From Kondoa subrosea (Eukaryota): 64,000 nt of DNA. The translations under genes and the position numbers were made by a program. The stretch covers positions 2,353,129-2,417,128 of the forward strand of contig BCIN01000001.1 of NCBI GenBank assembly GCA_039545335.1, written 5' to 3'. Each line of letters opens with the position of its first letter. Position 1 is the first letter of the stretch. The notes beneath the pieces were generated by a model. It had not been told where the DNA came from, made no database searches, and saw only the letters and a list, made by a program, of their open reading frames with translations. Shown here piece after piece: positions 1 through 64,000 of this stretch.

Positions 1-1848
1 GGCACTGAGATGTCTTGCATAACTTTTTTCCGTTATTATCAATTCACGTATAATAAAACAAGCTTGAGTATGGTCGAAGTCCGCTTGTTGACTGATCAAA
101 TCCATGTTTTTCGTATTTCGGAAGTGATGCATTGCCTGAAGAAAAGTGCCGTCATCGTCAATGCCCATGAGTGTACTGAGAGCCTTGCCCTTCTCCTTCT
201 CAACTTGTGCTATTGCTCTGACTGCTTGTGCGGAGCTAGACAGCTTTTCGACGTCGCTGTCCTCGTCTTGACCCTGTATACCACTCTCAGACCAGGTAAA
301 GCTAGGCCCTTTTTTTCGAGCGGGAAGATGCTGATCTTGCGAAGGTATCCTTGGACTACTGATCTGATCTACAGTTGGCGAAACGGGCGTTTCTTCTACA
401 GGAGAAGAACACGTTGGTTCAGATCCATCGAGTATAGATTCATAACGAGTAGATTTGAAACCATTGACGGGATCTTCGACTATTGCTACATCGGCTTGTC
501 GTACTGTAGCATCTTTGGTTGCCTTAGTAGGTCGTCTCTTCAATTTCTTCGTGTTGCTTGGCACGGATGTAGCTTCTGAAACTGCAGATTTGGTTCGCTT
601 CAATATTCCCAGTGCTTCGCCAACGCTCTGTAGAGTACTTCTTCTCCGCAGAGGTTCTTTACTTGTCGCTGATACAGGCACAACGGGAGCTGTTTTGGCA
701 GCAGAAGCGGTCTCTTCGACTGCATTGTAGTGGAAGAGAGGTTCTTCATTCGCTTCAATGCCCCAATCCGATTCTACAGGAGGGCTGTTGGGAGTAGGGA
801 TCCCGGAAGACGAGTGCGAAGAGTTATGATAGCTGTTAGAAGGAGTTGATAAACTTGAGCTGGATGCAGCAGGCCTTCTTGCTTGAAGGGGAATGTTCTC
901 GCTGGTAGGCTGATCTGATTCCCTTCTTTTTTTCTTCAATTTAATCGAACGTCTTGGTGAAGTTTGCCCCTGTTCTGGTAGTATTATGCTGCTTGATGGT
1001 GCAGATACTGCTATTGGAGTAGCCAGAGGTGGCAGTATGGGCGATGATGTGGCATCTATCGAAGCTGACCGAGGAGGAGCATGTTGCCAAAGAAAGGGCA
1101 TATCTTCAAGCTCCTGGCTCTTCTCTCGACTCATGACGGAAGAAGCTAATGGTGAATTCATCGAAGGGGAAGCGACGGAAGGCGGTATAGGAACGGACAT
1201 CTGTGACATTCGCGGTGAAGGTATAGGTCGAATGAAAGTGGAATTAGCCTTGGTCGGAGGACTAGGTAGAGGTCTGTGAAAGAGAGCCTTCGCCGGTTCT
1301 GCCTTTGTAGAATAGACTATATCGTGCAGTGGGAATGAAGCCGGAAGGGAGCGCATGAGAGCTGGTATTTCCGATGCTGTTCGTCTCTGCATAGGAAGAC
1401 CTTCGATGAAGGTCGTTCTATTAGCCTTCTGGACTTCTTCGCCGAATGATGCTACTCGACGTCGTTGACTACCTAATTCTGCTTGAGCCGATGTAGGAGG
1501 GGAAGAAAACTTTGATCTGCTTGCAAGATCATACGGACTGGATAACAAGGGATCGTAGAAGGATGCGTGAGGCAAGTTGGGCGAATCATAGTCCTTCTTC
1601 CGGGAAGATTTCGCTGCTGGTCCTCTCAAGCTTCGTCTGTGAGGATTACTGTGACCAGATCTTGAGTCTGTCTCCTTGAACGATCCAGTTGAAGGTGAGC
1701 TCGGTTGCTGATTTAGAACATTCGATTGCTGGTTGATTGGCGAGATCTTGCCTGGCCATCTGTCGGGTGTCGTCAACTGTGTCCCTTGGGTAGTCGTTGA
1801 AGATTGTGACGCATAAGACTCGTCAGAATTGGTCTTGCGGAAATTCAT
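1..1848 (-). CDS. RhoGEF (DH domain) protein, 5' part; runs off the window start
   Basis: Long minus-strand ORF from ATG 1848 (MNFRKTNSDES...), S/P-rich, ending at the window edge in 'CFIIRELIITEKSYARHLSA', which matches the first DH-domain helix (ELxxTExxY). Confidence 0.7.
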   Translation of the reverse strand, partial: MNFRKTNSDESYASQSSTTTQGTQLTTPDRWPGKISPINQQSNVLNQQPSSPSTGSFKETDSRSGHSNPHRRSLRGPAAKSSRKKDYDSPNLPHASFYDPLLSSPYDLASRSKFSSPPTSAQAELGSQRRRVASFGEEVQKANRTTFIEGLPMQRRTASEIPALMRSLPASFPLHDIVYSTKAEPAKALFHRPLPSPPTKANSTFIRPIPSPRMSQMSVPIPPSVASPSMNSPLASSVMSREKSQELEDMPFLWQHAPPRSASIDATSSPILPPLATPIAVSAPSSSIILPEQGQTSPRRSIKLKKKRRESDQPTSENIPLQARRPAASSSSLSTPSNSYHNSSHSSSGIPTPNSPPVESDWGIEANEEPLFHYNAVEETASAAKTAPVVPVSATSKEPLRRRSTLQSVGEALGILKRTKSAVSEATSVPSNTKKLKRRPTKATKDATVRQADVAIVEDPVNGFKSTRYESILDGSEPTCSSPVEETPVSPTVDQISSPRIPSQDQHLPARKKGPSFTWSESGIQGQDEDSDVEKLSSSAQAVRAIAQVEKEKGKALSTLMGIDDDGTFLQAMHHFRNTKNMDLISQQADFDHTQACFIIRELIITEKSYARHLSA

Positions 1849-2606
1849 TTTGTCAAAGCACTGAGCACAGCATGACAGCTGTCACAGCGAGAGGGAGACG
1901 GTAAGATAACAGGAATCTGACGAAGTCCAGCGAGCCAGAGATATAGACCTTCTGAGGAGTAGAAACGTTTCTAATCTAGACCTTGCCAGTGACAGAAGCC
2001 GAATCTCTTGCAGGATTCTCTGACCAGGATGGTGAGCTTGAAAAGATTATGCACGACCAAGGAGTGGTCAGGGCAACTAACAAAGGGCGGATCACTGGTT
2101 CTCGGCATACAGCGAAGTTGCTCGACCTCTGGATGCGTCTATGTGATCTGTGTCATCAATCATGGTGATTTAAAGGCAGCCTCGGCATCTGCTATGAAAA
2201 CGAAACTCCGTCTCTGGGATTTGGGCCTCAAGAAAATGAACTATCTTCCCGCTGCCTGCGGACTGCCTACAGTCTCTCAACGATCAATAGTCTCACGATA
2301 GTACTGTGCTAATCTACTTCTGCCAAAAACGCGTGTTTGGAGATGGCTTCCTACTTTTGCCAAATGCAGATCTCGAAACTTGCCTCCTCCTTTTATGCTC
2401 TAGATGACCTTCAAGCAGCTCTCAGTCATCATATACATCTCTTTTGGTGTTTCCAGCCTGCCTTTTCTTCATTCTGACTTGATTCCATCTCTTGTTCCGA
2501 CCTTCATTTCGACTTCAAAGTATTTCTTGCTTCACTCGCCTGGCTGTACGTTATCTCAGATCATCATCATCATAAGTAGTCCCTCTACTATTACCCAAGA
2601 GTCAAG

Positions 2607-3884
2607 ATGCGCCCTTCAATCCTTCTCAGCGTTCTCGCTTTCGCCTTTGGTCCAGTTTTGGCTTCCATTAACAATGTAGCGGAAGCGAACTCTCTCAAAG
2701 CGAGTGCTATAGCTATCCCTGATGGATCTTATACCTTGATCAATGTTCGTACTGGTATGGCAATCACTCAAACTCGTGATAGCAATGGCAACCATATCTT
2801 CCCGGGGAAAGGTGCTGGAACGTTGATGAATCTGACAGTATGTTATTTCTGATCTGCTCTCATGGACCCTTTGACATTCCGCCTTGTATAGCAAAATGGC
2901 GGCGATTCGAACTACATGATTCTCCGCACCCCAACCAGTAAGAAATGTATCAGTGCTCAATGTAGGTCTTCTTTTTGATTGAAGTTATGAGATCGTACTA
3001 ATTGTATGGCGGCAGGGGATGTTGACTACGATCAAGGATCAGATTGGGTAAGTTTGGGTGTCGTTTGGCTACGCATACCTGACCGTCATCGATACAGGCT
3101 GGAGCCTTATACGTGAGCATCTCATATTTGAGTTTGATCCTACTGATCCTACTAATGCAATCGAGATAGGCATGTCAAGTTGATCCGATTCCTGCAAGTT
3201 CTACTTTGAACCCGGACAAGCAGTCCGTCATTCTTTACATGGATTTGTATGGGATACTGATCAAGGTCAACAGATATTGGCTATTCGTGCCAGCTCAAGG
3301 TGTCTCAAACGCATACTAGTTAGTAGGGAACTGTCTTCGTACTTCATGCTTTAATCTGGGTGCCTTCCTAGCATCATACCCATCGACCACATCACCGATA
3401 TGGCTACTCGAGGTCTCCAATCTTGCACTCGAAATACTTATTCTTACAAATCTATTTGCCTCGATGTGTTGGACTACAGCAATTCCAATTTCATGTGGTA
3501 TGTAGTACCGGCTGGTGGCTCAGTTCCTGTTGCTGGGACAAGTAAGCTTCTTTATGCTCTTGCTTTGTGTAAGCGCTTTTCTGATGTCCGTTTGATCAAG
3601 CTACAACCCAAGCCCCGAATAATACGCCTACGCAAGTAACACAAGATCCATTACCAACGTACAACGATGCAACTGTGTTAAAAAGTACCGTTACTGTCAC
3701 AAACATTCAGACACAAACACAAACAGTCACTGTGACTTCAAGCGCAACAGCAACCCTCATCAGGTACAGCAGGAATTGTCCTGTACCTCGCGTGAAGATC
3801 GTCGATCTTTCAGCGAATGACCAAGGGTTGAGTGCTCCAGGCACAAGTTGGTTTGGCAAATGGGCTGGAGCAGCTTGGAAGTGA
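2607..3884 (+). CDS. Secreted ricin B lectin (beta-trefoil)-like protein with Thr-rich tail; multi-exon
   Basis: Signal peptide MRPSILLSVLAFAFGPVLAS; 'IPDGSYTLINVRTG', 'KKCISAQW', 'YWLFVP', 'ICLDV...MWYVVP' resemble beta-trefoil repeats; T-rich C-terminus. Confidence 0.6.
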
Positions 3885-4034
3885 TTTCTTGATCAGATGA
3901 TCTCGGATTGTGGCATAACATGTATAATAGCATCAGAAATGTAAATGTGGCATCGCTGTTCGCAATGGATACAAACAGACTGACTAAGTACTCCTTCTCG
4001 AAATTATATGACGCTTGTTTTTTCACCCACAGCC

Positions 4035-4497
4035 ATGCCCAAACAGTCTCGTATGCTTGCAACATCAATGCAATGTTGGCGCTGACATTCTGTGATAGGC
4101 GCTGAACGTCGCGAAGTCCCGCGAGCAAAGCCTATTCTGCCAGAACAGGCTGAAGATGAATCAAATCTGGCAATCACCGCTGCGGATCAGAATAGCTTTG
4201 CTGTGAAGTCGACATCTCAGCCTACTGGCACAGCTGGTTCAAAGAAGAAGAAGAAACGCTCAAGTGTTTCCAGCAAAGCAGCGGAAAAGAGCAAAACTAA
4301 AGTGAGTACTCCAACTGCATTTTGATGATATCGCTTATTTGTGGTGTTGCAAGGGTGCTGAACTAGCTTCGAAACTGGATGCGAAGAAAGCACGGATAGA
4401 CAGTAAGCCTTTTCCATCGAGGCAGAAGCCAGCAGACGTTGACTTGTAAGCAGATCGGAAGGAGAAGAGAAACGCTGCGAAGAAGATCTGGGAGTGA
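4035..4497 (+). CDS. Small Lys-rich hypothetical protein (spliced)
   Basis: ATG 4035 MPKQS, GT-AG introns, exon 'AERREVPRAKP...GSKKKKKRSS...', last exon 'RKEKRNAAKKIWE*'. No homology recognised. Confidence 0.4.
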
Positions 4498-4994
4498 AGA
4501 GATTCCCTGCTGTCCTTTTATGGATCCCCTGCATGTTATACCGTCGGATCATTCTTCCTGCTAGGCCTCCTCATTATTACCTTACCCCTTCTTTTCTCTC
4601 TTTACTGCACTCTTCCAGACATAGCTTCTGCACTTCATCAGGTTATCTAGCTTTGGAGTTGGCTTCAGTCCTCAGCAGTAAGCGGGGCAAATATAGCAGC
4701 TCTCAAAGTCAGTTGTTCTGAACAGCGGTCTCCGTGATTTGCACGACACTGAGTCGTTCTTCTTTCGCATGCTTGTCATTATACAGCAGCCAAAGGTATG
4801 CTGAGCCCAAAAAGCTTCCCTTTGTCTGCGCTGAGCCAAAACAACTCTCGTCGAAGAAGTATACTATGAGTAAATCAAATTAATGAAATCGATAGGAGCA
4901 ATCCAGCAGCACTTGTGTAGAGACCATTAGAATTCTGTATAGTGTCCAGAGTCGCGAATTCGGCAACACTATTCTTTCTTTCCCAATATCAACG

Positions 4995-6467
4995 ATGTCT
5001 GTCCATCTTCAGCCTGATAACGCTCTTGGCTTCCACAGTAGGTCATATACCTGAATCTCATCACAGCCCTAACATTAGTACGCGCGTTCAGGGCCTCTGA
5101 CGACTACCGTCAAGCGAACTTTGACCGTCTCGAATTCCAATACCTCGCCTGTCATTTTCAAGGTCAAGACTACAGCACCAAAGCAATACTGTGTTAGACC
5201 AAATTCAGGTATGTCTGTGCAACAAAGAGTTGGAGACCTGTTCGAGAGCTAAACATGGATATCGATTTATAGGCCGTATTGAGCCTGGAGAAACGGTTGA
5301 AGTTCAAGTTCTGCTTCAGCCTATGAGAGAAGATCCTCCTGCTGCTTTCAAATGCAAGGACAAATTCCTCGTTCAATCGGCTTTGGTCCAGGCGGATCGC
5401 GAGAGTCTTGGGCTGCCCGAGATGGTGCGTCCCTTGCTTGATTCGTAGGCTCTATCCGGGTTTAACATTCAGGATATAGTGGTCAGCCATTGAGAAAGAA
5501 GACAAGAGTGCTATTCACGAGCAGAAGATTCGATGTGCTTTCCTACCTCCCGTTGATGAATCTGGCAACGATGTTGGACAGGCGAATTCTTCAGCATTCC
5601 TGCATGCGGATAATGCTGGACCGGATAGCACTTTCGCCAATGCGGAAACCTCATCTGATGGCAGAGTAAGCCTTTGTTTGTTGCTGTAGAACGTCATTGA
5701 ATTGGCTTTATACAGGACTCACGATTCGAAACTGTACGAGGTTCAGGTGTAGCCGAAACTTTCACCGCGCCAGCTCGATCTTCCATTCTTCCTTCCTCTT
5801 ATACAAATGGTCAAGACAGCATGCCTGCTCAGCCTTCTATCAATTTACCATCCACTTCCAATGCCCCTCTAGCTTCCCAAAACTCTACACTAGACGCTTC
5901 TCCCGCCTCTCGCGAGATTAAACCTATTACTCAAATTGCTCAAGAAGCTTCCACCAAACCTGTAATGGAAACTTTGAAAGAAGCTGGAAACACGATCGCT
6001 GCTCAAGCCAATAATGCAGGAGCTGCAATTGCACCAGTAGCCGCATCGGCTGGTTCCACTATTGCTGCTACTGCTACATCTGCCAGCTCCACCATAGCAG
6101 AGAAGACCGGCCTTTCCAATGGCTATAACACCAGCTCAACTTTGTCCACACCGCAAGGAGATGATGGTCCAATAGTTGCTGCTTTGAGAAAACAGTTATC
6201 GGCTGTAGAGAGGGAAAACGAATCGTTGAAAGCTCAGCTAAAGGAAGCCTCCGTATTAAGGCAAAGAAATGTTGGATCAGCAGCTCCAGCAAGTTCTTCA
6301 AGAGCAAACGTCGCTTCCCTACCTCATCAAGTACAAACGGACGGTGTACCAGTACAGGTCGTGGCTGGATTATGCTTCGGAATCTTTGTTTTCACTTGGT
6401 CAGTTTTGTCCTTAATTTGAAAGACTCCAGACAGCTGAAGTTTTTCGTGAACAGGCTCTGCTTCTAA
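4995..6467 (+). CDS. SCS2: VAMP-associated protein (MSP domain, coiled coil, C-terminal TM anchor)
   Basis: MSP signature 'FKVKTTAPKQYCVRPNSG' and 'CKDKFLVQS'; coiled coil; tail anchor 'GVPVQVVAGLCFGIFVFTWLCF*'. Confidence 0.93.
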
Positions 6468-7490
6468 TTGATCAATTGATCAAGACATCTCTTCCCTCTA
6501 CACATATATAGGACTCTGTTTGTGTGCCGCTGTTTGTATCTCAAGCGGTAGAAAGTAACGACTATTAGCGAAGCATAAGCACTGCTTGGCAAAATTACAT
6601 ATCAATAATTACGAGCAGAAGCATCTCCTCATGATTGGCCCTCAAGTCAATTCTGATATTTTGTTTTGCTATTCATCTCAATTACTTTTCCCCTTGCAGA
6701 CATTACTGTTTGCTCTTCTCTCTTACCGCTTTCCTTTGTCCTGCTTTTTAGCTATTAAGCTTCAGCCAGGCAGATCTGCTTCTGATCATTTCGCAGCCGC
6801 TTCCCTGGGCATATCTCGTCTAACTCGCTTGATGTAAGCGAACGCGGCTCTTCCCTGAGACAGGTCTCACATCTAGAAGCGGGCTGCAATGTGGAACTGA
6901 TCTGTGCCAAGCCCTACAGAGATTGTCGCATGTGTGAATGTCTTTCATATTATAACTTTATTGTTTTACAGCGAGAGACACGGGAACTTTGGCAGATGAT
7001 CTCAAAGATCATGAGGGAATCATGCGTAGCATAGCAATTGCACGCGCGAGATGTAGCTGGAGCGATTTTACACAGCAGTAGAGGCACGCAGTAGAGGCAC
7101 GCCACAAAGCGTGTCACACGTTCTTGCTGAAGTTGAATACTTCAGACCCGCTCGTCCATAACATTTACAACAGCTTTGCGCTACTGCATGCAACTGCCAT
7201 CTCGCAAGCACCTACCTCGATGACGCATCGCTACGAGCTCATGTAAAGCTGGACGTTCCCTTCTTTTGTTTCAATATTTGTGAATCTCGTTTCTTTTGCT
7301 TTGCCCCCTCTCGCTCTGCCTACCTTTGCTCGACACTTCCTGGCTCAAATCAGACTCTGTTGCATGTCCCTTAATGCATCAGCAGCCCTTCCCTGCCCTG
7401 CATACGCGCGGCAGAATTGTGCACGAAACATGTCTCTCCGAATTAAGGCAAATCGCGGTCCGCTTGCTTTACCCACTTTTCTTTTCCGTC

Positions 7491-8165
7491 NNNNNNNNNN
7501 NNNNNNNNNNNNNNNNNNNNNNNNNNNNNNNNNNNNNNNNNNNNNNNNNNNNNNNNNNNNNNNNNNNNNNNNNNNNNNNNNNNNNNNNNNNNNNNNNNNN
7601 NNNNNNNNNNNNNNNNNNNNNNNNNNNNNNNNNNNNNNNNNNNNNNNNNNNNNNNNNNNNNNNNNNNNNNNNNNNNNNNNNNNNNNNNNNNNNNNNNNNN
7701 NNNNNNNNNNNNNNNNNNNNNNNNNNNNNNNNNNNNNNNNNNNNNNNNNNNNNNNNNNNNNNNNNNNNNNNNNNNNNNNNNNNNNNNNNNNNNNNNNNNN
7801 NNNNNNNNNNNNNNNNNNNNNNNNNNNNNNNNNNNNNNNNNNNNNNNNNNNNNNNNNNNNNNNNNNNNNNNNNNNNNNNNNNNNNNNNNNNNNNNNNNNN
7901 NNNNNNNNNNNNNNNNNNNNNNNNNNNNNNNNNNNNNNNNNNNNNNNNNNNNNNNNNNNNNNNNNNNNNNNNNNNNNNNNNNNNNNNNNNNNNNNNNNNN
8001 NNNNNNNNNNNNNNNNNNNNNNNNNNNNNNNNNNNNNNNNNNNNNNNNNNNNNNNNNNNNNNNNNNNNNNNNNNNNNNNNNNNNNNNNNNNNNNNNNNNN
8101 NNNNNNNNNNNNNNNNNNNNNNNNNNNNNNNNNNNNNNNNNNNNNNNNNNNNNNNNNNNNNNNNN
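7491..8165. other. Assembly gap (675 N)
   Basis: N run; its flanks map to 20751 and 20120 in the right arm, so about 630 bp is expected here. Confidence 0.99.
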
Positions 8166-8406
8166 TAGCTGATCGTGAGTTGTCTTCCCAGCTTCTATTA
8201 GATGTTTGCTGACTCGTCCTTTTGTCTCAGTCTGCCCAACTTGCGGAGGCAATGGACAGTCTGGTATCGATTTGAGTGAAGGTGCCTTCATGGCCCTTGG
8301 CAAGAAAGAGCAAGGTGTTCTTCCCCTTGAGTGGTCTGTGAGTCCGATTCATCTGCTAGCGAAGTCGACACAGCATGCTTACTTTCCGACGCAGTTCATC
8401 AACTAA
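8166..8406 (+). CDS. DPBB (RlpA/expansin/loosenin-like) secreted protein, left copy; only the 3' exons are visible
   Basis: 'VAD|LCPTCGGNGQSGIDLSEGAFMALGKKEQGVLPLEWS|FIN*', the same peptide as the copy at 19880-20507; the 5' part falls in the gap. Confidence 0.8.
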
Positions 8407-8866
8407 ACCCATCACTCTCAAATCTCCTTCACTCACTCACTTCTTCTTCTTTTGGGCTATTTTGGGGTCTTTCAAGCATTGATTGCGCATGGAAACGAAA
8501 AGTTGAACTTTGTCGTTTTGTATTCGGTGGAAGAAGTAGAGTCAAAAGGGTGAACCGCGTATGGCAACTCATCGCATTGTAAAATAGACGCTCATTTAGA
8601 TCATCATGTATCACTTTCATCAAAAAAACTTGAACGTTGACTTCATTGAAGTCCGCGAGCCCTTGTTCTTGTCGATCACCACTGACGCGCTTCAAATCTC
8701 GTCGAGCAGTAGCAGAGTCTAGCTGCATTGTGGACGACGCTGCTATCGTCTTTCTCGCAAAATGCTCAGCCTCTGCTGAACGCGCTTGTAGCTTGTTTTG
8801 ACGATTTACGATTCGGATCCATTGCTAGGCTTGCTGGGTCTCGAGACTTGTTCGCCTACACTAGAT

Positions 8867-8983
8867 ATGACTTCGCAACCTTTTGCTTTGAAAACATCGG
8901 CCAAGGGCAAGAGAGATAGGACTGCTCCTCAGCCTATTGCCTATCGGCATTTGTTGTCGTCAAATTCGCTCAATATTGCCTGA
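8867..8983 (+). pseudogene. Truncated duplicate of RAD30 exon 1
   Basis: MTSQPFALKTSAKGKRDRTAPQPIAYRHLLSSNSLNIA* versus the RAD30 N-terminus MTSQPSTFGTSAKGKRDRMAPQPITYRHLLSTNSLNA; homology stops at ~8974. Confidence 0.85.
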
Positions 8984-9270
8984 GGAAGGAAATCCGCGCG
9001 AGCGTTCTCTTGCATCTTATGCTGCGGCTGGACGGATTATGCCTCACCGCTTGCAATCTAAAGCGCTGGACACCGAGAGCACAGCTTCTTTCAACCAGCT
9101 TTCGCGGCAAATATCAGTGAAATGACCATATCTGGCAATCGTCTGGACTAGAAGATGTTTAAGCTATGCTGCGGTTTCTGCTCCCATTGCGCATCGGAAC
9201 GCTATAAAGATGCAAGACTGACTTCTTCCTCTTCCTGTATTTGTCGAATCATACACAATTTTCTGACATC

Positions 9271-9857
9271 ATGCTCGTTTCTACTGTTTTGACTGCTTTG
9301 GCAACTATCATTTTCTTAGCGTCAGCTGCGCCAGTTAATCGTCGATTTCACGGACCAGCCACATGTGAGCCTGTCTTCCTCGGGGCATGAATATAAACTG
9401 ACCTGACGATTCCAAGACTATTATCAGGATGATCGCCCGGGTGCATGTGGGAAGTACAATGATGATAAAGCTCATATTGTAGCGCTTAACCCAACCGAAT
9501 ATGCTGATGGTGCTCGTTGTGGTCAATTTGTTGTCCTCACCATTTCAGAAGGCAAGACCATTACAGCTACTGTAGCTGATCGTGAGTACTTTGTCAGACG
9601 CATCATTTCTCATCTGACGCGTCTTACAGTCTGTCCTACCTGTGAGGGGCCTGGACAATCGAGAATCGATCTCAGTGAAGCTGCCTTTGTGGCTCTCGGG
9701 GTCCAGGAAATGGGTATGATTCAGCTTGACTGGCATGTGAGTCTCATTCCTTGTGTCTTTCTTCTTCTGCATCTGAGCATCTTCTACAAAGATTGAAGTG
9801 TCCTAGCTGGTGGTATCAAGTCCAACAGGCCAAAAGACGAGAAGAAGAGCTAGATGA
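9271..9857 (+). CDS. DPBB (RlpA/expansin-like) secreted protein, diverged paralog
   Basis: Spliced MLVSTVLTALATIIFLASAAPVNRRFHGPATYYYQDDRPGACGKYNDDKAHIVALN...RCG...ATVADLCPTC...IDLSEAAF; DPBB motifs GACG, VAD-CP, DLS-AF. Confidence 0.85.
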
Positions 9858-9966
9858 GCTTGTAGGGTGACGCATGTATTCTATAGACAGAATGAATCGT
9901 CTAGATCACCTTTGCTGTCGCGAGTCACCTATGACAGCCATAATCAATGAAGCTTGTCCTGATGCT

Positions 9967-12900
9967 ATGACTTCGCCTTATGCAAATCAGCCGCCAATCC
10001 AGGGCATTTCTCTGTTGAAATCATCCACGAAAAGCAAGAAGCATACAAGCCCAAGGCGACACAATGCCTTCGAAGAAATCAATGCCGGGGAATTTGAAGA
10101 GTTTGTTGACGATGTCACAACTCGCATCAAGCTTGCCTTAGGATTACAGCAACCTGTAGTCGAGACTGTTGCGGCTACCGAGGAAGCAGTCGAAGCAAGG
10201 GAGCCAGATGTCTTCGAGCAAGAAACCGAAGCGAATGTGTCAATGTTTGTCGCGCGCTCGCCATGCGCATACTCGGCTAATACAGATCCACACACAGTGA
10301 TGGGTTGTATCCTGATCTATCACACCTTACAGCCGATGCCGAGGAGACGATGCAAGATCAAGACATCTCTGTTCTCGCATCTAGGCAGAGTGAACAAGCT
10401 CAACCTCTCATTACCGCTAACGATACTATCTTGCCATCAATTACAAACGCAACTCAAGGGCAAGGGCAAGAGATCCAGCTCATTGGCTCATCGTCTGAAT
10501 CTGAGTCTGGGTCTGACAACGAGGGAGAGGAAGACGACGACGACGAAGGGGACACTATCGAAGAAATCATTAGCGATCAGGAGATAGCTACTTACGGGCC
10601 TGGAGATGGATCTACAAGAGAATCAGAGCAAGAAGAGCCAGCATCCGATAGCAATGAAGGTTCACAGCAAATTCAGCAAGAAGGTGCTTCAGACGGGGAG
10701 GAGCAGAACAGTTCAGAGCAGGAATTGGATGTCCGTGCTGCTCTTGACGAAGAAGATGAAGAAGAGGAAGAATTGCAAGATGATGATGAATTGCGAAGCG
10801 ACGATATCCTCTTACCTTCTATGCCTGATCAAATACCTTCGCTCGAGCCGAAAGGACCCTCGCCATTCAAGAGGATCAACAAAGATTCTCGTCAATCAAC
10901 TCTCTTTGATCCTTTGCCGAACGGAAGAACCGATGCTGTGGAACGCATCAAATCCTCCTTAGATCAAGAAGCGCTCGATGCTTTGTATGGCGAAGATGAA
11001 CCGGAGGAAATGGAAGATGACCAAGCGAATTCAGATGAAGACGACGACGACGAATCGTACTGGGAACGCATTCCAGCGGCTTTGAAAGGCAAAGGTCGAG
11101 CAGCTGAAATAGAGCAAATTGACGAAGATGCCTACTTTGACGAAGAAGAGCCTTCGCCTGATGTTGTGCAGAGTAGAAGAAGCTCTCAAACCAGCGACGA
11201 TTATCGTATACAACTTCAAAGCTTAGTCGAGCCAGAGCAAGAACATTTCAACGAATCTATGATGTCTTTTGATGGTAGCGATGGCATAATGCCTCCTGAA
11301 CGAGCAGACGTTGGTCATCAGCAAGATTGTGAAGATGAAAGCGACATTTTGATTGATCACAATGTGTCATCAGCGGATAACAACGATACAGACACAGCAC
11401 CGCTGAGTACGCTTGATGGCTAGATATTGATAGCAAGCTCATGAATCGTTAGATGCCGCGCCGGAAATCGAAGAAGGACTCGATATTCATTCACCGAGTA
11501 CTCCAGCAGAGCAGGCGCAATCCGCTGTACCGAATTTTGCTTCTTTCCTGAATGACGACTTTGCGACTGATGATCTGTCTTTTCAAGATATCAGCTTGCC
11601 AAGTCAGGCTATAGAAAGTTCCATCCGTGATGCTCGAGAAGCTCCTCTGCCGATCAGTGCAACCGAATTAGTATCAGCTCCCGAGGATTTACTCGATTTA
11701 CTCGATGAAAATCGAGCACAACCTCTGGATTTGACTGGGCAAGATGATTTCTTGGCAGATCATGACATTAATCTGCTATCCGGCCCTCCTTCCGCTGTCT
11801 TCTCCAAAGCTCCGTCTCCTTCTGCAGCGCTTCCGGATCTCATATCCGAAAACCCGCTTGATCTGGGAGGACAAGAAGAGCTTGTTCACCAAGATGATTT
11901 GATAATGGACGAAATGATGGAAACCTATGCTGATGGCCTGCCAGAAGAAGCGGAAGAAGCTAAGGCTGTGGATGTTTCGGATGCTCCTCATTTGCTTGCG
12001 CAAATTGCTAAAGAAATGGAGCAAGCCGAACACTCTTCCGCACCCTCCGATTCGACCCAATCCCTCAGCGTTCTTCATTCTGACGGGTCAGAGAATTCCG
12101 TACAGACAGAGCAGCCTACCAGTCCAATTCGTAATCAGGAATCTGTCGAGCCTGCGGACCCAGCACAAGAACTGAACCAAGATATATCCATAGAAGAATT
12201 GCCTGTGGAAGAAATTACAGGACTTCCTCAAGAAGACGATGCTTTCTCTACACATACAAGTGACGCCGAGATTTCTGAGCCTGACGAAGTCATTCCCGCA
12301 GAGGAACTGGGATTAGACGTGGAAGAGGTTAGGTTGCTTTCAATAGAAGACAAGAAGTGACCTGATATCTGAAGCAGGTATCGGACTCTGAAGCTGCGAC
12401 GGTAATTCAGAATGCTTCTCCCCTACGACATAATGTGATTCGACCTGGCGTGTGGAATCCTGATACACCTGTACGATTCGGCGGAACAAGCTTGGAAGCA
12501 GCATTGCGAGAAGCTAAGCATGATCCGGAGCGGGGTATCAAAATCAGAAATACCTTGGGTGATACGCAACTAGAAGATAGCGGCTACGGCCGAAGTCAAC
12601 TTTTCAATCCTGTCCTGGAAGAAGGGATGGTCGATAATCTCGAAAGACAGGCTGTTCTGAAAGAAGCAGAGCTAAAGGCCAAGCTTGCGAAACGGCGCGT
12701 AAGTTGTATTATGTTAGGCTTCAAGGCAAGCTAATATGCTTCCAGGTTTCGTTGCGGTTAGACGAAGCTCCTCTTTCAGCTCACGCCACCGAAGATTTGG
12801 ATGGTAGTCCAATCGTGTCAAATATCAGTGAAGATCTAGCAATATCAGAAGCTGATGCTGTCTTGGAGCCTGTGTCCAGTACAAAAGTAGCACAGCCCGC

Positions 12901-14347
12901 TATGGAACAAAATATGAACCTGGATAGCGAAGAACAGCAAACAGAACAGCTACCGACCGAACCGACCCACTTTACTACGCCTCTTCAGTTTGGCTCAGAG
13001 CCGATGTTAGCCTCCGAAGATGTTCTTCCTTTCGAAGAAGAATCCAAGGAACCAACGAATCCAGTAGATGCTGAGTTGACTACATCAACACGCGAAAGTC
13101 ATGTAGAAGATGTCGCGGGAGAACTTGAGACTGGCAAACGAGAAGTCGCCGAATCTTCGCCATCTACTAGCTCTGCAGACGGTTCATCAGATAAGATGAT
13201 GGTCAATACAGTTGCGTCGGAAACCATTAAGGAGCAAGAGCCAGTTGCTGCGGCCCCATCGAACAAGTTTGAAATGGCCGCCGAGATACCGCAAGAAATC
13301 GAAAATGCAACACCAGCTCCACAAACTGGCAGTATTCCTCAGGTGGAGCGCAGGCAGAATATTGTTGGCGAAGAACCTGACTACTCCTCCGATGAAGAAG
13401 AGATCGAAAACCTTCTTTCGCCAAAAAAGCCTACGATAGCAACACGATCTCGAGAAAGTACTCCGCCCCAGGAAAGACGTCGCTCTGGCCGACTTCATCC
13501 TCCTTCGCCAGCGAAAAGGCAATCGCTTTCGCCTATGGTCCAAGAAGAGGAATTTGATCCGCTTCAACTATTGCCTTCCACAACCAAGAAACCTAAATTA
13601 GCACGAGGAAGCCCAAAGACGCCGTCTGCTGCCACATTTGGTAATGGCAAATCTAGCAGCATTAAACGAAATTCTCTGCAAGCTACCGAAGCATCACAGG
13701 CTGGGTCACCTTCTGCTCCAGCGCGTTCGACAAAGCGAATCCATCGACACGGTCGTAACAGAGTTCCTGTACACCCGGAAATGCACGCTGCGTCTCAAGA
13801 TCCAGCTGTTGGAAGTAGTCCGCCAACAGGAGCAGTCACACGAAGCCATTGTACTTATCACAAATTCTCGATGCCCGGTGCAGACGGCAAGACGTATATC
13901 CTCTTGCTTCCTCAGTGCTCGACGGCTGGAAAAGAAGAAGAAATGGCAAGAGCGCAGGTCAAGGATTGTGGAAATGCTTCGGAAGTCGACGATCAACAAG
14001 CCGTACCTTTATCGCGACTTTCGGAACATCAAGATTTTGGCGATCGTATAGACGCAAAAGCGCTGACAGCCTTGACCAGAATCGTTGGTCCTGATCTCGT
14101 CCACGAATGCGAAGTGGTTGCCCCTCTTACGAGTCCTCGGCCTCAATCGCCCCAAGCTTCTAGTCCAGTGATGTCAGAAGACGTCAATATGGACGCTCAA
14201 AGCAGTTCAGCACCGGTTCCATTGGCAGCAGAAGACTCTCTGCCACTCAAGAGGAAGCGAGATGACGAAGAGCCACCGGAAGATGTTGCACCAAAGAAGA
14301 GATCGATGTTCTCTTCCATGCGCAAGATGTTCAGCAGAAATAAGTAG
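9967..14347 (+). CDS. Large acidic low-complexity protein, probably nuclear, function unknown
   Basis: Consecutive ORFs ending at 10587, 11423, 12360, 12734 and 14347 joined by short introns; D/E-rich; C-terminal 'LKRKRDD...PKKR' looks like a bipartite NLS. Confidence 0.75.
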
Positions 14348-14537
14348 TAAGCGAGCATTCAGGTGTATACATAGTCACGCAGGTAGTAATTCATACAATG
14401 TCAAATATATGTCTTCTGTAGACCACGACGCAAGTCTGGATAGATACCTAGACCTTGATACCCTGGATCTGCGATAACCTGCCTTAATTCTGGAGCGCTG
14501 TGCATCTACGTGATTCTGATACCGTAGCCAACAAATC

Positions 14538-16810
14538 ATGTCATTCTTGAATCCTCTTACCCTGACGATCGCTTTCTTTGCGTATCTCCTGTATCGGTAC
14601 TCGCTATACTATCGCATCGTTAAACGGGCTGGGTACGCTCCTGGCCGAAGAACATGGATTCGCTCGAGTACCATTCTGTCTGAGACTCTTCCAAAGATTA
14701 AGACATTCAATATCAATCTTCCGAGTTATAATTTGTATCAGCGACCTTTCGAAGCAGCGTAAGCACGACCTACTGGACTCTAATTGCCTCTGAAGCTCAT
14801 ATCTGTGATCTATGAAGAAAGGAGTTTGGCGCAACGATAACAACTTCCATCAGTTACTTGCAATCGTCGAGGATCGTCTACTATGTATCAGATGTAGAAG
14901 CTGTCCAGATTCTTACTACATCGAAGAGCGTTGGAAAACCTTTAGCTGTATGTCAAGAGCATCTTCAGTAGCAACTCCGTTCCCTTATGTCTATGTTTGT
15001 TGACTGTCAGATGTACAAAGTATTATCGGTGCGGTGAGACTTGGCGCTACACGTCCGTGCTCAACAAAATTTATAGTTCTTTGGCATCAATATCGTCATT
15101 GTAGACGGTGACCTGCATCGGCGTCATCGTAAAGTTGTTGCACCTGCATTTTCGGAAGCGAAGTAGGTGCTGAGAGTCTGAAGCCTACTCTTGACTGACC
15201 AGGTTCCTAAGCAACGCCTATGTTTGGGATGTAACGCTACAAACGTGCGATCAGTGGTTCGAGGATATAGACAAGCGAATAGTCGCGGGCGACAAAGAAT
15301 CGACCGTAGAGCCAGATGTAGTCTTATCTACTATGCGAGCAGCCTTGATGGTAAGTCGAACGACACAGAAACCGGCGTCACCTGACGCCAGTGAATGCCC
15401 AGATTATATCGGCTGCAGCCTTCGGTATGCAGATACCATGGGACGACTCTGCGCTTTCTCCACCTAAAGGTCACAAACTCCTCTTTCGCCAGGCATTACA
15501 AGATGTGCTGCACTACACAATCGCTCGGGTGTTGGCACCAAGGGTCAGTGTATCAAGTGTCTTGGCTGCGGTAGCTGCTGAGAATCTATCATAGTGGCTA
15601 TACAAGATTCCCCGACTTCCTAAGCAGCTACATGTCACATTAGCCAATACTGAAACCGCTTATACCGAGCTGGAGCAATATCTTTCAGAATTAGTGGAAG
15701 AACGGCAGCGCGATCAGAAGACAGACTCCGTCAACCGAAAGGATTTGCTGAGTTTGCTTCTGAGCGGTGCAGCTCAGACAAATGGTCTGACGACCGAAGA
15801 GGTGAAGGGCAATATCTACATCTTCCTTTTGGCAGGACACGAGACAACAGTCTGTCGAAGTCTTCAAAGTGTTACCGCTTGTCTGAGTGAACAATTAACA
15901 GGCGCACACGCTCGCTTTCGCTTTCGCCTTATTATCTCTCTATCCTGAAGAGCAAGAGAAGATCTATAAGGAAAGCTTGGAAGTATTTCCGGCGGATGCT
16001 GAAGCACCATCGTACTCGGCTTTCAATCGCTTAACTTGCGCTTTGGCATGCTTTCATGAGACCTTGCGTCTGTTCCCGCCTGTGTATGTACTCTACCTAC
16101 CGTGCGAGCTTGGGCTGAGAGGCATTCTAGCCCTCACATACCTAAACGTGTGTTCTCTGCTCCCTGAACAGATTCTGGCTGAATATGACATTGCAGATGC
16201 GAACGAAGATATGATCTTACCTGCAAGACATGTCAGTTCCGAAGGGAAAGTAGGCGACCGCTTTCAGATGGCTGTTCCGGAAGGTAGCGAAGTCATGATT
16301 GATGCGAGATCGCTGCATCACAATCGTATGTCATCTTATTTTCCAAATACATTTGTTGATCATCATAAATCAGCTGCTGTTTGGGGAGAAGACTGCAAAG
16401 ACTTCAAGCCCGAGCGCTTCATCGATACTGATGACTATCATTGGAACAGAGACGGCTTCTTGCCCTTCTCTGCTGGAACTCGCAGCTGTGTTGGTCAGCG
16501 ATTCGCCATCGGTAAGTCTGTCCGCTGAGTATCTATACTCGCGATTCTAAATTCTGAGCAGTGGAAGGAGCCTGCATCTTAGCCAAAGTCTGCAGAAAGT
16601 ACAAGCTAGCACTTCCTGACGAGGACATGAAAGCCTATCGCGCCGGGGAAGAGACTTTCGACGCGCTAAAGGCAAGGACGCTGCGTATGAAGCAGCAGAT
16701 CACTTTGTGCGTTCAAGGAAACTGTTAGAGGCCGCTAAGCTCATTGCATTTGTCTACATTCTAGAACTCCGCTGTATAAAGGCTTAAAGTTCACCAGAAG
16801 AGTGGAGTGA
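14538..16810 (+). CDS. Cytochrome P450
   Basis: N-terminal TM segment; I-helix 'FLLAGHETT', 'ETLR', 'PERF', heme motif 'FSAGTRSCVGQRFA'. Confidence 0.93.
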
Positions 16811-16899
16811 ACTTATATGTAACATGTTTGTGAAGCATGTGAAGATGACAGTGTGATATAATGCATGATATAGACATATACACAAGCACAATGATAATC

Positions 16900-19422
16900 T
16901 CATTTCTTTCCGAAGAAGCTTGCTAATCCCTTTGTTTTCGGTTTGGCTTGTTCTTTGGGCTTGCTCTGCGTCCGCTCTTTCGGCTTATCGACTTTCTTGT
17001 TGCTAGTCTTGCTGCTTTTGACGACAGATCCTCCTACTTTTACCTTCTGATCCTGCAGAAGATCGCGAGCGAAGTGATAATCTGCATGCTCCTGTTGTAG
17101 CAGCTTCTTTGCATCCGATTTGAGCATCTTCACTTCCGTTGAATCGCTAGGATATGTGATCACCGTCTTGAGTACTTTGTGACACTTGTCACAAGTGTAC
17201 TTGACCGTGGATTTGGCTTCTGACGGTTCTGTAGGGCTGTCGGATCGCTTGATCTTTTTGACCAAGCCAATGCCTTCATTGTCGCTAAGAATTGCAGTAG
17301 GTGAGTCTTGTGCCGAGAGTTTCCTCTTCATAGGTGGACTGCCACCAGCAAAGAAACCCTCGATCCCTCGTTGACCACTTTCTTGCCTTTCTAAGTTTTG
17401 GAATTGAAGCGAAAGATTTGTACAAGCACCGAGCTCGACGTTCTGGCCTGCTTTTCGCTCGCTGATGAAGTCGCGGAGTATCTTCTCTCCCAACTTGTAT
17501 ATGTATTCGGGAGTGAGATTCGAAGAGAAGGGAAAAGGTGCTTGACGAGTTTTCGTTACGTAGTTTTCGCTTCGGTGATGCAGAGCGAGAGTTTTTGGCC
17601 ACAAGCCCGGTGACAGCTCTCGGGACTCCGTCAAGCGATGACAAAGTTCGGCAGCCATCATTGTCAGCCAATGACGCTAAAGAGAGTGAGCATCCGAGCA
17701 GGCTATCAGAGCGAAGCAGGCTTACTGCTTCCTCCCAAGTAGTGATAGCTGGCTTGAAGTTCTTCGACGACACCATAGACTTGACCTGAGTTTTGTTTTC
17801 GACTAGAAGGCGAAGTCAGATTCTGTCTATAAACAGAGGACGGACCAACCCTCAGCGAGATCAATGCCTCGGATTATTTCCCAGACCCAAAGACCAGCCT
17901 CTTCGCCGTACTTTTGCTGCATCTCATCAAGTGACACAGTCCTGCTTTCAGGGTCAGCCAAATTGGGCTATAAATGGCAACACGTACCATAGATCGCCGA
18001 CTGTTGCAGCGTCGTACTCCGCTGCTATCGACTGTCCAAGTTTACCGCCTAAGAAACGGATCTTTTGAAATGACAAAGGTCGAAGAAAGCCCGCAACAGC
18101 GCCAGGTCGAAGGACAGTCTGAATTGACTAGCATTAGCATTGTCTTGCGTCGGATCTGAAACTGTACTCGCCTGTGCGTCGGCTACAGCCGCGTATAAGC
18201 TTCACTTCGATGCGAAAGAAAAGCTGTCACGAGGACGTACGCTTGTTGTAACCAGCGCATAGCTTGGCTAACATCTATACAGAGGCCACATTGGTAAAGT
18301 GACGTATAAGAGTCAGAGAGAAGTAGTCACCTTATTCTTCGCTATTCCTGCGCTGCAGGTATAACCGAGACGCTCTTTGACGGCATCACGACATTTATGC
18401 ATGAGTTCCGCGCCAATAGCAATAGCTACATCAGACCAGGTAGGGTGGTCTTCTTCCTCTTCAACTGCTTTCCCTTTGCCCTTCGCATCAGGTGCTTCTT
18501 TGGCTTGAGTTGGAGCAATAGGTATGAGATGGCCTAGACCTTCAAAGTCTATTCGAGCAGGTGCTGGAGGTAGAGGCGTATCAAGACCTAGAGTTGAATC
18601 TTCCGGCACTGCAGCAAGTTGAGGATATCGTTCCAGCATAAGTTGTCGAACAGGTACAGTGAAGTCGAGATAAGCTTCATCAATAGATGCCTTTTCTGCA
18701 GGACGATGTGAGCTCAGGAAATGTGGACGACCAGCGATACTGCTTACGAATGGTAGGACACATCTCGCCAAAGATCTTGAGAATCTTAAGACTCTCTCGT
18801 CGGTAGGGATCCAGCGAGACCTGAAGAAAAGCTTAGTTCCCACAGTCACAATATCAAGAATAGCATTGAGCACTTTGTGTGTCTCGTGTCTGGCATCAGG
18901 ATGATATCCAGGTTCCGTATCTCCTTCGCGATAAGTAGCAACATGCACACATACAACTGGGTGCCGATTGAGACTTCCAACTATGTTACTGAAGGGACGA
19001 CGACGCACTGTCAGGACACTTCTTGCGAGCCTGTCATAGAATTCAGTATAGGTATATCAGATCAAGGACACGTACATACTTCGTCCGCGGATTCGTGCCT
19101 ACTGATACCAAAGACTCGCGCTGGATAGTTGATCGCAATCAAGCCTTGCCATTGCTGGACCGCACAAGGGATGTTCTTGTCCAAACCCAAGCGAACCATT
19201 TCAAACTGAGCATAGGCAGCATCGATGTCACACAGGGCTATCACGCGCAAAGGATTACTGAGCAGCGTGAAGTCAGATCGATGTTGCTAGCGGTCTGTAA
19301 GGAGCTTGCCTAGCATTGAGCGAATTTGTTGATAACAAATGCCGATAGGTGATAGGCTGAGGAGCCATCCTATCTCTCTTGCCCTTGGCCGATGTCCCAA
19401 AAGTAGAAGGTTGCGAAGTCAT
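16900..19422 (-). CDS. RAD30: DNA polymerase eta (Y family)
   Basis: 'VIALCDIDAAYAQFE', 'QQWQGLIAINYPAR', 'EKASIDEAYLD', 'CSAGIAKNKMLAKL'; UBZ 'CDKC...EHADYHFARDL'; PIP-like 'KGLASFF'. Confidence 0.95.
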
Positions 19423-19879
19423 ATCTAGTGTAGGCGAACAAGTCTCGAGACCCAGCAAGCCTAGCAATGAATCCGAATTGTCAAAACAAGCGCGTTCAGC
19501 AGAGGCTGAGCATTTTGCGAGAAAGACGATGGCAGCGTCGTTCGCAATGCAGCTAGACTCTGCTTCTGCTTGACGAGAGAAGCGCGTCACTGATGATCGA
19601 CAAGAACAACTTAGGGACTTAAGGGCTCGCAAACTTCAAATGGAGTCAAGGCTCAAAGTCTTTCCGATGAAAGTGATACATGATGGTCTAAATGAGCGTC
19701 TATTTTACAATGCGATGAGTTGCTATACGCGGTTCACCCTTTTGACTCTACTTCTTCCACCGAATACAAAACGACAAAGTTCAACTTTTCGTTTCCATGC
19801 GCAATCAATGCTTGAAAGACCCCAGAATAGCCCAAAAGAAGAAGAAGAAGTGAGTGAAGGAGATTTGAGAGTGATGGGT

Positions 19880-20507
19880 TTAGTTGATGAACTGCGTCGG
19901 AAAGTAAGCATGCTGTGTCGACTTCGCTAGCAGATGAATCGGACTCACAGACCACTCAAGGGGAAGAACACCTTGCTCTTTCTTGCCAAGGGCCATGAAG
20001 GCACCTTCACTCAAATCGATACCAGATTGTCCGTTGCCTCCGCAGGTTGGGCAAACTGAGACAAAAGGACGAGTCAGCAAACATCTAACCGAAGCTAGGA
20101 AGACAACTCACGATCAGCTACTTTAGCCTTGATGGTCTTTCCATTGGCCTTGTTCTTGATGGTAAGCATGCGACCGCAGTTCTTGCCTCCGTTGTACTGA
20201 GACTTGTTGATGGCGACACTTTGGAAATGTAAAATGAGCTGGAGTCGAGGAATCCGAGGTGAGCAGACATACATGTAAGCGCTGTCCTTGTTCCAGTTTC
20301 CGCAAGCACCAGGATTGCCGTTTTGGAAGAAGTCTTCGAAAAAAGAGGGATCAGCTTTCAAGTCGAAAGTTGCGATGAGAAAGAAGACTGACATGTACCA
20401 GGACCGCTAGCACGCTTCTCGATGCTTGAAGTTTCGCCTTCAATAGGNGCGGCAGAGACAGAGAGAGCGAGTACAAAGGCAGCGAAGAGTGATTTGGCAG
20501 AGAACAT
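19880..20507 (-). CDS. DPBB (RlpA/expansin/loosenin-like) secreted protein, right copy
   Basis: MFSAKSLFAAFVLALSVSA signal peptide, Kex2-like 'IEKR', 'FFQNGNPGACGNWNKDS', 'VAINKSQYNGGKNCGR', 'AKVADLCPTC', 'IDLSEGAF'. Confidence 0.9.
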
Positions 20508-20632
20508 GTTTGAAGAAGTATTCAAGTGATGAAAACTTTGGGTGGATAAAGCGAGTGAAGAAGTAAAGGTAGTAGCGAAAAGAGCTTGTGAGGAAAAGAA
20601 GAAGAAGAAGACATTGCAAAAAACCAAAAGCT

Positions 20633-20641
20633 CTTATATAC
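20633..20641 (-). promoter_or_regulatory. Putative TATA box of the DPBB gene
   Basis: Minus-strand 'gtatataag' about 130 bp upstream of ATG 20507, followed by a pyrimidine-rich leader. Confidence 0.5.
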
Positions 20642-21764
20642 AAGGGTGAAAAAGCTTGAGCCTTTCCGGTCCCTTACGCGAACAACTCCACTGTGATACG
20701 TGCACACTTTCACACAGATTGCTGATTCTCGAGACATGCACAATTTTCGTGACGGAAAAGAAAAGTGGGTAAAGCAAGCGGACCGCGATTTGCCTTAATT
20801 CGGAGAGACATGTTTCGTGCACAATTCTGCCGCGCGTATGCAGGGCAGGGAAGGGCTGCTGATGCATTAAGGGACATGCAACAGAGTCTGATTTGAGCCA
20901 GGAAGTGTCGAGCAAAGGTAGGCAGAGCGAGAGGGAGCAAAGCAAAAGAAACGAGATTCACAAATATTGAAACAAAAGAAGGGAACGTCCAGCTTTACAT
21001 GAGCTCGTAGCGATGCGTCATCGAGGTAGGTGCTTGCGAGATGGCAGTTGCATGCAGTAGCGCAAAGCTGTTGTAAATGTTATGGACGAGCGGGTCTGAA
21101 GTATTCAACTTCAGCAAGAACGTGTGACACGCTTTGTGGCGTGCCTCTACTGCGTGCCTCTACTGCTGTGTAAAATCGCTCCAGCTACATCTCGCGCGTG
21201 CAATTGCTATGCTACGCATGATTCCCTCATGATCTTTGAGATCATCTGCCAAAGTTCCCGTGTCTCTCGCTGTAAAACAATAAAGTTATAATATGAAAGA
21301 CATTCACACATGCGACAATCTCTGTAGGGCTTGGCACAGATCAGTTCCACATTGCAGCCCGCTTCTAGATGTGAGACCTGTCTCAGGGAAGAGCCGCGTT
21401 CGCTTACATCAAGCGAGTTAGACGAGATATGCCCAGGGAAGCGGCTGCGAAATGATCAGAAGCAGATCTGCCTGGCTGAAGCTTAATAGCTAAAAAGCAG
21501 GACAAAGGAAAGCGGTAAGAGAGAGGAGCAAACAGTAATGTCTGCAAGGGGAAAAGTAATTGAGATGAATAGCAAAAAAAATATCAGAATTGACTTGAGG
21601 GCCAATCATGAGGAGATGCTTCTGCTCGTAATTATTGATATGTAGTTTTGCCAAGCAGTGCTTATGCTTCGCTAATAGTCGTTACTTTCTACCGCTTGAG
21701 ATACAAACAGCGGCGCACAAACAGAGTCCTATATATGTGTAGAGGAAAGAGATGTCTTAATCAA

Positions 21765-21917
21765 TTAGAAGCAGAGCCTGTTGACGAGTAACATCAGCTG
21801 TCTGGAGTCTAGAGTCTTTCAAATTCAGGACAAAACTGACCAAGTGAAAACGAAGATTCCGAAGCATAATCCAGCAACGACCTGTACTGGTACACCGTCC
21901 GTTTGTACTTGATGAGG
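21765..21917 (-). pseudogene. Duplicate of the SCS2 3' end (TM anchor, last intron, stop codon)
   Basis: Encodes PHQVQTDGVPVQVVAGLCFGIFVFTW|LCF* with no upstream SCS2 sequence. Confidence 0.85.
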
Positions 21918-22254
21918 CAGGAAAGGATTTGCCTGAGCCGGATCTTGTGCGGCTCAAGTTGACCATTGAGCGGCAGGATGATCACACGAGTGCGAGAATG
22001 CTTACGCTTCAAAAATTGTGTATGACAGGAGTGGGGACGGGAACCTGGAGACCTAGTGTGATATGTAGGCGAGAAGGAGAGAAGCTAGCTCAATCACAAG
22101 GAAAAGGTAAGCTCGACTAGTACGCGTCTGCCGCGCATCACATAGGAGTCAGACAGCAAGAGAAAAATAGCATTCGCTACCACGGTGTGATGATCTGCGC
22201 GCACACCACTGCCGCATAGACAGCGCTCAGATACCAAGGAAGTGAAATGCACAT

Positions 22255-23204
22255 TTACAGGAACAGACTGCCTACAGTGGCCAAACCAGTGAGGCCAATT
22301 ACAACATAACCTAGGCAACTATATCAGATTGAGCGTGGGTAAAAGCGAGATAGCACTAACCCGCAGTGTAAGCAGTCTTCAGCTCGAGTACTGTCCGATG
22401 AAAGGCCTGTGATCAGCATTTGAAGTCATGGTGGGACATGAAACTTACAGTAGCCCATGTCCCAACTCAACTGATGGACACTGTTAGTCACAGTGCAGAG
22501 ACTCGGTAGACTGCCAACTTACATGTCTCAAACCGTTGAATGTGTGGAACCAGAATGGCGCAGCCAGAATTGCCTTAGCACTGTATTTGAACCTAACGAC
22601 GGCGGATAGTCAGACTATAATATTCGTTAGCATGGAAAGGACGCTGACCAGCCAGGTAAACTGGAGTAGACACTGATCAGATCGGCACTGTCGAATCCAG
22701 CACCAAAGGCGGGTGCAACGAGGTAGCTGCATGCGAAAGCGTAAAAACCTGATGTCCGATAATGTTGAGGGCGAGCAGGTGAACAGGTCTCGAGCGATTA
22801 CTTACCGACACTCAATCCTGTTCCGGTCACTCGATTGGCGATGGAGCTGAGCCATGTCAATTGTGGTTCATCTGTATGCTTGGTATGAGCTAATGCAAGG
22901 TATCCTGGGATGGTGAGAGACTGACAGATAGTAAAATGAGGGGAAGAAGGCCTCAATTTGCGCTGAGCTGCTAGAAGATCAAGGTTTTGCTGTGGAGTCA
23001 AGCTCTGAGTTGCTACAGCTCTGTTCATCCATAGTAATCAGACGATATTCAAGAATGGTGAGCCAATAAGATCGACCTGATTTGTTGAGATTTGGATGCC
23101 AAAGCCATTTCTGTCAATGCCAGTCAGCTGATTCTCCCAGAATTGCGCCAAAGAGGCTCACGTCTGCGCAAGGCAGGTGCGAATGTCCTTGCTACAGTCG
23201 ACAT
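22255..23204 (-). CDS. SDH3: Succinate dehydrogenase cytochrome b560 subunit
   Basis: Mitochondrial presequence; 'RKLRPSSPHFTIYEPQLTWLSSIANRVTG', 'FHTFNGLRHLSWDMG'. Confidence 0.92.
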
Positions 23205-24002
23205 GGTGTTTGCGAAATAACCCGACAAGCTTTCTTCTCGCTGCAATGACTTGCTCTGAGTACTCCTGTGTTTGTTCAGGCTGTAGTCTGATCTCATATG
23301 CCTCATTTATTGCTCTCTACTGCTGCCTCTTTGTGCAGGAATCGTTTTTCGTCCTTCCGCTATGCTTGACCTGCTGAAGTCTCGTTCATTTGTCTGTAAT
23401 TGCTTCCTGAAAGCTCTTTCATTGGTGTTTGTCAGAGCTGTCGTATTCTCCCGTCCCCTGTTAGGGGCAAAAGGTATCAAGAACGACTCAAAACACAGGA
23501 AAAGCATCCTGAGCGGCGATACTGTAGCTGTGCTGTACATCGCTTCGAGATTTCTTATGCTTCACATTGTTCCTCTGTCTGTCATTGCTCTGTGTGGAGT
23601 CTGAGCGAGATCGCGCAGTGGTCATCGCATATTGACAATCCTGCTCCAACTGTTACATCTCAAAAGGCGTCTCAGTACATCGTCTGATCGATCAAAGCAC
23701 CACAGTAGTCGGCAGCTTGAATGGCTTGATGATTGATCAAATAGTAATGCACTGATGGTACGCAATGACGAGTCTGACAGACAGGATGCTACAGCGAATC
23801 AAGCTTTCTGATTATGCGTTTTTAGAACATACACGTATAAATCATAGTCTGCATAGAAGCCAGTATGGTACTCAACTTATTTACATGTACCAGCTGCCCT
23901 CCTGCGCGCATATGGTACGGCCAATACAAGGCTAATCTAATTTAACGAACTTCCCCAGGTCTTGCGGTTATTTGGAACGCTTCCTGTAGTTGCACAAGCA
24001 CA

Positions 24003-26331
24003 ATGGCTACGAAACATATTGTAGCAGACACGAAATCACTTGTTACAGACTCGTTGGTGAGCCGCTCTGCCTACACGAGCAATAGCTTTCGCTGATTTCT
24101 TGCTCTCCACAAGGCTGGACTGGTTTATGGCAATCCGTCAGTACTCCAATGCATGCAGTTGACCTCAATTTAACATGGATACAGATCGCTAGGACTAGAT
24201 TTGGAGAACAAGGTGAGCTTCTTGGAGTTGGCACGCTATCTTGTACCAAACATGTTCATGCACTAACATTACAGGTCGTCTATCGCGCAAACCTTGCTAA
24301 AGATCAAGTGCACATTGTCAGCGGAGGAGGCTCAGGTCATGAGCCAGTAAGTTATCTATCATCTTTACTCGTCAAACATAGTTTTGATGCTCATGATTTT
24401 CCAGGCTCACGCAGCTTTCGTTGGCGAAGGAATCCTCTCTGCTGCAGTTTGTGGTCAAGTGTTCGCATCACCTAACTCCAAGCAGGTCTCTGCCGCTTTG
24501 GATCGGCTAGCAGTCGGTAAAGGTACACTTGTTGTTGTCAAGAATTACACTGGCGATGTCTTGCAATTCGGTTTGGCCAAAGAACGGTTCTCTGCTCTCA
24601 ATGCTGGAAATGATAGCGTTCGAATGGTTGTCGTTGGAGAAGACGTAGCGGTTGGTAGAGAACAAGGAGGAATTGTGGGCAGAAGAGGTCTAGCAGCAAC
24701 CGTCTTGGTCTACAAGATCGCTGGTGCTTTGGCTGCGCAAGGGTGAGTCTGGTTTTCCCGCGGATTGATTAATTGCAGCTCATTCTATCCATAGAGCTTC
24801 CTTGAACGATGTTCATGCAGTTGCTCAATACGTAGCTGATAATTCGGTCACAATTGGTGTTGGTCTAGAACACTGCCATGTTCGTACGTCGACTTGTTCC
24901 TGATCAGCGACTTTCTGGAACTGATCCTCTTATCTCAGCCGGCAATGAAAGCGAGCCAAGTCACTTGGGCAAAGAAGAAGTCGAGATTGGCATGGGTATC
25001 CACAACGAACCTGGCAACCGTACAGCAAAGTTCACATCAACCTCAAGTCTAGTTGCCGACCTGATGCATTCTCTCACCGACAACAAAGACAAAGACCGCA
25101 ACTTCGTAGAGTTCTCACTTTCAGGCTCAGACAACGTTGTTCTTCTTGTCAACAATCTGGGCGGTCTCTCGGACTTGGAACTGGGCGTTGCGCTGAAAGA
25201 AGCGGGTTCTTGGTGCTCAGAACACAAGATCAGTGTTAAAAGAGCAATCAGTGGCACATGTGAGACCTTCTGCGGCTTGGAGACAAATCCTGACCTTTCT
25301 CTTAGTCATGACTTCCTTAAACATGCCTGGTTTCAGCATCTCTCTCGTTCGCCTGCCAACAGAAGACGCGACTGTGTCCGGTTTCTCCATTTCCGCTTCC
25401 ACACTGTTGGAGTTGCTCGATGCCGAAGCCAAGGCTCCTGCTTGGAAATACACACCCAAGAGCGAGCCTTCTGTGGATACCCTTTCAGGAAAAGATCAAT
25501 CACCTGTCAAAAGTAAGAACTCCGATGGGACAAAAGGTGGTCCAGCGATTCCAGACAGCAAGAAATTCCTTGAGGCTGTTACTGCTGCTTGCAAAGCAGG
25601 TATCGCTGCTGAGCGGGAATTGACTGAATATGATAGTATTTTAGGTGATGGTGATTGTGTAGGTTCTTTCCCTTGCTCCCCTGATGTCTCTTCTGAATGC
25701 ATGGAACAGGGACAAACCTTGAAAGCGGGTTGTGAAGGTAAGCCTATTCGGCGGCTCTTGATCACCAACTCATGAGATGCTCAGGTGTTTTGGCCAAAAT
25801 CGACAAGGATCAACTAGCTTCGGGCAATCTGGCTTCCGCTTTCATGGTGATCAGTGAGGTCGCTGAAGAGAAAATGGGTGGAACTTCTGGAGGTAATATG
25901 CCAGTCTCATCAGGCACCACTTGAAGCGCTGACCTGTTTCTCTATCAGCGCTCTATTCGATCTTCTTCAATGCTTTGGCAGCAGAGTTTGCCAAGTTGGA
26001 CGAGGACGCCAAAGTCGATGCTTCTACTTGGGCGAAGGCTTTGGAAGCTACACTGAACAAGTTCTACGGTTACACTCGAGCAAGACCTCCTTCCAGAACA
26101 TTGGTTGATCCGCTCAGCTCGTTTATCTTAACCTTGGCATCTGAACCAGATAGTGTAGCTGGCGCCTACCACGCCGCTAAGCAGGCTCAAGAAGCAACTG
26201 CTACATTGGACGCCAAAGCAGGCAGAGCGGCATACATCGAGAAGAGCAAGGTCTCTGAATCAAAGATCCCCGACGCTGGAGCTACGGGTGTAATACGTTT
26301 ACTTGATGGCTTGATCAAGGTTATTGTGTGA
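24003..26331 (+). CDS. DAK1: Dihydroxyacetone kinase (DAK1+DAK2 domains)
   Basis: 'SGGGSGHEPAH', 'VKNYTGD', 'GRRGLA', 'GMGIHNEPG', 'GDGDCG', 'MGGTSG', 'AGRAAY', 'PDAGA'. Confidence 0.95.
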
Positions 26332-26471
26332 AAAACAAAGGGGAAATGATGAAATTGTGGGCTCAAATTGATGCAACATGTATTATTCTACAAAGATTGT
26401 ATGGCGAAATACAGAGGGTACAACTACAACGGATTTGACATGATTGTGCTACTTACTCTTCCTCTTAATAC

Positions 26472-29400
26472 TTATTCTCCCTCTTCTTCTTCTTCCTCCT
26501 CCTCGATGATCCCACTGCGTAAGCCCAAGCCAACAGGTCTCCCATTATTGCCTTGACTGTTTTCCGTTCGGCCTGCAAAGAGGGCCTCGTTGACTCCAGC
26601 ATATCTACCGGCGCCTAGAATATGACCCAACGGGAACGACTCTTTTTCTGGCGAAGTGCCGGTGCTGTACGGAATGTTTTGCCCAAATCCACAACCCAAA
26701 CCATTTAGAGGATCGTCTTCGTCTATCCATTCGGTGTCTTCAGACCCTCCTTTGCTGCTGAAAACATCCCTATGCTTAGGTTTCGTCATCGCAGATACAG
26801 TTGACCTTGGCCGATGGGTTGGGTTTGATGCAGTAACGGCAGGCGAGGCGAAAGCGGAGGATGATTTGTGTGCAGTAAAGACCGTGCGACCAATAGGATG
26901 AAAGTCAGCTGCTTTGACTGGTGCTTCAGCCTGAGTTGTATCTCCAGAAAGTTTGCGCAACGCTCTAGCTCGTTCTGAATCGATGTCTTCCGTCTCAACA
27001 TCTTCAAGAATCACTTCGTGATCCACGCCAATCATCGGAGAAGCGTTTGATTCCAGTTCCGACAAGGATGAGCGCCTCGACGAGTTTGACTTATAAGACG
27101 CATTCGAATTTCGCCGGGCATGAGGCGGTCTGGTTGAGGTCTTTGTGTATCTTCGGACTTGAGTAGTAGTGGTGGGAGGTCTGCGAAAGTTTGGCGCAGG
27201 GGATGAAGAGTCTCTTTGCGAGCGATGAGAAGCTGTAGACCCGAAAGACCCTGCTTTCTTGTGTCTAGACTGAACACGCTGACCATTCGAAGAGCTTGAC
27301 CGAGCAATCTGAATATCTGCACTTCCGGCGCGGTCCTGAAATTCTGCAGAAGCTTGAGATGCCGGACGAGAGTTGGGCAAGTAATCGGATTTTGGTGTTG
27401 CATCGCCAGCATAAGAATGATCAAAAGACGTTCGGCTACTTGCAGAGCGCCTTCTATCTTGACCTCTGTTGTAAGGCGTTCTGTCGAAAGATGATGACAA
27501 GCGAGGCGACTTTGCAGCTGAGTTATCGTAACCCGATAGAGTAACAGCCCCGGTAGATGACCTTCTGCTGCTAGTCGATTTTCTTGGCGCTTGCGGATCT
27601 GCGTGGGCGCTCATTTGCCTTCGATGGCTTGCAGCAGGACCGACCGTTGTGGACGCTCGCATCTTGATCATGCTGCTACCCTCAAATCCAGCCAAAGCAG
27701 TTTGACGTTTGCGTTTCTTTCGATCTTCATTGAACCACAGCTTGAAATTGGAGAACAAGCTTCCTCTGTTGCGTGGCTTGTTTTCGATGGGCGATGGAGC
27801 ATCTTCGGTGGTTGAGGCTGCAGTGGAAGAAATAGAATGAAAAGTATCCTGAGAGGTGGTAGAAGACATGAGCAAGCTCTCGTCTGCACTATCGCCCAAG
27901 GGAGGACTTGAGTAACCAAAAGCAGATGATAGATCTGCCCCTAGCGGCAATTGCTTTGAAGTGCTTGCGAGCGATGGTGACCATTGCTCACGTAGCCTAT
28001 CCTTGGACAATTTCTCGACTAGAGATGGTCTAGATTCAGATGCAGTAGTGCCAGTGCTTGATTTGCGAAAGAAACCAGCTAGAGGTGTAGATCGCCCGGA
28101 ATCAGTTGGAGCTTCAACTGAAACGAATTTGTCCGATTTGCTGAAAGCTGAGGTAGCTCTTTGCAGCATACTGACGGAAGCCGATCGAGGTTTTCCTTTT
28201 CCTTTTGCGTCTGTATCCAGCGATCGAGAAGGAGATGGCGTCGAGCCTTCCGCAGAGAAAGTTATCGGAGGAGTGCTCGGTCCGTCAAAATTACAAGGCA
28301 TTTGTATCGGTTCTGCAACAAAGCCAGGAGACGCTGGAGTAGTTCCTTCCGTTTGATTTTGGTACGATAGGGCAGAAGTACGGGAAGAAGAAGGACTGGT
28401 ACCTTCAATCTGATTTTGACTCTTTCGCCTCCTTTGCTTTGGCGATACTTCTGGTGAACTACTTGATCTATCTCGACGAGGGACAGGCGCTTCAAAAGTG
28501 TTGGCATTGATAGTTGGTCGGAGTGGTGTCATGGATACACCAGATTCGGATGACTGTTTTGCACGCCGAGTTCGAAGACTGTCTGCAGGACTAACAGGAC
28601 TTCGTAAATTGCTTTCCATTTCTGCTTCTTCCTTCTCCTCTGCTTTCTTACGTAATTGCCACCACATGGCACTGCTGCAGTCGCATGCATCTGTCCTGAC
28701 GCTATGAGTAATTTGGGCCGAGTCAAAGCCAACGTTCGAGAGGTGATCGAGGAGTCTGATATCAAGCGCCTGGGAAAAGGGAATGGTTTCGACTTGATCC
28801 AGCATGCTTTGATAATTGACGAAAGTATGCAGCTGAAGTGGTGCAAGGAGACGTTCAGATAGATTGCTCCCTACAGATCGGCGTTTCGTTCGAGACGGTG
28901 TGCGAGAATGAATAGTCATCGGTATCGAAGGAGATCCAAGCCCGACGCTAGATGATCTTGACATTGATGGTCCCCTTGGAAAGCGGAAAGGCAAACTGTT
29001 TTCTTCTTCATTGTTGCGAGGAGACGAAGAACTTCCAATTCTGGTATGATCGTGAAGAGGAGTCACTGCGTCAGAGCTGTCTTGAGATATTCTAGAGGTA
29101 AGAACAGCAGATTCTAAAGTCCGGTTATTGGGGAAATATCCCTCATTGCTTTCGTTGAAGTTCGCTTCTTTCGCATCAGGATGCCCAGAATCTAGTTCTT
29201 CTGGGATAGATATCGGCAAAGGTTCGTTATTGAAGATCGCTTGTTCGGAAGCAGATGCAGGAAGAATAATTTTGGAAAACCAAGCATGGCCCAGAATTTG
29301 CTTGATAGAGGGGCGGTCTTTCGGATCTAGCTTGAGGATGCTGCTGATCAAGTCACGTGGTTCTGCAGATGATTTGTCAATTCGCGAGGGACCATCAGCA

Positions 29401-30400
29401 ACACATTGACAAACCTTCTGGCAGCCAGGTAGGGATTTCATAATCCATCTGCTGAATCTTTGTTTTCATGACTTCTTCCTCGTCATCGTCAAACGGTAAG
29501 CTGCCGGTAAGAAGAGCATAGAGAATGACGCCTATAGACCAGACGTCGACCTCTGTATTAGATCCAAGCACGTCAACAAATTACTTTGCAAACTGCAACT
29601 GCAGACGACCGACCTTCGCCCATATATTTCCTACCAGCCAGCATCTCGGGACTAGCATATCCAGTAGTACCACAATACGTCTCCATCATTTTGCTCTTCT
29701 CGAACTCTCTCCCAAACCCAAAATCCGCAATCTTGACATTACATTTCTCGTCAAGCAGAACGTTTTCCAACTTGAGATCCCGATGAACAACTCCTTGAGC
29801 ATGAACGTAACCCAATCCTAAGCATAATTGACCAAAGACTCGTCTTGCTTCGAATTCGTGTAATCTTCCTTGTTCGACCAAATAATCGAAGAGTTCACCA
29901 CCGGCACACAGTTCAAAGACTAGCCAAATACTCGTTTCTGTTGCAATAATTTCATAGAGTTGAACTACATTTGGGTGATGCAATTGGCGGTGATGATGGA
30001 TCTCCCTTGTAAGTAAAGGTGGAGTTGCAGAACGAGGGATTTGTTTTATTGCGCATCGAGTAGAAGTCAATCTATTGAGCGCTAGTCGAACGCATCCAAA
30101 TGATCCTGCAAGCATGACATTCTATTTGAGCTTCCGAATCCCATTACTTCAGCGCTGGAATAGCAATTGCTTACCTTCGCCAATGATTCTACCGAGAGTA
30201 TAGTTACCCACTACTTTAATTTGAGTGGAGTAAAGCTCTTTGCCCAGTTCGACATAAGCATTAGAAAGCTTTAATGGATGCAAGTCAGCAATTCAGGATT
30301 AAGGGCAGATTGATGACCGATGGACGCGTACTAAGTTCCGAGCACCTGATTGCTTTGAATATGAGTCTCCTGCTCGATGACCGCGAGCCCATGCTGCCAT
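26472..30400 (-). CDS. CAMK-like (MARK/Ppk16-like) Ser/Thr kinase with long S-rich tail
   Basis: '[15 protein letters not shown]', 'HRDLKLEN', 'DFGF', '[10 protein letters not shown]', 'DVWSIG'; long disordered C-terminus. Confidence 0.9.
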
Positions 30401-30668
30401 TGGATTCCGTTGAAACAAATAATGCGAATGACAAAAGAAGCAAGGCGGGTATCTATGCTAGGGAATTCATCCAGTGCTGCCAACCGCACACCTCTCTAAG
30501 GGGAGTTGCGGACACACTTGAGAAGCTCGTTTGAGCGTGAGATCAATGCAAATATATACTTACACTGCTTGACCTCGTGCAAGCGACAGGCAATTCGTTG
30601 TAGTCGTATGCCTAGCTTTGTACCTCTTCCGCACCGCGCTGACTCTGTTGCTACATGCTCTAGACACT

Positions 30669-31455
30669 ATGCTGCCAGCCAAGAAGAACAAGATTGATCT
30701 TTCTGTGAGTGTTAGCGAGGCCACGCTAGACTGGCAACGCGCACAAAGGGACTGATTGGTATCTTCATTTGTATCGTATGCAGACGCTTGATGAGCAAGA
30801 GAAGCAGCTCTTCTCTGTAAGTTCAGACTCTCTCCCGCTCATCCAAGTGTGAGACGAGGGGTCCTAATTCTCCTGTCTTCTCATGTCCATAGAAGTATGG
30901 CCAAATGCCAGCAAAGAAGAACAACCTCTTGGCCAAGACTAAAGAACGCAAATACTTTGATTCGTTAGTGGTGTTGTTATATCCCAACAAGGGTCAGGTG
31001 CTTACAACTGTGCCGAACCCATAAGTGGTGATTACGCTTTAGCTAAAGCTGGCAAGACTACTGAAGACGCAGTCGGTACAACTGTTCCTACTCCAGCTAA
31101 TGTTCCACATTCCTCTTCTCCAATTCAACCAATGACTTTGAGCGGTTCTCCTCCTACTGGCATCACTCCTATCAGCTTGACCGCAAGTGCAGAGTCCATT
31201 CAGAACGGTAATCCTGATCACGTCAGTTTCTTTTCTTTTTCAATCTATACATATACTCATAATTATAATGTTAAATCAAAGGTCGGCGTCGCTAGCTCTC
31301 CTGTCAAAGAATCTCGTCTCTCTCGTCAATTCGATAGCGATAACCGACTTGATGGTCTCAGCCCTTTGGCTCACGGTACTAGCACTCATCCTGAATCTGG
31401 CAGCTTCTCCTCAAACACCGAGTCCGCTCCTCAACCGATTGGCAAACCTCAATAG
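30669..31455 (+). CDS. IGO1: Endosulfine / ARPP-19 family protein
   Basis: Spliced 'KYGQMPAKK...KERKYFDSGDYALAKAG', the Greatwall/Rim15 phosphosite motif. Confidence 0.9.
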
Positions 31456-31610
31456 GCGTACTTGTCATCAGATGACATACTTTTAAGGGAGAGCAGAATA
31501 TCTGAAAGCATTGTATATATAGCAACAACGAGCAGAGAAAGGAACAACATCTTGGTGTTTCTTAGTAAGTCTCGAATATTTTTTGTAACAATTCAAGCAA
31601 ACGTTTTATT

Positions 31611-33351
31611 TCATGAATCAATTTGCATCTCGTTCTTGTCGCTTCCCGGTAACCAGAAAGCCTGTTCGCGAGCATATCGGAAGTTAGTAATCTGAAATGC
31701 GTGAGCCAAAGGGGATATTACCAGTTCCATGCCACCGCTAACCATCATTCCTAATTTCGGGTTGAAGTTTACTACTCGAGCTGGGTTTCCTTTATGGCCT
31801 TCCAGCACTTGCATTGGTCTCAAAGTATGTTCTGGTCCAAAAGGTGTTCGTTGAGGTTGACTACCTTCAGGTGGGTTAACATCCCAAATTGAAATCTTGC
31901 CATCTTGTGAGCCTATCCATCAAAATCAGGACGAGGTTCTAAAGTCAGTGAGGAGAAGATCGAATCACCTGCCATAACATAGCGACTATCAGGAGACCAA
32001 GAAATATCTTCACCTGATGCCAAAACTCTTGCATCTGGAGTGATAGCAACCATTTCCATCCCACTGTTTTCTGTTCCCCTCATAAACCGTTAACTTTTTC
32101 TTCAAATCGATATGCAACCGTTGCAGAAAAGCGCACCTTCTTCTAATCTCGCTAAAATTCCACCGCTGAAAGAATCAAGAACGTAATGTACTTTCCCAGC
32201 CGTACCGATCAATAACTGTTTCCCATCATTACTGAACCGACATGATGTGTAAGTTGGTAAGATTGGTGGGAAAGATTTTCGAAACAGTACTGGATCTTTA
32301 AGAGTTTCGGAAAGGAAGGGCGCCTTTTAACATAATAAGATTATTGAATCATTTACGATTGCGAGCTATATATGAGAATGGCTCACCTTGTCGTAATTAC
32401 GTATATCGTACATCAAGATAGCAGATTTTAGATTCAGCATCACAGCGAAAACAGCTCCAGTCGGATCGTAAGAGACACAAGGATGGCTGACTACATTCAA
32501 ATGACCCTGTAACACCGCGTTCTCAGTGGATTGGTCTACAATACCTGAGAGGATCAAGCCGACTTGACAATTCGGTGATCTTAGATCCCATAGTCTGACT
32601 GTATCATCCACTGCTGCTGATAAGAAGGTATCATCCACTGGTGACATTTCCAGAGATTGTACTCTTATCAGCCCCGATCAATTATGGTTTCGCGAGAACA
32701 TTGGCTGGAAAGCTTACTTCGCTTTATGTCCCTTGAAATAGCGAATAAATGTATTATCATGCGTTGACATATATCGAAGTTGATCTGTTCAAAGCTTGCG
32801 ATCTTAAGCTATCGCCGGCAATCGAAAAATCGAAACAAGGGACTGACCGTCCTCTTTCGTGCTCGCAAAGATAACATTTGATGGATTATGAGTGAACCGA
32901 GCTAAATGACACCCATACTTCTTTGAATAGATCTGTTTAGCGTGTCTATTCCTATTGTATTAGATATAATTCCTGATTCAGGCGACAAACGAAACTTACT
33001 TTCCAGTACGACAATTAAAGATTTGCATGGAGTCGTCTTCTGCAGAAGTGATGCAGTGGTCTCCTTTAGTATCAAAGGAGACGGAAGTGAAAGATCGAGT
33101 TGGTTCGTTGTGGTTCTTGAATACTCGAGCTGGTTTGAAAGAGCTCTGCAAACAAGCGAAAGAGGAAGAAGAAGTCATACGATAAGCATGAAATTCAGAC
33201 AAGCAAGAGGGATTTCGGAAAGACAGCGGGATACAGCTGCAGATAGAAAGTACGAGATGCGCATACGCGAATATCTATGGAAGAGGCTTACCATGAGCTC
33301 TGGTGTCAGTTCCAGGCGTCCCTTGGAGGTTGAAGCTACAGGTGCTGCCAT
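31611..33351 (-). CDS. SWD2: WD40 COMPASS/CPF subunit (WDR82)
   Basis: 'SFKPARVF', 'IYSKKYGCHLARFTH', 'STHDNTFIRYFKGH', 'MSPVDDTFLSAAVDDTVRLWDLRS'. Confidence 0.92.
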
Positions 33352-33509
33352 TCTTCACCCGAAGCCGCTCGCTGTTTGTGATTGAGATTCGAGCAAGAGG
33401 TTGTCTTCGAACGTATACCTCGCTCTAATCTTTGCGGTTTCGAGTACATTGTTGAGCTCAGCAGAATCAGCCCCTGCGTGTAAGAGCTGCTGGTCACAAG
33501 TGGATAGAT

Positions 33510-34048
33510 ATGGCTGCAAGTTTCGCTTCACAAGGCTATTGATCGGTAAACTCAACTATAATGCCTTGGTATACAGTCCGGTTTCGGTTTCACAGGAGGA
33601 AGATCTAGGTGTTTCCCTTTCTGGCAAGGTAAGGCTCAGACTCAAATTGTAGGCCTAATGAAACTTTGGCTGAAACTCAAGGGGATAATGAATTACAGAA
33701 TTCTCGAAATGTTATGCAACTGCTGGGAAACCTGAAGATTGCGCTTTAGCAAAAGATGATTACATGGAATGTCTGCATCACACAAAAGAAGTCAGTCTTA
33801 CATCCGATAGTAGACAGCCCATGGAAAGTGATTGCTAAACCAGATTGTGCTTTCTATAGGTGCAACGAGCTAAAATCGTCAAAGCTCATTATCTCTCACG
33901 ACAAAGCAAGGATCTGGAAGCGAAGAGGCACGAAGCTGAGACTAAAGCAGTATCGGGGATCATGTCACTGGGGTTGCTGAAAGATGAGGAAGATCCGCCG
34001 GCAAAAGCGCAACCGCAACAGAAGGAAAGTAGCGAGAAGTCAGATTGA
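33510..34048 (+). CDS. NDUFS5: Complex I NDUFS5-like subunit (twin CX9C)
   Basis: Spliced MASGFGFTGGRSRCFPFWQEFSKCY...EDCALAKDDYMECLHHTKE; first intron is GC-AG. Confidence 0.85.
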
Positions 34049-34521
34049 GCATTGTGTGTATATTTGGCAAGAGAAGAAATGATATAACTCTAGCTGCGAG
34101 ATCCTGCGTCGCTTTCTTTTCTTATTTGTCATTCTTCTTCTCCCTTTCCGCGCTTCCGAAGGTCTTTTGGATTCACCTTCTCCACTCTGTCTTTTTGAGA
34201 GGTGCTCTTGCCTGTAGCCATTCATTGTTCTCCGAAATTTCTCGATGATGTGCCTTCCAACGGGACATGCTTTACTTGCTATTGTGCGATGCTCCGACAA
34301 TGAGCACAGAAGTGAATACATTGGAGTCGAGCGAAAATGTCATTGCGGATGGTGACCAGTCAGACTGAATGCTTGGTCTATGCCAAATGATGCAATTACA
34401 TTAACAATGAACTATTCTATACATTTTTAAAGCTCTTTCGGTGAGGATTCTCTGAATAATGAACGTCAGCAGCATTCTAGCTTCAGGGATGTTAGGAATC
34501 ATACCTTCCAAGTTATTGGCA

Positions 34522-35072
34522 TCACTTTGAATAGTCACTTTGACTCTTCCATGTCCAGAACCTAATCATCGCAAACATGATGATGAGTATAAAAGAAGAT
34601 GCATACCGCATCAAAGAAATGTACCTTGCTAGCCGATCTCGCCATGTGACTTGATCGCCCTTCTTTATCCTCATCAAAGCAGTTTCCAATTTCCTATAAT
34701 GATCTGGAAAAGAAGGTGGATTTAAGGTGCGTTTCGATAAAGGATACTGTTTTCCACGACAGCTCCCTTGATCAGCTCACAGCTACCACAGGGACATGTG
34801 TGAGCTTGTGCCAGACGAACTTGGGACAATGCTTTGTTAGCTATCAGATTATCCAGACTATGAATCATTTGAGTAGCATGCTGCGATTCTATTGGATTCA
34901 GCAATCGATCACTTTCTGCTGATTGTGGTGACTTTGAAATTGGAAAGGCTCGATTGGCAGATTCTTCGATTGCAGCTGCGAATTGAAATTTAGGTCTAAT
35001 GCTGTCTTTTGGCCAAGCTGAGGCTAAAGTCTTCAGCGACTGATTGATGTTCGAGCTGCGTAGGGAGGTCAT
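34522..35072 (-). CDS. CBP6: Cbp6/UQCC2-like complex III assembly factor
   Basis: 'AWPKDSIRP', 'SLDNLIANKA', 'YPLSKRTLNPPSFPDHYRKL' fit the fungal Cbp6 pattern. Confidence 0.65.
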
Positions 35073-35264
35073 CGCGGTTTGGGAGAAGCATCAGCAAATT
35101 ATGTAATTCAATTCTTGCCGAAGAGTCTTTCTGGCATGCACCGTGACTAATAAAGGCTCCTTTCATTGTTAGCAGCTGTTCGTTCTGACCATCATCTCCG
35201 ATTTTTCTGCCTTACGTTCGCTCGCTGCAGGGTCTGCTCGATTAAGCTTGGACAAGCAAAAATC

Positions 35265-36794
35265 ATGTTGCCCATCTCGCAGCGGTCTCCGAAGTCCGTA
35301 TACCAATCATTCTTGTTTCTATCCTTCTTTCTCGTTGCGATGCTCAGCATTCATGTTACCCAAATCCTGGCTCTACCGCTCGCATTGATACCCTTCTTAC
35401 GTCGGAAGTTATTTTGGCCATTCATCGCTCTGACGAAACATCAGTATGCTCTTCTACTCATTTTCATCACTGAAACTTTCGCTCCCACAAAAATCATTTG
35501 GTCTGGGGCTGCAACGGAACAGACGGTTTATCATAATGGTCAATCCACTCGACTCAATCTGCCAATGCATAATGGTCTGTTCTTATGCTCACTTACTCAG
35601 CTACTGTAATTCTGATAGATAATATAGTCACAATCTCGAATCATCAGTTGTATACCGATTGGATGTATATTTGGCTGTTGTGTAATTTCGCTGGCACCGC
35701 AAGCAGTATCGTTATTATACTCAAGGCTTCTTTGAAATGGGTGCCTATAGTCGGTCCAGCTAGTAAGTCTCACCTGTTGATGTCCAAAAACTATTATGAT
35801 TCGATTTCTTTGCTAAAAGTGCAACTTTTCAATTTCGTCGTATGCAAAGCTCTTTGATTCCGTCCTCACATTGCTCTGACAACGCGGTATTTAGTTCCTC
35901 GCTAGGTCTTGGACTGCAGACAGAGGAACTCTCGGGAAACAGCTAGCTAGGATCGGTACTCAGTTGGAGCAGAACAACGAAGCGTTATCTTTGCTCATTT
36001 TCCCTGAAGGAACCGGTCAGTGATCATAGTATGTTCATGACCGTGCCATTTGATTGAGCATTTGACGCAGTAACTAGCCCGAATACCAGACCGAAAAGTG
36101 CTGCGTTTGCGAAGAAGAGCAATCTGGTAAGTATCACCGTCTTATAACAATGTTACATTGCTAAAGAAACAGATCTCTAGGAAGATCTTCGACATTGCTT
36201 GTTACCTCGTTCAACTGGACTCCTATTCTGTCTTCGAGCTCTGGCCGCCAAATTACCAACTTTGCAATTGGTAGACTTGACGATTGGATATGAGGGAATT
36301 CCAGTAGGTGGCTATGGTGAAGACTACTATACAGTGAGCCTATAATGTACTAGTGAGAAGATGGCTGATTGGGGTGTGATACAGCTACGAAGCACTTTTG
36401 AAAGAGGCGAAGCACCACCAGCTATTCATATCCATTATCGAACGCTACCAGTATCTGAAATACCTATTGGCTTATCTTCCTCCACGATCGCAACAGGAGA
36501 AGAACCATCAGAAGAAGAGAGAAAGAAGTTTGAACTTTGGTTAGACAATAGATGGAGAGAAAAAGATGCCCTGCTCGATCGTTTTGTTCGTTTTCTTCTT
36601 TGCCGGAATAAAGGGATGATGCACTGACTATGGAGCAGTACAAGACTGGATCTTTCGCAACAGATGATTCGCAGGTGGTTCTCGACCTGAAACTCACTGA
36701 AAGCGAGCTAGTGATGATGTTTGCGTTGATGACTCCTGGTCTATGGGTGATAATGTACCTATTCATGTCTTTCTGCAACTTGCTCGGATTTTAG
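35265..36794 (+). CDS. Lysophospholipid acyltransferase (PlsC domain, Cst26/LCLAT-like)
   Basis: 'NHQLYTDW', 'ILKASLKWVPIVG', 'FLARSW', 'IFPEGT', 'LLPRSTGL'. Confidence 0.9.
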
Positions 36795-37185
36795 AGCTCG
36801 GTTCTTCAATAGACTGTCACTGTCTTGCGGCATTGAATTACTTTGACCTGAAACCATCATACCAAGCTTTTCACGCAGCAACGCGTAAAGGTGTAGCAGA
36901 TACCCCATCAGAGATCGTACTAGACTCCCTGTCTGTCTCATTCTTCGGTTTGGAAACGGTCTTTACACAAATCGCGCCCAAGCTCTATCCGGTTTTGCAA
37001 TCCTCGAGCATCAACACTGCTTCTGGTTGCTATAGACCTTTATAAGAAGCTGCGACTGAGCAAGGACAAGTAGTCTGCTGAACCATCCAGTCTCTGGTCT
37101 TTCAATTTCAGCTAAGAACACATCGATTTTCCATCAACTACTACTACTCGACCCTTTTCCACTAAGCCTTCTTTCTTTTGCTATC

Positions 37186-38090
37186 ATGTCCATGTCAGCT
37201 ATCAAGTGCGTTGTTGTAGGTAAGGACTTGGGAAAGCTCCAAGGTCAGAGCGTCGGAAAAGCTCATGCTGTTTCTCTTCTCCTAACAAGGCGATGGTGCG
37301 GTTGGCAAGACATGTTTATTGATCAGTTATACAACGGTACGTGTTTCATCGAACAAACATGTACGAGTTCGACTCTAATTATGCTTTTGTTTTTGTTCAG
37401 AATGCCTTTCCGGTTCGCCCTTTTTCCCACTTTGTAATCATTGCTATTCCTAATTATGCCTGGTATCTCAAATAGGGCGAATACATTCCAACAGTCTTTG
37501 ATAATTACTCTGCCAATGTAATGGTAGACGGGAAACCGATAAATTTGGGTCTTTGGGATACAGCAGGTCAAGAAGATTATGATCGCTTGCGACCTCTGTC
37601 TTACCCTCAAACGGACGTTTTCCTTATCTGCTTTTCTCTGGTCTCTCCTCCTTCTTTCGAAAACGTCAAAGGAAAGGTAAGGGATAACACAGTGCTTTCA
37701 GTTCAAAACTGATGGTATAGTTCGTTATTTTGCTTACAGTGGTTACCTGAAATCAATCATCACGCACCAAACATTCCTATTCTCTTGGTTGGCACAAAGC
37801 TTGATCTAAGGGAAGATCAAGATACGATAGCTAAACTGAGAGATCGGAGAATGATGCCTATCCAATATTCGGAAGCGGTACAACTTGCAAAAGAAGTAGG
37901 CGCAGTCAGGTATGTTACTCCTATCTTCCCTCAGAAGTAGCCGATGTACTTATTTTTGCGCGTTAGATACTTGGAATGCTCAGCTTTAACTCAGAAAGGT
38001 CTCAAGAGCGTCTTTGACGAAGCAATTCGAGCTGTCTTGAATCCGCAACCGCGCAAAGAGAAGAAGTCGAGCAAATGCGTGGTGTGTTAG
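37186..38090 (+). CDS. RAC1: Rac small GTPase
   Basis: '[73 protein letters not shown]'; C-terminal CVVC. Confidence 0.97.
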
Positions 38091-38380
38091 AGCGCGAGGA
38101 AGTAGAGTCCGTCGGTTTGGGAGTCGTATTCTAGTATATGCAACCTCAAACAATTCAGTATCTTGTAAATTAAGTCAGCTTTTTTCCATTCTCTCATTGC
38201 AAGTCGTCTAGTATCATGATCAGGATTAGACTCGACTATTAATAATTAATCTGTTGAACGCGATTGGCGACTCTGTTCTTTCCCTTTGTTCTTCCTGGTT
38301 GAAGCAACACGCTCTCAGTCTTCTTATACTTTGCTGTGATTCTTGCTGGTCAACATCTCAGCCGTTCTCGTCTTTTCATC

Positions 38381-40040
38381 ATGCTTTCGTTTTTATGGAT
38401 CATAGCGTGTCTTCCCGCTATTTCAGCTCATGTATTTTACTTTTTGTTGCTCCTGTATGCTCTTGCTTATTCTGTGTACCAGAACTGGCTTCTATACGTA
38501 CGCGAAAGCACAGACATAGCAAAGAGTGCTGCGCTGAATCTGTCATCTGATGATTAGCCTCAACCTCGCACTCCAGGCAAGCTTTACGGCGGTAACTCAG
38601 TACGTCGACACCTTTTCCGAAAGCAGTGATTGTCCGGCTGATCGCTGTACCATTAGCTGGAAACAGACAACTGCGAAAATGGAGATCAATCTGTTCCAGA
38701 AATCAATATTTTCCAGCGAGGTCAACGTATATCAGCTCAACACACATATGCGAATCATATCAGCGGGTTTGTGCGATTTGCAATCTTACCAATGGGTCAA
38801 GAGAATTCTGTTGAAGCCATGAACGATCCGTCAAACTTCTTGTCCATTGGCTGCCATACCGGCACTTGCGGTGGACGTACCAACGATATTGATGATCCAG
38901 TCTACAATTAGTACGCAACTTACTTCGGGTACTCGATGTATGAGTGTTGAGCTGAATGACAATCACAGCTTCGAACCTTATAACCTACCGAAACAAACAG
39001 GCATTCCAGTAGATTTCACTCCCGGTCCACAATTCGGCTGCAATACTAGCGTTCTGTTCCCTTCGACTTTACCAGATGGAGATTATGCTTTGCAATGGTT
39101 AGTTTATGGCATGCGAGGGAACTTTGCACCACATCCTGAAGCGATGGTACGACTGATCTAACTTTGTTGTAAACTGTTGCTAATCAATTTTGCATGATCG
39201 CACAGGCGCTACCTTTCTATCGGTCAGCTTGACTCGCAAAGATGTGTTTTCATATTATGCTCATCGTCTCTTGCAGCAATTGCGCGAACATACGCATTCA
39301 AGGCGGGGCCAAGCTCACACAGAAGCCGACAGGAAAGGCAGCGAAATGTGCATTCGAATTTCATGGCGGCGATCGAGTAAGTCGAGTCCCCTCGTGGATG
39401 TTCGTATCACTGATTGTGCAATTCAGACACTGAGTAAGATTTCGGACGTCAATAACATCAAATCATCAGACCTAGATACAGTGAGTACGGTTCAAGTGCC
39501 CAGTGATAGTCCCTGAACTATATTTTCCTAGTCACAATGTTCTTACTGGCGCTATTCTTCTTTGAACGCGTCCGCAAGTTACTACAACCCTCCTGGATTC
39601 TGGGCTATGGCGGAAGCAGGTCTTCCGCAAACGGACCAAACAGCTTTCCGCGCAGGACCACCTGGTAAGTTCCCATTTGCCTTTCGGTACATTTCGCTAA
39701 ACTCTCTCTCTTTAGCCGAAGTGTTAGCTTGTGGAGGTCATCTGTCCAGCTCGAAACCAAGCTCGAGCCTACTCTCCAACAATGCAACCTATATATCTAG
39801 CAACACAACATCATCAAACACAAACGCAACCATGTCACAATCTGATGTAGCGCCTGGAAGTCAACTCAACGATCTGACTGAGAATGCAAATGAAGAGGAT
39901 GCTACTGTTTTACCTGATACCAAAGTCAAGTGTGCCGGTGGCAAGCACGCGAAAGCTATTCGCAAAAGAGTGTACTTTGGAAACCATTGTGAGCTCGCTT
40001 TTGCTGCCTGATGCTAGCACTCATATCATGTCCGTCAGAG
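38381..40040 (+). CDS. Secreted LPMO-like (histidine-brace) protein
   Basis: Signal peptide ...PAISA|H-NWLLYPQPR; second His in 'ANHISGFVRFAILP'; 'LPDGDYALQW'; 'FYRNCANIRIQGG'; S/N/T-rich tail. Confidence 0.7.
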
Positions 40041-40158
40041 AACGGCGCTCTTCCTGTGTATGGCGTTCTCTGGTTGTTTAGATTGTGGATACTTGGATAC
40101 TGGGTAAACATGCTGGTATTACATATTGCATTGATATACATTGGGATCAGGCCAACTT

Positions 40159-41778
40159 TCAGCCGAAAACAGGATCTAATATAAGATCATAGCCTCCAGC
40201 ATCTTTCTTGTCTGCCACTCTCGTTGGAGCGGAAGGTGAAGCATAAGGTTTTGATTTCCTTTGGCTCAGGAATCAGCTCTGTACTGCTTGATCGCCAAAT
40301 AAAACGTACTTCTCGCCCGCTGCCTGCGAAGGAAAGCTTTGAAACGCTTCGGGATGCTTGGGTAGCGGCGATTCGCTGTTTAGACTAAGACTGAGAAACG
40401 ATTAATCGAGTAATTACTTTAAACTCACGAGAACCAAGAATGATTGAATCCTTCTTGAGCTGTACATCTTCTATCTGGATCGTAGCAAAGTAGTTTACCC
40501 ATTAGATCGAGACCAGCTTCGGTCGTATGCCTGAATTTCTGCCGTAATTGCGAGAATCTGTATGAGACATGTATGAAACAAGTCTAAACCGTAGATTTGA
40601 TGACATACGGTTGTATAGCTTGCAAATTGAACGATTTCGCATTAGGCAGCTTCTCAAATCCAGGCCAGATGTCGTCATTTGGTCTACCGAGCAACTTGAA
40701 GATTTTGTTCACTTGATCGATTTCACCCTTTCCGGGCACCAAAGGCTCTTTTAATATCAGTTCTCCCATAATACAGCCTATGGACCAAATATCGACCGCT
40801 GTTGAGTATTCCGTTGCGCCGAGTAAGAGTTCCGGTGCTCTGCAGGCTCAAATTCCAGACACAGGACGTATGGAGAGAGCGAAGAGCTGACCGATACCAC
40901 AGTGTCACTACAAGCTGTGTCATATCTCCCAATGGATCGCCATACGTCCGTGCCAAGCCAAAATCAGCGACCTTGATCTGACCACGATTGTTCATGAGCA
41001 AATTTGAAGTTTTGAGATCTCGATGAACGATCCAGTTATCATGACAATAACCAATAGCTGATAAAAGTTGTTTGAGAAGTGTCTTGATTTCAGATGCGAG
41101 AAAAGGTTGAGGCATAACGTGAAGTAAAGTTTTGAGATCGTGCTCTATGAAATCAAAGACCAGGAAAACTCTGTCCTCCAATGAGTATGATGTGAGATCT
41201 AATTCGCAAATAGACGAAGTGAACGCAGACTGACTGTGTGAGAGTATCGCCAACTACTATTTCCCTACACCTGACAATGTTCTCGTGCGCGCTACAAGCC
41301 ATCAACGTCCTGATTTCCCTTAGAGAAGTGATAGGAAAGCCATTCGTTTCTTGCTGCATCTTGAGTTTCTTCAACGCGACTCTATCCCTCACTTGAGCTG
41401 TATGCTCAGCTGAATTGGCCAAACTCGGACGCACACTTCTCCAGTCTCTTTATCTCTTGCTCTCGATACAACACCATACGAGCCTTCTTCAATATGATTC
41501 AACCGTTCAAAGCAATAAACCGATCTGCATCCATACAATCCTGAACCCTGATATTGTTGGTCTCTTCTCTTCCCTCTATTACTCGACGACGATGGCACAG
41601 GTGAAGCAGTCCCGCTACTTCCCTTGTTCTTGAAAGCAGCAAGTTTAGCAGCAGCTTGTTCAGAAGATTGTTTCAATTTCTTTGCTCTTTTCCGCTCAAG
41701 ACTTGCTAAACGATCTTCTTCTATTGCTGCAGAATCATCTGTTTCCCATTTCGAACGCTTTCGTGGGGGTTCACTCAT
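40159..41778 (-). CDS. CDK11: CDK11/PITSLRE-family cyclin-dependent kinase
   Basis: '[27 protein letters not shown]', '[10 protein letters not shown]', '[10 protein letters not shown]', '[14 protein letters not shown]'. Confidence 0.92.
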
Positions 41779-41879
41779 TTTCGCGTGAAGATGGTCGAAA
41801 GAGAGCGGAAAGTAAATAATATACGGCAAAGTAATACATTCGATAATAAATTGACCAAGGTCTCTCATACTCCCAGATC

Positions 41880-43051
41880 TTACTTCTTGGCAAAAGTGAT
41901 CTAAAGGGGCAAGGGAATCAGCTCTCGCTTGAAGAACGGAGAAGTACGATAAGACAAACCTTGATCTTCATATCTTGAATCTTTGTGTTGTGCAAAGCAT
42001 CTCTTGCAGTTGAAGAAGCAGTCTCGTCTTCGTATTCGACGAAAGCAATGTTTTTCCTTCCAGGGATTGTTCGCACTTCGTTCATTTGTGGATACCTGTT
42101 TCCCGCATCGAATCAGTATTTCTGTATGTTGATGGCAAAAGATGATGACATACTGCCTGAACAAAGCTTCCAAAGCTTCCTTTGTGATAGAATCCGGCAA
42201 ATTTTGGATAAAGAGAATCTTGTTGGGCGGTAAGTATTCGTCTGGCATTTGCACAATCTTGCTGCGGGATGGTGCTGTTGTTGCTGCGGCAGGCACGGCT
42301 CCTGGTACTTGACCGGCTGCGGCTGCTTCTTGCATTGCTGTCACTCCTCTTAGATGCAGCTGGAGATTCTAGTAAGAGCGAACAAACCTTTCTTTTCTGC
42401 TATCTTCTTGGCTAGCTCTTTCTTTCTGATAGGGTTATTGCCTCTCGATATACCTGTACGCCAATCCAAGCTATAAACAAGATGGACTTTTGAATGAAGC
42501 TGAAGGACGTACGCTTCCTCTTGAGCCTCTCCTCCTTGTGTGCGTCCATTTCGTCCGGAGTCTTGCGCTTGACTACAGAATCTGCTCTCGTCTTTGCGAA
42601 GCTCAATTGCTGTCACTACAGCGTAAGCGGAATCCAATAAACGAGCGAGCGAAATAGCGAACCATAGCTTTGCCATATAAGGGGAACTTCTGTGCATCCT
42701 TGATCGCTCGTTCTGCCGATTCCTTGGTATCCATTGCAACAAAGGCCTGCCCTCTCATTCGCACGTTCGCATGAGCTACTACATCCAGCACTGGTCCAAA
42801 GTTCCTGAAGAGATTTCGAAGTGTTTGCTTGAGGACTGTTCGACCAAAAGTAGACGCATAAGCACACATAAGTGCTTATCGTTGTGCCACAGCGAACCTT
42901 TGATTTTGACCCTTTCGTTGATGTTCTGCACATAGACTGTTGTGGACTCAGGGTCGCCCTTGATTAATTCCTTCACTTCTGCTGCTTCAGAGGTGCTACC
43001 TTCTTCAGGCTTCACATCCACAGGCGCTGCTGGTGCTTGATCTATATCCAT
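41880..43051 (-). CDS. U1A/U2B'' snRNP protein (two RRMs)
   Basis: RRM1 '[12 protein letters not shown]...MRGQAFV...PLYGKAM'; RRM2 '[14 protein letters not shown]...IAFVEY...ITFAKK*'. Confidence 0.9.
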
Positions 43052-43151
43052 TATCTCTCGTTTCGTTCGAGGACAACCTTGTCCAAGAATTATTTCATTC
43101 TGTTTCTCGCTTTGACAGGCTCGCTCTCGGTCTGCCAGACGAGTCATAAGG

Positions 43152-44799
43152 ATGGCCTACGATGGACTAGGCAAAGGCTTACCAGAAGGCGCCAAACAGC
43201 AGCATGGCAAAAAACTGTCAATCTACCTGCCGCTCGAAGAAGCCAATTCTTCAACCTCGGGGCAGACGGAAGCAGAATGGCTCTTTGCCAATTCTAAATC
43301 AACAGACTCTCCTTTGACAGCACCTCCTTCCCCTTCTCTTATCAATTCAGCTTTCAGAGTACCACCTTCACCTTCAACAGGTTCGCCTGAGAAGAGCGGT
43401 ACATCACATCAGTCATTCAAGAGGATTCATGTGCACTCGCCTTATGAACATCATTCGCTTACTAACAGAAGCCAAGGCACTCTGTTTGGTCTACCCAAAG
43501 AATTGCTCTTGATACTGGATACTCCTGGAATGTGGTTGACTTATTATTTCGTGCGTCTCATCAGTCATCTAGTCACAGAGATGCTTATGAGTCTGATTAG
43601 GTGCTCAACCTTGCCTTGACTCTATACAACAAGTTTGTACTTGTCAAATTCCCTTTTCGTGAGTGTTGCCTCATAAATGTCGTACCTTTCTCCAGCTGAT
43701 GGTCATATTAGCATGGAGTGTAACAGCAATACATACCCTCTGTTCAGCTATCGGATCGTATGGTCTCTTAACCCAAGGTCTTTTCACTCAACAACGCGTC
43801 AATCGAAGGGATTCAATAGTCCTTCTCGCCTTCTCCCTTCTCTACACTGTCAATATAGCAGTATCAAACCTTTCCCTACATCTAGTGACTGTACCAGTGC
43901 ATCAAGTCATTAGAGCAGCTACACCCTTATTCACAATGGCTATCTCCGTCGTATTTCTGCGCAAGAAATATACCCTGAGGATATGTTTGAGTCTGTTACC
44001 TGTAATTGCTGGTGTAGGATTCGCGACGTATGGAGATTATTACGTACGTTCAGTTTCAGTCAACAGTGGTTAGTCTCTAATCTATAAAGGCAGTTTACAG
44101 CAATTGGCTTCTTCCTTACTCTACTTGGAACATTCTTGGCCGCTTTGAAAGGAATAGCGACTTATATGTTGCAAGCTGATCGACTCAAACTAAACCCTCT
44201 TGATTTGCTATTGCGGATGTCGCCACTAGCTTTCGTACAATGTATCTTCTGTACGTCTGCATCTCTCTCGTACTTCCCTATATTCCAGACCTGATGATCG
44301 GGATTGCAGTTGCTTGGAGCTCAGGCGAATTAGCCAAAGTTCGAGATTATTCAGCAACGCAATTAACTCAATCTGGAGCAATGGCTTTGTTCGTTAATGG
44401 ACTAATCGCTTTCTTACTCAATGTGGTCTCCTTTTCTGCGAACAAGAAGACTTCTGCTCTCACTATGACTGTGGCTGCGAATGTGAAACAAGTATTGACG
44501 GTAAGTTTATTTACTCAAAAGAACATAATAAGCACCAAAAGCTGATGAATGATGGTTTGATAGGTCGTTTTGGCTGTTTGGCTTTTCAACCTGAAATTAA
44601 CTCCGTTGAATACATTAGGTATAAGTTTGACAATCTTCGGAGGTCAGGTTTTTTCAATCTATCGAAATGAATCCTGTACTGACAATGAGTTGCCATAGGA
44701 GCATGTTATGGTTGGATCCAATATCAGGATAAGCAGAAGAAACCAGTGGCAGCAGCCAGTTTATCTCCCTTGACGGAAGTAAAGGAAGAAAAGATTTGA
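43152..44799 (+). CDS. Triose-phosphate / nucleotide-sugar transporter family protein
   Basis: 'LTLYNKFVL', 'YTVNIAVSNLSLHLVTVPVHQVIRAATP', 'LNVVSFSANKKTSALTMTVAANVKQ'. Confidence 0.9.
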
Positions 44800-45169
44800 G
44801 GCATCTGTTTTGGGACTGTAACATAGAGCATTTAGAGTGTTGTCATTGTATGGATAGAGGTGTACTCATACGTGCGCTATGCAACCACTAATGAGTCTGA
44901 TTAGTCAGCAAGTCGCTCTTGGAGTATGACTGAATACACGCCTTCATCAGAGTGATACAGAGATATCTCTGAAGCAGAGCATTGGATGCGCAGTCTACGA
45001 GCGAGAACAGCGCGAATTTCAGGCATTTCGCGATCTGCGAATTTCGAAAAACAACATTGTCACTTTGTCTCAAACCAAACTTATTCTGTGTCAAGAAACA
45101 GCTTGGATCAGTCAATTGGTCATATACAAAGCGACTCTGCCCATTTGCTGCCTCAGGCTGGCCGGGAAC

Positions 45170-48100
45170 ATGATGGACGATGACAGCGAAACTTCTCGCT
45201 CCATAGCTACTTTCAGTTCCATCCGTACTCCTTCTTTGTCAATGCAGCAAGCAGCCTACAAGGAAGCGCCTAAACTCAAATCACCAGTCAAGAAGTCTTC
45301 TAAACTGCGTAGACTGCATGCTGCTGATACAGACATCCATCATACGCGAGTGTCCTTTATTGCCTTTATGCGTTATGCGCCTGACATTGGATGTAGTTTC
45401 TCCAAGGTCTTCAAGAAGAAGGAATTCAGAGGAAGTCAGGAAGAGATCATGAAAGCTGCCGTGAAAGGTTTGGATATAGTAGTAATCGTGAGTCCTTTCG
45501 ACAAGTGCTGCCTTAAGTATCTGAAATGAAGGATAGGCTCCTACTGGGCTAGGTCAGTCCCTGCTTGATTACGTCAATGTTTATGGCGTCGTAATGCTTG
45601 CACAGGCAAATCATTATGCTTTCAAGTTCCAGCTGTAGCGGACAAACACGGAGTGACAGTGAGTCTCTGACAGGTTGATACTGCTCGTATCTGAAATGCT
45701 AACGTTTCTGGGAAAGATCGTCATCAGCCCTTTGATCTGTAAGCGGTTGGTAGGGCTCGTTGTCTTTCCGCTAATAAGCTAAGACAGCTTTGATGCAAAA
45801 TCAAGTTGAAGTACTCAACAAGCTCAAAGTGAAGGCTGCTATGCTGGTTGCCGGTACTCCACAAGCTGAAAGCAAGAAGGTTAGTCTCATGCATTTGCCC
45901 TCGACCTTCATTCACATCGAGGCTAGATCATGCGCGATCTTTTGTGCGGTCATCCTAAAACTAGGTTACTATACGTCACTCCCGAACGAATGGCAACTCC
46001 ATCCTTTCAGAAGAAATTAATGATTTGCTATGCCCAGAATGAACTTGCTCGGTTTGTTATCGATGAGGCGCATTGCATCAGCGAATGGGGTCAAAGTTAG
46101 TCCACTCCTCTCTTTGTAAACGTACTGCTGCTGAAGGACATCGCAGCGTTCAGAAAAGCTTATGCTAATCTTGGCTTACTCCGCGACATGTACCCTCGTG
46201 TTCCCATTATGGCTTTGACCGCAAGTGCGACCGAGATGGTCATCGAGAACATTATCGACAGCTTGTCTCTCGATCCCAGTTATTTATACAAAGCTATGCA
46301 CCCTTTCAACCGAGCAAATCTGTTTTACGAAGTGAGTCCTTGATTTCAAAGTCACATTCAAGATCTGATCAGCAACGATAGGTTCGCTATGTCAGCGATA
46401 GAGCGGACCATCGCATGAACGACATTGCCGATTTTATACAAAAGCTATATCGTACCAAAGCGGAGAAGAAAGGTGTTGTGGAAGACGACAGCAGTCGCAA
46501 CATTACTGGCATCATTTATTGTCGATCCAAAACCAACTGCGATGCTGTAGCTAGCTTTCTGAAAAGTAAAGGCATCAACGCGGCTGCGTATCACCGTGGA
46601 ATGAAAGATGATGCTGCTAAGAATGCTCAAGATCGATGGATGAACAGTCAGATTTTAGCCGAGAAGGGTAAACCTAGGATCGATTGTATTGGTCAGTCTC
46701 GCGGATCGTGCTTAAACTACACTCATATCGAGATGACAGTTGCTACGATTGCCTTTGGGTGAACAATATCGCTGAGAACTTCTTCAAACAGTCACTGACC
46801 TATAAATCGTCACAGCATGGGCATTGATAAAGACAATGTGCGCTATGTCATACATTACGATCTGCCCAAATCGTTCGAAGGGTATGTCGAAAATCAATCG
46901 CGGACTTGATGAAAGTTGATGTCATAAACAGGTACTATCAAGAAACGGGTAGAGCAGGTCGAGATGGGCATGCTTCAAGAGGTCTGTACTCTCAATTTGT
47001 GAAGGAAAGAAATTGAAGTTTTGAGCAGTCTTGATGTATTATTCGAAAGAGGATGAAGTGAGAGTTACTTACTATGCAACCAAAAGCGCAGAGCAACTGG
47101 CTAAAGACGAAGAAGTCTCACCCAAGAACTTGAAGCAGCATGCCCAGTACAGTATCAGAGAAGTGAGCTGAAAGCTAACGGAATCGATATTGTCAAGGCT
47201 AATTGCGGTTTGAAGTTGATGAAATACGTCAAAGGTAAGACTGATCGTCCGACTCTGTGTATCAATTTGACGGGTCTGCAGACTCCAAAACGTGCCGACA
47301 TGTCGCGATCTGCCGCTACTTTGGTGAGCTGGTCGATGATTCCGATTCCGCTCGTTTGTGTCAGAAAATGTGTGATGTTTGGTCAGCTACCTGGCAACTT
47401 ACCTAGAAATTATCTGACAAGTCTCTTAGTAAAACTCCTCAAAAGGTTCAAGAAGGTGCCAGTGGCATTTCAGCAGCTGAATTTTCACCTCAAGCTACTC
47501 AACGCTTCGTCAATGAAGCTCACGAACAAGCCGCAGAAGCTGATCATCCAATTCCTATGCCAGCAATCGCGGAAGAATTATCTGATTCAGAAGGAGAAGA
47601 CTTTGGTGAAAACGTAGCAGCTGCAGAAGATATGGATTTGGATGAGCTCGAAGAAGCTATTCGCTCACCTGTTGCAAAAGCGCCTGTAGCTGGTCCTTCC
47701 AAACCTCCGAAAACAATACAGCCCGCGACCAAGGCTAAGCCAAATCGCTTTGCACGCACCAAAAGCGATGATGAAGATCATTTACCTTCCGTAACTCAAG
47801 CTACAGCTCCAATACTATCTGGATATCGTCTGGGTACCTCTTTCAAAGCTCCAACAATGCTCACGACCCAAGGAAAGGGCAAAGGCAAGGCTAAGCTGCA
47901 AGAGTCCAGCGATGATGAGCCTATCATCTCGAAGAGCGCATCGAAGAAAAGCAAGGTACTTTCCAAAGTAGCTCAACTAGCGGCCAAGAAGCGAAAAGCA
48001 GCTGTCTCCGAGGCTGAAGAAGACGAGATTGTTTCTTTGTCAGGCCCGCCGTTGAAAAGTGCTCGCAATATTACAGCTCCTGCTAAGAAAGGCAAAACTG

Positions 48101-48834
48101 CTTTCAAAGCACCATTTAAGGAGAATGCGGACCCGCGACAGGCTGGAAGGCTCAAACCTGCTTCGCAAGCTACTTGTATGTTGTCAATTTCATGATGATC
48201 TTCTAGCTAATCATTCTCTGAAGCTTCTGAACATCCCTCTCCACCATCCCGTTTCAATCTTGTGCCATCTGAATCAATCTACTCGAAACCCATTGCTGCC
48301 GAAGTGCGACATCAAGCGGTCGTGTCTCTCGATAAGCATTTGTGTCAAGCATTGTTGGCTCGTTATGGTTTACGAACGAAGAAGGATGAAGGTCAGAAAC
48401 ACGCAACGATGTCACATCCAAGCTGATATCCCCCACAGCCCTTATATTTGCAGCACTCGATCTATCAAGCCTGTCTCACGAGCAGAAGTTCGTTATTTTC
48501 CTCTCGTTCTTGTCTCGCTGACCACAATCTAGACGCGATATCATTCTGGAGACAGCTACAGATATCGAGGTAACTTTCACCATGTCCACTTTCTTTTCAA
48601 GTGCTGAGCATTAAGTTACAGTCTGACTGTTTCTGGACAATCTTGACTGCATCAGGCTACAAAGATGCTATTGCGAAGAGCACAAGTCATGTGCAAGTCT
48701 TGACAGAGGATACGAGCTGGTACACTGGGTCAGAGATCGCTCTTGAAGTCGATGTGCCCGGCTACCTGTCAGTCGTTCGAAATCTTGGACATTACAGAGA
48801 TCTAAAGATTGTGACAGCGAGGTTCAAGCTCTAA
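45170..48834 (+). CDS. RecQ-family DNA helicase (short N-terminus, RECQL5-like architecture)
   Basis: '[14 protein letters not shown]', '[12 protein letters not shown]', 'MALTASAT', 'GIIYCRSK', 'ATIAFGMGIDK', '[12 protein letters not shown]'; Zn site '[12 protein letters not shown]...CQKMCDVC'. Confidence 0.92.
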
Positions 48835-48990
48835 TCAGGATTGTCAACCGTCATGCACGCGCAGAAGGAGAACGCAGCGATTGAATGACACTACTCGCGA
48901 CAAATGTGAACATACACAAATAGTTGCTTCTGCCCTGCTTCTCTCTACGGCCACTTGAGCTCCGTTATACCCGTTTGCCTGATTCAGTAG

Positions 48991-51900
48991 ATGGAGTCAT
49001 TCGTTTTGCTGGGCGCAGCGCTCTTGAGTTTGCCTTTGATACCTAAAGCAAAACGCATTGCATTAAAACATGAAGGTTTGACCGAAGAGCAAGAGGAGCG
49101 AGCAAGTGCTGCTGCGCTGTTGCAGAGTGTGAATAAGAAGAAGGGACTGGCAGCTCTATCGGAGAAGCCAATAGAAGAGGACGATGGAGCCGAACTGAAT
49201 CCAGACAAGTTTTACGATGACATGAAAGTTCGCAAAATAGGGGTTGTACTCTGTACAATCGCTCTACTGAGTGTTCATGCTGTTATCCTTGGATTGGATA
49301 TAGTCAAATTTCTCAATAGAACTGAAGATCCTCAGAAACAGCAAGTCTCGTTGGCAGCAGATGTGGCCTGGCTGGCTTATTGGGCAGTACTTACGACGAT
49401 TGGGCTCTTGGCCATTCCAACTCGCTCACGACATTGGTCTCTGACTATCTATCTCAGCGTTTTCTCTGCTCTGCCCTTATTGGCCTACCTTATACCTCTC
49501 GTCGTACCGCAGGAGGTCTTCCGTTTGCCTGGTCGTGAATATGAGCTGAAGTCTCTCTACTCAATCATGCTGGCTGCCTTGTCTTTCGTTGCCTTTGTTC
49601 TGGCCATTACTATGAGAAGCAGTCCCGCGACTCATTGGGAACCTGCAAGATTGGTTGGGCTGGATGATTCGGAGAACAGTTACATACATTGGGCTAATGT
49701 ATCGCCGTTAGCGGGTGCTTCAATCCTGTCGCGTATGATGTTTTCTTGGGTGACACCTACAATCCGAGAAAGTTCGGCCAAACCTCAACTGGAATCATCA
49801 GACATTCCGTTCTTACCAGCAACTTGGAGAGCAACTACTCAAATGTATCGCTTCTCGGCAAGAGTAGACGGACGCCGACTCATCCCACATCTCTTGCATG
49901 TTAACTCTTCAGTAATTGTTATTCAATGTTTGTTGGCTGCAACAAACAGTCTTCTGTACTACCTTCCTGCCTTCTTCCTTCTGCAACTCGTCCGTTTCCT
50001 TGAAGGCAACGCCGAAGATCAAAATTATTCCGTTGGTCTGTTCTACTGTTTTGGTCTCTTGTTCAGTTTCGTCTTCGAAGCTGTGATTGCTGGTCAACTG
50101 TGGTTCTACTCCTCCACTGCACTTGCCTGCCAGATTCGAATGCAATTAAACGCAGCTCTTTTCGCCAAAACACTACGCCGCAAAGATCTTTCGGGCGCTA
50201 CAGCATCTTCCGATCCGTCCGCAAGTCCTTCGTCTGCCGACCAGACCGAAGATACTTCGCCTTCTTTGAGCAAACTGAAAACTCAGGACGACCACACTGC
50301 CAGTGACCCGTTATCGGGCGACACGTCCGAAGAAAATGTTGATATTGCGACGTTCTCTTCAAAGAGTCAAGTTTTAAATCTGTTCTCGGTTGATGTCGAC
50401 AGAGTTTCCGAATTCAGCACGTAAGTTTCTTCTCGTCGGCTGCTCTTCACTGCTCAGTTCCGATCAGATGGTCGTTTTCCTTGGTCGATGCGCCTCTGGA
50501 ATTGATCAGTATGTTCAGCCCGTGTAGATTGCGGGAGAATAACGACTGAGGATGTGATGCGTAGTTGGTAGCGTCTTTTTGTATCGCCTATTGGGCTCGG
50601 CAGCACTTTATGGTATAGCGTAGGTCTCTCACCCTTTATCTCCTGAGATACAAGATTGATCACCATCGGCAGCGTCACTGTTCTGTTCCTTCCTGCAAAT
50701 CATTACGCAAGCAAAGCTTTTGCTTCTACCCAAGACAAGCTCATGGCTGCCCGAGATCGTCGAGTATCGTTGATGAACGAAGTCATGGCTTCAATTAGGA
50801 TGATCAAATTTGCAGCGTCCGAGGTATTTCTTGTTGTCCTTGCAATCGAATGGTAGCTGAACCTTATCGCCAGCTTCCGTTTGAAAAGCGAATTCTCGAT
50901 ACTAGACGCGAAGAACTCAAGCAGCAACGAAACAATTACATTCTAGAGGTAAATGCTTTCGTCGCTGCTGTGTCGTGCGCTGCTGAAGCCTGTGCTAGAT
51001 TGTTTTCGAGTTCATTTACGAGATGTCCCCTGTTGTGTGTATTGTCGTCGCGCTTTACATCTATACATAGTAAGTTTGCCTCCGTTGATGTTCTTTCTGT
51101 CCTTACCATTGTACAGTGTTCAAGGACATTCGCTCACACCAAGTGTCGCATTCGCCAGTATCGCAGTATTCAACGAATTGCGATTTGCGATTAACATTAT
51201 TCCTGATGTACTGATCAATGCTCTCCAAAGCTACGTTTCTCTCAAGCGAATTGATGTGTATCTGCAATCACCGGAAGTTCAGCCAAGACCTCACGAGACC
51301 GATGGCAATACAGTCGCACTCAGATCAGCGACGATCAGCTGGCCGACTCTGGACCTCGATCGTGAAACCGGTACTGCTCCAACTCCGAACGCTTCGCGGA
51401 ATTTCATGCTCCGAGATATCTCGATCGATTTCCGCGTCCACGGCCTGAATCTTATTTGTAAGTCTTTCTTATTTCGACATCTCACATGTTGAGTTTGCTT
51501 CGCAGGCGGAACGCTCGGCAGTGGAAAGACGTTGCTCTTACTAGGTGCATGCCAATCACTTACCGTTTCAAGCCATGGCTTATTCAATCCTATCATAGCT
51601 CTACTAGGTGAAGCAGATCTTGTAGCCGGTCAGATCGTTTGCCCTCAAAGCAAGGTCGACGCTATCGAGCCTTTCCAAGGAAACAACACCTTGACGGACC
51701 AGAATTGGGTTGTCGACAACATCGTAGCTTACGTACCTCAGTCTGCTTGGCTACAAAACGCTACCGTCAAGGACAACATCCTCTTTGGTCTGCCGCTTAA
51801 CGAAAAGAGATATCAAGATACTCTGCGAGCCTGTAGCTTGACTGTTGACTTGGCAGTATTGTACGTCCGCTCGCACGAATGGTTAGGCTCTGCTGATGAC

Positions 51901-54900
51901 AATTATTGTTGTAGAGAGGATGGCGATGAGACCGAGATAGGCGAGAAAGGAGTGAATTTGAGCGGGTAAGTCCAAAAGCACTGTCAATTGGATATCTACT
52001 TATCCCGTTGCAGAGGTCAACAAGCCAGAATATCTCTCGCCAGAGCCGTTTATTCTCGAGCCGGAATTCTTTTACGTAAGACTTTGATCGTACCGTCTAC
52101 GCGCAATCTGACTATTTCTGTAGTTGATGATGTGCTGAGTGCTGTGGATACGCATACGTAGGTTGGCCTGTTCTTTGATTGATTATATCGGCTGAAGGGT
52201 ACCATATACAGGGCGGATCACATTTGTATGTATTCCGATTTAAAGGTTTGAGTTATCACCTTATGTTTGATTACAGACAAGAACTGCTTGAAAGGAGAGC
52301 TTCTTCGAGGTCGTACAACTATCCTGGTCTCACATCATGCACAACTGCTTGCGCCTGGAGCTGATCAGATCATTTTGCTCGGCAACGGCATGCTGCTCAT
52401 GTCTGGCACCTATAATGAATTTGCCGCGTCAGAATATGCTGCAACATATTTGGGCGCAGAAGAGGAAGATCAGCCGGCTTCGAAAGCTGTCAACAAAGTC
52501 CTACACCGAGTCAAGCAGAATGGTCGGAAACAATCTGACGCTAGCAGTGACTCGTCGGATGCCTCATCTGATGAGTCGGATTCAGACGAGGATGAAGTAG
52601 ATGAGAAGGGATCTGCAAAGAAATTGATCGAGGATGAATCTCGTGCAGTCGGAACTGTCAGTCGAGACGTCTGGGTCACCTATCTCACTGCAAACGGATC
52701 TACATTGTTCTGGATCGTCTTTGCATTGGCCTTTGTTGGCGCGAAAGTCCTCGAGATCGCAGAAACAGCATGGTTAGCTCAAAGACCGTATGCCTGGAAA
52801 CATTGCTTATGCGTAGCTTTAGGCTCGGGAAATGGTCTGGAGCAGATGTTGAGGAAGGCAAGAGTCGAGAACTGCTATATTACCTCTTCGTCTTCGCCCT
52901 CATTTCGGTGATCAACGTTGTAGCGCAAACATCTCAAGCTATTGTCCTGTACACCGGCAGCTTGCGAGCATCACACAAACTACATGAGGGACTCTTACAC
53001 TCTGTGTTGAGGGCTCCAGTGAGTTCATTCATTGCTTAGGAGATCCTGCTTATAGATTTACCCCTTTGCTAGCTTCGCTTCTTTGACACCATAGCTTTGG
53101 GCCGCTTGCTCAACAGGTTCAGCAAAGATATGGAAGGCGTCGATTCGCAGCTACCAGACAACCTTTCCAGAACGATTTCCTACAGTTTAGGTGTTATAGC
53201 GACCGTGGTATCAATAACCTGGGTAGCGCCTACCTTTTTGCTTGGCTTCGCGTTCATCAGTCTTGGGTTCCTCTACTACGCCAGATTATACAGCCATGCC
53301 GCACGTGAGCTAAGACGTATGGATTCAATATCCAAATCTCCTATCTTCTCGTTATACGGCGAGACAATTAGTGGCGCGGCGATAATCAGAGCTTTCGGTG
53401 GTTCTAGTCGAGCGCTGGCCATTATGCTTCAGAAAGTAGATCAGAACATGTGAGTTTGCGAAAGATTCGAGCCAACTGTAGTTCTAAAAGGTGATTTGCA
53501 GTGCTTTCTTCTTCCATCTATGGGTTGCGAATCGCTGGCTGTCGATGCGTTATGCCTTGCTTTCGGGCACAGTCGTTGGCTTCACCGGATTCGTGCTGCT
53601 TCAAGCTCGACACACCATTTCTGCCAGTGTTGCCGGGTTTGCCTTGACTTTCAGTCTTGATATTACCAATGAGATCACCTTCTGTAAGCATCCTCTGCTG
53701 ACTCGCGAAATGAAGCTCAGAGTCCTGCAGTGGTAAGGAGGTATACTGCGCTTGAACTATCGATGGTTGCAGGTAGGTTGCGTCTTGAGTTGCAGTTATA
53801 TAGCCCTTACAGATATATGCTTAGTGGAAAGAGTTAAAGAGTATACAAGCGAAATTGAACAAGAGGCTGCAGCAATTGTAGAACCACGGCCTGCTCCTAC
53901 TTGGCCGTCTCAGGGTATGTTCCGTATGTTGATCCGCACATTGAGTCCTCAGTGTTTTCTTCAATAGGTGCTATAATGGTACGCTATTCAACCTTATCAC
54001 GGAAAAGGCGCTTACATTTTTCCAGGTCGACAAGTTGACTGTCCGATATGCTGAGGATTTGCCTGATGTGCTACATGAGATCAGCTTCTCTGTACAGGCA
54101 GGTGAAAAGATCGGTCAGTGCAAAAATCTTCTCTCTATGCTATTGATGCTTACAGATATTGTTTCAAGGTGTTGTCGGAAGGTATTGCGAATCCTTGTCT
54201 CGTGAGCTCAGGCTTATCCATTCATTGTAGTACGGGATCGGGCAAGAGCACTTTGGCTCTGTCTTTCTTCAGATTCGTTGAAGCTTACTCAGGCAGAATC
54301 ACGGTAAGCGTTCTGCTCACAATGTTAGCCTTCTCTCTGACCTCGCATCTGTTTAGATTGACGGCATCGATATCAGCAAGATTGGCTTATATGATCTTCG
54401 TTCAAGGCTAACGATAATACCCCAGCAACCGACAATTCTTTCAGGGTCTCTACGTTCAGCTCTTGATACCTTCTCCGAGCATTCGGATTTGGATTTGTTC
54501 AGTGCATTGAGAAGAGTTCATCTCTTGCCTGAAGCCGACATGCCGGAACCAGAGGAAGGGGAAAACGCCAACGTTTTCCGAGATCTCGATACGGAGGTCG
54601 CAGAACAAGGGACCAACTTCTCTCAAGGACAAAGACAGCTCCTTTGTATGGCACGAGCTCTGCTGAATCGGTCGAAGATCGTACTTATGGATGAGGCCAC
54701 ATCGAATGTTGACTATGCGACGGATGAAGCGCTGACGAAAGCAATCAGACAAGAGTTTGATAAAGCCACGTTGATCGTCATTGCACATCGGTAAGCGACT
54801 CTTGCACGCGTACTTGTACATCATGCTTATCCAACAACCTATGCAGGCTTCGAACGTAAGTTCCCAAGTACAGTGATCTTTTGATTAGAGCCTCATCGTG

Positions 54901-55225
54901 CCTTTAGTATCATTACATTCAACAAAGTCTTAGTCCTGGATCAAGGTCGTGTAGCTGAATTCGGTAAGGTTTCTTATCAATCATCGAAAGCCAATAAATC
55001 CTAACTTTATTTGATATCATTACAGACAAACCTTCTGTTCTGCTACAAGACCCCGACTCGAAATTCTACCAATTATGTCAAAGTGCTGGACGAAGAGAGT
55101 TCAGAATCTTGAAAAAGTTGGCAGATGGCGAAACTGTGCGAGCAAGCAAACTTGCTGCTCAACGTCCCAAAAAGATCAACAGACAGTTCAGTAAAATGAG
55201 TAAAATGTCTGCATCACCTCCGTGA
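48991..55225 (+). CDS. ABCC/MRP-type ABC transporter (Ybt1/Bpt1-like)
   Basis: Two TMDs; NBD1 'GTLGSGKT', 'LSGGQQARISLARA', degenerate 'LLDD'; NBD2 'GRTGSGKST', 'FSQGQRQL', 'MDEATS'. A small upstream exon is possible. Confidence 0.93.
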
Positions 55226-55464
55226 TGTTTTACTGTTTGCAATGAGTAAGAGAAGTTCAGCAACGGGCGGAAAAAAGAAGGACATTTGTGCATAGATCAA
55301 AACACACATTAATGCTGCATTGTATATACACATTAGATTAGAAACGAAGATGAATATTACTATTATTACGAGGTTTACAAGGGAAACAGTGTTGTTACAG
55401 TTCGAAGTACAGTTACGACAAATACACCTAAATCTAATTAAGGTCGTGAATATGAATCCGATAC

Positions 55465-56643
55465 CTAATGCGTCGTCGCTTGCCATAACCGCCAACCTTT
55501 GTTCTCCGCTTCAATAGAATCGTTGTCAGCAATTTCAGACCCATATAATGTTTTAGAAATCGGAGCAGGTGTGATAGCGATAGAAATAGGTTGACCAGTG
55601 ACGACAGCTGAAGATTTGGATGGCGCGGGACTTTTACTAAAAGGGTTGCCCAACCATGATTTTGCCAAAGAAGAGGATTTGCCTTGTTGTGTTTGAGGTG
55701 TACTGACCCTTGCTGTCAAAGGAGAAGCTTGTGTTGGTGTAGATGAGGAGAAGAAGGACATAGTGCGAGGAGAAGAGGCAGAGGGTTGTTTGCTGGCTGG
55801 AGTAGATTGACGAGGTGAATTTTCGCTTGGTAAGGTTATAGCCGTTTCGTCTAGCAGACGAAGAATTCCTGGAAGAGAGGGAGAGGGTGGAAGAGGGATA
55901 GCTGATGCTTCTAGAACTGGTGAAGTGTCGTTTGCTATGGATTTCGAGACTTCTGCTGCCTTGTCTGCTTCTACGACTGCCTGTGCAACAGGTAACTGGT
56001 TTGTAATCTCCTCTTCTAGCTGTAGTTGGACGATAGGAATCGAGTCGTTCGACTTTGGCTGTCCAAGCGTTTGCGAAGAAAGTGCAGACACTTGCTGCCT
56101 CAATAGCTGTATTTCGTTCTCAAAATCGAATCTCAGCTCTTCTCTCGCATGTTGAACAGCCACAGCGACGATTTCAGCACATTTCTTCGGGCAGATACAC
56201 TGATCGAGTTGAGTTTGCAAAGCCTTGATTTGGCCGAGAGCGTGATAGAGCTGTGGCTTGAGTTGATCGAGTTCAGATCGTAATTGGGTCATTTGGGAAG
56301 CGGAAGGATGTTGCGCTGTTGCTGCTTCCGTGAACGGTAACGAGACGCTCGTCTGTATTGGTGCTGACGTGACTGATTTGAGTGCTTTGTCGACCTTGAC
56401 TGGACTAGGAGGACGGTAGTCTCGAGCTCTACTGCAAGAAGCGAACAATAAGCTTTAAACTGTCACGTTGGTAGAAGCAAGCAGCAGCGCTCACGAGATG
56501 GGTGCGTTCTCGCTGTTTGAAATTGTAGTGCTTTGCTCCAACAGCCTAATCAACACTTCGTTCTTTTGAGTCAGACCACGGATGTTTCTCTCCTTGCACA
56601 GTTGTTGTAGCTGCGGACGCTTAAGATTCTTGTAGTCTTGCAT
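55465..56643 (-). CDS. Protein with N-terminal SAP/HeH-like motif, coiled coil and S/P-rich tail
   Basis: Exon 1 'MQDYKNLKRPQLQQLCKERNIRGLTQKNEVLIRLL'; exon 2 within ORF 55465-56448. Confidence 0.65.
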
Positions 56644-57057
56644 GTTTCTGTCGCCAAACGATTTTCGGAAAGTGATGGATGCAATGTTAAAAGGAAGTTC
56701 CGGATAGTTGCAGGACGTCGTCTATACTAGTCCAGTCAATATTGAAAGCGAGATATTCAATTGAGTATGGCTGTTGAACAGTAGAAGTTCGATCACTCAC
56801 AAAGTATGAGAATCACTCGAACGGCCACAAAGCACACTACCAGGCGTAGCACCGTACGCATTGGTTATATCATCTGTTCCTTGGTGACTCACAGCCTTTT
56901 TAGAACTGCTGAAAGTGTTCGATCGACTTTGTGTTAACTTGTCATTGTCGGACTCTCTCTCTCTGGTCAGCTCTGCTTCTTTTCCTTCGTTCGTGATAGC
57001 ATATGCTTACTGTATCCTCTCAGACTGCATCTATTCGTCCGATCTTTCGCTTCACAA

Positions 57058-58318
57058 ATGTCTTCAGTCGAAACTCCCAAAAAATGCGCCTGGATTGTGT
57101 TCTTACTCTCAACCAGTTCTTATCTACCGGGCGTTTTAGTGTTGGCTCATTCGCTCAAGAAGCATAAATCCAAGTATCCTTTGATTGTAGCTGTCAATCC
57201 GAAATTACCTCAGGAGACTAAAGATGCTTTGGTGGATTATGGATTGGAGATCAGAGAAATTCAACCTTTGACTCCTGTTGGAGCTGTTACTACAATAGCC
57301 GAGAGGTGAGTCCCGCAACTCATCGAAAGCTTCTCCAATACCATGTCTGATTGACTGCCATTAGATTCGTTGTATGCCTAGTCTCGCTCATAGTAGAGCT
57401 TCTCTCATCTACTTCACTGCAGGATACGTGGAGTAAAGTCCGAGTCTTTGATTTTGAAGAATACGAGGTGAGAAGTCAGTGCTAGTGTGATCTACCAGGG
57501 GACTGATTTGATACGGATGCAGCGAGTTGTCTTAATCGATGCCGACATGATGCTACTACGGAACATGGACGAATTGATGGACATGGATCTACCTCAAGGC
57601 CATATCGCAGCTACACATGCTTGCGTTTGCAATCTCGACAAATCATCCTGGGCTCCCGGTTTCTGGTCAGTGAGAAGTGCAGTGTTGCTTGGTATCAGCT
57701 AAAATTCCATCCGGTTGCAGGACAAAGGAGAACTGTCCTTACAATGGTTTAAACCATCCTCAAGCAATCACAAACCCAGCTCCAGCAGCCATCAACGAAC
57801 CAATAGCTCACACACTACTCAATTCAGGTCTTGTAGTCTTACATCCTTCTCGGAAAACAACTCAAGCAGTAGAAGATTTACTTTGCTCTACTTCGGAGAC
57901 AGATCAAGGAAAAATCAAATCTTGGATGTTCCCTGATCAAGATTTGTTGGCTGATTTGTTTAGAGGGAAATGGATTTCTCTACCTTGGATCTACAACGCT
58001 ATCAAGACGATGAGGTATTGGCATGGTAGCTTTTACAGAGACGAAGAGGTCAAAAACTTGCATTACATTTGCGATAAACCATGGAAGAGAAGACCTGAAA
58101 GAGTTGACACGACAGAAGAACAAGGGCAACAGAAGAGATATAAAGTACAACCTGGGAAATATCAAGAGGTTATGGAAGGAGAACTTGGTTTACCTTCTGA
58201 AGAAGCAGATGCGATAACGCATGGCTGGTGGTGGGAAGAATATGAAAATATGAGGGATGAGATGGTCAAGCACGAGTACAAGGGGTTGAAACTGTTGGAT
58301 AGCCTTGTAGCTGAATGA
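57058..58318 (+). CDS. Glycosyltransferase family 8
   Basis: 'YLPGVLVLAHSL', 'DTWSK', DxD 'IDADM', 'LNSGLVVL', 'DQDLL', 'HYICDKPW'. Confidence 0.92.
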
Positions 58319-58697
58319 AGCTGGAACTCTCGTGCCACGGGACAAATGTACGCAGTCAAGTATGAAGCGACGCAAAGGAAATTAAACAATTTGATACTAT
58401 TTGCTGACCGATATATTAAGAACGAAGTAAAAACTCTAAAAGCCCTTCTGCGTTCCAGTGACCCCAAACCCTTGCGTCTAAAAAGGTGTTACATAGCAAA
58501 TCCCATCGTGCTGCTCCGCATCTTCTGAAGATTTGTCACAGTGTGAAGAAAAGGATTTGCCAAGCTGTGGTATCGAGTAAATTTGCACTGATGGAGTAAG
58601 ATTCTTTTGAGGTATCGTGAGCCACCAGGGAGAAGAGGAAGATTGACGAGATAAAGTACAAGAAAAGAGTTTCTGTTAACCTGACAGAGACTCTGTT

Positions 58698-59949
58698 TTA
58701 TGCCCAAACCTAAGACAAGAGCCAATCAGAATTGACTCCCTTCAAAAGAAAGACAGACTCACCTTGAGCATCGAATCCCAACTACCTGTACATAAAGCCA
58801 TTCCGTCCGAGCTGACACCCAAGCAACTGACACGGTTTTCATGTCCAGTCAAGACACCAACCCTGAAGATGGATAAGACACGGAAATCATTCGAAATCAA
58901 GGGCTTTACCTCTCTCCTTTCAGTGTGTCCCACACGTTACAGTTGAAGTCGTCGTAACCAGCGAAAAGAAGACGACCGGAGACTGAGAAGGCGACTGAGG
59001 TGATACCGCATAAAACATTGTCGTGCGTGTATTGATTGAGTTCTCGGTCTGCTCGTAGATCAAAGAGGCGACAAGAAGCATCGTCTGATCCAGAAGCGAA
59101 AGCATTGCCATCAGGGAAGAATCTGGTGAAGCCCTCTTTTAGCTGGCGCATGTACCAACGATATGCAAACACTTACTGAACAGCGTTGATATCCGATTCA
59201 TGCCCAACGAATGTTTGTACAGCTCTCCCTGTCCTAATATCCCATACTTTTGCTGTTGCATCGCAAGCACCAGAGACGAAGATGTTTTGATTTGGTCCCA
59301 ACGATAAACTCATAACATCGCCCGAATGATCATTGAACTCCAAAACTCTTACACCCGCATCTACATCCCAAAGCATGCATGTCATGTCACCTGAAGAAGT
59401 AAGAATTTGTCGGTCATTCAAGAAACGACAGCAAGAAAGATAGCCAGTATGAGCGCTGAGTTCCCTTGCTACTTTGACGCTGCCTTCTTTTGATCTTAGA
59501 TTGTAAATGGAGCAGATGTTGTCCAGACCACCGCATGCGACGAAATTACCGGAAGGGGCGTATGCGCAAGTCATAACCCAAGAAGATCGAAGTGGAATAG
59601 CGTGTACTTTATTCGTGGTGTATGCATCCCAAACAATGAGCTTGCCGTCTTGTGAAGCGGAAACCAAGTGTCGCTTGTCTTGAGACCAATGCATAGCGTA
59701 GATCTTTGCCAAATGACCTCTTAAAGTCTTTCGTGCTTTCATTACAATTCGAGGTAAAGGTTCTATTTCCGCAGCCATGGCTTTCACTGTACATCAGACT
59801 GGACATCAGAGGAGCTCTGAGAAGCCTAGAATGAGGAACGAACAGCTCGTATCGGCTAGTTGATCTCGCCTCGAGCGAATCTTTTCTTTAAGGGTTTCTG
59901 CTTCACGTCTAGCCGCGGCAATCTTCTCTTGAATATCTGTTGACGACAT
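58698..59949 (-). CDS. GPB1: Heterotrimeric G protein beta subunit
   Basis: '[13 protein letters not shown]', '[14 protein letters not shown]', '[15 protein letters not shown]', '[10 protein letters not shown]', '[12 protein letters not shown]'. Confidence 0.97.
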
Positions 59950-60583
59950 GTTGGTGGAGGAAGGAGATTGATGGAGGAAAGGGGAGAGTAGTCGTTAGAG
60001 GTCCGAGAGCTTTGCAAATGGCCGAAGTTAGCCTTCCCAGCTGCTTGCTTTCGTTAGGATGAGCAGATTACGCCTGAGCAGTGTATGTGTAGGGCTTGGG
60101 GACTGCTTGGAAGCCTGTGCAATTGTCTTGCTAATAAGAAGTCGAGACTCCGAAAGTAAATAGACCAGTCAGCAAGACAGGGAGGAGATCTGCACGCCGA
60201 TTGTGTACGCTGTTGCTCAGGCAATAGCAGCGCCTTGTAAGCGTCGTTGTCGAAAAGCCGTGATGTGAGGTGTGGTATAGAAAGAAAGGCCAAAATTCGC
60301 TCAATCCATGTTCTCGGGCCTAATATCTTAATTACATGGCCTTCCGGTGATATATTACACAGCTACACGAGCTAGCTCAAGTACAGACATGCAGGCCTAT
60401 GCATGTCGAGCGACAGCTGCCAGGGCGATCTCAGCCATTCAAATCCGGGAACGCATTTCGGCTGCCCTTGAATCACCTCAAAACTGCCAACAGCTCGTTG
60501 AACCGATGCCTACTCCTAATAGGAGGACATACCACGTCTATTCCCGCTGATCGATCTCAAAATTGATGATTGCGAGACCGCTT

Positions 60584-62626
60584 TCACAGCCCTTCTTTAC
60601 TAAGCATCTCGCTCACACTCATATAGAATGAGACAGGTCGATACTGATCGTGACGCATTAGTCACTGAGGATGACATGAAATTGCGCTGAATTTACCTGA
60701 ATAGGGTTTCCCTTCCATTCTGCGAATTTCTGTCAAGGACCATTACATTCAGCAATCGAATCGAACGAAATGGCTCTTTCAAGACCGACATCTAGCAATT
60801 TCAACACATGAGTATTTTGGTCAATCATAAAATAAAGGAAGACAAACATCGTATAGCTCCAACCCAGCCAACGAGATCCCTGAAGATCCAGCATCAGATC
60901 TGGGCAATCCTCTTGACGCCCAATCTTCCGAACTCACAGATGATTTACATTCTCAAGAGTCCCGATATAGGAACCCCATTTCGCCGATTCTATCGAAACC
61001 AAACCATCGTTATCACCTTCTTCATCGTAAATTACTCGCCAAGAAGGTCTGAAACTATCGAATATGCCTGGCTGACAGCGAGCGCCATAAGAATAGTAGC
61101 GAACCTAATTCGGACGCATCAAGCGTATACCTCAGTGGGCGATAGGCCAGACTTACCTCGGGGTTGTCCGGATTGGCAGCATTGAATTTTGCCATCTTCG
61201 TTGTCGTCAGATCATCAAACGCTTTTCCGCCTCCTGGGACTTGCAGCGCTCCTAATAGATTCAGAAGAAAGGGCAGATTGTGTCTCCCGAGCCTTTGAAA
61301 TTCTTTAGTTGCCATTTATGCGATAGTTCTGGGGTATGTCAAGGCTTACCATTCGTCCATGATGTAGTCTGCGAAAGCAGAACCTCGATGAGGCGAAGCA
61401 ATGGTTGTGATCGAGCGAACTTTGAAAGTCGTAGGTTTGAGCTGTGAGACCAAGTAGCGAGAGTCCAGACCGCCCTGAACCGCACGGTGAGCCAGAATTA
61501 TCTTCAGTAGAGAATCCTTACCATCGAATGCCCTATCAAGTTGATTTCCCGCCCCGGTAATTTCTCAGTAATGATCTCGCATAGAGCTTGCGCTCGTTCT
61601 TCCACCGATGCAGAAGCTGGTACCTGATCTGCGTATTAGTGAGACTGTCGCAAATTACACAGAGATCAATACCTTTGTAATCAGAACCTCAACACCGGCA
61701 GCTAAGACAGATTGTGAATGAGAACGCTGACCTAGCAGGAGACAAAGCGTTGACTTGCCTTCGAATGCTTCGGCTACCCCTCTCCAATAGGATATCTGTA
61801 AGATAGGCAGATCCGGGGGACTTGGGCGATGTTCAATGATTGTTCACCATAACCTGTCATTGACTTACCCGATCTTATCGAAACCAAACAAGCCATGCAC
61901 AAAGACCAATGGGTATCTCGGCTTGTCGTACTTGTCCTTGATTCGAGCCCATACTGGTTCATCCTTTCCGGATTGATCGTTCTCGTCAAGCATACTTTCA
62001 TTCACATCCGATTTCTCTTTCTCTTCAGACGAAGCAGCAAAGCCAGTGATGGAAGACCACCAATCAGCAGGAGAAGAAAGAGCAGGCATAGTGAAGAGAG
62101 GTTTTGGAGCATCTGAAGAAGAAGTAGTAGTAATCTGCGGTTCCTGAGCTTCTTTGTTGAGATTCTGCGTTGAATGATATTGCACTTTATCTACTGCACG
62201 CTTTCGTGAGAGACCTTTGCCAACGAAAAGATCTAGAAAGCTGTTGTTCTGTGAAACATCTTCAGGTCTGTCTTCTTGCAAGCTCCGTCGTCCTTTAGCA
62301 TCTTCAGGGATCCCGAGAGATATCGTTGAATACGATGCTTTCCGCGCAACGGTGTCAAGCGAGCGAGCACGCTTCAGAGTTGCAGGCAAATTACTATGAG
62401 ACAGCAGAAGATTGCTTGGCCTAGAAAGATCAGGCAAGGTTGGCACTTGAGCAACAGATGTTGCAGCTTCAGATGCTTGTCCAGCTCGTAGCAGAAGAGC
62501 AGGCTGGCCAGACGGAGTCCTTTCCTTAGCGATGACGGCTTTCGAGGGTGTTGCCAATCCGCCTGCCGCAGCCATACTTCGTGTAGTGTCGCTCATGGCA
62601 AATCGTGCGAGCTTTCTTGTGAGCAT
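60584..62626 (-). CDS. Triacylglycerol lipase (Tgl2-like alpha/beta hydrolase)
   Basis: 'PLVFVHGLFGF', 'NLIGHSMGGLDSRY', 'TTIASPHRGSAFAD', 'NDGLVS'. Confidence 0.88.
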
Positions 62627-62908
62627 ACCAATGCTAGTCCATGCTGGCGAATATCACTGTTGTCTGTCGACCTCGGGCTCGAAATCAAACGATTGTCATT
62701 GTGCTTCTTCAGTCGCGCTCTTGCTTTCGCGAACAGTCATCTGCTTGTGTTCTCCGTCATACACTCCTCCGACGTACAGCTTTGCCATCTCGCTCGCGTG
62801 TCTGCTAGACGCTGATATAAGTCTGAATTGTGAGATACTTCACCGCTGGTGTTGTCCATCTTCTGTTCCTTACTCTCATCTGAATCCTGAAGTCTTCCGT
62901 ATTGCAAG

Positions 62909-64000
62909 ATGTCCGCGTCAGACTATGAAATCATCTCATACAAATACCGCACAAAAGAGCTTGATCTTTACCTTCCTCCGAACCCTATTTCCACATCCCT
63001 TCCATTGATCTGCTTCTTCCACGGCGGTAGGTCATTTACGCGCTATCATTGCAAAAGCTATGCCTGAAGATCGCGTAAAGGAGGACTTGTCACTGGCTCG
63101 CATAAGCCAAGCGTGCGTCTTCCTTGGTGGTTGGTAGGTCTGTACCTCAACTCAGGGTTGTAGTCACTCTTCCTCATTACTAGGCATTTCAGAGGATTGC
63201 CATAAACGAGGTTTTGCATTCGCGTCCATTGGTTATTCCTTCCTACCAGAATTCACGGGGTTCGATATACTAGAGGATGTCAAAGCTCTTATGCCTGCCT
63301 TGGTCTCTGATGATCTGCGTTCCCATCTGCCCGATGGAATCTGCATTGACCCAAAACGTATTGCTCTGGTGTCAGTATAACCTCCTGTCCGTGCGCACTA
63401 TGCTTAGTGATCGCGCAGTGGCTCTTCAGCTGGAGCGTACCTGTGCAGACTAGCTGCATTGCATGCGGATCCGAAACCTGCCGCGCTTGGGTTGGTCAGT
63501 CATTTCAACCCTCCGTCCCGTTGTGCGAAATAAGCTAACTAATACGGTATAGCTCTGGGGAATGGGAGGCTCCTTTTTTACAGACTTCTGGTTTGATCCT
63601 CATATTCCACGGTAAATCAAAGATTGTTAATGCTTGAAGGCATACAATTACAACTTCATGGTTCTCAGATTCTTTGATGGCTCGATGTACATCAGACCGC
63701 CGAGCGAATTTGGGCCTGATCCACTGATCGAATGGTTCGAGAGCGGAACTTATTTGGACCACTTGATTGGTCAAAAGGGGTTCTCAGAGAAGTTCCGATC
63801 AATGACAAGGGAAGAAAGGATCAAGAGCTTGCCTGAACAATACAGAGTTCTGTTTCCGGAATTCAGAGCAAAAGAGTTCCCACCAACATTCTTAGTGCAG
63901 TAAGTATTGTCGCAAATGACGAATGAGCGCTATCTGACCTTGTCTCAGTGGGAAAGAGGACAGCGTTGTGCTAGTGCAGGAAAGCGAGGATACTTTTGAA
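62909..64000 (+). CDS. Alpha/beta hydrolase (HSL-like esterase), partial; runs off the window end
   Basis: 'LDLYLP', 'ICFFHGG', 'IDPKRIAL', nucleophile motif 'GSSAGAYL'. Confidence 0.8.

Follow-up and report, generated by a model that had tools for sequence, protein, structure and literature searches.

The locus described here lies in a window of 64,000 nucleotides of Kondoa subrosea DNA, in a gene-dense region in the middle of its contig (at 2.36 of 4.23 Mb). One inverted repeat surrounds a candidate invertible block with an interior of 10,340 nt, and each arm carries the tail of SCS2, a whole DPBB gene, and most of RAD30 exon 1. Pfam matches and homologs agree with the preliminary description of the interior genes (a DPBB paralog, an acidic protein, a P450, and RAD30) and of the flanks, SCS2/VAP and SDH3. 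The features are as follows, in window coordinates.

5125..6467, +: SCS2/VAP gene, from the MSP-domain exon (not the gene start) to the stop; last 150 nt in the left arm (PF00635, homologs, spliced tail)
6314..8974, +: left arm, with SCS2 tail, intergenic DNA, DPBB gene, and copy of the RAD30 promoter and exon 1 (blastn self-match)
6717..7490, +: homogenised core, left copy; one difference (7305) in 774 nt
7491..8165: 675 N in the left arm; exons 1-3 of the left DPBB gene and its promoter end fall here
8166..8406, +: readable 3' part of the left DPBB gene
8867..8974, +: truncated RAD30 exon 1 copy, 36 codons in frame
9271..9796, +: older DPBB paralog, first interior gene (ends read by eye)
9874..14347, +: large acidic protein without Pfam family
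14538..16779, +: cytochrome P450 (PF00067; ends read by eye)
16900..19422, -: RAD30 (DNA polymerase eta); promoter and first 36 codons in the right arm
19315..21925, -: right arm of the inverted repeat (blastn self-match and contigs)
19880..20507, -: right DPBB gene (RlpA-like, loosenin-like); 133 aa over five exons in a model from splice signals
20629..21524, -: right copy of the homogenised core, a stretch of about 0.9 kb before the DPBB start
21765..21925, -: promoterless SCS2-tail copy with two synonymous changes and a diverged intron
22426..23037, -: SDH3 (right flank), central exons (PF01127 on two of four pieces, best E 4.4e-4, below cut-off)

Comparison of the window with itself by blastn gives an outer arm match of 1184 columns at 97.4% identity (6314-7490 against 21925-20751, E = 0) and an inner match of 824 columns at 91.0% (8166-8974 against 20120-19315, E = 0). 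Nine of the twelve inverted pairs in the window are pieces of these two arms. A genome search returned no third arm copy: its five matches are the self-match, two left-arm pieces, and two short stretches of 59-68 nt that match a distant DPBB paralog. About a quarter of the left arm is absent from the assembly, its 675 N standing opposite 630 nt of the right arm; this stretch is most likely a scaffold gap in a collapsed repeat. The right arm has a single N, at 20448.

The existence of two arm copies is borne out by contigs from two runs, probably of the source sample, which were built by another assembly method and are not independent of the assembly's DNA. In both runs, contigs contain the left inner junction, where 8975 is joined to 19315 on opposite strands, and a loose contig end at 21925, listed for run X1, runs into the SCS2 body. 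The collapsed arm contig has a depth of 96.7 in X1, against 52-56 on unique contigs, and of 263 in X2, against 141-145. Left-type and right-type contigs are separate, each at single depth, and all unique flanks share one depth. Both unique junctions and the roughly 1.8-fold arm depth establish that two arm copies exist.

The genes cut by the arm ends are partly preserved. The spliced SCS2 tail gives the same residues from both arms. In the left arm, the RAD30 exon 1 copy retains the initial ATG, differs from the original at 13 nt and 7 residues (12% divergence), and meets a stop two codons past the arm end. This content suggests a once contiguous SCS2-DPBB-RAD30 block that was duplicated in reverse, and in the assembled orientation it would imply that the interior is inverted relative to the ancestor. 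SCS2 and RAD30 locus tags are adjacent in none of 13 distant Microbotryomycetes (those with positional tags in both homolog lists), a distance too great to be informative. A metagenome scan with a RAD30 exon confirmed two of 373 candidate loci, of 2.4 and 3.8 kb and 38-53% identical.

Arm divergence, the homogenised core, and the DPBB genes

The arms had been described as reverse complements of each other. The inverted repeat is real; its arms form a mosaic rather than exact mirror copies throughout, and they differ in 66 events in total. The outer 1177 nt contain 18 of these, 17 of them within the first 403 nt (5, 8, 2, 1, 1, 0, 0, 0, 0, 1, 0, and 0 per 100 nt), and the inner 809 nt contain 48 (7, 0, 3, 1, 12, 8, 4, and 13 per 100 nt). 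Within the core, a single difference in 774 nt (99.9% identity) contrasts with the 17 in the adjoining 403 nt; at the outer-edge rate, that is, without exchange, the probability of at most one difference in this length is 1e-13. By this measure the core is recently homogenised. Its portion at 20629-20750 is judged from contigs alone, in which neither run lists another letter and collapsed contigs may hide single differences. The near-identity of the core points to recent exchange between the arms, which is a precondition for crossover. Such exchange would be too rare to keep the arms uniform, because they are 4-12% diverged outside the core.

Both arm DPBB copies look intact where readable, and they have about 0.9 kb of near-identical upstream DNA in common. 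The right copy has a hydrophobic N-terminus and a PF03330 match on exon 4, below the curated cut-off. Both copies are probably maintained by selection, because all seven readable coding differences (four from the assembly, three from contigs) are synonymous, in a count that omits eight of the eleven differences on one left-arm contig; of those eight, at least one lies in DPBB exon 2, at a third codon position by geometry. The chance of an all-synonymous set is 3e-5 to 4e-4. The N at 20448 also falls on a third codon position of the gene. The older paralog in the interior is more distant, its exon pieces being 43-71% identical to the arm gene. Loosenin-like proteins are small, secreted, single-domain DPBB proteins of a basidiomycete with several paralogs (PMC9888185). 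The DPBB proteins here are likewise small, presumably secreted, and single-domain, with several paralogs, and binding or loosening of wall polysaccharide is their probable function, an assignment that rests on weak exon-level PF03330 matches (E 1e-4 to 5e-3). None of six loci checked, comprising other DPBB paralogs and STE3 loci, is surrounded by inverted repeats.

The layout recurs elsewhere on the contig. All three further inverted duplications tested there were confirmed (524 nt at 92.6%, 936 nt at 89.4%, and 524 nt at 95.6% identity), and two of them have identical cores, of 311 and 269 nt. With the present locus, this makes at least four such repeats on one contig of a 19-Mb genome, a count that gives no genome-wide rate, the three having been chosen non-randomly. 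In S. cerevisiae, one common inversion polymorphism is described (PMC9731477).

Proposed origin of the duplication and possible mobility of the interior

The reading best suited to these data, with a probability of roughly 0.68, is that a small inversion carries at its ends an old, inverted segmental duplication, which is held by selection on DPBB and patchily homogenised by gene conversion. In this proposed history, SCS2, DPBB, and RAD30 would first have stood in a row. A single event, for instance template switching during replication or a staggered break, may then have placed a reversed copy of the 2.6-kb block 10 kb away and turned the interior round in the same step; alternatively, the copy may have come first and a later crossover inverted the interior, a route inseparable from the former here. 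The truncated RAD30 head drifted, mostly by residue-changing differences, while both DPBB copies kept their protein at all readable sites. Non-allelic homologous recombination may recently have overwritten the stretch upstream of DPBB, where the identity itself is observed, and likewise a shorter tract at the DPBB 3' end. A small share of such events would resolve as crossovers that turn the interior round, without a predicted effect on any gene, leading to rare changes of orientation between strains rather than to switching within a culture.

The assembled orientation depends on correct phasing over the gap and over two identical stretches, 588 nt and about 300 nt long. If this phasing were wrong, the true order would be an intact SCS2-DPBB-RAD30 block with a reversed 2.6-kb copy inserted by the older DPBB paralog; there would have been no inversion, and the arms would still convert. 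The left arm is broken by the gap, no listed contig spans an arm, the identical runs exceed short reads, and short-read assemblies are reported to miss the orientation of such regions (PMC9731477). However, the right arm is gapless, and the left gap of 675, close to the expected 630, suggests that read pairs span it. A staggered-break inversion also accounts for both truncated gene ends in one step. Mis-phasing is considered improbable.

As to whether the block can turn, it had been proposed that a crossover in the arms would invert the interior without damage to genes. The SCS2 tail, the RAD30 frame, and the DPBB copies support this geometry: a crossover would break no gene and change no obvious promoter. 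Given the recent exchange between the arms, the locus could flip rarely. A stronger version, in which recombination in the 0.9-kb core is so common that both orientations occur at appreciable frequency in cultures or close strains without regulation, draws on the near-identical core, on arms only 10 kb apart, and on the harmlessness of the crossover. Against it, the divergence of the arms outside the core differs from the identical 2-kb Ogataea repeat (PMC5720833), and in Saccharomyces, where the repeat measures 4 kb, not one flip was seen over some 53,800 mitoses and 950 meioses (PMC9731477). Frequent flip-flop is considered improbable. A further extension would make this one of many partly homogenised cassettes, flipping in populations so that its orientation varies the output of three DPBB genes. 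It has a slim chance of being correct; if true, it would represent a nuclear flip-flop of a basidiomycete that involves neither mating type nor a recombinase, and one of a genome-wide set.

The suggestion that the locus is a dedicated switch outside the mating-type system fares less well. A programmed, condition-dependent inversion would alter expression of an interior gene or of one DPBB copy and produce surface phase variation. The partial genes at the arm ends are reminiscent of SLA2' and a1', which belong to the repeat of Ogataea (PMC5720833), and three DPBB genes are concentrated at the locus. A match to an STE3-like receptor, with housekeeping-like ORFs as neighbours (by eye), is found at a distance of 54 kb, and a G-beta gene at 37 kb. 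Yet a core crossover would leave every gene its own promoter, the DPBB copies sharing their upstream DNA, and no silencing transposon-rich or telomeric region was found nearby. A non-exhaustive search for dispersed repeats in 1-19000 and 21926-41900 revealed none beyond one intron family. As had been stated, no mating-type gene, recombinase, or transposase was found at the locus: the ends of the block carry no mating-type genes, and its interior holds the four genes named above. The STE3-like genes occur at four loci, all STE3 matches being outside the window, and the sole Homeobox_KN match is on another contig. The kinases in the window are presumably an N-terminal-domain kinase and a CDK rather than Ste20 or Ste11. 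Moreover, the same layout encloses unrelated genes elsewhere in the genome, with no shared sequence. A programmed switch is unlikely, and in its condition-dependent form it is very unlikely indeed.

A site-specific recombinase element or a transposon was rejected as the cause. Recombinase and transposase domains are absent from the 106 window ORFs, PF00589 has no match in the genome, and no sequence that could serve as a common recognition site is shared between this window and the three other inverted-repeat loci. The absence of a recombinase says little in itself, because Ogataea switching, as described in PMC5720833, needs RAD51 and no recombinase was found there. A Komagataella-type inverted-repeat centromere (10.1101/056382) was also considered and rejected, the interior being filled with genes.

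The weakest alternative, that one arm is an assembly artefact or a mis-assembled second haplotype with no true second copy behind it, could appeal to the gap and the N within the repeat and to the likelihood that the reads and the assembly share one sample, and it is largely refuted, to the point of a negligible probability, by the junction contigs, the separate arm-type contigs, the collapsed depth, and the differences between the arms.

Comparison with known systems

Flip/flop mating-type switching (FF1), known from Ogataea polymorpha and others, offers an evident parallel (PMC5720833, PMC6692504). There, as here, a block of 10-20 kb is enclosed by a single inverted repeat, which is 2-3 kb long and ends in truncated gene copies, and ordinary homologous recombination would serve (PMC5720833, PMC6692504). 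The present locus differs from FF1 in that it has no MAT genes, that its gene-dense, mid-contig setting gives no sign of a centromere or telomere to silence one end, and that the arms are not identical, being 91-97% identical outside the core of about 0.9 kb. Inducible inversion belongs to FF1, whereas the Kondoa locus is known from sequence alone (PMC5720833, PMC6692504).

The second parallel is the staggered-break model for inverted duplications at inversion breakpoints in Drosophila (Ranz et al. 2007, PMC1885836). In both, unique sequence with truncated genes is duplicated in reverse at the two ends of a block, inverted in Drosophila and probably so here, and the Kondoa arms are two copies only of non-transposon sequence, at the two proposed breakpoints. 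Staggered-break duplications average about 88% identity, close to the inner edge here, and often only one breakpoint is duplicated (PMC1885836). The Drosophila duplications reach at most about 1.9 kb, and their inversions were proven with outgroups (PMC1885836). In contrast, the present inversion is proposed from the content of the arms; the copied block also includes a complete conserved gene, and its core looks newly converted.

Non-MAT invertible regions in fungi are already known from the FF region of Saccharomyces chromosome XIV (Salzberg et al. 2022, PMC9731477). In the literature searched, to which most subscription journals did not belong, basidiomycete yeasts yielded no account of an invertible nuclear locus outside MAT; PMC5389616 deals with mitochondrial repeats only. 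Should the Kondoa blocks occur in both orientations across strains, they would provide a system for studying the origin and recurrence of small inversions in basidiomycete yeasts, and for asking whether gene duplicates regularly arise at inversion breakpoints.

The Saccharomyces FF region itself is a close match. Its ordinary non-MAT genes lie between inverted repeats that contain genes, some of them duplicated whole, and that conversion keeps alike; re-inversion driven by conversion is described there, a recombinase is not needed, and orientation has no obvious effect (PMC9731477). The gene-containing arms, the conversion, in part of the arms only, and the dispensable recombinase recur here, and the lack of an effect of orientation is predicted. 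Its 4.2-kb arms are near-identical throughout, are found in eight species near a centromere, and have both orientations documented (PMC9731477), whereas the Kondoa arms measure 2.6 kb, are identical only in the core, and are described from one genome in one assembled orientation. The locus is best classed as an inverted duplication that accompanies a probable inversion and has undergone gene conversion, comparable to the flip/flop region on chromosome XIV of Saccharomyces. Taken singly, it would be a clear case of a known process, in which a duplication born of an inversion is kept by selection and refreshed by conversion.

Arms and copy number of the inverted repeat

Comparison of the window with itself reveals one large inverted repeat, whose arms lie within a few bases of the coordinates given in the preliminary description. 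The inverted repeat announced there is real, but its arms are not plain reverse complements: the left arm contains a run of 675 N (7491-8165), and the arms form a mosaic in which identical stretches alternate with diverged ones, with an average identity of 97.4% in the outer part (6314-7490 against 21925-20751) and 91.0% in the inner part (8166-8974 against 20120-19315). Searched with the right arm, the 18.9-Mb genome yields five matches: the arm itself, the left arm in two pieces, and two short matches to a distant DPBB paralog. The repeat is thus a two-copy duplication of unique DNA.

Features of the repeat
6314-8974 (+): left arm; outer to inner, the last 150 nt of SCS2 (VAP), about 1.2 kb intergenic, a DPBB gene (RlpA-like, loosenin-like cell-wall family), and RAD30 (DNA polymerase eta) from its promoter through codon 36
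10,340 nt between the arms: interior; an older DPBB paralog, then a large acidic protein that matches no Pfam family, a P450 and the remainder of RAD30
19315-21925 (-): right arm; second copy of the arm
Beyond the right arm: SDH3

All the genes previously assigned to the interior are present. SCS2 extends into the left arm and RAD30 out of the right arm, while the arm DPBB gene has five exons encoding a predicted secreted protein of 133 residues, with exon-level PF03330 matches below the cut-off. RAD30 matches named proteins at no more than 46% identity, and the best named matches of the SCS2 exon are from Sporidiobolales (75-78%); judged from these two genes, the host is a basidiomycete. The first RAD30 intron, read by eye, apparently starts with GC instead of GT at 19309. 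One P450 intron (14948-15010) has 12 other genome matches at 81-89% and one more at 79%. Among the nine copies viewed (8 of the 12 and the 79% copy), every match begins at the GT donor between unrelated flanks, and seven end in a branch-site-like motif and YAG. This family is presumably introner-like, consisting of recently spread spliceosomal introns.

Both arm copies are real, having been recovered by a second assembly method from what is possibly the same sample. Contigs were compared along 8975-23500 in two public runs, X1 and X2, which represent one sample, possibly the assembly's own source, and are not independent, but were assembled differently. In both runs a contig passes from the arm's inner end into 8975 on the opposite strand; at the right outer junction, the loose end of an X1 contig at 21925 carries the letters of the SCS2 body. 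No contig among those listed for X1 and X2 spans an arm. Contig depth, a rough measure of copy number, is 96.7 on the collapsed arm contig versus 52-56 on unique contigs in X1, and 263 versus 141-145 in X2. Where the arms differ, separate left-type and right-type contigs occur, each at single depth.

Origin and homogenisation of the arms

Judged by its gene content, each arm corresponds collinearly to part of an SCS2-DPBB-RAD30 arrangement, which was probably the ancestral order. As assembled, RAD30 is directed back toward SCS2, which means that the block has undergone one inversion if the assembly phasing is correct; the repeat probably arose at an inversion. The older DPBB paralog (9271-9796) lies at the far end of the interior and shares 68% DNA identity with the arm gene over 126 nt. 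These two paralogs would have stood in inverted orientation on either side of the same block even before the inversion, which hints that an earlier duplication took place there. A 9-mer is common to 8976-8984, past the left arm's inner end, and 21929-21937, past the right arm's outer end, and the pair would form a short breakpoint hairpin in the pre-inversion order; the match was noticed post hoc at a fuzzy arm boundary, and 509 of 200,000 random draws of 25-mer pairs also share a 9-mer.

Differences between the arms per 100 nt run 5, 8, 2, 1, 1, 0, 0, 0, 0, 1, 0, 0 in the outer part and 7, 0, 3, 1, 12, 8, 4, 13 in the inner part. The core (6717-7490) holds one difference in 774 nt versus 17 difference events in the adjoining 403 nt, a rate at which one or none would be expected with a probability of 1e-13. 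Neither run has another letter over 20629-21524, which extends the core to about 0.9 kb. Collapsed contigs give one allele per site and mask two known differences. The core may therefore contain a few further ones, but these cannot reach the roughly 35 expected without exchange. Gene conversion is the probable homogenising mechanism. With a divergence of 12% at the head of RAD30, the duplication would be old and the core overwritten at about a hundredth of its age.

Three further local inverted duplications tested on the same contig were all confirmed (524 nt at 92.6%, 936 nt at 89.4% and 524 nt at 95.6%, each pair enclosing some 3.2-3.3 kb), and two contain identical cores, of 311 and 269 nt. 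They share no sequence with the window; they are not an unbiased sample, and no rate can be derived from them. That the layout recurs with no shared site, and around genes unrelated to one another, speaks for a mutational process acting in the lineage rather than a dedicated device.

Consequences of crossover and retention of two DPBB copies

The earlier expectation that a crossover breaks no gene holds on the sequence, in that the SCS2 tail and RAD30 exon 1 would both survive. Once spliced, the SCS2 tail reads the same from either arm. The left copy of RAD30 exon 1 differs from the right at 13 of 108 nt (7 residues); it keeps the first ATG and the frame and loses the second ATG. The first ATG is probably the true start, since the KGK and ITYRH motifs downstream of it are kept in homologs (12 viewed of 120 listed). 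A core crossover would carry RAD30 along with its own promoter, and the exchange would be confined to DNA lying over 1 kb upstream of the DPBB starts. A flip of the interior is harmless and, as far as can be read from the DNA, silent; flips would be expected to be rare.

Survival of the repeat is most likely explained by selection on the two DPBB copies, presumably for dosage. Their coding differences, four in the assembly and three in the contigs, are all synonymous (probability 3e-5 if changes are random, 4e-4 if they are all transitions); this count leaves out eight differences in one left-type contig, most of which should fall in intron 2 and at least one in exon 2. A single N, at 20448, occupies the third position of a DPBB codon. 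Chitin binding and weakening of cellulose networks are described for loosenin-like DPBB proteins (PMC9888185), and a cell-wall role here would be consistent with this. The promoterless SCS2 tail (21765-21925) shows two synonymous changes in about 90 coding nt, weak on its own, and five substitutions and a 7-nt indel in its intron.

Genomic context and known systems

The repeat lies at 2.36 Mb on a 4.23-Mb contig. Pfam scans covered 17 and 89 ORFs, of which 11 and 16 had a family; the scans show housekeeping genes, while domains of a transposase, reverse transcriptase, recombinase or mating-type protein were found in neither set, in agreement with the prior statement that mating-type, recombinase and transposase genes are absent. 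A genome search for tyrosine recombinases found none, and searches of the genome with 1-19000 and 21926-41900 turned up no dispersed repeat apart from a single intron family and a match of 60 nt. Four STE3-like pheromone-receptor loci were located (contig C1: 2428923-2429234 and 2745580; contig C4: 51017 and 1439612), the nearest 54 kb past the right arm, and the sole Homeobox_KN match is on another contig. All four STE3-like loci occur within one apparently haploid genome, and the gene for a G-protein beta subunit is at 59176-59793. The sequence inside the block gives no apparent sign of a link to a mating-type locus. It is very improbable that the locus is a true flip-flop that varies the output of cell-wall genes and belongs to a set of invertible cassettes across the genome.

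As a probable inverted duplication at an inversion, the locus works like those of Drosophila, where Ranz et al. report inverted duplications of unique sequence, about 88% identical, at 17 of 29 inversions and propose staggered breaks (PMC1885836). It also works like the non-MAT 24-kb Saccharomyces region that, according to Salzberg et al., re-inverts because its 4-kb repeats are homogenised; they cite a crossover outcome for about 4% of conversions, and among about 53,800 mitoses and 950 meioses they recorded not a single flip (PMC9731477). In contrast, the locus does not belong with the FF1 flip/flop mating-type switching of Ogataea.

Follow-up and report, generated by a model that had tools for sequence, protein, structure and literature searches.

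A micro-exon-rich gene of Kondoa subrosea encodes a putative secreted histidine-brace protein of an uncharacterised LPMO-fold family

A ten-exon gene at 38381-40011 on the plus strand of a 64,000-nucleotide stretch of Kondoa subrosea DNA (GCA_039545335.1 BCIN01000001.1:2353129-2417128; this whole stretch is the window, and positions are counted in it unless another locus is named) encodes a protein with a conserved leader, a histidine directly after it and relatives that model as LPMOs. With moderate confidence we propose that the product is a secreted monocopper histidine-brace enzyme that cleaves a wall polysaccharide and belongs to an unclassified LPMO-fold family near AA11 but outside it. 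The family appears to be uncharacterised, and its second sphere is atypical. LPMO families rest on small numbers of sequences, and every family added so far has come with a new substrate or role.

Gene structure

Manual exon joining gave a gene of the intron-rich fungal type, with 1140 nt of spliced sequence, a product of 379 aa and nine introns, all GT-AG and 50-60 nt each. Exon 1 (38381-38431) encodes the leader and His17; the predicted signal peptide of 16 aa (38381..38428, from hydropathy and conservation) ends in an Ala next to this His. The His17 codon (38429..38431), the final codon of the exon, would encode residue 1 of the mature protein (His1), by alignment and structure register a predicted copper ligand. 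The earlier note had placed an intron directly after this codon and then a 15-nt exon, and the coordinates agree: the intron is 51 nt long and is followed by exon 2 (38483..38497), which the splice test described below supports. Exon 3 (38558..38599, 42 nt) is supported by that test and by alignment with the database orthologue P0001. Exon 4 (38657..38910, 254 nt) carries Glu38, Cys42, Glu43, the second His and Cys102/Cys107; the codon of the second His, His70 (mature His54), lies at 38756..38758 within an N-H-x-x-G-F-x-R motif, and the alignment makes it the predicted second copper ligand. Exon 5 (38969..39146, 178 nt) encodes the L-Q-W motif on the penultimate beta-strand. Exon 6 is a 17-nt micro-exon (39206..39222) that holds both Pro183 (39212-39214), at the position of the AA9 Gln and the AA11 Glu, and Tyr185 (39218-39220; mature Tyr169), the predicted axial residue. 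The final core strand and the beginning of the C-terminal loop, with a G-G-D motif, are on exon 7 (39277..39376, 100 nt), which is followed by exon 8 (39427..39480, 54 nt) and by exon 9 (39532..39664, 133 nt), where the Cys240 and Pro281 region closes the extended catalytic domain. Exon 10 (39716..40011) contains Cys287 at the domain end, a Ser/Thr/Asn-rich linker, the basic tail and the TGA stop codon (40009-40011). All exons are on the plus strand. The motifs quoted in the earlier note are all present in the spliced product; of the extent that it gave, 38381..40040, the start was right but the gene stops at 40011; exon 3 and exon 6, the latter with the axial Tyr, are additions to what that note describes.

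The splicing can be regarded as confirmed at the sequence level because three independent lines agree, namely a contiguous database match, a test of splice combinations and paralogues that lack some of the introns. P0001 (387 aa), predicted from a contig of 1,371 nt that is most likely an assembled transcript, matched the spliced product in BLASTP with 227/374 identical residues (61%, E 3e-165) and was gap-free at every exon junction. Among 1,897 combinations of 0-3 GT..AG introns in 38429-38690, of which 1,137 were stop-free, the proposed splice was the sole one with 25/26 identity to the first mature residues of P0001, and the next best reached 20. In the paralogues L019 and L020 the His and the residues that follow it are contiguous in DNA, and in L017a exons 2-4 are partly fused, exon 2 being joined to the exons after it. 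An unspliced reading of the locus was ruled out by stops in all frames, and no stop-to-stop frame contains more than one or two of the gene's parts. Since gene finders that miss exons of 6 to 17 nt drop copper ligands, the family is probably undercounted in intron-rich basidiomycetes.

The neighbours are of the housekeeping type and comprise a GTPase, a kinase and an acyltransferase; there were no CAZyme neighbours and no carbohydrate cluster around the gene. The Rac-type small GTPase gene (37186-38090, plus strand, 195 aa, six exons, one of them a 12-nt exon at 37401-37412) ends about 290 nt upstream of the LPMO-like start. The protein-kinase gene (PF00069), which from its motifs we take to be CDK-like, is convergent at about 40200-41800 on the minus strand.

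Copies in the genome and relatives elsewhere

A search of the genome assembly (G000, 18.9 Mb, 27 contigs) found eight copies of the gene, that is the query, five close copies (48-53% identity to the query over the domain) and two distant ones (28-29%), and with a spliced-alignment script all seven others were spliced into open frames. The second His is kept in seven of the eight copies; at the axial position five copies have Tyr and three have Phe. The exception for the second His is L018 (G000:C1:2846800-2850200, minus strand), a natural brace-less variant with Arg at this position and a long acidic low-complexity tail instead of the C-terminal loop. At L017 (G000:C1:63000-68500) two paralogues stand in tandem, separated by about 2 kb; they share 63% identity over the domain, and their modelled parts have 8 and 14 exons. 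Very short exons recur: the second His is on a 13-nt exon in L017b and on a 6-nt exon in L020 (L020:1050-1055, on G000:C4), L019 has an 8-nt exon, and in L022 the His1 codon is split by an intron. L021 and L022 (G000:C6, 452k plus and 435k minus) form a second sub-lineage with 65% mutual identity, both with an axial Phe. In a quick, unrooted tree of 81 rows, built from family members only (reference AA families, cluster duplicates and most of one over-sampled clade were left out), the query paired with P0001 at a support of 100, and this pair fell in a near clade of 12 members with a support of 97; these are the only groupings that the tree supports. L021/L022 were placed apart, which suggests that the genome carries two old sub-lineages. 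Canonical AA9 matches (PF03443) occurred at about nine other places in the genome and at none of the eight loci.

A search of 1.84 billion representatives with an exon profile gave 75 proteins at E<=0.001, with P0001 as the best. One match, P0019 (4,728 aa, with cadherin repeats), was judged false and was left out of all alignments. Names were looked up for 30 of the 75, many of which had no name or taxon; the named relatives come from Paraphysoderma, Allomyces, Catenaria, Coemansia, Basidiobolus, Neoconidiobolus, Entomophthora, two Pythium species, Gracilaria, Agarophyton and Pyropia, a range that takes in Blastocladiomycota, Zoopagomycota, oomycetes and red algae. Nearly all are called 'hypothetical' and none is characterised by name; the automatic names include AA9, chitin-binding type 4 and lysophospholipase, each given to one protein. 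Judged by sequence, the gene at 38381-40011 is thus not an orphan: its genome has seven further copies, and the family extends widely across eukaryotes. We found no description of this family in the open full-text literature, whose coverage leaves out subscription journals and bioRxiv supplements.

Further searches gave leads only. In the ESM Atlas, exon 4 as query led to an LPMO_10 cluster (27% of members) at 0.90 and the orthologue to an unnamed Zoopagomycota cluster at 0.92. A word-index search with exon 4 alone gave 5 candidates and a search for long fused forms gave 421; none of either set scored, which for the fused forms is weak evidence. Two viral structures matched a relative's model at E about 2e-5, and one Atlas cluster is 71% viral (Nucleocytoviricota); the relatives P0017, P0020 and P0034 are among those that run uninterrupted on contigs of 15-69 kb. 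The family may thus have giant-virus members. Some relatives carry appended modules, a ricin-B lectin in P0125, an unassigned, repeat-like C-terminal domain in P0005 and three hevein-like Cys repeats in P0071, where PF00187 stays below its cut-off.

The predicted copper-site residues are strongly conserved across 137 aligned rows (6 genomic models and, from 154 database proteins, the 131 with a length of 180-700 aa; near-duplicates are included and one clade is over-sampled). Of the 121 rows that cover its column, 117 have His1; His54 is found in 135/136, preceded by Asn in 134/136. Position 169 is Tyr in 97, Phe in 25 and Trp in 3 of 130 rows (Tyr/Phe in 122/130), and 104 of the 114 rows that span all three columns have His, His and Tyr/Phe jointly. 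Outside the site, Cys240 is found in 126/126 rows and Pro281 in 119/121.

The leader is conserved as well. The most hydrophobic 19-residue window of the protein begins at residue 2, Ala stands directly before the His in all eight genomic copies, and the residue before His1 is Ala, Gly or Ser in 105 of 110 database rows. Cleavage by signal peptidase would therefore be expected to expose His1, and a His as the first residue after the predicted signal peptide, as in the LPMO superfamily, recurs in all eight genomic copies.

Fold and predicted copper site

Two relatives, mature P0001 (273 aa, 63 sequences) and P0022, were folded with AlphaFold and stand in for the protein of the window (pLDDT 80.6 and pTM 0.83 for P0001; 81.8 and 0.74 for P0022). 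Both models bear out the LPMO fold that the earlier note had proposed, with AA11 nearest and AA15 next. When the P0001 model was compared with 48,161 chains, the top 23 rows were all LPMOs or histidine-brace kin, led by AA11 (7P3U: Z 10.9, rmsd 3.3, 155 aligned residues, 21% identity; 4MAI: Z 10.8) and followed by AA15 (5MSZ, 9.6), AA9 (5ACF, 9.5), AA10 (9.4), AA13 (9.0), X325 (8.7) and AA16 (7.8). For P0022, AA11 and AA15 were tied (7P3U: Z 11.2, rmsd 3.5, 152 aligned; 5MSZ: 10.7; 4MAI: 10.5). The Foldseek search that the earlier note had suggested, run on a model of a relative, put AfAA11B first (E 8.3e-6). AA13 (4OPB, Z 9.0-9.6) and AA14 (5NO7, Z 7.3-7.7) were found at 10-16% identity and had no sequence match. 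The fold lists contained no row with an AA17 label, which does not exclude AA17.

A profile of 63 family members, searched against PDB sequences, pointed the same way and had only LPMOs in its top 28 rows (AoAA11, E 9.6e-10; AA16, 7ZE9, 3.2e-8, where the match is two short stretches; AA9, 5e-8). Early exon profiles gave no match to PDB sequences in one run and two at E 0.17-0.4 in the other. In the family profile, His1/His54/Tyr169 fall on His1/His60/Tyr140 of AoAA11 (4MAH; counted from the printed alignment), and His1 aligns with residue 1 of AA11, AA15, AA9 and AA13 chains. Because of the register to His1 and His60 of AoAA11, His1 and His54 are probably adjacent in space, and the pairing of the first residue with a second His, which the earlier note had read as a copper site, is upheld by the profile.

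Could the protein instead be a secreted immunoglobulin-like beta-sandwich, structural or binding in function, whose histidines form no copper site? Such a fold is common (1,704 chains at Z>=2), the paralogue L018 has no second His, and copper binding is here a prediction. Against this stand the first-position His and the near-invariant second His across fungi, oomycetes and red algae, and the 23 best structural rows, all of which are LPMO-fold histidine-brace proteins or their kin. We consider this alternative very improbable and retain the copper-binding histidine brace as the predicted site.

Family assignment

The earlier note had suggested that the protein is no typical AA9 and may be unclassified, and the tests with Pfam and phmmer agree, as the orthologue P0001 has no strong match to an established AA family. 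The AA9 model PF03443 did not match the exons in the window and gave P0001 15.5 bits at a cut-off of 27.8; one of 60 relatives passes (P0058, 29.8, also named AA9 in UniRef), and none of 57 relatives passes an LPMO-type Pfam model. PF03067 (AA10/AA15) did not match P0001 and reached 22.4 in one of 60 relatives (cut-off 23). No AA11 model was among the Pfam or NCBIfam scan matches, and phmmer gave no AA11 chain at E<=10 for P0001, P0037 or P0008 and one at E 0.12 for P0058. PF20238 (BIM1-like) left P0001 unmatched and matched three of 60 relatives below its cut-off. Weak matches to DUF7492 (PF24320) were found in 15 of 63 members and to NF043005 (SCE4755 monooxygenase-like) in 7 of 63; the DUF7492 cut-off was passed by P0156 only (1/10), over about 57 residues. 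X325/Bim1 proteins have a GPI-type C-terminus and an Asp as an additional copper ligand. The residue before the axial position is Asp in 77 of 130 rows and Phe here. AA18 appears, by a link drawn from citation in PMC13431639, PMC11946906 and PMC13353379, to be an unrelated jelly-roll copper enzyme, CelOCE; with His1 and, on the models, a beta-sandwich LPMO fold, the protein at 38381-40011 would not belong to AA18, which is a jelly-roll without an N-terminal His.

The possibility that this is a deeply diverged AA11 branch, which CAZy/dbCAN already count as AA11 (or loosely as AA9) and to which the gene would add a member but no new family, has to be weighed here. AA11 is the best match by profile, by Foldseek and by structural alignment, C-terminal loop included, and P0058 bears an AA9 name and passes the AA9 cut-off. 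In addition, Entomophthora muscae (PMC11105155) and Zoopagomycota mycoparasites (PMC13188720) are reported to be enriched in AA11, Pythium oligandrum to have 16 'AA9' (PMC7720654) and Rozella to have AA11 (PMC6690862); some of the AA11 and AA9 reported in these lineages may belong to the family described here, and accessions of our relatives were not found in the supplements of PMC7720654 and PMC11105155. On the other hand, the protein lacks the Glu that, according to PMC10472438, every AA11 has two residues ahead of its axial Tyr, identity to AA11 structures is 17-21%, the phmmer searches above were essentially blank for AA11, and the profile E values for AA11, AA16 and AA9 differ by less than two orders of magnitude. 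We therefore hold an AA11 branch to be unlikely and prefer a family near AA11 but outside it.

The second sphere

Mutagenesis has shown the second-sphere Glu/Gln to be crucial in LPMOs. A Gln or Glu near the copper is kept in >96% of AA9, AA10 and AA11 when two positions are counted (PMC10472438): every AA9 and AA11 has it at one common backbone position, and some AA10s, such as SmAA10A, in which the position of this Glu is known, have it at a second place (PMC10472438, PMC12186267). AA16 has its Gln at the AA9 position (PMC10088020), and LPMOs have been recognised by an N/Q/E-x-F/Y motif (PMC5320794). The axial Tyr of AA11 is found here as Tyr169. The motif reads P-F-Y, however, and Pro183 stands where AA11 has Glu and AA9 and AA16 have Gln; among 130 rows of the family, one has Glu at this position, two have Gln and none has Asn. 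Five of six near-clade genomic copies, as well as P0001 and P0002, carry a Glu four residues ahead of the first Cys that could occupy the second place, but such a Glu is found in only 7 of 127 rows overall; a Glu directly after the first Cys is also common in the near clade.

This loss bears directly on a reading in which the protein has a histidine brace but cleaves nothing, either as a copper scavenger or carrier like X325/Bim1 or as an oxidase of the MtAA16A kind that makes H2O2 for the AA9s of this genome. The canonical Glu/Gln is absent in 127 of 130 rows, the fold is common to X325 (6IBH, Z 8.7-9.1) and AA16 (7ZE9, Z 7.8-8.5, with the profile E given above), and there are the canonical AA9 matches for such an oxidase to serve. 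MtAA16A and AnAA16A, which have a normal brace, are described in PMC10088020 as cleaving no carbohydrate but boosting AA9s, and PMC12186267 gives histidine-brace proteins without cleaving activity. Yet the axial Tyr/Phe is kept in 122 of 130 rows, the nearest folds are the catalytically active AA11 and AA15, the BIM1-like model and a GPI-type tail are lacking, and some relatives carry lectin-like appendages. Overall, this reading seems to us a good deal less probable than a cleaving enzyme, which we continue to favour, but somewhat more probable than an AA11 branch.

C-terminal region

The earlier note had described an extra C-terminal region. The region exists, but it is mostly extended catalytic domain plus a low-complexity tail and is no separate recognised module. 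From the core to about mature residue 271 it aligns with the C-terminal loop of AA11 and AA9 (P0001 model range 1-267/268). As the structural alignments with AA11, AA9 and AA14 extend to residue 267-268 of the P0001 model, most of the region corresponds to the C-terminal loop of catalytic domains, although the loop is longer here than in AA11 and AA9 and has extra cysteines. Residues 289-350 form a 62-residue linker with 48% S/T/N, in which there are three N-glycosylation sequons; the protein ends in a basic tail of 29 residues that contains two Cys. A separate folded C-terminal domain is disfavoured; none of five single exons matched in a Pfam scan (0/5) that included the exon 10 region. We saw no GPI-type or transmembrane segment, the top 19-residue hydropathy past the leader being 0.5. 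A basic Cys-containing tail after a low-complexity linker (39922-40008 in the window) recurs in P0009, P0016, P0020, P0024, P0027, P0028 and P0098.

Discussion

How might the protein work? After signal peptidase has freed the amine of His1, this amine, the His1 ring and His54 would bind one copper over Tyr169, and the copper, once reduced, would with H2O2 (or O2) oxidise a glycosidic carbon in a wall polysaccharide. The substrate would most likely be chitin or beta-glucan of fungal walls, either in remodelling of the fungus's own wall or on another fungus; these are the most plausible because the family lies near the chitin-active AA11, P0071 has hevein-like repeats and many hosts have chitin walls. 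We are less confident of chitin in particular, because the family is also present in oomycetes and red algae, which argues against chitin as the sole substrate. With Pro in place of the canonical Glu/Gln, H2O2 could be positioned from another backbone position, as in chitin-active AA10; candidate residues are Glu22 or Glu27 of the mature N-terminal loop in the near clade (Glu38 and Glu43 of the precursor, the possible alternative second-sphere acids on exon 4) and, family-wide, the near-invariant Asn53. The linker and the basic tail may hold the enzyme near the anionic cell surface. A cleaving function is weakened by the loss of Glu/Gln (kept in 3 of 130 rows), by the restriction of the candidate Glu to one clade, by the Arg of L018 and by the lack of CAZyme neighbours; it is favoured by the carbohydrate-type appendages of P0125 and P0071 and by the presence of eight copies in 18.9 Mb.

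A wider and more speculative proposal, to which we give only limited credence, is that of an ancient undescribed LPMO family with the signature R/Y-x-N-H-x-G-G-F-x-R. Its members would be found in basidiomycete yeasts, Blastocladiomycota, Zoopagomycota, oomycetes, red algae and perhaps giant viruses, and would cleave polysaccharide without the second-sphere Glu/Gln, regarded as essential, by an H2O2 arrangement around the Asn next to the second His. If this were true, some of the genes counted in the reported 'AA11' and 'AA9' expansions of insect-killing and mycoparasitic lineages would be mislabelled members of this family. Because His1, His and Tyr are kept and Glu/Gln is lost across fungi, oomycetes and red algae, the family offers a natural test of a catalytic brace versus a copper store and could show the limits of variation in LPMO chemistry. 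A single genome already provides a comparison set of eight copies, with an axial Tyr or Phe and one natural His-to-Arg variant.

Among known systems, DUF7492 and NF043005 are likewise uncharacterised LPMO-like families and have the last strands in common with the present one, but P0001 matches neither. AA16 (MtAA16A, 7ZE9) and X325/Bim1 (6IBH, PF20238) are also secreted fungal proteins of the histidine-brace fold, whereas the protein described here has a larger domain with a C-terminal loop and lacks both the AA16 Gln and the GPI-type tail. With AA9 (PF03443) it shares the fold, the axial Tyr, the C-terminal loop and a weak Pfam similarity in the last two strands; it lacks the Gln two residues before the Tyr, and the true AA9 matches of the genome are at other loci. 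AA15 (TdAA15A, 5MSZ) is similar in fold (Z 9.6-10.7), in His1, in the axial Tyr and in its broad eukaryotic range, which according to PMC5823890, where the AA15 ligands are also given, includes oomycetes and red algae; however, the alignment with AA15 ends with the core (1-179), identity is 17-20%, and the second His is at 54 here and at 91 in AA15. AA11 (AoAA11, 4MAH/4MAI; AfAA11A, 7P3U; AfAA11B, 9EXJ/9HDG) is the most similar, with the fold including the C-terminal loop, His1, the axial Tyr, the late C-A strand and a comparable spacing of the second His (54 here, 60 in AA11), which here has an Ala two residues before it. It differs in its sequence, at the 17-21% identity noted above, in having Glu138/139 where Pro is found here and in the surroundings of the second His (H-G-G-G-S-C, compared with N-H-x-x-G-F-x-R here), while the K. 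subrosea protein has the longer C-terminal loop with the extra Cys.
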